A stretch of 63,696 nucleotides of DNA, filler included, from Collodictyon triciliatum (taxonomy: Eukaryota): NCBI GenBank assembly GCA_043381765.1. It is 9 parts of 9 records of this genome, joined end to end, with 100 filler letters (N's around TTAATTAATTAA, not from the genome) between each part and the next. Parts side by side here need not be neighbours in the genome. Positions count along the whole stretch, not along the records: positions 31,337 to 39,067 come from JBHJMP010003774.1; 8 more parts are not named here. One strand, given 5' to 3'. The position numbers and the translations under genes are program-made. This document shows positions 1 to 63,696 of the stretch, in pieces (position 1 is the first letter of the stretch; each line of letters opens with the position of its first letter). The notes under the pieces are model-generated. The model made no database searches and was not told the origin of the DNA. It was given only the letters and a program-made list of their open reading frames with translations.

Positions 1-124
1 TTCTTTTTCTTTTCTTTTTCTTTTTCTTTTTTTTTCTTTTTCTTTTTCTTTTCTTTTTCTTTTCTTTTTCTTTTCTTTTTCTTTTCTTTTTCTTTTCTTT
101 TTCTTTTCTTTTCTCTGAAAACAG

Positions 125-537
125 TTGTCAGTGTCAATGAGCTGGAGCCCATGTCACACGGACACAATCTTCGGGTGCAGGTGATCTCTGCCGAGGAGCC
201 AGTCAGCAAAGCCTCTGCTCTCGGCCCACCAGTAGTGAGTCGGGACGTGCTTGTGGGAGACCCAAGCGGCTGTGTTGTGTTGCAGCTGCGGAACGAACAG
301 ACCGAGTTTGCACTAGTTGGCCAGCGTCTTGTCATCCGCAACTCAAAGGTTGTGATGCAGCGTGGCTTCATGCGCCTTGCGGTCGATATGTGGGGCTCTG
401 TTGCTGTTGACACGGCCGATGCAGGCGCTGATGGCGACGCTTCTGTCAACACGGCAAACAACATCTCTCTTGTCGAGTACGAGCTTGTTCAGAACCCGGC
501 TGCTGCTGCTCCTTCATCTTCCTCTCCGCCTGCGTAG
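125..537 (+). CDS. Single OB-fold nucleic-acid-binding protein (At4g28440-like); last exon, 5' exon missing
   Basis: AG acceptor at 123-124, then (F)VSVNELEPMSHGHNLRVQV...LVGDPSGCVVLQLRNEQ...IRNSKVVMQRGFMRLAVDMWG...NNISLVEYELV, the pattern of this small OB-fold family; ends TAG. Confidence 0.8.
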
Positions 538-1604
538 AGGCTGGCTGCGTCCGTCGTTCTGCTTCCATCTCCCATGCCTTTTTTCGATTTTTTTCTATTT
601 TTTCTCTTTTTTTTCTTTTTTTTCTTTTTTTCTTTTTTTTCTTTTTTTTTCTTTTTGTCACCTACCAAATTAACCCCAATACGAAAATAAAGTTCCTTTT
701 CTACCTTATTCTCATCGTTGTTGTCTCATTCCTGGCTTCTTCTCAACATAACTTTGCAACAAAGTACCTCTCATTGGAATAAAACATCGATGGTCTTGTC
801 TCTTTGCGCCATGAAAGGGTTTTGAATGCCGCCGATGCTTGTTTTGCTTTTCTCTTTCGGGTGACAGGCTTTGCAAGATTTAGATACAGTCCGCTTACAC
901 CCTTTGGCGGTTACGAACTTCCTCTTTCGTCCATGACGAATATAGTGATTCTGCAAAAGGTGTGGTGCACAGAATGCAAGGACACATATCTGCGACAGAT
1001 TTCCGTTACGTGTCTCTCTTGGACACAATTCAACGAACTTTCTATGAAAATCTGCATATATGAATATATTATCAAAATATTCCAGAACTGGATTCCAATA
1101 GAAATGAAGGGTTGAATCGCTACGGCAGGATTTGAATTAGTGGTGGCGGCGCAGACGTGCGGTTTTTTTTTTTTTTGAATTTAATTTTCTTTGGGGTTGC
1201 ATTGTGGGCTTGTCAAGAGTCGAAACTCTGTGCGTTATTGAATTGTCACCAGCCAGATGTTTGTGTGATTGGTTCGTTTTCTGATTGTTGCGGTGGATTC
1301 CTGTCTGCAATTGTGGGTGGTTGTATGCGCACAGGTGGCCTCTTTAAATTATGGCGGATTGTCTCTTGGAGACGGAGTGGTGATTGGGCATCACGAATGT
1401 AATTCAATGCGTTTATGCTCGCATCTGTTGGCGTGTTATCAACACCCACTCCTCTCTTGTATATATACATCGCATCATTGTGCTTCTGTCTGGTGACTCA
1501 GCAATAAAGTTCACCTCAGTTGCAGCAACGGCGCAAAAGAAGTCTATCTTAATTGCTGAAGGCTGATGCTGAGATATAACAAAACTTGTGTTTATGCTTT
1601 TGTC

Positions 1605-1899
1605 TTCTGTTCTTTTGTTCTTTTGCTCTTTTGTTCTTTTGTTCTCTTGTTCTTTTGTTCTTTTGTTCTTTTGTTCTTTTGTTCTTTTGTTCTTTTGTTC
1701 TTTTGTTCTTTTGTTCTTTTGTTCTTTTATTGCTTTGTTGCTTTGTTGCTTTGTTGCTTTGTTCTTTTGTTCTTTTGTTCTTTTAGTCATACATTTTTCT
1801 GATTTTCTTATTTATCCCTGATTTATTTTCGCTTATTTCAACTCTTTTCAACTCTTTTCAACTCTTTTCAACTCTTTTCAACTCTTTTCAACTCTTTTC
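1605..1899. repeat. Simple repeats (CTTTTGTT)n and (ACTCTTTTCA)n
   Basis: Directly visible tandem 8-mer and 10-mer units. Confidence 0.9.
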
Positions 1900-2520
1900 T
1901 ATATACATTTAGTCGTTTTTAGTTGTTTTCTCTTTTTCTATTACTTAATGCCGTTGTGTTTGTTATTTTTTCATTCTTCTGCATAGGTTCTTGTGTATAG
2001 GAACAGCTATGTTTGCCCAGTGTTCTTTGTGTCGCTTTCGCATCAATTTTCCTCTGTGAAGCTATTTTGAACTGGGTATCTCGATATATTATAGCTCTAT
2101 TTTGTTAGCGCCGCCCTGATCCAAAATTTGAACAGAAGAAAATATTTCAAATTCTCCTAATATCCTGTCTTCATTGCCAGTTCACTGTCTGCATTGTCCT
2201 TTGAAAGCAACTTTCCATTTGCTACACTGTCTATTCTCCTTTTTGTTGTGCCCTCTCTTTTACTCTGTCAAAGCCGAGACATTTGCCCACATTCACTTTG
2301 AAAAGTGCAGCCCTAAGAAAACTAACCAAAAAAAAAAGAATTTTTTTGCTTTTTTGCAACGCCGCCGGCCTGTCTAAGTTCCGAATTATTTTTTTTTTGA
2401 TTGGCTCGATTCTGTAATTGTATGAAGGCCGATTCTTTTCTTCGCTTTGATTCAAATCCTTTCTGCCTAACTTTTCTTTTAGTTCTCGTTCTTCTTTTCT
2501 ACTTGGATCAATCAAGACAG

Positions 2521-5200
2521 ATGAGTCGGCCTCCAACCTATGAGTACTCCCAGTCCCACAACTTTACCCCGAGAGAAGGGGGCTCTGTTCCAAAAACTAG
2601 CGGCTCTAGCCAGCCACCTTATTATTATACTGTACCCGCAAGTATTTCTCCGTTTTCTCCGAACAATAGGAAAGAAGACCGTAAGTGTTCAGACACATCA
2701 TCGTCACTTAGATACTTTGCTATAATTCTTTCAGTAAAGAAACTGTTTTTTTCTTGGGCTTTGCTTTGGAAATGGTGCGTTAGTTCATGTTGTTCAGAGT
2801 AATTGTCCATTAGAATTCGTCTTCCATCCCCAAGTTCATTCTCTTTCAGAAACTGCAGATTCTTCATACTCAGGTTATTTTGGAAACCTCAGCTATTTTT
2901 GTAATATTTTTTATGGATCAGTGTGGAGCTTTCTTTTATTTCCATCATCGATGTATAGCTGACTACTTTTTTTTCGTTGTGTATTTCTATTGTATATTCC
3001 AATTTTTTCTATTGTGTATTTCTATTATGTATTTCTATTGTGTATTTCTATTGTGTATTTCTATTGTGTATTTCTATTGTGTATTTCCATTTTCTTCATA
3101 TGCCCCATTATGAATATTTCTATATTGTTTCTATGTTTTATTTAATTACGGGCTACTTATGAACTATATATTTAATTGAATCATTTTTTTATTATGCACA
3201 GTCTATTATGAATTCAATTCACTATGTTTTATTTTTACTTCTTTTTTTTTTTGCCAATAAGTATACTCTACATGACTTTGTATACAATTAACCATTTGAG
3301 TGTGCTTTTCAATGTAGTGATCGTGTACTTATATAAATCATATTAACAAAACATAATATCACATATGCTATACATTAAAAATGTTTTATAACAATATCAA
3401 CACTTACACAAACGGATAGCTTCTAGAACTATAAGCCTCCAAACAGCACCATTGAACATGGAAAAGGTATTAAAATAACTTCCTTTTTGTTTTACATAAA
3501 CCGATATTGTATTCAACAAAAGTTCCAGTACGTCCATATATTATTTCTTATAGACCTCCAAAGATTGCTTTACAAGAATCCACAATTACATTCCAGCTGT
3601 ACCACGATATCAAGACCTTGGCATCAACATTTGAATCCTACCTGTGCAATCAAACTGTAGCTAGGCAAAGGTCAGTAGACCAACTAATCAAGCATATTAC
3701 ATCCGAGTGGTCAAAAGCATCGACCATACCTCTTCCTATGATGGCGTCTCCGATTCACCAGGTAAAAACTTAGCTTTTGCTCCTGATGCTTAGAGAGAGA
3801 GAAAGATGCACCAAATCTCCTCTTTTATATTTTCTCCTTTTCGTAATGAGTTGTTTTTTTAATTGCTCTACTAAAGTCAGTTTTCACATCTTTTAGCCAG
3901 AATTGCACCCACTATTACCTACATCGAACCTAAGAGCTCACGAAAATCTAGACCCAACGCTGATGCTTGTCCCCTCTGAGGCTGTCAGGTGAGATATTGG
4001 TTTGCGTGCGATTGTAAATAATGATAAGAAAATGATAACAAACTTGATTGAGAAAATTAATATCAAGAAGAAAATGATATTTACGTTGACATGCATCTTT
4101 TAATACATTTCTTAGCAGTGGTCAAAGGCAGAAGGACAGCTTTACTCGACCGAATGTACCTCAAAAAGTAAATCATACAATACACCTTGCAATACCAAAT
4201 GCCTCAAGATTTTATATATCAATCATGTAGATATTACTGTTAAAGTAGTAAAAGAAACCCTTGGCATTATGCGTTCATAGAAAAAATCCCACTCGAGTGC
4301 ACATGGCCCAATAGTTAAGGATAAGCCCAAGGTTTGTGAGAATTATTTAAACCAATAGCCATTCTAATTTGTATCAAACATAACAATACCCAGTATGTAT
4401 TGGGTGTTTGTATCGCCATGATTTTTGTCGTCAGCTCCACAGCTCTTATTAAATAGTATTTGAACTTATTTAAACATAAATCACCGGGAAAAATAGAGGA
4501 AAGTTCCATCTTCCTGCCAAATGTGTGGCGCAACTCAAACACCAGAATGGAGAGGAGGGCCAGATGGTTCTACATCGTAAGAATACAATATTTTTTTCAT
4601 ACTACTTTCCATTAAACCAAAGCCTTTCTAGTATCTCGGACTTATGGTGTGAGTTAGTCAAACTTTCCAATCGTCTCGTTTGTGTCATGAATTTGTGTTC
4701 AATAGGTTGTGCAATGCGTGCGGACTTCACTATGCGAAGATTAAGAAAAAGAGGGAGTCCCACTCAGCTCCGATTAGAAGAGCACATCTCCCCATTTCTT
4801 CCCTTCTTAACCATGTAAGATATCTGCTCAAGTATTCAAGCAGACTGAATAGTCGAGTACATCCATGACTTCCATGAGAAAAGAAAACGCCTCCTTGCTT
4901 CCCCATTTTATCCTGGCTATATGTTGAGATACTTAATTTTGTGTAATTGGATAATTTAACCATTCCATTTTGTTATGAAATCATATTCTATCAGAATTGT
5001 TTGTAATGCAAAAAAAAAAAAAAAAAGTGAGAAATCGGATTACGAGCCTATTTGTTGATGGATTGTAATTTCAGGAGGACGAAGAGGACGAGAAACATAA
5101 ACGCCCAGCTGCTGCTCCTCCTCCTACCAGGGGAAAAAGTTACAATACCATGGGAGGAAATATTACAAAAAAAGAACAGACCAGAGGAGAGACAAGATGA
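2521..5200 (+). CDS. GATA zinc-finger transcription factor, about 9 exons
   Basis: Spliced finger CQMCGATQTPEWRGGPDGST|SLCNACGLHYAKIKKKR across a GT-AG intron (~4577-4705); phase-consistent GT-AG chain from ATG 2521 to TGA 5200; internal exon edges approximate. Confidence 0.8.
2978..3090. repeat. Intronic 13-bp tandem repeat (CTATTGTGTATTT)n
   Basis: Directly visible, inside the first GATA intron. Confidence 0.85.
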
Positions 5201-7741
5201 TGTGTTTTCTATATGCTCGTGTGACCTCATCTTCATTATTCACGTGTCGCTAGAAGAAAACTGAGTGTTTGTACACCCAAATAAGTCAAGGATATTGAAT
5301 CTCCACTCATCACTCACTTCTGCCTTCGTCTCCTTTTTTCAATTACAATAAAAGCGCATAAACACTTTATTTTTCCTTTGACCATGGGTGGACCAAGAAA
5401 TTTGTTCGGTGTTTGGTTGGTATCAGCGCTTCTTTTAAAAAAAAATTTTTTTTTTTTTTTTTTGCTTTTTTTTTAAAAAAAATGTACATTTCTCGTGGAG
5501 AGGAGGGGATATTTAGGTTGCTGTGGTGCTCTTTAAAGACTTATAGAAAGAAAATCCAAACATCAAGGATTGATGAGCGGGGAAAAAAATGTGAATGGAA
5601 AAAGAATGAGAGATGCTGGAAAATGGGTGAGACTTTCCTTATGTCCCAGGAGCTGGTTTTGAAGGCCTGAATTATTAAATGAAAAGATCTTCAGAATTAT
5701 AATGCATTATTGCTCATATATTATGTAATAAATATGTTTGTAAACCAAAATAAATGATAGTTTATTCATTTTCCAATATATGTCAATAGTAAAATGAGGC
5801 AAAAAAAATGAGGCCAGGATGAGGGGAGCCTTTTTCATAACTTTTTTCCAGAAATCTGAGAAGCCGATTCATATGGGCTGGGGAATTACCTAATAACCCA
5901 AAAGTTGAGGGATTGCAAAGGTTGTTTATGATGCTCATAATTCGGTATATTTTAAAATGGTATGATTTCTCAGTATTGTGTTTTTTTTTAATATTGCCCC
6001 AGGTCTCATCAAGATTTTGTTTGGGCTTGTATTATGGCTAATGGCAACGCGAGCACCCTGATTGAAACGGATGGTGAATGTATTTTTCCGAATCCCTTTG
6101 CATATGTAGTATATTTTCGGTTGGTAGTGGTATATTTTGGCACCTTGAACTGATTAAAAGGCAGAAGTAAGATACGACTATTTTTTGCTTGATGTGGCTT
6201 TGAAAGAATACGTTTGCCTTTGTAGACAGTATCTTCATCGATTTTAATGAGGCAAGCCGATGAATTATGTTCAGCAACACTAAGGAAATGATGAAAAACT
6301 TTCTTTGATTAGTACATTAAAATCGGTTCCCATCTTGTATAGAACTATCCAACTAAAGGATTCTTTACTTGAAAGGTATACTAATCGAATAGCAGGGAGA
6401 TTCCAAGATACGCCGTAACAGTTCAATTTCATCTTATTTAACTTTCGGCCCTGCTCGCCATTCATTTACCCACCTGGTTATGAGAATAAAAAAATTTTTT
6501 ATTTATTTCGGTACACCTCATGATGCACAAAAGGCTGAACTTTTAAATAATTTAGGGATATGAGACATACTCAAACAAGTGCAAATATTTTAGGGAGTTC
6601 ATAAAATGTTTGCATTTTAACGTGCGATTCCATCTAATGACCATCAGCTTGAAGACAGTAGAATAAATAACATATAACATATAACATATAACAGGGATCG
6701 ACCAAGTGTACTAGGTAAACAATGAAAAGAGCGAGAAATTATGAATAAGTTAAAGTGGATTGACTAGAAAGATGTAAAGAAAAAGAGAAATAAAGAAAAC
6801 AAGGGAATAGAAAGGAGAAATCATAAATTGGCTAGTGGATGAGAATATATAAACTCCTTCCCCTTCCTCAATCTGCTGCGTTGTGTCATTGTGTATCTCA
6901 TCGCACTGAGACCATAGCCAACACACGTTCCCCTAACCTCTCTGACTTCAAGTGGCAACAACACACCAACAAGAGTATTCAGCCCATCGACCATGAGCAA
7001 GAACAAAATAAATACCCAGAAAACTGAAGAAAAAAAGGTAGAGACAAAAAAGAAGAGAGCATTTTTTTTTCCTTTGTCCGATTCAAGAACAAAAAGAGCA
7101 CAAAACGAAAAAACAAAAACAAAAAACAAAAAACATCGAAGGACAAAGCTGCCAGTCAACACAATCATGCCTCGAGGTTAGTGTGGTGTGTGGGAGTGAA
7201 CTTTAACTAACTCCTTACATTTCTCTATTGTTGCTGTTAGGCACGAAGAAAAAAACCACTCCTTTCAAAGAAAAAGGGAAATTGCTGCCAGTTATGCACT
7301 ACCAAAGAAAAGAATAATGCTTGTAATTGAGGTGTGAAATAAATAATAATAATCGAAATCGAGACGACATTTCCATTCATGGCATTTGTTGCCCTCGACA
7401 AACGGGATTCGCCTTTTCACACAAACACAACAAAAATCCCAACTAGCCGGATTCTTTTCAGACCAATCGAAACGCGTCACCCAAGACAACAGCTCCTCCA
7501 TTGCGCCTTACATGACCCCACATTTACAGCAAGATTCGCAACAAGAACAAGACCATTTACACGGCAAATCATTAATAACCCTTGAATTTCGGCAGGATTC
7601 AATATTCTCCGATTGGTGATATTCGCAATCAAACCAAGATGCACCTTGGATGAAAGTATTCTCCCTTCTCCTTCAATCAGACCCACTTTTCGGCGGCTGT
7701 GTTGTTTGCTATTGATTCTCAGCAGACCCACACGAGATACT

Positions 7742-7841
7742 NNNNNNNNNNNNNNNNNNNNNNNNNNNNNNNNNNNNNNNNNNNNTTAATTAATTAANNN
7801 NNNNNNNNNNNNNNNNNNNNNNNNNNNNNNNNNNNNNNNNN
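7742..7841. other. Artificial contig spacer (44 N + TTAATTAATTAA + 44 N)
   Basis: Same spacer at 15573-15672, 23405-23504, 31237-31336, 39068-39167, 46909-47008, 54741-54840 and 61248-61347; the linker has stops in all six frames. Confidence 0.98.
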
Positions 7842-10800
7842 GGGGATAATACAATCAAAATATGGAATCTTTCCGATGGAACTTTGATTCGCACATTAAT
7901 TGGACACACAAGTGGTGTGTACAGTGTTGCAGTTACTCCTGATGACTCAAAAATTATTTCAGGAAGTGGAGATAATACAATCAAAGTTTGGAATCTTTCC
8001 GATGGAGCTTTGATTCGCACATTAACTGGACACACAAGTGGTGTTTACAGTGTTGCAGTTACTCCTGATGGCTCAAAAATTATTTCAGGAAGTGGGGATA
8101 ATACAATCAAAGTTTGGAATCTTTCCGATGGAACTTTGATTCGCACATTAATTGGACACACAAGTGGTGTGTACAGTGTTGCAGTTACTCCTGATGGCTC
8201 AAAAATTGTTTCTGGAAGTGCAGACTACACTGTAAGACTTTTGAATTTCTCTGATGGAAGTCTTATCTACACCAGAGGCTCCAAAGTTATGAGCATGACA
8301 TCTTCTCAGTCAAAATCAATTTTTATTTCAGGGCATTCAGACAGCAGCATCAGATTTTGGAATCTTTCGAATGGTAATTTAATCAGCTCATTTATTGGGC
8401 ATGCTGATGTCGTTAACACATTGACTTTTACACCAGATAACCAAAAAATAGTTTCCGGAGGTTCGGATAAGACAATAAACATTTGGAATGTAAATGATGG
8501 AGCTTTGATTCAATCAATACAAGTCCATACTGATTCAGTGAATTGTGTTACCATATCAACCGATGGAACAAAAATTGTTTCTGGAAGTACCGATAAAACA
8601 TTGAGAATTACAAATATATCTGACGGAAATATCATTCGTACATTAAATGGACACACTGGAACTATCATAAGTGTAGCTTTAACTCCTGATGACTCAAAAA
8701 TTGTTTCTGGAAGTGCTGATAAATCAATCATAATTTGGAGTTTTCTTGATGGAACATTAGTTCAGAATATAAAAATTCACACAGATTCTATAAACTCTGT
8801 TGCTATAACGCCAGATGGAAAGAAAATTGTTTCTGGCAGCAGCGATAGAACAATCAAAATAGCTAACATTTTAGATGGAAGCTTAATTCGCACACTCAAT
8901 GGGCACACAGGGATCGTTAAAACTGTTTCGATTTCTCCAGACGGCTCAAAGATTATTTCTGGAAGCAGTGACAAAACCATCAGAATTTGGAATTTTTCAA
9001 GCGGAGTCGCAATAAATATCATGAATGAACATGGAGTTACAATTAATGGAATTTCAGTTCTCTCTGATGGCTCAAAATTTCTCTCAGGAGGTGATGACAC
9101 TACAGTCAAATTGTGGAACTTTCCTGATTTCAGTTTGAGTTTGACAGTTTCAGGCCACACAAGTTCAGTCAATAGTGTTTTTTTAAGCCCAGATAAAACA
9201 AAAATTGTGTCAGGAAGTAGTGATAATACAATTAGAATCTGGAATTATGCCGATGGTTCTCAAGCTCTTTCAATAAATGCACATTCAAATTCTGTCAATA
9301 GTGTAGTTGTTTCGGCTGATGGAACAAAATTCGTGTCAGGAAGCAGTGATAAAACCGTAAAAAATTGGAATTTCTCGGATGGTTTATTATTGAGAACATT
9401 TAGCGGCCATACTGCAGCTGTTCGAAGCGTTGCAATGTCATCAGATAATTCTGTTTTAGTATCAGGAAGCGATGATATGAATATCAATATTTGGAGAGTT
9501 TCAGATGGAACTTTAACTCGTACCTTATCAGGTCATTCGAAAAGTGTGAATTCTGTTTTTATTACGCCAGATAATACCAAAATTATATCTGGAAGTGCCG
9601 ATTTTTCAATAAAAATATGGAATCTCTCAGATGGAGCATTAATTAGAACAATTACTGGCCACGGAAATGCCGTAAGATGTGTTATTACATCTCCAGACGG
9701 AACAAGAATCATATCTGGAAGCAGTGATAACACCATCAAAATTTGGAGCATGTCGGATGGCGTGCTAATCAGAACCCTGAATGGACACACAAGCTCAGTA
9801 AATAGCATTTCAGTATCATATGATGGAACAAAACTGTATTCTGGAAGCAGTGATAAAACGGTCAAAATATGGACAATATCAGACGGAAGAGAAATTCGAA
9901 CACTTCTGAGTCACACAGATTCTGTCAATAGTGTTTTCGCTACTTCAGATTCAAAAATAATTTCAGCAAGCACTGATAAATTCATCAAAGTATGGAGTCC
10001 ATGCCAAGGAGGATACTTTTTCAATCAACTGTCAAATTCATGCGAAAGATGTCCGACTGGCTCTTACAATAACGGAAACGAGCTCACCTCTTGTTTATTA
10101 TGTCCAACTGGAACTTACAATCCATCAACTGGTTCCACAAGCCTTAGAAATTGTCTTCTGTGTGAGGAAGGGACATACAATAATCTTTTGGGCCAATCAA
10201 TTTGCAAAAAATGCGAAGCTGGAACATTTAATAATCTTAAAGGTCAAAATTCATGTAATAATTGCACTGCTGGATTTTACAGTAATGAGGGAGATAGGTC
10301 TTGTACTCCGTGCCCGGCAGGAACATTCAATCCAAGCATTCGAGGTGCTGGAAACTCATCATGTATTTTATGTGAACCAGGAACATACAATAGTGTTGAT
10401 GGAAAGTCGAGTTGTTTCGAATGCCCTGCTGGGTTCTTCATGAATGAAAAAGGAAAGCAATTTTGTAGTCCATGCCTCACTGGTACTTACTCAAACAAAA
10501 CGAAATCAGTCAACTGTGAAAAATGCCCGGCTGGTTCTTACAATGCAAATGTTGCATCAACCAGTATAATCAATTGCCAGTCATGTCCAAAAGGAAGATT
10601 TTCATCAAAGTCAGGTGAATCAACTTGTGAACTTTGTCCATCTGGTTCATACAATCCATACCTTGATCAGAGTGGATGCATAAATTGCCCTGATGGAACT
10701 TACAATCCTCGATTTGGCTCCAGTTCAAATTCTTCATGTGCTAAATGCCCGATAGGAACATATGGAAATCAGCTTAGAGATGAATGCGTATCATGCCCAG

Positions 10801-13800
10801 CTGGTACATTCAACAACAAAACTGGCACAGCCAACAAATCATCATGCATATCATGTCCAGATGGAAGCTACAGCTCAGAAAGAAGCGCATCATGCAGCTT
10901 ATGCTCATCAGGATTTTATCAAAAAGAAGGCATCAGTAAAGACTCACAATCATGCTATGCTTGTCCAAAAGGCACATTCAACTCAAACTCCGGCTCATAT
11001 GGAAACACATCATGCATCGAATGTCCACAGGGCACTTGGAGTGATAGAGGTGGTCAGGTATCATGCACATCATGTCCAGCTGGTACATTCAACAATAAAA
11101 CTGGCACAGCCAACAAATCATCATGCATATCATGTCCAGATGGAAGCTACAGCTCAGAAAGAAGCGCATCATGCAGCTTATGTTCATCAGGATTCTATCA
11201 AAAAGATGGAATAATTAAAGATATTCAATCCTGCTACGCTTGTCCAATAGGCACATTCAACTCAAACTCCGGCTCACATGGAAACATATCATGTATTGAA
11301 TGTCCAAAAGGCACTTGGAATAATAGAAATGGTCAAACATCATGCAAATCATGTCCAGCTGGTACATTCAACAATCAAACTGGCTCATTCAATCCATCAT
11401 CATGCCTTTTATGTCATAATGGAAGCTACAGCTCAGAAAGAAGTGCATCATGCAGCTTATGTTCACCAGGATTCTACCAAAAAGAAGGTGTCACCAAAGA
11501 CTCTCAATCATGCTACGCTTGTCCAAAAGGCACATTCAACTCAAACTCGGGTTCATATGGAAACGCATCTTGCGTTGAATGTGCACAAGGTACTTGGAAT
11601 GATAGAGATAGTCAAGCATCATGCACATCATGTCCAGCTGGTACATTCAACGATAAAACTGGCTCATTCAATCCACCATCATGCATTTCATGTCCAAATG
11701 GAAGCTACAGCTCAGAAAGAAGCGCATCATGCACTTTATGCTCATCAGGATTCTATCAAAAAGATGGAATCACAAAAGACTCACAATCATGCTATGCTTG
11801 TCCAAAAGGAACATTCAACTCAAACTCCGGCTCATATGGATACAAATCATGTATCGAATGTCCAAAAGGCACTTGGAATGGCAAGGATGGTCAAGCATCA
11901 TGCACATCATGTCCAGCTGGTACATTCAACAACAAAACTGGCTCATTCAACCAATCATCATGCATGTCATGTCCAAATGGAAGCTACAGCTCAGAAAGAA
12001 GTGCATCATGCAGCTTATGCTCATCAGGATTCTATCAAAAAGAAAGCATAAAAAAAGACTCCAAATCATGCTATGCTTGTCCAGAAGGCACATTCAACTC
12101 AAACTCCGGCTCATATGGAAGCGTATCATGTATAGAATGTCCACAAGGCACTTGGAATGATAGAGAGGGTCAAGCATCATGTACATCATGTCCAGCTGGT
12201 ACATACAACGATAAAACTGGCTCATTCAATCAATCATGTATTTCATGTCCAAATGGAAGCTACAGCTCAGAAAGAAGTGCATCATGCAGCTTATGCTCAT
12301 CAGGATTCTATCAAAAAGATGGAATCACAAAAGACTCACAATCATGCTATGCTTGTCCAAAAGGCACATTCAACTCAAACTTTGGCTCTAATGGAAACAA
12401 ATCATGCATCGAATGTCCACAAGGCACTTGGAATGATAGAGATGGTCAAGCATCATGCACATCATGTCCAGTCGGAACATTCAACAACAAAACTGGCACA
12501 GCCAACAAATCATCATGCATTTCATGTCCAAATGGAAGCTACAGCTCAGAAAGAAGCGCATCATGCAGCTTATGCTCATCAGGATTATATCAAAAAGAAG
12601 GTGTCACAAAAGACTCGAACTCATGCTATGCTTGTCCAATAGGCACATTCAACTCAAACTCCGGCTCACATGGAAACTCGTCATGTATTGAATGTCCACA
12701 AGGCACTTGGAATGATAAAGATGGTCAAGCATCATGCACATCATGTCCAACTGGTACATTCAACAATAAAACTGGCTCAGCCAACCAATCATCATGTGTT
12801 TCATGTCCAAATGGAAGCTACAGCTCAGAAAGAAGTGCTTCGTGCAGCGTATGCTCATCAGGATTCTATCAAAAAGAAGGCATAATGAAAGACTCACAAT
12901 CATGCTCCACTTGTCCAAAAGGCACATTCAACTCAAACTCGGGCTCATATGGAAATTCATCATGTATTGAATGTCCACAAGGTACCTGGAATGATAGAGA
13001 TGGTCAAGCATCATGCACATCATGTCCAACTGGAACATTTAACAACAAAACTGGCTCATTCAATCAATCGTCATGCATTACATGTCCAAATGGAAGCTAC
13101 AGCTCCGAAAGGAGTTCATCATGCACTTTATGCTTATCAGGATTCTATCAAAAAGAAGACATCACAAAAGACATTCAATCCTGCTATGCTTGTCCAAAAG
13201 GAACATTCAACTCAAACTCGGGCTCATATGGAAACGAATCATGTATTGAATGTCCAAAAGGCACTTGGAATGATAGAGATGGTCAAGCATCATGTACATC
13301 GTGTCCAGCTGGTGCATTTAACAAAAAAACTGGCTCATTCAATCAATCATCATGTATTTCATGTCCGGATGGAAGCTACAGCTCAGAAAGAAGCTCATCA
13401 TGCACTTTATGCTCATCAGGATTCTACCAAAAAGAAGGAATCCCAAAAGACATTCAATCCTGCTACGCTTGTCCAAAAGGTACATTCAACTCAAACTCTG
13501 GCTCATATGGAAACAAATCATGTAATGAATGTCCACAAGGCACTTGGAATGATAGAGATGGTCAGGCATCATGCACATCATGTCCAGCTGGTACATTCAA
13601 CGATAAAACTGGCTCAATCGATCAATCATCATGCATTGAATGTCCAAAAGGAAGCTACAGCACAGAAAGAAGCGCATCATGCAGCTTATGTTCATCAGGA
13701 TTCTATCAAAAACAGGGAATCAAAAAAGACTCACGTTCATGTTATGCATGTCCAATAGGCACATTCAACTCAAACTCCGGTTCATATGACAACAAATCAT

Positions 13801-15572
13801 GTATCGAATGTCCACAAGGCACTTGGAATGACAAGGATGGTCAAGCATCATGCAAATCGTGTCCATCTGGTACATTCAATAACAAAACTGGCTCATTTAA
13901 TCAATCATCATGCATTCCATGTCCAAATGGAAGCTACAGCTCAGATAGAAGTGCATCATGCAGCTTATGTTTATCAGGATTCTATCAAAAAGATGGAATC
14001 ATTAAAGATATTCAATCATGCTATGCTTGTCCAATAGGCACATTCAACTCAAACTCTGGCTCACATGGCAATAAATCATGTAATGAATGTCCACAAGGTA
14101 CTTGGAATGATAGAGATGGTCAAACATCATGCACATCATGTCCAGCTGGTACATTCAACAATAAAATTGGTTCATTTGATGAATCATCATGTATTTCATG
14201 TCCAAATGGAAGCTACAGCTCAGAAAGAAGCTCATCATGCAGTCTATGCTCACCAGGATTCTATCAAAAAGAAGACATCATAAAAGACTCAAAATCATGT
14301 TATGCTTGTCCAAAAGGCACATTCAACTCAAACTCCGGCTCATATGGAAACAAATCATGCATTGAATGTGCACAAGGTACTTGGAATGATAGAGATGGTC
14401 AAGCATCATGCATATCATGTCTCGCTGGTACATTCAATGATAAAACTGGCTCATTCGATCAATCATCATGCACCTCATGTCCAAATGGAAGCTACAGCTC
14501 AGAAAGAAGCGCATCATGCAGCTTATGTTCATCAGGATTCTATCAAAAAGATGAAATTACAAAAGACTCAAAATCATGTTATGCTTGTCCAAAAGGCACA
14601 TTCAACTCAAACTCCGGCTCATATGGATACAAATCATGTATCGAATGTCCACAAGGTACTTGGAATGATAGAGATGGTCAAGCATCATGTACATCATGTC
14701 CAGCTGGTACATTCAACAATAAAAGTGGCTCATTTGATCAATCATCATGCATATCATGTCCAGATGGAAGCTACAGCTCAGAGAGAAGCGCATCATGCAG
14801 CTTATGCTCATCAGGATTCTATCAAAAAGATGGAATCATTAAAGATATTCAATCCTGCTACGCTTGTCCAATAGGCACATTCAACTCAAACTCCGGCTCA
14901 TATGGAAACAAATCATGCATCGAATGTCCACAAGGCACTTGGAATGATAGAGATGGTCAAGCATCATGCACATCATGTCCAGCTGGAACATTTAACAACA
15001 AAACTGGCACAGTCAACAAATCATCATGTATCTCATGTCCGAATGGAAGCTACAGCTCAGAGAGAAGCGCATCATGCAGCTTATGTTCACCAGGATTCTA
15101 TCAAAAAGATGGTGTCACCAAAGACTCTCAATCATGCTACGCTTGTCCAAAAGGCACATTCAACTCAAACTCCGGCTCATATGGAAATATATCATGCATC
15201 GAATGTCCACAAGGCACTTGGAATGACAAAGATGGTCAAGCATCATGCACATCATGTCCAGCTGGTGCATTTAACAACAAAACTGGCTCATTCAATCAAT
15301 CATCATGTATTTCATGTCCAAATGGAAGCTACAGCTCAGAGAGAAGTTTATCATGCACTTTATGCTCATCAGGATTCTATCAAAAAGATGGAATCACAAA
15401 AGACTCAAAATCATGCTACGCTTGTCCAAAAGGTACATTCAACTCAAACTCCGGCTCATATGGAAATTCATCATGTATTGAATGTCCACAAGGTACTTGG
15501 AATGATAGAGATGGTCAGGCATCATGCACATCATGTCCAGCCGGAACATTCAATAATAAAACTGGTTCATTT
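7842..15572 (+). CDS. Giant WD40-repeat plus Cys-rich (ephrin-receptor-like/GCC2-GCC3-type) repeat protein, partial at both ends, intronless
   Basis: One open frame across the whole contig. At least 17 WD repeats of ~42 aa (GHTSGVYSVAVTPDGSKIISGSGDNTIKVWN) to ~10000, then CxxCPxGTY/F units. Confidence 0.92.
10790..15572 (+). repeat. Coding tandem array of 279-bp (93-aa) units, about 17 copies
   Basis: ATGGAAGCTACAGC recurs at 10861, 11140 and onward with 279-bp period; one unit has a 3-bp deletion near 12235. Confidence 0.95.
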
Positions 15573-15872
15573 NNNNNNNNNNNNNNNNNNNNNNNNNNNN
15601 NNNNNNNNNNNNNNNNTTAATTAATTAANNNNNNNNNNNNNNNNNNNNNNNNNNNNNNNNNNNNNNNNNNNNAAATAATAATAATAAAATAATAATAATA
15701 AAATAATAATAATAAAATAATAATAATAAAATAATAATAATAATAAAATAATAATAAAATAATAATAATAAAATAATAATAATAAAATAATAAAATAATA
15801 AAATAATAATAAAATAATAAATAATTAAAATAATTAAACGAATGGATTGTGCGTTTCATTAATTAGTAAAGT

Positions 15873-17029
15873 ACCCGGAGACTCTGTATTGGAAGCAGTC
15901 TCGTTTACTATTGATTGTGCAGGATAATGGTACTGATTCGGGTCAGCTGCGATGGCGAGCCGAACTCCCTCCTCCATATCATGGTCCTGTATATATTTCT
16001 CTGCCTAATGAAAAGAAAAGAACATAATTAAGTTAGGAAATAAAAAAAAAACAGTGAGAATAAGGAATCAAAATAAAATTCAGATTTTACTAGGATGAAT
16101 TCTCTGTATTGATTTTTTTTTTTATATAAGGGTCGATAAACCATAGTATTGATATGTGGAAAACATCCCTTAGGGGTGTATGTGTGTGTGCATGTAATGA
16201 ACAAACTTCATATTGGCGCTTTATGTAGGTCCATTTTTTCCTCACTTGCTCTCGGCTCCCAACCTTATACCCCATTTGCATGAGTTGCTTTCGCACAAAA
16301 CCCCATGGGTCATGCCATTTAAATGCAGAAGGTAGCAGCCTGACAAACTCTTTTTCCATGGTTACTGTCCACCTCATCTGCCGTTTTGTATTTCTATCTA
16401 TAATTATTCATGAGATGGAGCCTTCAAAATGTTATTCCCAAAAAAAAAAAAAAGAAAAAAAATAAAAAAAAAAAAAAAAAATAAAAACTCACAAAAAAAA
16501 AAAAAGTAAAAAAATAAAAAACAAAAAACAAAATAAATACAAACAAAAAGTGTATGTTGTTAATAATGTAAACTATATTTTGGTAGCAAGTGCCTGCGTG
16601 ACTTTCGAAGCTCTCTTGGATAATGTGGTATTCGGCACTTGAGATCGGTATGAGATCGCCTATGCTCATTTCGTCGCCTACTTCCAGGGTTGCGAGCCGA
16701 CCGTCCAGGGCCGCCTTTGCTGGGGAGTGGCCGAATGCGGCGGGACCTTCTAAGGGCGCACTGTCCCCAAGACGAAGACAGCCAACAACGCCGCCCAGCG
16801 AAGGCGACGGAGAGTCTGCGGTCGCACGGCCGCACAGGGGTTGCTGGCCGTGGGTCTCTTGAGGGCCTTCGCCTTGGCCTTGCGAGCTTCTTTGGGGCGG
16901 GGGGCTTCCCGGAGAGCTCTCGCTGCCAGTCATGCAGGGGTCTGGGCGGTCGTCTACGGCAGTGGGACTGATCAATACTCTGGCTGGGATCCTTGTTTGC
17001 TTGGCCACGCTCTGGCGCGCTTCAGACAA
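15873..17029 (-). CDS. Myb/SANT-like (trihelix-type) DNA-binding protein, multi-exon, ends uncertain
   Basis: Exon ~16207-16398 encodes RWTVTMEKEFVRLL...WGFVRKQLMQMGYKVGSREQVRKKWTYIKRQYE, with trihelix W..W..W spacing; flanked by phase-compatible exons. Confidence 0.65.
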
Positions 17030-17629
17030 GAGACCTCTTTCCCTTGGGCGCTGCCTTTCTCTTTCTTTCCTTCACTTTCTTTCTGTTGCCCACTCTGTTT
17101 TTCTTTGCCTTCTTTGCACAAATTTGAAGAAGGGGTTCTTGGCGCCGGAGTAGGCGTTTGGAAACAGAGTTTGTGCGGTTTGTGCCGGGTGGCCGGAGGG
17201 ACAGCAACGGGACGGAGACTTGTTGGCGTGTGCGTGTGCGTTGGTTTATTAGATTGACCCCGGCTGCTGCTCCGCCTCGTCGGGTGGCACAGTCTGCAGT
17301 CATGGCCATTAGAAGCGAGGTGCCGGCAATTCATGCTTCAGTCTGGTTGGTGGTGAATGAGTGGTTAGTCTCAGACCCGCAGGATATCTTCTCCTGGTTG
17401 CTCTGCGGTTCTTTTCTTTTCTTCCCATCATTTTTTTCTTCCACCAGACTTTGAAAAAAAAAAAAAAAAAGAGGATATAATTACGAAGACAACACATATA
17501 TGATGGAATGGAGCACAATTCCGTTTTTCTCTTATGTTTTGACACACGAGTGTGGATTGACACCCAAGAGTGAAAAAATATTAATGGTCTGGTGATAGGT
17601 ATTTGCGGATGGTGTGGTATGATTAACCT

Positions 17630-20600
17630 GAACTCAAAGTCCACATCTTCCTGAGGAGGGATAATACCAAGTGCGCCGCGGTTCTGATGGGGATATGGTC
17701 GATAAGTTTTCAAATCCGCACCCACTATTTTCGTTGTAAATCAATTGTGAGGACCGCTCACAAAAATCCTTCTCTCTATCTTCTTTTATTTTTTTGTTCA
17801 ATAAGGCGATAGAAAAGATTATACCGAGTCCAGTGGTGGAATAGAGCCCTGTAATAACACATGTTTTTTTTTTAATTTTAAGAAAAGTAAATAAATTCAG
17901 CAAGATAAATTAAGGAAAGATATGTGTCATGCTTATGGAGGTTACTTATGACTGAGAGCTTACATCTGCATATTTTCCTTTCAGGCGGATGTCGAAGTGG
18001 TGGAGGAGCATCACGAGGAAGACTTTTATTTCGTTTTTTGCAAAAAATCTTCCGGGGCACATGGAAACACCACCGCCAAAAGGAATAAACGCATTCTTTA
18101 CGACCTAGGTTCCAGAGAATGTTGTAAGAAATATTTTCCTTTTTTAGAGACAGTTATTTTCTAAACAAAACCCTTAAAAATATTCTTGAAACGAATATCT
18201 TAATTCTTACTTTGCCGTTTTTCTTGAAGACAGGCTCTGCATTAGGATCTGCTCCAGGCAGAAGCTGAGGAGCGAAGCGGTATGGATCGTATTTTTTGGG
18301 TTCTGGGAAGATTTCTGGGTCCATATGAAAGATATTTGGGAAAACTGCCAGGAAAGTACCTTTTGGAATAGAGTATGTCTTGTCCTTCACATATAACACA
18401 CGGTAGACGTCAGAAATCTTTCGAGTAACTTCGAAATAATATACATTGCGACAAACAGAATAGAAAGCGAGATAATCAAGAGAATCCAAAATGAAAGGAT
18501 GATCGAGGGGAGATTCGTAAGAGGATACATTTCCCCCTTTATTCCATTCAAAGTCGTAAGAGGATAAGTTAAGCAATCAACAAAAAACTCACAGTGCATT
18601 TTAGTTCATAATCCTTCACAGCTTGCCTGAGTGTTAAAGAGAATCCAACCAGGCGGAGGGTTTCGTTTATACAGGCATCAATCAGAGGCATTTTTCCTGT
18701 ATTGAACTGAACGAGTGGGACTCTTTCCTATGCATCGATGTTTCACTAGTCAAACAGCATGGTCATCGATATGTATATCAATTACTCAGATGGTAGAAGT
18801 TAAGTCGAGATTCTTACAGTCTCACTTGGAATACTCTCTTGAATAGACGACTCAATCTAAATTTATTATGGTTTACAATCATTCCTGTCTTAGATAACGT
18901 CATTCTGATCTATGAAGGTTAAAAAAAAACAAGAAAAAAAGGGACAAGGTTGGGTTACCTCTTTCAATACTGACTTCAACAATGCGGGGTCTTTCAGAAT
19001 GTAAAACGCTGTCCAAAAGACGGCAGGGATAGTATTCGCTTGGGAGGCCCATAGAAGTGCAAGCTAAAATAGACGTTGACATAAATTGATTAGGGTTGTT
19101 TCTTCAGAGGGAAGCGGTATTGTGCTTTCAAAAATCTTAATCATGTCATTTCCATAAGCAATTTAGTTGAATATAAGTGGAAATAAAAAAAACTTAAAAT
19201 TAAGCAGATTTTCGTTATACACCTGAATATCAGATATCTTCAGGTTTTCATTCGTGTATTTGCTCAAAACACGATGGCGTTCTGAAATGAAAGTACATGT
19301 CTATGGTGGGATTATAATTGAAAACACTTTTTAAAGGATGACCAAACAATTGAAATACGGTTAAAATTGATCAGATCATAACCCTTGGTACGCGAAATTA
19401 AGAGAAAAGGAGAAAAAAANNNNNNNNNNNNNNNNNNNNNNNNNNNNNNNNNNNNNNNNNNNNNNNNNNNNNNNNNNNNNNNNNNNNNNNNNNNNNNNNN
19501 NNNNNNNNNNNNNNNNNNNNNNNNNNNNNNNNNNNNNNNNNNNNNNNNNNNNNNNNNNNNNNNNNNNNNNNNNNNNNNNNNNNNNNNNNNNNNNNNNNNN
19601 NNNNNNNNNNNNNNNNNNNNNNNNNNNNNNNNNNNNNNNNNNNNNNNNNNNNNNNNNNNNNNNNNNNNNNNNNNNNNNNNNNNNNNNNNNNNNNNNNNNN
19701 NNNNNNNNNNNNNNNNNNNNNNNNNNNNNNNNNNNNNNNNNNNNNNNNNNNNNNNNNAATACGGCTTCAAATAAGCTTTAGAATCATATATCGATTCTTT
19801 CTTGCTTGACCCTTGAACAAATGAGGAATGGAACTACCTTAAATGTTTGCCAGGCGTGGTTGCTAAAGAACTTATTCCCAAAAATCGCATTTGAAGAAGA
19901 TTCGAAGATGATGCGATGTACAAAATCGTAAAATCCAGACGTGTATGCTGTCCATTCTTTTGTCGGCTTCAAGTATTCATAGAGACAGTCCTCCATCCCG
20001 ATCTGCATATTCACCGTCATTTCTTTCAAGGAGGATCCTTGGAGATGCCTATTTTCAAACAGGAGGAGAACATCACTATCAACTAGAACGATTTTGAGCA
20101 TAACTAGTGGTAAAAGCCACTGAAAGTCGGAGAAGGGCTTGGGTGCGAGGAAAAACAACTGACTTGTTGTATATCTGATGCAATTCATCATCGGCAGAGA
20201 CATAGACATCAGAGTCCATTTTGAAAACATTCATGGAGATGTCCTTAGCTATTTCTGCGAAGCTGAGAGCCTGTCGAGCAAAATAATATGAATGACAATA
20301 GAATTTATGTGCGTGTGATTCATCGCCTCGAATAATTTGGGACCCTTTATTTTTTTTATGGAGCCGAAAAGGATAGTAATCCCTTACACGGTCTGTCAGC
20401 ACGGTTGTGATGGCCAGGGGATCCAAGACAAAAGTCATCTATTCCAGAGAAGTTTAAATAGAGAAAAATGCTTTGAGGGCTGAAGTCAGCTGAATGAAAT
20501 CACGCAACGTAGTTGAGTTACAGTGACACTCACTTGTCTGCCAGATATCAGCAGCGTGAAAACATCACCAGCTTGCTTCTGAAACCGTCTCATGAGCCCG

Positions 20601-20803
20601 TAGCCATCTCTCGAAAATTCAATGGCAAAGCCCAGGAACGGGACGTACCCGCGGAAAACTGGTGGTGTGTTCTCTGAGAGACATCGTCCGTCAAACAAGC
20701 GGACAAAAGCCACATACGCCAGCGGAATCAGAAGCACAGCCGCAGCAACAATCGAAGTCCAGGCTGCGCTGCCCAAGGACAAGTCATGGACAAGAGTCTC
20801 CAT
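17630..20803 (-). CDS. Cytochrome P450, CYP7/CYP8 clan-like, about 13 exons; spans N-gap 19420-19757; final codons unresolved
   Basis: N-terminal TM anchor plus PPVFRGYVPFLGFAIEF; I-helix LALLWASQANTIPAVFW; ETLRL; PKKYDPYRF; heme motif PFGGGVSMCPGRFFAKNEIKVFLVMLLHHFD; C-terminal IPPLDS|NRGALGIIPP. Confidence 0.92.
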
Positions 20804-21334
20804 GAAACCTGTGCCTTTCGAGCCGGTGATGCTTAGTTTTTGGTTGGTGTGGTCAGGAGTTGGGTAGGGGCTGTTGCTGGCCTAGCAAAAGAAAAGAAAA
20901 AAGAAAAGAAAAAAGAAAAAAAAAAGAAAAAAAAGAAAAAAAGAAAAAACAAAGTAAAGAAAAAAAAGGAAAAAAGGAAAAAAAGGAAAAAAAGGAAAAA
21001 AAGGAAAGAAAAAAGAAAAAAGAAACAGGAGAAAAGAAAAAAAGAAAAGAACAGTGGAGCGAGCGGGACAAGAGACCCGAGGAGCCCGCCTTACTCACAG
21101 ACAAAGTCTTCCTGTGGGAGAAGCAGACTCTCTTTGGCCTGTGGCTTCCAAGTGCCCGAGGCGGACAAATTACCGCAGCGAATCCCACGGGAAAAACCTG
21201 AACCCTGGGAGGAGGGAAAATTGGTACGCCTGATTTCCCATCATGACACGCCATATGAGGCATGATGAACGGAGACTTGGCGCCCAAGGCAGCAGGCTCG
21301 TTTGTGTGAAAGAGAAGGGAAGGAGAGCGGGACT

Positions 21335-23262
21335 TTATTTCTTTTGGAATATCATGTCAATCATAGCCTGTATTTTGGCTGGGCGAAGAAACTCCGAGTC
21401 GGTGATTATGTTTGTCAGGATGATCGTGTTTTTGTGGCTTTGCGAGTTAATCCAAACACGCCCGTTTGCTCCGCATGCGATTTCAAAAGGGATGCGTTTT
21501 CCAAGTTCCTGGAGTACGAAGCAATCTGGTAGCATCAGACTGCAAAAGTTTATAAAGTCAGGAAACAGGGAAGATTAAATTAATGTCTCGGCTATTTATT
21601 TTTACCTGATATGCGTTGTAGTTAACATAGTGAGTGCGTGAAAATATAAACAAGCATTTACATCAATTAGCCACCAACGCAACATATGAATAAATGAACA
21701 GAAGAATAAATCGGTTGAAAGAAACAACAAATATATATATATATAAGAATAATTAACTCAACCTTCTTGACAGCGCTTGGCTGCATTCGAACATATATCC
21801 ATCTTTGAGCTCTCCAAACCCTTCAGATCGGTTTGTGGGTGCATAGCAAACAAGTTCAGGCTCCAAATCTTTGTTCGCCAGAACTACTCTGGCATACACC
21901 AAATTTCCCACCTGGTAGCATACAGTAAATCGGTGACGATTTCTTTATTGATATTCACAATTTGCGTATGATGAAACCACATTGAGGCTTGTTCGGTATA
22001 TAATTAAGATAAATAGGTGACATATCAACCTGGAGGTTGGGCTTATTTCTTTTTGTAGCGCCTTCGAACGCAATATTGGGCAGTATAGCGTAGGCATTGC
22101 AGCCAATATCAACCTGAAAGTAAATGCAATGACACAAATAATGATGGTATGAATTGCTTCGTCTGTTAATCAGATTCTATAAGCACTTATGATAAGAGCC
22201 GAAGAAATCAAAGGAAATGTCAAGATGTCGGTCTCTTAGGATAACATTATAAAACACAAACCTTGTAATAATCCATGAATCGTTCCACAATTACACCAAC
22301 GACTTGATCTTCCATGGCTGGCACATACTGCAATTGTAGAATAGTGAGATAAAAAAAGCCATATAAACAAGGTAGTTTTAAAATGGTAAGGTCTATCATG
22401 AAGGAATAATATCGTGCGATGTTTTACAGACATATCGCTCTACAAGCAATAGTCTAAAGACAACAGTAATTGTCTCACAGCTTATCCACATAAAAGGTTA
22501 AGCGTGACGCAATTATTCAAAGAAACCATCCTTCATACATAGTATCAACAATTGATGATGAAGTGTTGCTGCATATATCATGGTAATAGTAAAAAATAAA
22601 ATAAAAAAATAATTACAATTACAATTGCAAGGGAGGGAAAAAAAGCATTTAAAAATACACAAACACACAAACATGAACAACATGGCATCGGCACAAACCC
22701 TCTTCGTGGAGTGGTCAATCCAGTACTTCGTCCCTTTGCGAGACTGTTGGATGCGCACGACGCCTGAGCGTGAGGAGATAATCTGACTCTGGACCTGCCT
22801 GATTCCCGGACCGATGATGACGGAAGGCTTCTCAGGAACGAGGCCAGAGTCTTCCGTGTGCGTCCCGTCAACTTTGCTCACGCGCTTCTTCTTTGCAGCC
22901 CCAGCAGCAACGGGCAGACACTCGAATGTCCGAAGAACATCACCAGGCAGAATGCCTTGCGCGTATTCCCTGAGGATCCTTTGGTTGGGCGCTTCGTCGT
23001 CCTTCGGCTTGCTTTCGGCCGTGTGGTCTGTCTCGTCTGCGCTTGACTCGTCGGCCTCGGCGCTCTCGCTCGGATCTGCGCCTTCGTCCTCCTGGGCCAC
23101 CGGCTCGGCTTCGGGCAGTTCCTCGGTAAACTCGATCAGCTCTTCCGGCTCGTGTTTGAGTTCCTTGGCACTGTGGTGTCTGGGCGTTGTCTGTGGCTGG
23201 GCGCTCATGCTGTGAAGACGCGGGGGACTTGGTTGGGGAGTGTTTTCAGTTTTCAAAAGCAT
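21335..23262 (-). CDS. RRP40: Exosome complex component RRP40 (EXOSC3), 5 exons; start at 23262 or 23208
   Basis: IGPGIRQ...YWIDHSTKR|YVPAMEDQVVGVIVER...AFEGATKRNKPNLQ|VGNLVYARVVLANKDLEPEL...GFGELKDG...IPFEIACGANGRVWI; all introns GT-AG. Confidence 0.93.
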
Positions 23263-23308
23263 AAGACTGCCTTTTTTTTTCTTTCTTGTGTGACTATGTG
23301 TGTGTGAT

Positions 23309-23309
<1 letters not shown>

Positions 23310-23376
<67 letters not shown>
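23310..23376. repeat. (TG)n microsatellite
   Basis: Directly visible. Confidence 0.95.
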
Positions 23377-23380
<4 letters not shown>

Positions 23381-23611
23381 TCTTTTTTTTTTTTTGTTTT
23401 TTTTNNNNNNNNNNNNNNNNNNNNNNNNNNNNNNNNNNNNNNNNNNNNTTAATTAATTAANNNNNNNNNNNNNNNNNNNNNNNNNNNNNNNNNNNNNNNN
23501 NNNNTTTTGGTTTTTTTTTGGTTTTTTTTTGGTTTTTTTGGAAATACAAAGTCATGATAAATAAATTGATGACAAGAATCGTATACAAAAACTTAATCCA
23601 CCTGCCGAGAC

Positions 23612-26600
23612 CTAAATTCCTTATCATCTTGCAAATCTGCAGAGAGCTTTTCGGCATATACCTTCACACGTGATTATGCAAAGTCAAAGAGGGAGGAAAG
23701 AATTCAACACAGATAAAAAAAAATGAACAATTAACTTAGAAAATCCCGCGAATTTTATGAATTGAAATAGGGAAAAAGAAAAGAGCTTGCCTGTGCTATC
23801 ATTTTATAGAGCTGTGACTTTGGTAAACTCCTGTCTTGTCCTTTGATGTTAATCAGGGTTTTTCTTTTAAAAAAAAAAACACTACAATTCTATGCGAATT
23901 GAATGATCTTTCCATAGATTCAGCTTCATAAATGGGACATACCAAAGTTTTTTAAAATATATATATATATATGGATACAAAAACCAATGTAAAATATCGC
24001 AAGACAAAGAAAAGTGAAGATAAGTGAAAACAATAAAGCAAAATAAAACAAATGAAAAAGGTTACCTCTCGCAAAATTCTCAAAACTGACTACCCTCATC
24101 CATAACTTGCTTCCAGATGGTGCAACATATTTTCTAGATGTCTTTTTGGGTAACTGGTATGGAAACGTTTATGTTTTGATTTTAATTTTAAGTATACCAC
24201 AATGATGAGAAGACAGAGAAGAGTATAAACATGTCTACTGGAATAAACATGAACCTTTCTAGCTGAGCCGGTGACTCTAGTCGGTGACGACTTATCAGGA
24301 GAGCCTAGCCGGTTCACAACCTCAGGCGATGCACTTTGCCCATTTCGTAGTGGTTTGGTTCTCTGTCGTAATGCTGCGATATCTACTTCAGAAACATCAG
24401 GCACTAAGTGCACGGCGCTTTTGGCTTCGCTACTGTATGTAATATTCAAGACACAGATAGAGTCGAGATTTAGTCTAAATAAACACAAATAGATAGACCC
24501 AGGGCGAATTTTTACGAAAGATTTTAAAGTTGAAAGTATGATATCCTTTTTTGGAGGAAAAATAAGCAAATTAATGGTTATAATCCTTCATCATACACTC
24601 TAGGTGTCCTGGTGATTGACTCACTCAGTAGATTGGGCTCTATGAAAAGATTTTGTCACATTGTATCGATGTTGTTTGGACATGAAAACATGTATCGTCC
24701 ATAAACGGCCAAATTTTGAATAGGTTTCTTGGTTTCTGTACCTCTTGTTGCAACTTTCGTCAGGACAACACTTTCAATTTCGACATGGCTGTTTCCTGAG
24801 GTTTGAACCCCTGTGTGTGTAACAGCATGCAGCTTGAAAACATCATAGTACGGTTCTGATTTGGGAATAGCATACATAAAGCCCGGAAAATTAGTCAATA
24901 TAGAGACCTTCGAAAACCTAAAAATGGCATATACTAGGAACCGAATACAGAGAAAAGGGAAAACCTTCCGCTTGTATAGACTTTTCGTGTGTTTCTTTTG
25001 TGGCATAGTCTATGATCTATGAGAAATGTGCAATATTTTAATAGTAATAGCAATAGTAATAGTAATAGTAATAGTAATAGTAATAGTAATAGTAATAGTA
25101 ATAGTAATAGTAATAGTAATAGGCATCGATTCGAAAGCTCATACTAGTTGAAGGATATAAGGGACAATAATTGATTTGAATACAACTTGATATATAATAC
25201 TGGTAGATTTTGAAGAAAGTAAAGTTAAATGTTTGATTATTTATTTTTCCAGACCGCATCAACATTGCTTTCCCACCGCCCCAGTGTATTAGACGGATTC
25301 TCATGTTGATTTTTTTTTAAACGAGAGGTATAAACATCTAAAAGTACAATATTTTGCGTGAGTAATTTTGACTTAAGTGAGAGACAGAATCTAAAACAAA
25401 TGGAAAGCATGCGGATAGGAAAATAAAAATTATGAAAGAAAAACATTAAATCACATCATGATGGATAACCTATAAGATTCATTAAATCTTCCAACTTGGT
25501 AGTATACTGGTTTTTATTCTCATTTTCTTGAGTGACTTCAGTTCGGTATCTTTCATATTCCAATCTCACACTTGTTTGCTCTTGTTTCGCCACTTTCAAT
25601 TCATACTGGCACATCCTCAATTCCTCAGCAACCCTAAATCAGAAGGAACAAAGTTCCAAATTTATTTTCTTTTTATTCGATTCAGAAGAAGCGTTTGTAG
25701 GAAGTATTATTAAATCGTTTAGAAATGAAGAATAGTGCTTGAAGTTAAAGTTTTATTGTTTCTTTTTCTAGAAAAAAAAACCTGGATAAGTTATGTTCAA
25801 AATCTGTACGTTCGTCATCAATTTTCTTTTGAAGATTTTCCATTTTTTGGAGGCAGTCGCAAATAACTACATATGACTTTGAAGTTTAGAGGTGCCATGG
25901 TAGCTGTGTCTGTCTACTATAATTTACACTTATTTTTAATTAATCAAGTCATTTTGATTAAAATGCAAACATTTTCCATCCTTGATTCTTCCTTTGGTAA
26001 TTCTATCTATTTCAGCATATTTGTCCTTGTATAACTAATAAAGAATGCAGGGCAATTATTATAATTTACAAATATGAGGCCTCATAAATATGTAAAATTT
26101 TGTAGATTTATAGTAAACATGCTTGGTTCGTTTTTTCACATTCATTCCTTTATTAAAATGTGCTAACATCGATAATTGTTGAAAGAGCTTCTTTTCTGAT
26201 GGGCGATATGTATAACGGAGATAGGTATAGAATCTCAAGTTCAGTATAAACATTTATTATCAAATAGAGATGTGGTAGTCTACGTTGTTTAAAAATCCCC
26301 AGAGTTTAGCCAATGTTTGACCCCTTTCTAAACACTGGGATGATATCTATTGTGAATGATCATGGTTAACTCTATACTTTAGTTGGGTGTATAGTTTTAC
26401 TTATGTGCAGTGGAAGTATTGGTACTTGTCTCAGAAATTCAGTGAAGCAAATCGATACCACCAATAACGACTCGTCAAACCGTTCATCTGATGACAGAAA
26501 GTAAGGAAATAAAAAATGAATATTGAAAAATTATAAATGATAAATAAGCAGAGAAATTTAACACGGGAAAAGGTTGTCTGGAAGACACGATTATTTTAAA

Positions 26601-28382
26601 AAAAAATGCAGAATGTTAAATCCATATTTGTGTCGTTTCGAAGAAAATTCAATATGCTCCTACACAAGGGCTTCGGAATATCATCAATCATCTTTTCGAA
26701 GCACTTGTACAAATGATTCGCCTTCAAAAAAAATGTTAATTGAGTTATGAATGGAAATAATGCCATTTTTAATTATAATAAAAGAAACACTACATTGAAG
26801 ATACGATATATGTAATAGATAATGTTTCTTTCTTTCATACAGGAAGAAAACACGATTAATATATGACTTGAACCCCTTTTTTAAAAAAAAAAAGTTTCAT
26901 ATATTTTGCATTGATTCAATAGCATGATTATGCTGAAAAAAATTAAATCTAATCGCCAGACTTCTCTTCTAGATGAAGGGTTTAACGTAGGGAAAATGTT
27001 TTCTTTTCTTTCATGTTCATCTGCTCATCAGATAGTTAAGCGATATAGTATCAATAGAACGGCACATAATAAATACATGACTATTCAAATTGTCGATTGA
27101 TGTTCCTGAGTAGTCATTAGGATTATATTAAATGACCGTTTCGAACCTGCTGGTCTTCTATTTGATGTTGATGACGGAGATTCCCCAACAAACCGCCTTA
27201 CGTGGTACTTTTCTGGGATTAGTGATTCTGGAAGAGATGTTGGGGCTGAGTGGGATTTAGATGGCTGACATGCATTCTGCGGAATAAATGTTAGATTACA
27301 TATCTGATTTATTTTAACTAGCTTGAGCTTGGTTAATGTCAATCACGGTATAAATAAGGATTTCAGAGGCTATTAATAAAATTCCCAGAAAATTGAAACG
27401 ATTAATGGATAACAAAAAAAAAAAGTAAAAATAATTTGTAAGTCATGCCTTTATGTCATATGCTACAATCTCCAATAAGTACATACCAATTTCCCGATGA
27501 AATCGTGTAAAAGATTGTAATATTTTTCTGAGGCGTCCTTGGACAGAATAGATGAAAATTGTTCTACAATATCTCTTCTGGTGGATGTTACATGCAGATG
27601 GTGAATGATTATAATTAATGAAAACAGGGATCATTGGGCAGGCAATAACATAAGCCTCCCATAGATATGCTTATAATGATGGTATATGATATGTCTCGAT
27701 AGTTCTTAAAGGAATTTTGGAAAAATGTGTCTGAAGGAAATTCATAAACGATATCTACAGTAATAATAGAATAGAATGGAATATAGTGGCGATACAGTAC
27801 CCATATAATAAGATGACTACAAAAATGATATTGATATTGATATTATCATAGGCTGATATAATGATTTTCTTGGACACGTATTGATTGAAGTTACGTCGAA
27901 GAGGAAGAGAGATCGACCGTCTGTTCCAATACGATGCGAGGAGTCAGAAATTCCTGGAGGAGAACAAGAGGAATAAAAGAACCTTAAAGAAATAGAACAG
28001 GAAAGAAATTCGATGAACAAAATAAAAGAGAGGGAAAGAAATAGAGGGAAAACGAGGCGTCAGTCAAAGAGAGACTCGGATAGGATTGACCACGCAAAGG
28101 CGACAAGCAGCATAAACCAAATTGCATCCTTCAATATTTATACGACAAATACACCAACAAATAAAACAGATAAAACAAAAACGAACAAAAAAAAAAAAAG
28201 GTGCACATAACAGGTATTCATATAACATTTGAGGCGCCTTATGAACAGACACGAGGGGTGGTGGGCCTTTTCTTGCTGGGTTGCGGCGATTCGCCTGCCT
28301 TTTCAGAGCGGCCCACACGCGGTGACGGAGAACACGACTTGGCGGATGTTGGAGGGCGTTGCGGGGCGTTTGATTGAAGCAT
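23612..28382 (-). CDS. Axonemal dynein light chain domain protein (AXDND1/DNALI1-like) with coiled coils; many exons, 3' truncated by contig end
   Basis: Spliced PSSRRE|ANHLYKCFEKMIDD...SICFTEFLRQ|ISSQCLERGQTLAKLW resembles the p28 domain motif CFDELIRQVTINCAERGLLL; ATG at 28382; several internal junctions ambiguous. Confidence 0.7.
25038..25121. repeat. Intronic (TAATAG)n repeat
   Basis: Directly visible. Confidence 0.9.
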
Positions 28383-28824
28383 CTATGGGCAGGGCAATCA
28401 ATAAGCAGGCGACACTTCTACGCCTCTCGATAGGGCGGCGTCTCGCGTCCTTGATGTTCCGCCTTGTGTGATTCAACTATTGTTCGCTGGCCGAAGCGCG
28501 CAGGCGCGCAAGGCTGGTGGATTAAAGGAATATTCCAGATTAGGTTGAGGGTGGCATTCGTTGAAAGCGGGCAGAATGCGGTTGGTTTTGCTCGGGGTGG
28601 CTTATATTAGCCAGGAGAAAGGCCAAGATTCACGGAGCAAAGCAAGAAGCGCGCCCAGAAACTTGCGGCTAGAAATAACACTAAAAAGAAAAAGAAAAAA
28701 AAAAAGAAGAAGCTATGGTTCATTTTTCAAAGGGATCATCATCATAATTGAAAAAGTTAAAAGTTCAGTCTATTTTGAATGATAAGTGTGTATACTTTTA
28801 TTCTTCCTTTCAATTTTGTGAAAG

Positions 28825-29577
28825 ATGGTGGAGGCTATTGTGTTTGTCTAGTTGTGAGTACGATAATTGGCCAGCACAACCAATAGGGGTAGTCAGGCGT
28901 TTTGTAAATATGAGGCTCTTGAAGTAATATGTTTCTATAACTTGCTATTTGGAGAAAAGGTCAGTCATAAGCTCAAAAGGAAATCCCAACACGATAGTTG
29001 CATATGCAGTGCAATTCTTGCTGGAAGATTTTGACTGGGGTGGCCTACAAGACTTCATGTTATCACATATATTGTGAATGCAAACAGATAAAATGGACAG
29101 AGAGGATTCCATTATATTGAATATCATTAAACGCTGATAAATAAAATTCAAATAAATGTATAATTTTTTTACACCTTATTCAACATGAAAAATAAAAACA
29201 TGTAAATAAACCTAATAATAAAAATGGGTTTATTAGGCGAGGACGATGCTGAGAGAATGCTGGCATCATCGAATCCATGCTGCTTTGTATGCAATTCACA
29301 CCTGCCGGATAGGTCTTGAAAGTTAAATGGCATTTTTCAGTTTTACATTTAGTCATAAATCTTAAATTATTTGGACCATATATAAAATAAATGGTTCCGG
29401 ATAATCTAACGATGATTGTGCTTTAGTATTGACGGAAAGAGTATTATGAGGGTGGACCTGAATCCAACTGACGAATTCAAAAAGGTACTTAAAAATTTTC
29501 TTTTAATAAAAATTGGTGTTTATCAACTTCCTTATTCAAAAAAATAGCATGCTCTCGCCGGCCTCTCTCCTGAAATA

Positions 29578-29662
<85 letters not shown>

Positions 29663-31037
29663 AAAGAAACAGAAGAAAGCAAGATAAGACCCTGTCAGTA
29701 GGAGGCCTATCTTAATCCCCGACTTTCTCTTTTTACTTTGTTGAAATGTTAAAGTGATGGAAATATGCACCCACTCAATCGAATTCTGGGATTATCAAAG
29801 GAGAGCTCAAATTCAATACCAGCAGCATGTCAATAAGCATCTGATACAAGTAATTTGCATTATTCATTTGCCAGATAATCATCATGAAGTAAAATGAAAG
29901 TAATATGTTATTGTATAAACAACAAATTTATGTGTATCATGCAGGCCAAGAATAAAACCGAGAAAGAGCTTGGAGGTACATAAATATTGGTCTATGCCTT
30001 CCAAGGGATTTGTATTTTAAGGCCTGAATGAAAAATAGCCCTTATTTCGATTTTTTTAACAGAAAAATTGGTGGTCTTGTCCAACGAGGTGAATCTTCTG
30101 ATCAACAAAGTAAAGAATTATCAACGAAGCGAGGCCGAATTGAAGAAGGAAGTGGAGGACTTGCAACGAAGATATTCGGAGAAGTCAAAGTAAGATTCAA
30201 GCAAAAGCCTACACTTTTATGAATGAAGTGATGATTTTGAATTAACGAAAAATCGACCCTGGAATGGGCATAATCGAAATAATTATTACATTTACTCGTT
30301 GTCACGGCCAAGGGAAAAACGAAGATTGGAAGAAACCCATGAAGCTTTGAAAAGGAAAACAGTTGAAGAGGTCATTTACACAAAATAGTATGAAAGAATC
30401 ACACAATTAATAAAACTAATAGATTAATAACATCGATAAATCATATATATATCAACAGCCAAATACTCCGATTGGTTCTTGGAAGTCATTCTCTCCCAAT
30501 ATACCGTGGCAGGTATGAAAGTTTGGATTGATTCTATCTTTTGTTTATGTTTTTTTTTAGATACCACACTGATATGAAGAAGCCCCGAGCTGTGGACCGT
30601 AAAGATGCTTTTTCATTTTATTTTTCCCTTTTGATTTGATCTCGTACAGTCATCCAGACACCAGAAACTGGCAGAGCAGAGCCCAACGTAATTGAACTGC
30701 GTATTACAGTGATTAACCGCTAGATTATAATACCCACAAAAACTTATTCGAATTGTTTATCCTTAATGTATTTTTTTCCTCTGCAAGGAAAACTATATTA
30801 TCTGATTGCTTGTGTGCATTTAAGCCGTGTTCATATAAAACCAAAACACTAGGAAAAAGATGCCCTGGGAAGCAAACACAACAATATTGAGAGGTTAGTG
30901 TCCCTCCACAAGATTTTGGCGAGATGTGGCAACCCCCTTTGTCGCCATAGTTTTACATTGTTTTTTTTTTTTTGTCTAGACCGAGAGAAAGGCACTCAAG
31001 ACATTCCAAGGGATTCTTACGCCAATATCCTGCGTGA
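28825..31037 (+). CDS. HEI10: HEI10/CCNB1IP1 meiotic RING E3 ligase, about 13 short exons; 3' exons tentative
   Basis: MQCNSCWKILTGVAYKTSCYHIY|CEDDAERMLASSNPCCFVCNSHL...IMRVDLNP...ALAGLSPEI|VMEICTHSIEFWDYQR...LQRRYSEKSK|EKRRLEE follows the HEI10 pattern (MRCNACW...CxEDA...AGxSP...EKSRQKRKL). Confidence 0.85.
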
Positions 31038-31336
31038 AAGGTGATGATATATACTAATTGGAGAAGCAGGAATTATATGAAATGGAATTATTATCGTCAT
31101 CATGCGAATGAATGGATAAAGAACACCTCTCTCTTTTTTTTCTCTTTTTTTTCTCTTTTTTTCTCTTTTTTTCTCTTTTTTTCTCTTTTTTTCTCTTTTT
31201 CTCTTTTTCTCTTTTTCTCTTTTTCTCTTTTTTTCTNNNNNNNNNNNNNNNNNNNNNNNNNNNNNNNNNNNNNNNNNNNNTTAATTAATTAANNNNNNNN
31301 NNNNNNNNNNNNNNNNNNNNNNNNNNNNNNNNNNNN

Positions 31337-31886
31337 CAGAGAGCTGTGGATAGGTGCGCGCGTAGTCCATGCAGCAACGACCTCCCCAGAATGCACCATG
31401 TGCCATAGTGGAGATGACTCTATCGAACACACATTTGTGGAGTGCTCTCTTGCTCAAAAAGTGACAGAATCTACCGACAAGATGCTCTCTGGACTTGATT
31501 ATGCTCCCAATCAACTCAGCGCGTCAGACATCCTGTTTGGCTCACAATACCAAATGACCCACGACTCTAGAATACTCCGGACAGTCACAAGGGGACATAT
31601 GATGTGGTTCTTATGGAGTGTGCGCGCATTATCTCGCTCTAATGATTCACTCGAACGAGAAATCAATGTATCCAAGCTGGAAAGCCTCGTGCAATACAGC
31701 TTTTTGAACAGCTTGCTGAAACACGCTCGCATTCTTCGCTACTCTGACCGCAAGCGAAGAGAGATGCAGGAATGTGTCGTGCGATATCTCCACAGCACAT
31801 CCAACCCCTGCTACCCACGCAACCAATCAACCAGTTGGGCCGCCCATATGACCAGCTCGCTATCACTGATTTCTTTCCGGTGCTAG
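31337..31886 (+). mobile_element. Non-LTR retrotransposon (L1/Tx1-like) ORF2 3' end with zinc knuckle
   Basis: Intronless; ECTMCHSGDDSIEHTFVEC (CX2CX8HX4C) followed by ILFG and MWFLWSVR, typical of L1-clade ORF2 C-termini. Confidence 0.8.
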
Positions 31887-32014
31887 CCTCTCCACGGTAG
31901 TGTCTTCTCTTACTCACGTTTGCTGTCTACCATGCGCTCCCATCCCGCCCCTTTATATGGCATAACCTCGCAGCACTTTGAATCGAATAAAGGAAAAATA
32001 AATTTTTGATTGTT

Positions 32015-32155
32015 GGTTAGATTGCCAGGGGCTGAGCCATGTTTCTTGGAGGCAGATGATGTCTGCGTGAGAGAAAAGAGCAGTGTTTAGGGCCTCTTTT
32101 CTTTTTTGGGGGTCGTTAATCCCCCTAACATCCACGACACAATGTTAAAATGCAT
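32015..32155 (-). mobile_element. Degenerate LINE AP-endonuclease N-terminal fragment
   Basis: NIVSW/(N)VRGINDPQKRKEAL...ADIICLQETW, with a 1-nt frameshift in the SWNVRG motif. Confidence 0.75.
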
Positions 32156-32912
32156 GAATAGTCTATTGGTCCTTCCATGGACAAATTGAAAATTTATCTC
32201 GACTAGCACCATCTTGATTTATTGAGGAATCAAGGAAACACGGATATCTGACGAACATAAAATGAGGTAGTCAGGTAGATGGGAAAAGAGTTGAATTTAA
32301 TAAAATTTGTGTTGTATCGATAATCTTTTATTTTATTATTCTTCCTTTCAATTTTGTGCACGATGGTGGAGATGAGCCCCCCTTTGTTGTTTCGTGCTGC
32401 ATATATTACCTTGTTTAAAGTATTCGTTTTCTTTGCCTTGGTGGTTTAAAAAAAAGGGAGCCCCAAAGGAATGCTGTCGATGAAGGGTAGCGGAGGGAAC
32501 TACGCGACGAACGTGCCTCAAGCAATGGTGGGGGCCACCAAGTTTCTTCATACTGCGCATTTGGTCATTGCTACCAGCGCAATGTTTCTTGGGTTAGACG
32601 GAGGTGACATGACGAAGCTTTTGACTTTCATGAATTATGTAATGTAATTTTTTTTTTTTTTATTAATTTGATGAAGGGGGAATCGGCCACGCCACCAAGC
32701 AGAGGGTTCGTAACAGTGAGAGAAAGAGGTGTATTGTAGGGTTAAAGTTATGCGGCAGTTCTGATTTCAATACATTATATCATGTGGTCCTTTGGAGAGG
32801 TCGGCAGTCAAGGCAGCATAGGGTTAAGGATGGAAGTGAAAAAAAGAAAAGCGAGCCGCACTGACAGACACTTGATAAGGGAAAAAAATCTGCCCGTAGT
32901 GCATCTTGGGAT

Positions 32913-35900
32913 TTAAGGGAAGATTCCAGCCATTTCATAATCGGTGGCTATCTTCTCCACGGAAATGAGGTAAGCGGCTGTGCGGTGGTCACATTTCTAG
33001 GGGCGAGGAACAAAAAAACAGAGGACAACATCAGAAGAATTATATGAATGATAAGAAAGTATGCGGTATATCGCGCAAGACCAATGAGGAACGAATATCT
33101 GAACAAAGCTAATTTTCATTCCTCAAAGTATATTCGCGCAAAAGTTTCTGGTCGAGTGTGGAAACCTTTTCATGGGCGACACGGTGGACATTGGCGCAGG
33201 CCTCAATCATGGTATCCTCCAGACCAGAGCGAACAAGCTTCTCTTCATCGGCTCCCCAGGCAAAGGCGCCCTAACAAACAGAACGAATTTCAATTAATTT
33301 TGTTTTCCTTATTTCGATTCAAAGTGTAGCGAGGTTATGCCATACAACGGGGCGAGATGGGAGTTCAATTAATTTTTCTTAATATTTGGCCCATAGTAAT
33401 TACAATATGTTTTTTCTCTTGTTGCGCCCCTATATACAATGAGCAAATAATACCTTCTCTTGGACGGTGAGCTTACGACCGAATTGGTTCTCAAGAAGGT
33501 CAACAATCTCCTCCTTGGCTTTGATTTCGACTTGGCGGGTCTGATAACAAGAATCATATTTAGTGTGGTCATACGGATTTTGTCCTCTTCGTTGGTGAGT
33601 AGTGAAGTGATGGTAATGGCAGGCTTGGAAGAGGAACAAACCAGGCGACCAAAGCGAACGTGCGAAAGATTCTTCAGCCACTCGAAATACGAGACGATGT
33701 TGGATGGTTAAGGGAAACCTCCTTACTGATAAATGGAAGAGTGGTGAAATATGGGCACAATATACAACAATCGGAGAAATTACTATATTGAAGAATTGGG
33801 AATGACAACATTAATTAAGGATATGACTCCGCCAGAGTTAAGGAGGAGGTCGGGGATGATGATGACACCCTTCTTGACCAGCAAGTCGTGGGCCTTTGCT
33901 GTGACAGGGCCGTTGGCAGCCTCGGCGATGACCTTGGCCTTGATACGGTCAGCGTTGTCCAGGGTGATTTGACCTTCCAAAGCTGCGGGAATCAGAACAT
34001 CGCAGGGGATTTCCAAAGCCTTTAGATTGTTAAAAGTGAAAATGAGATTTGATTGTAACTTTATCTCTTCTTATTTTCTGCTCGCTTCATTAATTATAAT
34101 CAAATTCAAAAAAGAAAAGGAAAGAAGAGGACTGCTACCATGCAATAATACCATTTCAGTATGACGGAAAAACTGTTGCAGAGAATCGTACCTCGAGACC
34201 GTTCTTGAGAACCTTTGCGCCAGGGTAACCAAGAATGGAGCCGCTGCTTTCCTTAACGCGATTGATAAGCTCGGGGTCAAGTCCGTCTTCCTTATAGATA
34301 GCGCCGTTGTACTCTGCAACAGCGATGACCTTCCCTCCGTGCTCATGCATAAACTTTCCAGAGAAGGAGCCAACGTTACCCCAACCTATATTGGACAAAT
34401 AAACCGAACGTTGAAGAAATAGTGCAAGCGAAGCAGTTGTATAGAGGGAGGTGGCATGTATCACATATCTATTTGAGGTGAAGTTAGTAAACTGTTAATC
34501 TTACCTTGAATGACGAAGGTCTTTCCTTTGATACCCTCAGTAATGCCTGTGGCATTTCCGTGATTAATGCGGAGGAACTCACGAATACCAAACAAGACTC
34601 CAAGACCTATTCAAGAATATTATCTTGTCAGAAAAAAGTGGTCTATGCCGTACTTGTTCTCTTTGAAAGTATGAAGAAATACTCCACCATTCCGCGCAAA
34701 ATTGAAAGGAAGAACAAACAAAAAAATATGAAGAAAAGGAAATACACCTGTGGCCAGGTTGCGACCGCGCACACCACCCATGGGGACAGGCTTTCCGGTT
34801 ACGCAGGCAGCTCGCTCAAGGCTGTTGGGATGCAGTGCCTCATAAGTATCCTATAAAGCCATGTGGTTATGTATGGCGCTTGACAAGAGCAAGTGGCATG
34901 ATACTTAGTCATAATAGTAATAGTAATCTATCAACACAAAGGATGCTTCCATATGGAATGAATCCTGTGGGACGAACCTTGATCCAGGCCATCTCACGAG
35001 GTCCAGTTCCGACATCGGGGGCAGGCTAATTTTCATGTACGAGTAGTTAAATTTCTAAGTGGGACACATCGAACCGTTGACTCAATGGAAATATAAAAAA
35101 AGTAATGGAATAAAAAGTAAAGCGAGCGACCTTTTGTAGGGAAAAGATAAAGACAGGCGCTTTCGCCAATTTTTATTTAGTTTTTCATACCACATCGGTA
35201 GCCGGGCCAATGAAGCCCTTCTTGGAGAGCTCTGTGGTGTAGCGGCGAGTAATGTGCTCAAGCTCGCGCTCATTGAATTCCTTGGGATCAATCTTGATGC
35301 CACCCTTGGCACCTTCGATGTAAAGATGCCAGATTCAGTATGATTAGCCAAAAGTGCGACGCCTGGTTTGTTGCTTGATTTTGACTGCTTATGTTATGTT
35401 CACAAGAGGACTATTAACATAGTCTTGATCGAGGAGAAGGTGTATGTATAGATATAGAGGAAGAAGACTATGAAAGACCTCCAAAAGGCACGTCCACCAA
35501 AGCACACTTGTAGGTCATGAGGGCAGCAAGAGCCTGGACCTCCTCAGCGTGGACCATGGGGCTGTAACGGATGCCTCCCTTCTGCGGGCTGCGATGCTGG
35601 GAGTGCTGTGCGCGCCACGCCTCAATCATGACGATTTCTCCGTTGGTTTTCTGCGAATGCCACAGCAGCCAGGGTTATTGACACCATGGTTAGAAAAGAT
35701 TATTTATGTGTCAACATACATCCACTGCCGCAAGGTCAGAGATATATATAAGAGCAAGGGCTGAGGCCGGGAAGCAGAGCGACCATACCTTGATGGGGAA
35801 GTTGAGGTGGAGCATTGCGCGGCAGCTGCGGATGTTCTCAAGGAGGCCAGGCGAGCGGTTTGTCAGGCCAGCAGCGCGCTTGAAGAAGATTTCGACGCTC

Positions 35901-36079
35901 TGCAGAAAGTCTGCGTCGCCCTGGGCTGTGGTGCTGGACATGGCACGTCCAAGGGCCGGGCTGCATTGTTTGAGAAAAAGGGTGAACACATATGCATATG
36001 AGAGGGGTGACAGCAGGCTGGATTCGGGGAATGAAGGAGCGGGCACTTACCGCCCAACGAGGAAGCGGGAGAGTGGCAT
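32913..36079 (-). CDS. GLUD1: Glutamate dehydrogenase (mitochondrial GLUD-type), 12 exons
   Basis: AWRAQHS...[82 protein letters not shown]; Arg/Ser-rich N-terminus resembling a transit peptide; TAA at 32913-32915. Confidence 0.96.
33699..33824 (-). other. U12-type (minor spliceosomal) AT-AC intron in GDH
   Basis: Minus strand: GGC GGA GTC|ATATCCTTAA...TTTCCCTTAACCATCCAAC|ATC GTC TCG TAT; perfect U12 donor, branch point CCTTAAC 8 nt before the 3' end, AC acceptor. Confidence 0.93.
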
Positions 36080-36643
36080 TCGGCGAGCGGCCTTGTCTGG
36101 TGGCGATCTAAGTATGCGCATGAGTGAGTGTGTTTGCACCACTGCTCTGTTTTACTCTCCTTCTTGCCGGCCGATACTTGGCTCGGAGTCTTGTGTGGAT
36201 CCGGTCTGATTCATCAGGGCTGCGTGATTTATACCCGACGACTCTTCGCTGCGGTGGTGGTGTGTCCAAAGAACATTCGCTGCCTGTTTGAATTGGCGGG
36301 CATTCATGGAATTTAAGGCTGGGGCTGCGGCTTTGCCGGCGATTCCAGAATTGTGCTGGGGCTCTAGAAGGGCATGGCGCTTAGGCGTCTCTTTTCTGGA
36401 ATTTACAGTCCCGTTACGCTGGCTCATCGCTTGCTACCGTCTGCAGGGGCACACTCTCGCCATAATGTCAATATTTTTTTTTCTTCATTCGATTAAAAGT
36501 TTGCCATAATGTCAATATAGTCTCCCTGTCTGAACTGCGGCTTGTGGGTTGCAAATTTATTATTGAAACATTGTGCTAGTCGTGACAGGAGAGGAGTAAA
36601 GATTTGATAGCGTGTGCGAGAGAGGTGGGTGCGGGTGTGGGGC

Positions 36644-37087
36644 TTAAGCGGGTGTTCCGGAGCCGTTGTACTTGCTGACGGCCTTTGTGCCTTCCGAGAC
36701 GGCGTGCTTGGCCAGCTCTCCGGGCAGAATCAGACGGACGGATGTCTGAACCTCACGCGAAGTCAGGGTGCCGCGCTTGTTGATGCGGGCAAGTCGGCCG
36801 GCTTCGGAGGCAATGCGGTCGAAGGTGTCATTGATGAACGAGTTCATGATGGCCATTGCGCGCTGCGAGATTCCGGTCTTGGGGTGGACTTGCTGCAGCA
36901 CTTTGTAGATGTAGGACGAGTATGTCTCGGCACGCTTGATGCGACGCTTCTTGACTTCCGACGAGTCCGTAGTCGACTTCTTGACGGTCTTGGAGGCAAC
37001 CTTCTCGGGCGCGGCGGTGCCTTCCTTGGCTGCTGATGTGGCGGGTGACTTCGAGGGCTTCTTTCCGGCTCCGGGCTTGGGTGGCAT
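36644..37087 (-). CDS. H2B: Histone H2B, intronless
   Basis: [10 protein letters not shown]...[46 protein letters not shown]...[38 protein letters not shown] downstream near 36556-36561. Confidence 0.97.
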
Positions 37088-38355
37088 TGTGCTTGTGTGG
37101 TGTCGGTCTTGTTCTTGGTTGGGCGGGTCTCTGGCTCTAGCTCTGCGGCTGTGTTTATGGCAGTTGGGATGCTGTGATGATCTGTGACCCCACAAGCTGG
37201 ACGTTAGGCTTTGTAATTTGGATTCTTATATGACTCGCTAATTCTCTTTAGGAATAATTTGGATCTGGACTCAATTTTATCCATATTAATATTCCATATA
37301 TAGATAAATTGAAGCTTCTTTCAATAATTGTGTTTTACCTAAATGTAGAAATCTTTGGCAGTGTGCTTTCGAGGCTCTTTTCGCGGTGTGTGTTGTGTGG
37401 TGGTTGGTGGGTGCTGTGATGTAATTGCAAAATCTTTATTCACTGCTCCGCGCTGAATATGCAACGGCAGGCGTAATGTGTAAAGGGTAAGAAAGAAATA
37501 GATGGTCTGCATAGACATCCTGTCACAAGGCGAATTGTGCTCACTTTTTACGGGAACGATATCTGGAACAGAGCTTGCCTATCGTCCAGTTTGTTTTTGT
37601 TTCGTTTGTTTTTCGTTCGTGAAGCGAGGAATCCCCACTCACCACGGAGTCTCTGTGGTAGTTTTGCGTATCATATTCTGCTTCTCTACTGTGTACTTCG
37701 CCAGCTGCTTCGCAAGTGCAGCTCCAGTCTCATCCTCACCTTGCCCCACTTTGGGAGCCCCAGGGGATGTAGGATTCAACATCGGAAAGCGGATACTCGA
37801 GGAGGGAGATGTCTACATTTAAGCTTTATTTTCTTCGATGTCTTGTGCCATGAAAATACAATAGTTATGGATAAAGAATCTGCTGACATACGGAATTTGG
37901 AACTGGGCTAAAGGCTATATTCCTTATAGTGGTCATATATCTATTAACGTTTCAATTTACTATTGTGATCTTCTAGTATTGACAACGAATTGAAGTGGGA
38001 AGATAATAAAATGCCTATATTTACTTGATATTTTATCTACAAGTACTTAATAACGGCTTTCCGTTTCCTTTATTCTCCTATCATAGATAAAGTATGTATA
38101 TATACTGTTTTGTTGGGCTGGGAGAACGGCTAATTGGTGGCATCGGACTCGCCCTTTAAAATAGTAAGCAGCTTGAATAAAGTAGTAATCAGAAAAAGGA
38201 AAAATAAATAGGTATAGTTTATTCCTACCTTTTGAATTGCAGAGTTGGATTTGCCTTTATCGCATTTTTAAAATAATAATAATAATAAAAAAATAATAAA
38301 GCGATATGGAAAAGAAATAAGTTGCATTTAGTTCCTGGATACTAAATTTCTCAAG

Positions 38356-38856
38356 CTATCGTGAGATTGTCAGGTTAATTCGGTAAAGGATCACATGGTC
38401 TGGATATTTTCCTATTGGACTTCCTGGCTTTCGGTGGGGACTTGTCTTTTGCTCCTTGCGCTGGGAAATTAAAAATCATAGATTAACAAAAATCAGACCT
38501 ACCAGAAAAGGATTACTTTGTGTTATGCGTATTAGTGTAAGCCATATAGCTCATCACCCTGCGGATTGAATATGAAATTTACATGGTTCAGTGAGTCCAC
38601 CCTGTAATCTACGGGACTTAGTATCCCATCTTGACCCGGAGGATAGATACCGACAGTGTTGAAATAACTTCCCTATTACCAGTACATATTTTTCAATTAT
38701 CCAGTGACGATATATCCTTCCTTTTTAGATAAAAGTGACCGTACCTTCGCTCTTTCATCGAAAAGAGATTTTTGTACTTCGCTAGCTGAGAAATAGAGCT
38801 TGTCTTGCTCTATTTGAGATTGAATACGAATCCTCTCATTGGTTTCACATCCAAAT
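38356..38856 (-). CDS. Last three exons of a hypothetical protein, 5' part off contig
   Basis: Phase-consistent GT-AG chain FGCETNERIRIQSQIEQDKLYF...ERAK|GSYFNTVGIYPPG...LNH|RKEQK...SR*; no family recognised. Confidence 0.45.
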
Positions 38857-39007
38857 CTTGAGGAACAAAAAGAGCCAATTCGCTTATTAATATCAAGAAA
38901 TATTGAAACAAAGTATTTGACTAGATCAATTGGTGGTTTTTTTCTATCGTGCTATTTTTTTGTTTTTTTTTGTTTTTTTTGTTTTTTTTGTTTTTTTTTG
39001 TTTTTTT

Positions 39008-39067
<60 letters not shown>

Positions 39068-39167
39068 NNNNNNNNNNNNNNNNNNNNNNNNNNNNNNNNN
39101 NNNNNNNNNNNTTAATTAATTAANNNNNNNNNNNNNNNNNNNNNNNNNNNNNNNNNNNNNNNNNNNN

Positions 39168-39781
39168 GATGCAGAAGCCGCCACCTGTTTCGGCAGCTTT
39201 ATGCCATTGAATACCCAAAGCAACAGCTAATGGGATACAACATCTAGCCTGCTGGACGTAGCGCGGCTCATCTCCCTCGTGAACCAGACCATTCCATCCA
39301 ATCCATCTTGCTTCAAAATTGTCACGGGTGGGCAGACGCTCAGCTATCTACTGGGCTCAGGCAGACTCAGAACAACGTCAACGGCTTGGAAATCCCTCTC
39401 CCGTTGCCCACTATGCGGTCTATGTTGCACGAGCAGACGCATAGGCACCGAACGTTTCAGCATTACATGGGCTTTGACCGATACAACCACGTGTTTCTCT
39501 TTGGACACATATTTGTATTCTGCTTGCGTGAGGGGAATTCCTCCGTCCTTCAGTAGTTCAGAACCAGTTTGTCAGCTGCGCCGTTGGACATTGAGCCAGA
39601 AACACAAACCCAGAGGGAGATAGACACCAACGACTGCCTCATCTGGATTCTGGATGAAAAATGTAATCTGTCCATCGTCCATGGTGTGTTGTTGCCAAAG
39701 CCACCGAGCGAACCCCTTCTTTATCACCCACTGAGTTACATGGCCAATATATCAAGTCTCAGGATACGCTGGTCAAGGTGA
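39168..39781 (+). pseudogene. Long frame interrupted by two in-frame TAG codons; family unknown
   Basis: One frame from the contig start to 39781, broken only by TAG at 39245 and 39554. Confidence 0.4.
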
Positions 39782-42469
39782 TTATGATTCTTTTGCTGAA
39801 GTCCGTTTGTGGTAAAGCGCATCTCGTCTGCTCCGCATCAGATATTATCGTTATTGTTCGCGGGTAGACTGCAAAGTCTTCCTCAGACGGTGTTTCAAAA
39901 TTGATTCCATCGCACACAAATTTTGCCTGAATCGAGGGAGTTTTTTCTTTTTCTTTTCTTTTGTAAATACGCAATAATAATTATATGCAAGTGGTAATTT
40001 CTGATATGCATTGTTGTGGTTTTTTCTGACTCAACATCGATGCGTCCCAGTCTTCGTCCTGAATTATTCGCAAGCGGTGGAAACCTTTATTTCGCTATGC
40101 AAAAACAACGAATTTGATACCCTTCGTTTGCTTCGCCTACCACAAGAATAATTTCCTTCAGATGTTAAAATCGCACCAGATACTTCTATTTTATCTTCAA
40201 TGTAGGCATAAATTCCAGTTCTAATTCTTGGTTGTGTAATGAAACATTGTATTTCTATATGAGCCACCTCTCTTTTTTATTCGTGTTATTGCCTATATAT
40301 TCGTATGGCCATGTAAGTTTGTTCGAAAAATGACTCTTTCGAAAAAAAAACATCTTTTTAATCAATCACCTATCTCCTATTCAACTTTACAATAGACAAG
40401 AGATTGTGCTCTTTGGTTGTTTAGTTGACCTTCTTCCACATCACAAATTGGCTCACTATGTCGCCCACACCAAACTACTTGATCAACTTCTCGAGTTTCT
40501 GGTTTTGAATGCTCTCTACTGTAGAGCAAAAAAGGCACCAAATAATGACGCAAACGCTGCATCTTCGAAAAAACCGCTGGGCAAGCTGCGAACAACCGAA
40601 CCTGAACAAGCTCCAGGAACTCCTAAAACATCACTTGCAGGAAGAGTTTCAATAATGGTGTATTACCAAACCGAAAAATCCAAGGATGTGATATCCACTA
40701 TATACATCTAATGACTGTGGTTGATGAGATTAATAGAGAATCACCCACTTCGCAGATTCCGTCAGAAGGTTTTGAAATGACACAGCTATTCCAAATGAAA
40801 ATTATATCAATTATCTATTAAACTTATTGTATCATCCAATTCATTATTTTTTCATTTGATTAGTTTTTTTTTATTGATTTGTCAGAACCGACATTCTCTC
40901 TCAATGACGCATCATCCAAATAAGTTTCATTCCTTTGCGTCATCCAGTCCGTAAGAGACTTAATTTTCGTATCAAAGAATCTGATGATGTAATTTGCTTC
41001 ATTCTTTCACACTCGAAACTTTAGTCTTTTTACTCTATTTTATTACAATTATTTACACGTGCTATGTTTGTATTTTCTTTCACCTCTTTCGATATATCAA
41101 AGTCTGTATCACGTTGCTGGCCAGTTCATTCTTTTGAAATAATAAGTTGGTTATTTCACTGACAAGAACACACCTTATCTTCATTTATACGCATCAAATT
41201 GCATCGGTCAATCGTATCACCAGCTAGCCTAGAAAGATAAGCCACCTTGCAGAATTTTTTAGAGAATTTATGTAGGGTGCTTCACCATATTATGACACTT
41301 ATCAGCTCTCTCCATATTCCAGCTACCATTCCCACAATTTTGCATGTAGAACTATTTACAAATAATTTCATAAATTGCTTCTTGGCACATGAAGTAATGA
41401 TGCTAACAAATTATTCCACCACTGTTAGTTCATAATGTTAACAAATGCACTCACAGACAACGGTATCATACCTTCCCAAACCAGTTCTATACCTTAGTTT
41501 CTGATGTCAACTATGTAAGCATTCTTTATCGCTTACCCACCAGCCAACAGATTACCAAACCCAAAAAATTGCACATCCGGATTAGTTTCGAATCCCATCT
41601 GTCGAAAACATAATATAAGATTTATACAATTTGATTTGCATCGTCCCTCAGAAAGAAATGCAAAAAGTTAGCATCAGCCCCTCTGGTCAAAATGTAGGTG
41701 TGAAATCTGTCAATTTTTCTATAATTATCGCAATCTATTAATTATGTATTACATTATCCTTTTAAAATCAGAATGGTGGATACCGTCAAATATTCCTCTT
41801 GAACCAAGAAGTAGCATCACAGGTATCGTCCGTTCTTCTTCACTTTCACCCATAACCATCGCTAACTGCTCAACGACCTCATCTGTCACGAACTTGAGCT
41901 TCTGGAGGCAACATATAGCATATTTGGAAAGATATTCTTTTTGTGAGGACAAATTTTGTTTGTGACGCTTATCTTTACATACCTTAAACATCAGCCAGTT
42001 TTGTTCTTGTCCATCTAAATTCACATTCGTGATTGATAAACTTTGCTATTATTTTGTGCGATTCTAAATCTCCTAACATTTGATAACAGAGATGGCACTT
42101 CCGAAATCCTATTACCAGTATTCTTGAGTCACGGCCCTGCTCATCCATTACAGTAGGTTTTGATGGGTCGAAGTTTTAGATACTAGTAATTTATATAAAA
42201 GCAATTTTTTTATGATTCATGAATTTTCTGAATGTTCTATTCATATATCAGTTGAGGGTAAAAAAAGTAATATTTTCGAGGACTTGTTCAGAAATCCCAT
42301 CTTTAGAACTGGAGAAGAATTCAAAAAAGATTTCAGGTTTGTTCAAACACACAATTTCATCAAAAAAAACATATCGCTTTAACAGAATGCATCATCTTGG
42401 CAGTATCAATAAGCTTGGTGGTTATTAATTATGTTTGAATAATTATTTGGAGAGTTAAAAATAACAGCT

Positions 42470-43790
42470 GCCTTCGGGGGTTAAGAGGCAATCAACGCTG
42501 GAAGTTCGCTCTACGAATAGTTGTCATCCACTTCATTCTACTAAATATTGGCTTCGTCTACTGATTTTGATTTACCTCAGATTTTGTGTGGGTATTTGAA
42601 ATTGAATTGTTTGTCTGTTTCTTTTCATTTTATTTATCGCGTTTCATGTGCAAAGGTATCAGGTTCTAGCGGAGAAGATGCTAAATCCGAATCATGTCTC
42701 ATTTATCCCCATCGCACCAGGCTCCTCCACTTTCCAACCGAACCCACATTCTCATTAAGTGCTGACCACGACCATAAGCGGTACTTTATGTCATTTTCAT
42801 AGAAAATCATTCTTTCTATTGCCTTATTTTTATCACCTTTATGTATTGGAACTGCTTTGTGATGATTTGCAATCAGTTCATTTTCTGAATAATTAAATGG
42901 CCTTTGTTGATGGAAAACACTTAGACGCTCGCTTTACCAGGATAATTTACAAACAAATCGAACTTGTCGTTGGATTATCGTAAAATCAAAGCTATTGACC
43001 CAGAATATTACAAAATTATCTGTTGGTTTTGTGTTTGTCTCATTTTTTTTTATCTTTTTTGTTATATTTTGGATTATGTTGGTGGGATTAGATTACAGCT
43101 TATCAAAATATAGTCAGAAGAGCAGATTTTGAAAAATACATGTTTTTATGAGAAAAAGACACAAAGAATGTGGTGAATTTGAATTTATCAGAAGAGATAG
43201 ACAAGGTTTTCATACACTTTATGTATGTTAACATGAATATTTTATATTATTTTTATATTCATTTCATTTTTATTTTAAAAACACATTATATTGGGATAAT
43301 TTGGTGAGATTGTCCTTATGGTAATGAATAGAACGGAAATAAATTGCTGTCTCCGAATCAAATAAGCTAACTCATACTGATATTTAGGGCTGAAGGGAGT
43401 TTTATTGTAATGACCGTAAGAATCATGCCTTGAATGTATCTTTTAAGAACACTTTTCATCTGTTATTTGGCTCAAATATGTCCAAATAGCCACATGAAGA
43501 TAGCTATTCAATAGAAAATCAATGAATTTGTTGGTTATTACAAAATATTTCTCTTCTGCACTATAGAATATCATCCTTAAATAGCCCCTAATATCACTTC
43601 TTGAATCCACAGATTATAAGATAATATTCCGGCCGAAATTAATCTCTCCTTTTAATTATCAAGAGCTCGATCTGCTTGTCTATGGGATGACAGAAATCAG
43701 TGTGGGCGATTGGTAAAAAAAAATACAGAATATCAAGCGTATGCTGTGACAAGCCCGCAAATCCAGTGGTTCTGGCGTGTTGCTCGGGTA
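42470..43790 (+). pseudogene. HECT E3 ligase (HUWE1/TOM1/UPL1-like) pseudogene fragment with introns
   Basis: FGG*EAINAG; (W)YQVLAEKMLNPN...TFQPNPHS; DGKHLDARFTRIIYKQI/IKAIDPEYYK; ISPFNYQELDLLVYGMTEISVGDW*/NTEYQAYAVTSPQIQWFWRV; contains stops and frameshifts. Confidence 0.82.
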
Positions 43791-44184
43791 TGGAAAGTGA
43801 GGTTTTTGTTGCAAAATTTGCAAAGAAAGCCTTCTTAAATAATTGTATTTGTCTCTTTTTTCTCTTTTGGTTTCTTAACGAATGCTGCAATATGAAAACC
43901 GTACACCTAGACTTATTTTTATCTCATCAGCCTCAATCAACCAGACCTTTCTGCATATGAAAGCTTCAATAAGCTCAAAAGGCAACAATACTTGCAATCC
44001 ATAAAAGGTAATTTTGATTTCACCTTTGTTTAAGTACAAAATATCTCTCGTCGAATTATTCAAAGAAAAGATCATAAAAATTAGTAACAAAGTTGAAAAG
44101 AACAAAAAAAGCATCAAACAAGGCAAGCTCCCTTCCTATTTGATGGCCGTATTTTTTTCAAATTCTCCAGCGCCTCATTTTCTT

Positions 44185-44280
44185 CCTTCTTTCATCATTT
44201 CTTCACCTTTATTTTGGGTGATGTGTCTGTCGTTGATGTGTTTGTTGCCAAGCAAAATCTTCTCGACCTTTTCATTGAAT
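44185..44280 (-). pseudogene. Possible Rab8/Sec4-like GTPase fragment
   Basis: KVEKILLGNKHINDRHITQNKGEEM resembles Rab8 VEKMILGNKCDVNDKRQVSKERGEK, followed by stops; no other G motifs found. Confidence 0.35.
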
Positions 44281-46811
44281 TCTCTTCCTTTTCCTTTTGC
44301 CCTTTTGTCTTTTCAATATCTATTATGAGTGGAAAAACAAGAAAAATGTCTGTAATTTTGATGATTGTCTGAAAAACATATATCAAATTACAGCAGCCTT
44401 TTGTAACATATGAATAAACCATCGCAGCTAAATCAACAAGTCAATAAACGAATGAATATTCTTCAAAAATAACTCATGAAGGAATAAAACCTGCAGTATG
44501 CTTTCTTTTTTGTCTTTTTCCATAAAAACTTGCATAATTAAGTAACAGCGACTTTGGAGCGTACGGAATGCGTAGTGTTTTTCTGAAAAGCATTTCTATT
44601 ATATTTAATTAAAACATGAAATGAACATTTTAATTTTATCTATGTTTTTCCCAATCCTGATTATGTTAAGTGCGAGTCTTGGCGATTTTTTCTTATTCCT
44701 CTCCTTAATTTTGTGCCCTGCAGCAGCAATTGCCGGAATATAAGTCAGTCTTGGGTAGAAGCTGGCAAATATATGTGTCCTGAAGACTTTCTGGAAGCTA
44801 TTTGGTCATGTGTAGAATGCGTTTGCTGTCTTTGATAAGCTTGAGCAGAAGGAATGAATTCAGGTAGAAGAAGGGTAAATTTAAATTGCATTTCATATGA
44901 ATGGGAAAGCTTCAAAGTAAAGTAAAATAAACAATGAAAAAATAAAATGGATGTTGTTTTCGGTATCATTTTCTTCACTCATTCTGGTCTGTGAACATAC
45001 CCTGTGATGCGGTTGTGTTCTGGGTTGTATCTAGGGCTTTTTGGGAGAATTATCTAGAACGATAACGATGGTAAGTAGCTTTTATGTGGTAAAATCATGT
45101 GACCTTCATTTTGAATGATATACCATCATTATACAACAGAATGCTACTGGTAAAAAAATGTGCTCGATTTAGTAAAGGATAAAGGAAAAATGGATGCAAT
45201 GCAGATTTCCTAACTTTTTCGAAAGAGGAACACAAAGGTCAAAAGTGTCCGTTTTTTAAATATATTATTTGACCGTGCTTTCTGTTTTTCCCGTCAGACT
45301 CTTTCATACTATCAGACAGACCGAGCAGCTTTTCCGAAACCAGAATAAAAGGAATGAGACAACAGCTACCGGTCCTTTCTGGACAGTCCATTATTTTGGT
45401 GTGTACTTCAAACATGCTTAAATTAAATATGCAGATTTTAGTAATCGAAGTCTGTGTCAAATAAATTAATAATGAATGAAGTAAACTGCATGAATAAAAA
45501 AATGGAGAGGTTAATACCCACAAGTTAAAATAAGCGAACTTCGATACCTCAGAAGTATATTTGGCCCACACAGACAGCTTCATTTCGAATAATGAGCCAT
45601 GTAGTTTGACATTTGTGAGAAAGCTTGTTTGGAAAAGTTTTTAATTCATCAAATCAATGGACTTTGGCTCGTCTTATAGAATCTAAGACATATATATATA
45701 TACAAGCTATGGGTCCAAACCGATAAACTTGTATGTGGCATAATTAAGGTTCTGAAAGTCAGAACGGAAAAAATGACAAATGAAAATATGCTTTTAATGG
45801 TAATAACATTGATATGGATGAATAATAAACAAAAAATCGATAATCATGCTTCTGTGCGATGAGCAATACCTATTGATTTTAATTTTGATGAATCAAACTT
45901 TCCACACAGAAAAGGTATACTTGCAAGCAGAGTTCTGGCGCTGACTTGGACTTTGACTTTGCCGTTATGGTTGGGCCAAATGACCAATTGTCAAATATTG
46001 ATGTGATTGTCAGACATTTTTGGGTATAAAGATTGCACATTATCATAGCCTTCTTGAGAGAGCGTTATTTCCAGTGTAGTGGTTATTGCAGACTGCTACA
46101 TACACATGCATTGATAAAGCTGCTAATCGGAAAAGTTCATATTGGCCGACTATTTTTGTGGCGATGCGTTTGGCTCCAATACATCTAGCGTGCACCCACA
46201 ATACCGAACGACAGTTAGTTCCGATAGAAGTGTTGAGAAATTAGATTCGGGGCTATGGAAGAATTTCGGTTAATTTCGTAACTTTGAGTCCAGCTTTGAA
46301 GTCGACGCAAAAGTTGCGTGCTGTGTTTCACTGATGATATGTAGCCACGTGCGAAAAGAAAGTAATGTATTTTAGAGAAATGAAGAGTGGTATGTGTGAG
46401 TTTAACCTCTTCAAATCAGGTATGCTATCGGCTGTTGCTTGTCGGGTATCATGTATTGTGCGGTGATGAATTGATGGGGCGGTAATGTGGTGGTATTGAT
46501 TGTGTTGTGATATTGATGTGATGTAACTCTGCATTATAAACGCCTGTTGTGATAAGCTGTTTTATGATATCTCGCTATTCGACAAATTTTATTCTTTTTA
46601 TTACATGATTTGGGACAGTATTTGCGAGGTTATGCAGTGAGACTGTCAATTTCTTTGAAATCACATCGCTTACATAGTTGCTCTAATGGGTGTGGTTTAA
46701 CGATAGCATCTTCTATCTTACTCTTGTTATCTTTTTCCATCTAAATTATTTCATAAGTAAAGCCGCACAATTTTAGATGTTCGTGGTTAAGGGAGGCAAG
46801 CATAAGAGGAA

Positions 46812-46908
46812 AATGAAAAGTGAAAAATGAAAAATGAAAAATGAAAAATGAAAAATGAAAAATGAAAAATGAAAAATGAAAAATGAAAAATGAAAAATGA
46901 AAAATGAA
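46812..46908. repeat. (TGAAAAA)n tandem repeat at contig end
   Basis: Directly visible. Confidence 0.9.
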
Positions 46909-47912
46909 NNNNNNNNNNNNNNNNNNNNNNNNNNNNNNNNNNNNNNNNNNNNTTAATTAATTAANNNNNNNNNNNNNNNNNNNNNNNNNNNNNNNNNNNN
47001 NNNNNNNNTTTCCTGATTGGGGTTTATCCATATTAGAAAAAGGGAAAAGAAAAATGAAGGGGGACTTTTCGTATTTTTCAAAGAACAAAGCTTGCATTTC
47101 CCATTTATTGGAAAAAATTTGGTTTTTCCTCTATTTTTTTTTTTCATTTTGCAATAACAAAGAAAAAATTTAGTTTTTTGACCGATTAGAAAAACATATA
47201 ATACCTTCTTCTCTTTTTGGGTGCCTCAATGTTGAAATCAAATCAACACACAAGAGCAACAAACACACATATAGGCAAAGACCAGTGCGAGTCCAAAGAT
47301 GGGCAAAGCAGTTATTCCACATCTAGAAATTACACGTGGTTGATTTTGGATTTGGCTCTGGTGTCCCTGTCCAGGGTGGAAACTTTGCCTGTAAGATTGA
47401 CTGGGGCAATCGCTATCCTTGTGATGCACAGAACACCAGCAGTGCGCCTGGATGGGGGTGAATGAGGATTGTGAATGGTGATGTATTGAGTCAAGTACCC
47501 AGAGGATGTTGGTGATGCTTAGGATAGGGATTGGCTCTGGCAAAATAGATGCTTCGTCACGGCTACCAAAGCGCGCTGCTCTGAGGGTTAACATTCTTAA
47601 CTTTGATTCGCGCAAGAATGGATGATTTTGGTCTTCGGTTCGCAGCGAGTGGAATATATCATACCCGCTAACGTAGATTTTGGTGTGGTTCTTTTTATGC
47701 TATTGTTTTATCAAGCATTTGTGCTCCATTGTTGAAACATGGCGTATGCAAGTTAAACTTTATAGAACACCAAGTTTTCCTGTACATCGATGTGAATTTG
47801 AAAGAAAAAAAAAGGGGCAGTTTTCATTTATGTATAAATGTTCAAGACAAGGCATTCGTGGATTGCTGCGAGATGTGGTGGATTAAAAACAAAGGTGCTG
47901 ATATCTACCAAA

Positions 47913-50048
47913 CTACGAAAAGATATCATATCTCTTCTTCTCTAATAACATTTCAGTTTTCTGAAGTCTAGCATCTGTTTGTTGTAGTTGAAGCTGCAGC
48001 TGCCCAATTTGTTCGTCTTTCTTTTGAATTATCTGTTCAATCAATAAATTACGAAAATTATCTAAAAACCCTTGCTTCCCTTGAATCGAATAAAGGAAAA
48101 AAATTACGAATTTTTTTCTATCACTATCTGCTTCAAATTTTCTTAATACATGTCCATCTATTTACGAATGGTAGTAGTCATATTTAAATTACCAATCGAA
48201 CTCGCTCATTTAGGTTGTTTAACTCTTCAGCCTAGAAATTTGATATAGTTAAAATATAGCTCAAGCGCGCATGGTAAATTAGTTGATATGTTGAATTACA
48301 TTATTATCACTATTTAATTCTAGGCTGCCTGGTATACGCATTGAACGTACATGTTGCTTTTTAATGGCGTCAATCTTGTGTGTATGGGATAGATCTATTC
48401 TGGTCCTTTCTTCCTTGTCAATAGCAATAACCTTCTCAAGTCGACTAACGGTATCAATCTGAGCCTGGAGTTGTCTCTTGTATTGCTCCTCTAATAAATA
48501 TGAAAATACCATGAAGGGTGAGTATCGCGGTAAATTTTGTAAAAAAAATAATGGGAACCAGAAACAATAATTTTTAAACTCTCCTAAAAATTTCAAAACC
48601 TAATTCTTTTTCTTTCTTTTCAGATATTCCTTTTAGCCTTTCCATATCTCCGATTAACTGCTTTGAGTACTCTCCCTTGTGTGAAAAACAAATGTTAAAA
48701 AAAAAAAAAAAATTGGTCCACCCAGCAACAATTTAATCTCAAAAAAGCCATAGTTATTTGATCTAAAATTGTAAAATAGTTCCACGATGATTTTGTACCC
48801 AAGAAGAAGAAGAAGAAGAAGAAGAAGAAGAAGAAGAAGAAGAAGAAGAAGAAGAAGAAGAAGAAGAAGAAGAAGAAGAAGAAGAAGAAGAAGAAGAAGA
48901 CACAACAATAGGTCCCAGACCTTTGTTGATATAAGACTTTTCAATTCTTTAATTTGATTATCTAAATCCGAGCATCTGAATTGATGAATTATTACATTAG
49001 ATACATCACACGAGGTTTTTGTGGGTGTTTCTGTAAAATATCAAAATTTTAGTTTTGAATTGTAATGGCTTGCCTATTTTGAGAATCCGAAAGATCTTTG
49101 GATAACTTTGCACATCGCTCTCTAGTGATTCTCTCTTCCTCTTGTGCCTTAATTTGATTAGATATTCCAGTTTCTTAATAAGTAGAAACTTTACAATCTC
49201 AAGAGACAGCACAATAATACCAAAGAATATCACACCTGTCTCAGTTGAGCTGAATTATTGGAAATTATCTCCTCAATCTTCTTCTCATAGCCTTTTATTA
49301 ACTATAAACAAAAACTGTAATTGTCATTTGATTTTTTTTTTTAAAAGAAAGGATGATTTTTATCGAGCAATATAGGAAATTAAAATCATCTGGTCGATGC
49401 AAAAATAAATAAATAAATAATTGTTGTAAAGAGAACCTCAGATTTCGATAATGTCATTTCTTCCTCTAACTTGAATATGACTTTTTCAATCTCCACATCC
49501 CTTTCCTTTGCTACCTGTTTCCTTAATTGTTCCTATACATGAATGAATGATCAGGAGAAAACATTCTTTGAAATTATATGGATAAAAATAAAAATGGGAA
49601 TAGGACTGCGTAAAAGAATGAGGAAGTAAGGGAAGTAAAATAAAATAGGGTACCTCCTTATTTTTCAAATCAGTTTCAAATTTCGAAAGCATTTGGGTCT
49701 GCCATAATTCTTTCTCTACTCGCATCTCCTCTTTCATTCGAGAAATTTGAGTCTGTGGCATAAAAATGTATAAGTTATTCATGTTGCAGATATATCTACA
49801 GTTTTAAAGACAGAGAAAGACATTAGGCTTTCATACTTGATTGTTGCCTTCCATCTTTTCTATTGCTGTGCGATGCTCTTTCATTATGTTAGTTATGCGT
49901 TCTTCTTCAGTTTTCTTCATAGCTAGCAATGTGTCTTCGAATCTCTGCTTATCTGAACGCCTCTCCTTCTCAAATTGATCTCTATTGTCATATTGAAATG
50001 AGATAAAATAAAGATATAAATTATTTGGTGACTTCCCCCCCCCCCCCC

Positions 50049-50081
<33 letters not shown>

Positions 50082-53000
50082 AGAAAACCCCCCCCCCCCC
50101 CCCCCCAAAAAAAAAAAAAAAAATATCAAAAGATAAATATACCGTGAGAAAAATGTGGACAAGTAGATATATAAAATACAATGATTGTACGAACAAACCT
50201 TTCAGAATTCAAATCAGATGTTATTCTTCTTCTTAAATCATTAATCTAGTTGAAAATGTATTATTAATTTATATTACTCTCAATTATCATCAGCTTGGAA
50301 GAATTTTTTTGAGCAACCTGGAGTTCGTCTCTTTCGGCCAGCTCTCGAAGCCTCTGACGGGAAAGCTCTCGTTCTCTACCATTATTAATTTAATTGCATC
50401 ATTTCAACTTTTTTTTTCTCAGAGAAAAAAAATTACTTTTGATGCTTTATGGATTTACATTATCATGGAAGCCATGCTATAGAATAATACAAGAAAAGTG
50501 TTAATAATGAAACCTTTCCAGAGCTTCCTCCTTGTCTCTCCCAAGCCTATCACGAATTATGGTCTAACATAAATCCAATTCGATTACTGGATGAGTTTAT
50601 GTGATAAAATAATATTCTTCTATAATTGGTAATCGCTGTGTTGGTAAATTTGATTAGATAGGATGTATATAAAAAATGACAGAAAAGGACACAAAAAGAA
50701 ATGATAACCTGTTCTCTTTCACTTAACTCCTTTTGTTCCTTTAGAACCCTTTTCAGATCATCTTCATGCTTTTCCTCGAGTTTCCTTAAGTCTTGCTTGT
50801 GTTTCTAAGTGTTTTGGGACATGAGTATTCAAAATTTGGCACTGGGCTAGATAAAAAAAATTCAATTAAATCAATTTTTCCTACGGTAAGCATTCTTTGG
50901 ATTTCCGGCTCCAATCCCTTTATTGTGGTTTCTTTTATCTCCTTGGCCTTTTCCGCTATGAGCTGTTCCCTTTTCGTCTAAAATTGACAAACAAGTATTA
51001 CTATTCAATTTGATTTTGATAACTACAATAATCTTTTTCTTAGGTTTCTCATAGTGGATATAATATTATATTTGGTGATATTTCATTACATCGGTTTATT
51101 TGGTAACAATTTTTAATTTTTTTTTTTTTTTGCAAGTAGTTGTTCCCGCCGTAATAAACTATCATCATAGAGCAATCAAGAATTCCCCTAACCTTCTCAG
51201 AGATTGCCCATGCATCCTTCTGCTTTTTCATTTCCTTTTTGAAATGGTCTTCAAGATCTTGAAACTGGATATAATTGTTTATTGCAATTTTTTTTAAAAA
51301 AAAAATAAGAAATTGAATTATGAATAGAAAATAACACATGTAAACCTCTTTAAGATAGTCACCTTTGCAGAGTATCTTGAATCTATCGAATTAAGCTGCC
51401 CGGCTAGTTCTTCACACTGCTTACTAAGTTCTTGCTTATCCGCTAGGAATCAGATGGTAGAATATTAAACTTCAACTATATAGTATATTGCAAGGAATAT
51501 TACATAAACAATAACCAAAAAAGTCATCAACCTAATAATTGGTCAATAAATCCCAAATGCCTTGAAATGACAGATTCGCTTTCTTCCTTTAATATGGCGA
51601 TCTTTTCTTTTTCTTGTTGAGAGCTATATGTATTAATCCTGTAGTTACTTATGATGATATTTTTAATCAATATATTTATTTCCTCTGAAAATACAAATAA
51701 AATATCTTTGTAAAAAAAAATATAAATCGATGTAGGCGGGGATACGATGAGTGATGCTTAGTGGAAAATTTTACAATTTTACAATTATTTCATGTTCTTT
51801 ATCTTTTTGCTTTCTTAAGGCGGTATTGAGGCCTTGCACAAGTTGCTTTTGTTCCTTAAGTTCCACTTCAAGGTCGATTATTTTCAACTGCATTAAATGA
51901 GCGTCTTGGCCTAATTGGAATCATGACTTTTACAAATACAATAAATGTATGCAAAACGAAAGTCTCCCTAACTGAATGACATAATTCAAAATTACCTGCT
52001 CTAGTCATAACTTTCTGTTGTCTATCTGACTATAATGAATATAACTAGGGTTAATTATAAAAAAATGCAGGGGCTGGAGTCGTGTCAAATAAAAATAGAC
52101 TAGAAGAGGCGTATCCTCTAGTTTCAGGGGAATAATTTTTTGAAATAAAAAACCATCTTAATACCTCTGCTTCGATATTATCAAGGTATGAAAGTATATC
52201 GCTAGCCTTATTTCCTCCGACAGAAACATGCCTGTATTACATTCATTATGGCCCACACCGAAAGAAAATGATATCAAACATATGTTTGAATTTCTGTCTT
52301 TCTGAAATGTTAGGAGGCAGGTATCGAAACAAAAAAAAAACCCTCTAATTGCTGATGATGATGACCGAGAAGAGAGTGGTCGGACAGGATTATTTTGTTG
52401 CCAACTTGCATATTCGGAGCCTAATTTTGGCAAACATAGTATTAATCAGTGAGCGATGTATCGCAATTTGAAGATGGAAAAAAGACTATCTTTTCTCGAG
52501 ACTTTTGCTAAATGACGAACTTGTATTTCCAGTAATAGGAGTATAATTAGAGAATCCGTTGGGCTTCGCTTGTATGAGTTTCCTCTTGATCCACTTAATG
52601 TAGATGATAGAGATCGAAATTTTGATTTGATTATGTACCGAATCATATGATTTACTCTTGTGTCTATGCTAAATATCAGCTAAAGCTATGCAGATAGTCT
52701 ATTCTGTTTCTTCCCTCTTTGTTTTCCATTCTTGAGAGAATGTATATTTCGCAACATGATGAATTACCTTACGAAAGGACGTTTGGATGATAAGTGCGGC
52801 CATATCTCGACTGAATTTCTTTGAGGCCCTCTTACTACTAGTACCTGTCCTCTTTGGCGGTGCAACCATCCTTCCTTTTTCCAATTTGTGAATATCACTT
52901 TGTCTCTTTTCTGGTTTCGATAAATTCATGGACTGCTGCTATAGAGGTCATACTCAATTTTAGTAGGGCAGGAGTTTGGCGGGGAGGTTTTTTTTTTAAA

Positions 53001-54598
53001 AAAAAAACCATCAACAGGACTCACACTTTCTTTATCTTTGAGTTTTCCTGCATGATTATTATGTAAAGTCGTATGCTCCTAATAAGGCGAGGACATAAGG
53101 CTTTTGGTAAACTCTCCAAAAAATGAAAGACATAATAGATTGGTTCAGTAGTGGAGACACCTGAGCCGGGGCAAGTAAAATCGCAGCTTAAATAAATTTT
53201 TTTTTAAAAAAAGCACTCTTTTAAGGAAGTAAAATTACGATTCTATCTGAAGGAGCCTCCTTCTTGGTAAAAGAGGGACTTTCCCTGAGATTTTCTCGTT
53301 CAGTTCTTCTTCTATAAAATTTTGATGATTGATCAATTGGATACATAAATGAAATAAGTGCAAGTTGATGATGCTTCGTTGCAAAAATAAATAAATAATA
53401 GTAATAATGAAAAAATCACGCTTTTTCCGCTGACATGCGGTGAGCCCGTATCATTTCTCGGGCACATTTCTATATAAAAATTGCAATTCATTTTTACATC
53501 TAATATGGCTTTTTTTTTAGTTGATGCGATGCAAATATTATATATTGCACACACATAAAGCTCAAGCAAATCACAAACTTTTCTAATCACCAAAAATCGA
53601 CGAAACCATCTTTGAATGGCGATAGCGGCGTCCTCTTTAACTTTTTGGTCCATTTTCTCCAGGGTGCTTCTTCGAATATCTCCAACCGATGGACGAGATT
53701 GCGGTTTAAGATCAAAACGATTATATTGCTGTTGGTTCACATACACATTTGATGCTTTTGTGTTTTTGTGGGAAAAGTGTCCTGCAACTATGGAAAACTC
53801 AGGTTCGCGCACTGACCGGTTTTGCGTACCGGCATTTACCGAACCTTGTGTCTCACAAGACTCTATGTCATGCTCCTCAACAGAATCAGCCCCATCCCTC
53901 ACGGTTTCTCTCTTTGGCAAAGGCTCCTTTTCGATTGTTTCCATGCGAGATCGAGCCTGCTGAAGAAAGCTGCGAGCCTCTTCTGCAGCTTCATGCTCCA
54001 TCCCGACAGAAGCAGGCGAGGACGGCCGAGTCCCATTCGGATGCAACGCCACACTAGGGACAGCTGAGTGCAGAGGCTGGGCCCATTTCTCCGAATGCCG
54101 GAGCCTGTAATCCTCAGACTCGTCCGCAACCGGCTCGAAGCTTCGCAGCCCAGACGACGCCCAACGGGGGCGATATGCGGGCGCATCTGTGCCTGAATCC
54201 TCCGAGCTTCTTCGACTGCTCCTTGTCAAGGGTTTTGCCGAGCTGTGTGCGAGTTCGTCCGGGACGCTGGGACTTCGCGTTCGCAAACCCAAAGCGCCGG
54301 GTTTTGTCGAGGATGGGGTGGGGTTTGTTGAGTAGATTCGGTCGCTAGACTCGTTCTGGGCCTTGGGCTTGGGGGTTGGCTTGGAGGTTGGCTTGGGTTT
54401 TGGCGGCGGGTTTGAACTCGCTGGTGGATTTGCGAACGGGCTCGAGCCGAGCGTGAGTGTGGTTTTGCTCATCCCTGTTCTCGGGGATGCGGCTGAAGCG
54501 GCCCCGCGGCTTCCAACTTGGGGGCGATCGGACTGTGTGCCGACTGGACCGCTTGGGCGCGGACTGGGTGTGCTGCTTGCGCGGGATCTGGACTGCAT
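47913..54598 (-). CDS. CEP131: Centrosomal protein CEP131 (AZI1), about 23 exons
   Basis: IQ motifs (AAIAIQRWFRR; IIQTSFRK); DILSYLDNIE; VISRHLGFIDQLLADKQELSKQCE; KAKEIKETTIKGLEPEIQRML; ERDVEIEKVIFKLEEE; LNERVRLIIQKKDEQI; phase-consistent chain ending TAG at 47913-47915. Confidence 0.9.
48801..48900. repeat. Intronic (GAA)n microsatellite
   Basis: Directly visible. Confidence 0.95.
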
Positions 54599-54608
54599 GT
54601 CTGCGCCG

Positions 54609-54695
54609 TGTTTGTTTGTTTGTTTGTTTGTTTGTTTGTTTGTTTGTTTGTTTGTTTGTTTGTTTGTTTGTTTGTTTGTTTGTTTGTTTGTTTGT
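54609..54695. repeat. (TTTG)n microsatellite just upstream of the CEP131 ATG
   Basis: Directly visible. Confidence 0.95.
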
Positions 54696-54840
54696 GGGTG
54701 CCGCGGGTTGTTATGTTTGAAAGTATGGCTGCTTTTTCCTNNNNNNNNNNNNNNNNNNNNNNNNNNNNNNNNNNNNNNNNNNNNTTAATTAATTAANNNN
54801 NNNNNNNNNNNNNNNNNNNNNNNNNNNNNNNNNNNNNNNN

Positions 54841-54937
54841 AGAGAGAAAAGAGAGAGAAAAGAGAGAGAAAAGAGAGAGAAAAGAGAGAGAAAAGAGAGA
54901 GAAAAGAGAGAGAAAAGAGAGAGAAAAGAGAGAGAGA

Positions 54938-55011
<74 letters not shown>

Positions 55012-55015
55012 AGAA
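54841..55015. repeat. AG-rich purine microsatellite
   Basis: Directly visible. Confidence 0.95.
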
Positions 55016-55224
55016 GGAATATTCAGCCAAGGAAGTCAAGAAACATCAATACAGATCGACAAACGAAAACAAAGAAACACTAACTCAAATCCAGTAACAA
55101 CACTCGCCCATCGATCGAATCTCCTCCTCTGCCACTGATTTTGCTATTCTCAATCCTTTTTTTTTTCTACATCCCTGTTTTATTGTCTCTTCTACTCAAA
55201 AAGAAAAAAAGGAGAGAAAAAGTC

Positions 55225-58200
55225 ATGGAGCCAGTCAATTCAGATCCAAAGCGCCGCGGACGAACAAGCACAAACACAATGGAAAACACAGTCACAAACG
55301 CACGCAGCCGCACAGCCAAGCAGAGGCAGAATCCAAATCCAAATCCAAATCCAAGTCTAAATCACTTGGCAAACTTTCATACAAACCCGGCCATGATGAA
55401 CCATCATCACGCACCGACATTCACATCTGATATCACATCAGCGTTCGCCAACGGTGATCACGCATCACTATCACACAAATCAGCGCCGTCGTTCTCTTCT
55501 CTGCTGAACGGAGCCCCAATGCACATTGCCGATATCCCATTCGAATATCCCTTAATGCCAAAGGATGCCACCAACGCAGGCAAATCTGCACAGCACCCAA
55601 AAAAGACGCATGTGCGTGTAGTGGAGTCGACATCCTTGAACTTTGTGTCGGAGTCTTCATTTGATTCGGAGCTCTCAGACATGTCATCATCAGACTCATC
55701 ATCGTCCTCGTCGTCATCTGATTCATCTGATTCATCCGGGTCAGAGTTGCGGTCCCGGTCGTCATCAGCATCAGCATCAGCATCGGGTTTGTCGAACCTT
55801 TCATCATCACAGCAGCAGCATCAGCAGCAGACAGGAACATCCAAGCCAAAGAAGCCTCGGTCGAGATCCAAGCGCGAAGGCAAGGCAAAGATAGAGCCGT
55901 GGACTGAAGAGGAGGATTTGCTTTTGAAGGCTGTCGTGGGTCAGCATCATGGGCGCAATTGGAAGAAAGTTGCAGAGTGTCTGCCTGGACGGACGGATGT
56001 CCAGTGCCTTCATCGTTGGCAGAAAGTGATTAATCCGCAGCTGATCAAGGGGTCTTGGTCCAAGGAGGTTGGTCTTTATCCATGTCGTCTATCGAGAAAG
56101 AAAAGGAAAATCTGCACCACAACTTGCTACAACATTATAAGTTGTTTTATTAGTATTATTTATTCCATGTTGATTTTTATTTACCCATATGTGCATAGGA
56201 GGATGAGAATTTGATTAGGCTGGTGGAAAAGTTTGGGCCCAAATCATGGGCTCATATTGCATCCCACTTCCGCGGGCGAATTGGAAAGCAATGCCGAGAG
56301 CGCTGGTTCAATCACCTGAGCCCTGATGTGAAGAAAGATGCGTGGACAACGCTGGAGGAAGGAATCATGATTGAGGTGCACGAGGTTTTGGGCAATCGCT
56401 GGGCGGAAATAGCAAAATATCTTCCAGGTCGATCAGACAATGCGATAAAGAACCGATGGAACTCCACGGTCAAAAAACGTGTGATGGCCATGAAAGAATC
56501 GGGGACTCCTCTCCCAACTGGTCTCGTCGATTGGAATGCTTCTCAATCGAACACTCACAATTCCAGCAGCGCTCACGTCTCTTCAGATCCATCGAAAACA
56601 AAACCCTCGACCCATGGAAATGCAGCGGTGGCGGCGGCTATTCATCTAAATCAACATTTAAATGGATCTCTTTCATCAGCACCTAACCTGGATGACATCA
56701 ACCCTGCTTTCAACGCATTAACCAATGTAAACAAGCGGAGCTCTTCGATTCCTGTCTCTCATCTGACAGTCTTCAATTACATACAACCGCCTCATATCAT
56801 CGCGCCATCCTCGTCGTATGTAACAGCAGCATCTTCTACTGGGCATGATTCAAGTCCATCTTCAAAGAAGTTGTTACTTCCCTCATGCAAGGAATTATCA
56901 AAAGTATCGCTGAAACGAAAGTCTGCACGGGACTCATCCGCTCATGCTGGGAGCGACACCGACTGTATGATTCTTTATTATGTATTTTGTGTGGGAAACC
57001 TGTTCATTTTCTATGTCGTTGATGTATTATTCTTTTGCAAGTTTTGTATTGACCGCCATAGAAATTATGTATGGTGAAAAAAATTAACTATATTTCTCTT
57101 CTTGCTTTTCTTGCTTTTCTTGCTTTTCTTGCTTTTCTTGCTTTTCTTGCTTTTCTTGCTTTTCTTGCTTTTCTTGCTTTTCTTGCTTTTCTTGCTTTTC
57201 TTTTGGATAAAAGCACCAGAGTTGAATGCCCAAAATACAAACGGAAAGAAGGGGAGAACCACCTCCATCAAGAAATCAAAGCCGCCGATTATCGAGTCGC
57301 TCCGGAACATACTACCAAGAGAACTGTCTCTTGGCCTTGTTGAAGACAAAGATGAGCCGCTTCCAATCACACCCGTACAAAACGATGGGGACGATTTAAG
57401 GCTCTCATCAGACATGCCATTTCTTTCGCCAGTACGCTCATCTTCGTATAACTCTCTTCTTCGGCTGCGAGGAACACACCCAGGCGGCACGGAATCGCCC
57501 AGTCCGCTGAAATATACCCCAACCAGATTGCGAACACCCACACCAAGATCGAGTGAACATTCGCAGGTTTGGCCTATTAAACCCTATTCGTGTTGATGCC
57601 TTGAATTGATATATACATATGTATATAATTGTCATATTACGATGTAAGAATCCTCATGTGTGTAAGGCAAGTGAATAGAGAATGAAAGCTTCTGCTCCTT
57701 ATTGAATATATTGAAGGGGAAAGAAATAATAACTTGGATATAGTTGTTTTGTTTTGTTTTTATTCACGTTATGGGTATTGAATAAATTCTAGGACTCTTT
57801 CGATTATATGTTCGGCCCTACGAGCTCTTTGGCTGGCCCTATTCCCCTATTTTGTGACAGCAGAGCAACCAGTGGACATGATACCAGTGGCCCTGCCTCG
57901 GCTTGGTCGTCGCACCAAAATGCAGTGTCTTCGTCTTCTTCTCATCCGTCGTTTCTGACATCTTCAAATAGCGCTTTCTGTGCGCCCATGCAATTCTACA
58001 ACAAGACAGAACGGTCTATCACACCATCAGTTTTTGAAGAAATGTCATTTAGGTCTGTTTGTTGCTTTGTTGCTTTGTTACTTTGTTACTTTGTTACTTT
58101 GTTACTTTGTTACTTTGTTACTTTGTTACTTTGTTACTTTGTTACTTTGTTACTTTGTTACTTTGTTACTTTGTTAGTTTTGTTAGTTTTGTTAGTTTTT

Positions 58201-58452
58201 TTATAGTCACCCAAAAAATTATTATTTTGTTCATCGATTAATTTATGCTAGCGTGGGCATTTTGCTGACTCTTTATTCCCAACAACAACAAAAAAAATAA
58301 TCAGCCGACAAAGCTTTGTTCCTTCCCCGTTGATTCCGCAAGGGCTCGCGAATGAATTATCATTGCTGTCCGCCCTGAACTTCAACCGGAGTCAACGAAG
58401 CAGTCCGCATCCCAATCCGACGCCGCCACCAGAAGATAATCCTAATCATTAG
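55225..58452 (+). CDS. Three-repeat (R1R2R3) MYB transcription factor, 5 exons; possible alternative last exon ~58700-58800
   Basis: [11 protein letters not shown]...[76 protein letters not shown]...[25 protein letters not shown]. Confidence 0.93.
57098..57200. repeat. Intronic (CTTGCTTTT)n repeat; (TTTGTTAC)n also at ~58070-58172
   Basis: Directly visible, inside MYB introns. Confidence 0.9.
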
Positions 58453-59397
58453 CGCGACCAGGCGAAGACGTCCACCAATCCACATTCTTCCTCTTCTCTT
58501 TTTTCTATCTTTATTCGCGATTTAAAAAAAAAATATTATTATGTTTACATTCTTCCCCGTGCCCCTCATTTTTTTTTTTCGCATCCTGCTTGCGATTCAA
58601 TTCGAAGCAGTCGCCTTTCCATATTATTAGTATTAGGAGCCCCCCAAAAAAAATGTGAGATGAAAAAGAGCAGGCCACTTTGACAGTTATGTTCTATAGT
58701 TACTCGCCATCACTGATGAAGCTAAGGAGAGAACAAATGAGTCTGGTTTATCAACTGATGCCAGTCCCAGAAAACGTGCTCTGTGAGTCCTCAGCTTGAA
58801 ACCTGTGTGCCTTTTTCGCTCTCTTTTCTTTTGGTTTAATTTGTCTTTTGGAAAGAAAAAAAATGCCCTGCGGCGACCTGGGGAAAAAAAGGCTAGTGGT
58901 CTCTTGTTTGAGGAAGTTGGAATAAAAAGAAAAGAAAAGACACGTAGGAGACGGGGTAGATAAAAGGTGTGATGACTCTAACTGATGGACATCAGAGTGT
59001 GGATGATGGAGGTAGGGCTTATGTTTGATACTAAATCAAGCAAATCATAAACCCATGGCGTTGTGTGAGAATCTTATAACCCTAACTTGCAAAGAAAGCA
59101 CCAGGGTAGCATCATTTAAATGTGCCAAAGTTTTTATTTCAAAGGGGTTATTTTTTTATGATTGAGCTGCTGCATGTGCGAAGGATAAACTGTTTGCCTA
59201 TGTAATTTGTACTCGGAGCATTCATAGCTATGAGTTTGCGCAACAACAATAAAAGGAGAGAGAGAAAAAAATAAGTAAATCCTCGAGCACATCATACTTT
59301 ATAAAAAAAATTTGCATGTTTTTTTTTTCTCACAGGATAACTGTAACATATACTGCCACATATCTTTCAAAGAAACATCGTACACAGAAACCACCAG

Positions 59398-60507
59398 CTA
59401 GGGAGGGTGATTATTCCAGAAAGGGTCCAGTATTATGCCTTGGAGGCTCCTTTGCCGAGGATGTGATGAGAGCCTTTCGCCCATGATTGGCTCCTTTTGC
59501 TTGCTCGTGTGTGGAGTATACGTCTGCCAGTTCGTTAGAGATAGGAAGCGGGGTTGCTTGGATTGTCTGGCGGTTGGATTGAATTGTAGTGAGTATGTTG
59601 CCCTCAAATAGAACAGAAAGATTAAGGCGGAAGTGACAAAATTAATGTACAGATAACTCTAAATGAATTTGCATACATGTGTCGCAGCACCTTGCGGATG
59701 AATGTATAGTAGTAATAATGACATTAGAATGGGAAGAGAAATGAAAAAGAAAAGAGCCATTAGTTAAAAAAAAAAGCCCCGAATGCATGGAAATTTCTTT
59801 TGTTCTATTGTGCCAATATATAATTTATTATTCATATATAATAACCACCAGAGCTTTTGGCTCCGCTGCTCGCCTCTGGTTTTTGTTGGCCCGCAAATGT
59901 TGAGTTGTACGTTGTATCTAGATATCTTTACGAAATATACGTGCCGAGATTAAAATGCAAAGAGAAAAAGAAAAACATATATTTTAAGGGCTAGAAAATT
60001 ATTTCAGAATGAGACGCAGTATTCATATATTAAATTTAAACCGTTTGTTATGCTCAGGTCCGTGTGTAGGCAGTGTGGCGTTAAATTCAGACTCCTTTGT
60101 AGTGTGAGCGCTTCATTGACACACATTATCGTTTAAAAAAATTCATTGTTTTATAATCAGACATAATTTACATTAGTAGGATATAATGCTTATCAAGTTT
60201 AGTTGGTTCTAGTAGGATTAGTAGATAAGAGTGTGCATAATTTCATAGGTTCCAGCAAATGATGGTAAATGAATGTGGTGTTTTTTTGTGATATACCGGT
60301 CAGTGTAGACATCAACAAAGTTTTCTTTCTGAACCATATTTATACGCTCAGGCCTCGGAATGTGTTTTGGTTCACCTCGGATTTCGCTGGCTGTGGTGGT
60401 TGAATGCACCTCCTTTTGAGATGAGTATAATTACACGAATATCTAAATATATGCGTTTGGCGATATGTAAATGAATATGATATCAAAGGTACTTCTGAAA
60501 GTTAGAG

Positions 60508-60606
<99 letters not shown>

Positions 60607-61147
60607 TATGTTGCATCATGCATTTACACATTACACAAAACTTACATATCCATAATTTGGAAGGGGTGAACTATGCACATGGGGAGCACGTTTGAGTCTC
60701 TCTACAGGAACATCAATTTCGAATGGCCGCGACTACAGAAGGTAAGTTCGAGTATTTTGTACAGAGACATAACGTTAGTTTACGAAGAGCCATGTGTGGA
60801 TAGAATTACATGTGCGAAACATGCTTTTCATTTGTTTTGTTTTTAATTTCTATTGTGCTCATTAATAATAAGAAAAAATACGGAAAAAGTACAGAAGACT
60901 CAATAGGTCTACAAATGAAGCTGAGAGAGAAAAAAGAAGCATTTTTTTCCTTCACTCGATTCAAAGAGAGAGAAAAAGAAACATCGTTTATATAAGAAAA
61001 TAAATATTTAAAAGAAGTTTGCATACAGAAGAGAATGGATGCAAATGCAAATGCAAAGAAAGGAGAAATGCTACCGATGCGTGATTCCCCATCTGCGTGT
61101 CATGTTCGTTGTGGAAGCGATCCTCGTACCAGTTGTCTACGTGAGGA
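59398..61147 (-). CDS. Hypothetical protein with NWE-like motif, putative ciliary microtubule inner protein; 6 exons, 5' truncated
   Basis: Phase-consistent GT-AG chain PHVDNWYEDRF...NHAS|SRPFEIDVP...YGY|EVHSTTTASE...TDR|AHTTKESEF...|...|ATYSLQF...PP*. Confidence 0.55.
60508..60606. repeat. Intronic (GATA)n microsatellite
   Basis: Directly visible. Confidence 0.95.
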
Positions 61148-61353
61148 CTCGGTCAAATGTACGATGCGGCAGTTATGTGAGCTTCATAGACACACACAAA
61201 AAAAAAAAAAAGTATAGATAGAAAATGAAAAAAAAAAATAAAGCATCNNNNNNNNNNNNNNNNNNNNNNNNNNNNNNNNNNNNNNNNNNNNTTAATTAAT
61301 TAANNNNNNNNNNNNNNNNNNNNNNNNNNNNNNNNNNNNNNNNNNNNTCTCTT

Positions 61354-61471
<118 letters not shown>

Positions 61472-61499
61472 TTTTTGTGGTTTGATTGTTTTGGACTTA

Positions 61500-62088
61500 G
61501 TCCTGCCTTTGCTATTAATCAAAATGTTGTCACTTTTGGTGTCGCGGTGTATTACGCATGCCATGTAGGAAGTTAAGTGCAGATAAACTCTATAACAACA
61601 TCGCTTTGACTTGGATAGGAAAATATCAACCATGAAGCGAATGAACGAAGGCCTTTGTTTCTCTGAAAGACAGGTAAATGCGAACAACAAAAGGGTTCAC
61701 ATACATCAAGGCAAACTCGAGAAATGTGATACTCTGTCATTCTTTTTTCGCCCGTAGCAATCTTTGTGAGAATCACCATTAATGAGCTCTAGAATGACCT
61801 GCAGGGGTGTGGAAGGAGCCGATGCATATTACAAAAGTTTAAGATTATACGACCAACGAATGATGGAAAAAAATAGATACGACGAGAGGTAGGAAGGGAA
61901 ACCAGGAAGAATGAGTATATCGCATAAAAAAAAAAAAAGGTACAACACCCAGATTTCATTTCCTGCATAATGACTGGCTATCAATTCAACGATGCAGAGA
62001 TGTTTCAGGCGCTTCATGATGTAAAGTTGTAACGAGTTGAGATGCTCAATTCTTCCGGTGATTCTTTGCGCTTTAAAAAGTTTGTAAC
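61500..62088 (-). pseudogene. PAK/STE20-family kinase fragment, probably a pseudogene
   Basis: YIMKRLKHLCIVELIASHYAGNEIW|VILELING/...MTEYHISRVCLD|...VIHRDTKSDNILINSKG; frameshift near 61772 and no VAIK lysine segment. Confidence 0.7.
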
Positions 62089-62994
62089 TGGACGTGCGAG
62101 TCGATAGAAAAAAAGAAAGAAAGCATTATAAAATGAAAAAGAGAATTTTAAATCACAGAGGTTTTCAGAATGCGTTGTGGGGAAAAGAAAGTATAACCCT
62201 ATTCATCGGTCAAGTACATACTCATATTCTTTTTCTTTTCTTCTTTTCCCGCAACGGTCGCTGTCGCTGGAGAACGAGACTGTGACTGTGACGCAGAAGA
62301 AGCGGTCTCTTTCGGGATTGCAGATGCATTGGATTTCGCTTTTTTTCGATTTTAGTAAAAAATATGAGCCGGATGGTATTATCATAGTGTTTTGTTAATT
62401 TGTTTCTGGTTGTAGATTTTTTGAGTTCAAAATTCTGAATTTCATATAACTAATTATTTTCGCTAACCCATTTACCAAATATATATATTCACAAGCATTG
62501 AGAAATATGGTTATATACACAATCAACTCCTTCATAACAAAGTTACCATACAAAACAACAAAACCACCGCATTGCAAAAAATATATCTCCCTCCAAAAAA
62601 AAGGAGGACAATGAAGCGAATAAAACAACGAAAACAAAAAACAAAATACAAGAATGAAGCAAAAGGCCATGAAAATGTAAAGGCCAAGCGCCGACCTGAC
62701 TCACGCGGCACAGCTTTTGAGAGCGATGCGGCTGCAATCGGGGCAGATTTGTCGACGGTGTTTGTGGCAGAGGGAATCGGACATGGCGCTGTCTTTAGTG
62801 TGTTTGAAGGCGACGGTCCGGACTGCGAACCGGGTGCGGGTCCGATGGTTGCGCAGCTTCCTTGGAATCGGCTCACAAGCTGCGTCACATGGTGGCGATG
62901 ATTGTTTCCCATGGATGCAGTCTCCCTTAGCGGAATAAACGGTGATGGGTTATGGTGACAGGTCTTCAAACCATCTCTTATTTCCCTTTTCACT

Positions 62995-63058
62995 CTCTTC
63001 TTTTCTTTTCTTTTCTTTTCTTTTCTTTCTTTTCTTTCTTTCTTTTCTTTCTTTCTTT

Positions 63059-63142
<84 letters not shown>

Positions 63143-63143
63143 T

Positions 63144-63202
<59 letters not shown>

Positions 63203-63203
63203 C
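62995..63203. repeat. (TTTC)n pyrimidine microsatellite
   Basis: Directly visible. Confidence 0.95.
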
Positions 63204-63696
63204 TATTGAGCGGGTGATTGCTTTTGCTATTTGATGGCATACTGGAACTGCAAAGAGTTGCCCATACCCCTAGGTCTTGTTCGTATATATTACGTATATG
63301 TTAATAGTTACCTTATCACCACTACTTACATAGCTTTTTTCGAAGCATTCTTTCAGGGTTTGCTCACGTCATACCAAATACGACGAATATCATAACGAAA
63401 CAGAGTGCCATGAAACGCAATCAAACGTCCTTTTTCGTTTCAGATTTTTCGTGCATGCGCTGCGGAAGTGTACATGTGTATATGCACGCATATAATGAGG
63501 TGGTTTTTCGCTTGGTTGATGTCAGAAGTAGGTTAAATTGCATCTTTTTTTTTAATATGTTAAATTGTTCACGTTATCATTAATATTGTCATAGTTATCC
63601 ACGCCATTGTGTATACGTATGTGTTTCTTCGTTTTGTGGAATAGGTTCATAACCATTTATGACGAAGCGAGTTCCGCCCTGCCACCGCCCCCCCGC

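Follow-up and report, generated by a model that had tools for sequence, protein, structure and literature searches.

One of the 12 introns of the glutamate dehydrogenase (GDH) gene studied here, intron 9, begins with AT and ends with AC, and it is the only one in the gene to do so. The locus raises the question of which spliceosome removes this intron, and of what the answer says about the organism that carries it. Minor (U12-type) introns are rare and have been kept patchily across eukaryotes. Their AT-AC class in animals and plants owes its definition to Hall and Padgett and to Tarn and Steitz, as summarized in the portions of PMC2831892 and PMC10639083 available to us. In several groups the picture is sparse: the available text of PMC11347168 calls minor introns "relatively uncharacterized" in Cryptista, Haptista, Excavata, and TSAR, and that of PMC10639083 reports them absent from Ochrophyta, Alveolata, and Discoba. 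The GDH gene lies in a 63.7-kb stretch of DNA, all of which was analysed and which is called the window below. An original prediction, made by reading this DNA, had placed a U12-type AT-AC intron of 126 nt inside the GGV/xVSYFEW motif of GDH and had suggested that it might reflect lineage-specific gain or a raised rate of U12-type introns.

Results

Gene model

The GDH coding region occupies 32913..36079 on the minus strand, as defined by the joints in RNA contigs and by direct reading of intron 1. The model has 13 coding exons and 12 introns and a coding length of 1470 nt (489 codons plus a TAA stop), with the start ATG at 36079-36077 and the stop at 32915-32913. An independently assembled public protein of 489 aa (P0002) shares 487 of its 489 residues with the 13-exon model, and the two mismatches, at residues 2 and 8, both fall in exon 1. 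Each of the four exons tested matched Pfam ELFV_dehydrog_N (PF02812) or ELFV_dehydrog (PF00208), with E values of 6.8e-10 to 1.2e-21, and 8000 homologues were found at E ≤ 0.001. Domain content and closest structures alike identify the product as a GLUD-like member of the Glu/Leu/Phe/Val dehydrogenase family. Exon 9 (33825..34019, minus strand, 65 codons) matched ELFV_dehydrog at E 1.9e-21. Its best PDB matches were the mitochondrial enzymes GLUD2 and GLUD1 (E about 1e-18), and in the alignment it covers residues 372-435 of the 558-aa GLUD1 chains, its last residue falling on 435. On the other side of intron 9 lies exon 10 (33642..33698, minus strand, 19 codons), both joints of which are present in RNA contigs.

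The 11 remaining introns are all GT-AG and 90-183 nt long. Their donors are weak and varied (GTAAGT, GTATGG, GTCTTT, GTTCGT, and others), and the TCCTT element is absent from every one of them. Besides that of intron 9, the RNA table holds 11 joints, 10 of which are plain GT-AG. For the 5'-most joint of the gene, the table shows two letters in between, and reading of the sequence gives a 90-nt intron of the form GTAAGT...CAG. Two polymorphic codons adjoin this 90-nt intron.

Signals of intron 9

Intron 9 spans 33699..33824 on the minus strand (126 nt, phase 0), with a G+C content of 34% as against 56% for the GDH exons. Exon 9 ends at 33825 with ...AACTCTGGCGGAGTC, which encodes N S G G V (longer stretch ...CCCGACCTCCTCCTTAACTCTGGCGGAGTC), and exon 10 begins at 33698 with ATCGTCTCGTATTTCGAGTGG, which encodes I V S Y F E W (longer stretch ATCGTCTCGTATTTCGAGTGGCTG, I V S Y F E W L). 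For the 5' splice site, the U12-type donor consensus is [G/A]TATCCTT, given together with a branch consensus in the available text of PMC2831892 and bioRxiv 10.1101/2020.10.12.336362. The branch point was judged by TTCCTT[G/A]AC, or TCCTTAAC, in the vicinity of the 3' splice site. The donor of intron 9, ATATCCTT (33817..33824, minus strand), agrees with its consensus at 8 of 8 positions. The branch-point sequence, CCCTTAAC (33707..33714, minus strand), agrees with TCCTTAAC at 7 of 8 positions and stands in the context TTTCCCTTAAC; the single departure can be read as C for T or as an extra C. Two adenosines, at 33709 and 33708, are candidates for the branch A, and they lie 10-11 nt ahead of the first base of exon 10. 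The intron ends in ...CATCCAAC, with the terminal dinucleotide AC at 33699..33700 (minus strand). Read on the minus strand, the donor, the branch sequence, the AC terminus, and the 126-nt coordinates agree throughout with those originally proposed.

An in-frame TAA at 33710-33708 lies 10-12 nt before exon 10, and the 9 nt that separate it from the exon (CCATCCAAC) contain no AG. If intron 9 were retained, the upstream frame would reach a stop after 14 codons. The intron combines an extended U12-type donor, a branch sequence near the acceptor, and AT-AC termini that are seen in RNA; the class as a whole uses AT-AC or GT-AG. It is slightly atypical in two respects, namely its phase and the one deviation in the branch motif; classical minor introns are biased away from phase 0, according to the portion of PMC10639083 available to us.

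Transcript and protein evidence

The interval 32900-36100 was partly present in 20 of the 23 public runs listed, with a best word share of 0.30. Eighteen runs, from 16 studies, are recorded as RNA and labelled as freshwater or lake-water metatranscriptomes. The junction was examined in X1, X4, X5, and X7, four runs that each come from a different study, and in each of them one contig joins 33696 to 33823, skipping 126 nt. The shorter side of this joint measures 55 nt, and its position is ambiguous by 3 nt, which leaves four equivalent cuts. On the coding strand these are AT-AT, TA-CA, AT-AC, and CA-AA, among which AT-AC is the only recognised terminal pair. GT-AG occurs in none of them, and together with the missing AG behind the in-frame TAA this upholds the earlier assertion that a GT-AG solution does not exist. 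A check of transcripts at 33699/33824 had been proposed, and all four runs carry exactly that junction. This RNA evidence consists of assembled contigs, which drop rare forms; it shows the spliced form, and splicing efficiency and retention are beyond its reach. No contig was seen over intron 9 itself in the RNA examined, an absence that is uninformative on retention.

Protein records carry the same junction. P0002 spans it as GGVIVSYFEW, and the stretch around it reads ...NSGGVIVSYFEW... in the independent records P0001 and P0002 and NSGGVVVSYFEW in P0004, a relative at 80% identity. The motif that the junction restores, GGV[TVI]VSYFEW, was present in 23 of the 24 homologues checked; the exception, P0078, failed the search pattern. 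Sequence, RNA contigs, Pfam matches, and P0002 therefore agree on a U12-type AT-AC intron inside the GGV/IVSYFEW motif of GDH.

Other candidates in the window

Taken by themselves, the motif counts in the 63.7-kb window do not differ significantly from chance. There are 5 copies of RTATCCTT, with 4.29 expected and 45 of 100 shuffles reaching 5, and 14 copies of TCCTTRAY, with 11.68 expected. The composite pattern of donor, branch, and AC or AG occurs once, and at least one occurrence was obtained in 99 of 300 first-order Markov simulations. What makes intron 9 stand out as real is that its signals sit exactly at a junction that restores the frame within a conserved motif, and that RNA joints coincide with it.

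Four other ATATCCTT sites, at 5295 and 25158 on the minus strand and at 24541 and 38712 on the plus strand, either lack a credible coding frame upstream or are without a branch and acceptor to go with the donor. Candidates with a relaxed donor at 43436 and 51702, both on the plus strand, lie in a non-coding or antisense context. Two more on the minus strand, at 18528 and 18335, disagree with the limits of P450 exons as we deduced them from Pfam coordinates, and were set aside by that deduction only. For the remaining candidates, spacing or strand was the sole ground of rejection. No credible U12 candidate other than intron 9 was found in the window.

Intron position and GDH relatives

From a metagenome scan for GDH loci, 80 were kept. 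Seventy-nine of them are intron-less over the GDH gene and bacterial-looking, mostly with about 51-55% identity. The only locus with an intron in GDH, the moss-like contig L002, is 82-90% identical to GDH proteins of the moss Ceratodon. Its intron resembles intron 9 in being phase 0 and in lying in the same conserved stretch, but it interrupts the protein between LLNA and GGVTVSYFEW, 9 nt (3 codons) upstream of the AT-AC site, and it is U2-type (GTAAGT...CAG) and about 180 nt long. U12-type introns typically recur at the matching place in orthologues of other lineages, though this is no requirement. Judged by position and type, the L002 intron neither supports nor excludes an ancient intron that the two genes might share. 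The 80% relative is informative elsewhere in the gene. Its isoforms P0003 and P0004 read into introns where introns 6 and 11 are located here, so at least these two positions are common to both genes. On the position of intron 9, the P0003 and P0004 isoforms are uninformative.

The nearest GDH, at 80% identity, comes from a EukProt transcriptome. The nearest named relatives are about 52-57% identical and include dictyostelids, Allomyces, a chytrid, bryophytes, Closterium, and Bacteroidota. We built a FastTree tree from 119 of 121 GDH proteins, omitting P0001 and P0003 as fragments. In this tree, the query and P0004 are sister to a EukProt record with a 'tig...' identifier and an MMETSP record (support 0.96), and streptophytes stand next to this group (support 0.94), with fungi and dictyostelids placed elsewhere. 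The 'tig...' identifiers may be those of a glaucophyte and the 'SM...' identifiers those of Spirogloea. The tree places the query only loosely. The ESM Atlas returned generic eukaryote clusters only, for H2B as well as for GDH, and a search for homologues of the P450 N-terminal exon found none.

Discussion

How the intron is probably removed

Intron 9 of this GDH gene is very probably a bona fide U12-dependent AT-AC intron, and we infer from its signals that minor snRNPs act on it. This reading is favoured because the donor matches its consensus at every position, the branch sequence matches at 7 of 8 positions and lies close to the acceptor, the donor is not U2-like, and the 11 neighbouring introns lack TCCTT. 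Since those neighbours are all GT-AG, with weak and varied donors and without that element, intron 9 forms a signal class of its own within the gene. Removal would begin with base-pairing of U11 snRNA to the extended donor ATATCCTT. U12 snRNA would pair with (T)CCCTTAAC at the branch site so that an A bulges out 10-11 nt from the acceptor, and U6atac would then displace U11 at the donor. Excision between GTC and AT at one end and between AC and ATC at the other would fuse GGV in frame to IVSYFEW. The pairing steps of U11, U12, and U6atac are established knowledge for the class of minor introns as a whole.

AT-AC termini are not by themselves diagnostic of the minor spliceosome. Introns of this kind that depend on U2 exist, with 24 described in five species in the available text of PMC1557818, and intron 9 could in principle be such a type II intron, removed by the major spliceosome in an organism where minor splicing has been lost. 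The window is compatible with such a loss insofar as it holds no Rfam match to a minor snRNA; indeed, it holds no Rfam match of any kind, whether at the gathering score or at E ≤ 1, and no tRNA according to ARAGORN. Guillardia theta, moreover, has minor-looking introns without detected minor snRNA genes, as far as the available text of PMC11347168 goes. However, the donors of type II introns are U2-like except for their first base, as described in the portion of PMC1557818 available to us, whereas intron 9 has the full 8-nt U12 donor and so falls outside type II. It also has a U12 branch motif at the correct distance, and the 11 neighbouring U2-type introns have nothing alike. We would not expect both extended signals to last without machinery that reads them, and we consider removal by the major spliceosome improbable. 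That the junction is itself an artefact, either of misassembly of the window or of template switching at microhomology during cDNA synthesis, would be suggested by the 3-nt ambiguity at the joint and by RNA evidence that comes entirely from assembled contigs. An overlap of 3 nt is at chance level, though, and the identical joint recurs in all four runs and studies as well as in an independent protein record. Splicing there restores a conserved motif in frame, and retention would run into the stop described above. An artefact is accordingly the least credible of the explanations weighed here, and scarcely to be entertained.

A separate issue is whether intron 9, granted that it is U12-dependent, belongs to a Physarum-like, expanded population of minor introns or was gained recently in its lineage, as originally suggested. 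A share of one U12-type intron among the 12 of the gene would fit such a history, as would the phase 0 of intron 9 and a length in the same class as those of its neighbours. GDH is also missing from the human minor-intron tables searched: neither GLUD1 nor "glutamate dehydrogenase" appears in the supplements of PMC6717393 (8 files; human), PMC10639083 (1 file), or PMC7367187 (1 file, very small), although these supplements may be incomplete. A full-text literature search brought up no U12 intron in any GDH, and the one paper it listed that mentions both concerns snRNAs of Giardia. Against this, the window contains a single credible U12 candidate, and one intron does not make a rate. The signals of intron 9 are canonical, moreover, whereas those of Physarum are transformed, according to the available text of bioRxiv 10.1101/2020.10.12.336362. 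With one credible candidate in the window and one among the 12 GDH introns, the suggestion of lineage-specific gain or a raised U12 rate is without support, and we regard expansion or recent gain as quite unlikely. A canonical U12-dependent intron removed by minor snRNPs remains our preferred reading.

Implications for the host

Excision of a U12-type intron depends on the U11, U12, U4atac, and U6atac snRNPs. A working minor spliceosome in the host organism, with these snRNAs and the minor-specific proteins, is strongly implied, as judged from this one intron. A clean, RNA-verified AT-AC intron marks an abundant freshwater organism as very probably keeping a second spliceosome, and it adds glutamate dehydrogenase to the list of genes that host minor introns. 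It reveals no new mechanism, on its own it is silent on gain, loss, or expansion, and as a member of a known intron class it is a fairly ordinary new example. Its significance would be greater if the host lineage were one thought to lack minor splicing. There is a small chance that the host belongs to a deep-branching freshwater lineage (e.g., Cryptista, Haptista, Ochrophyta, or an orphan group) for which minor splicing has yet to be characterised or is believed to be lacking. If that were so, intron 9 would be the first transcript-verified U12-type intron of such a lineage, and the minor spliceosome would have been kept there.

Comparison with known systems

Four known systems help to situate intron 9. 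Type II AT-AC introns, such as those of SCN4A and SCN5A, share only their termini with it; in the available text of PMC1557818 their donor is U2-like and a U12 branch motif is missing. The minor introns of Blastocystis resemble intron 9 in their enrichment for AT-AC termini (77%) and for phase 0 (49%), but at about 42 bp on average they are far shorter than the 126 nt found here, all according to the portion of PMC10639083 available to us, and nothing ties the host to Blastocystis. Physarum polycephalum offers a parallel in that there, too, a protist has a minor intron in a metabolic gene of the ordinary sort, about as long as the introns beside it. The available text of bioRxiv 10.1101/2020.10.12.336362 credits Physarum with more than 20,000 minor introns and with transformed signals, whereas here a single canonical one was found in 63.7 kb, with no sign of expansion. 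The fourth system is that of the canonical U12-type AT-AC introns of animals and plants. Intron 9 differs from them in its host gene, a GDH of a freshwater eukaryote, in its phase 0, and in the deviation of its branch sequence CCCTTAAC, and its dependence on minor snRNPs is something we infer. It shares with them the donor ATATCCTT at positions +1 to +8, a TCCTTAAC-like branch near the acceptor, and an AC terminus for which no AG is needed, and, like them, it stands as a single such intron amid the many U2-type introns of one gene.

Other genes and elements in the window

Several further genes surround the glutamate dehydrogenase (GDH) gene. On the plus strand are an SSB-like OB-fold protein (1-534) and a Myb protein with three repeats (55084-57074), and on the minus strand are the exosome component Rrp40 (21300-23300), a histone H2B without introns (36647-37087), and a multi-exon cytochrome P450 (17900-20900), for whose N-terminal exon a word search returned no homologue. 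Positions 31293-32144 hold two fragments, one per strand, that look like pieces of a non-LTR retrotransposon. The first, an open frame adjoining an N gap, has a tail rich in Cys and His, and the second, on the opposite strand, gives a weak match to Exo_endo_phos (E 9e-4, under the Pfam cut-off). The plus strand also carries an unbroken open frame of 2608 codons (7794-15620), with N gaps at both ends, which encodes WD40 beta-propellers followed by many tandem cysteine-rich repeats of the Ephrin_rec_like type (PF07699). This frame has no introns, whereas GDH has 12.

Probable strain variation and a second GDH

GDH exon 1 (36051-36079) differs from P0002, an independent metatranscriptome protein, at residue 2 (P in the window, S in P0002) and residue 8 (V and A, respectively). 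Together with several single-base differences among the four freshwater RNA runs, these changes point to strain variation. In one of the runs, X7, the GDH mRNA contig of a related organism aligns to part of exon 10 and leaves a loose end at 33680. Past this end, the contig continues into sequence encoding ...AGGVVVSYFE, and it therefore represents a second, related GDH, already spliced, within the same lake sample.

Intron positions and possible intron retention in GDH

A contig from run X4 runs into GDH intron 6 (34607-34747) at 34682. Among the isoforms of a GDH relative with 80% identity, the reading frame of P0003 begins inside the intron homologous to intron 6, while another, P0004, extends into the counterpart of intron 11. 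Taken together, the X4 contig and the two isoforms point to intron positions common to the window GDH and this relative, and possibly to recurrent intron retention. Within intron 11 itself, at 33303-33363, run X4 alone yielded short pieces of contigs that are covered very deeply, with bin means of 533-940. Their flanks are unlike the window on either side, and the pieces look like matches from a different abundant transcript or a repeat.

A moss-like GDH locus from the metagenome scan (L002), with 82-90% identity to Ceratodon proteins, contains a single phase 0 GTAAGT...CAG intron (1003-1185 of L002) between LLNA and GGVTVSYFEW, 9 nt upstream of the position that the AT-AC intron occupies in the window.
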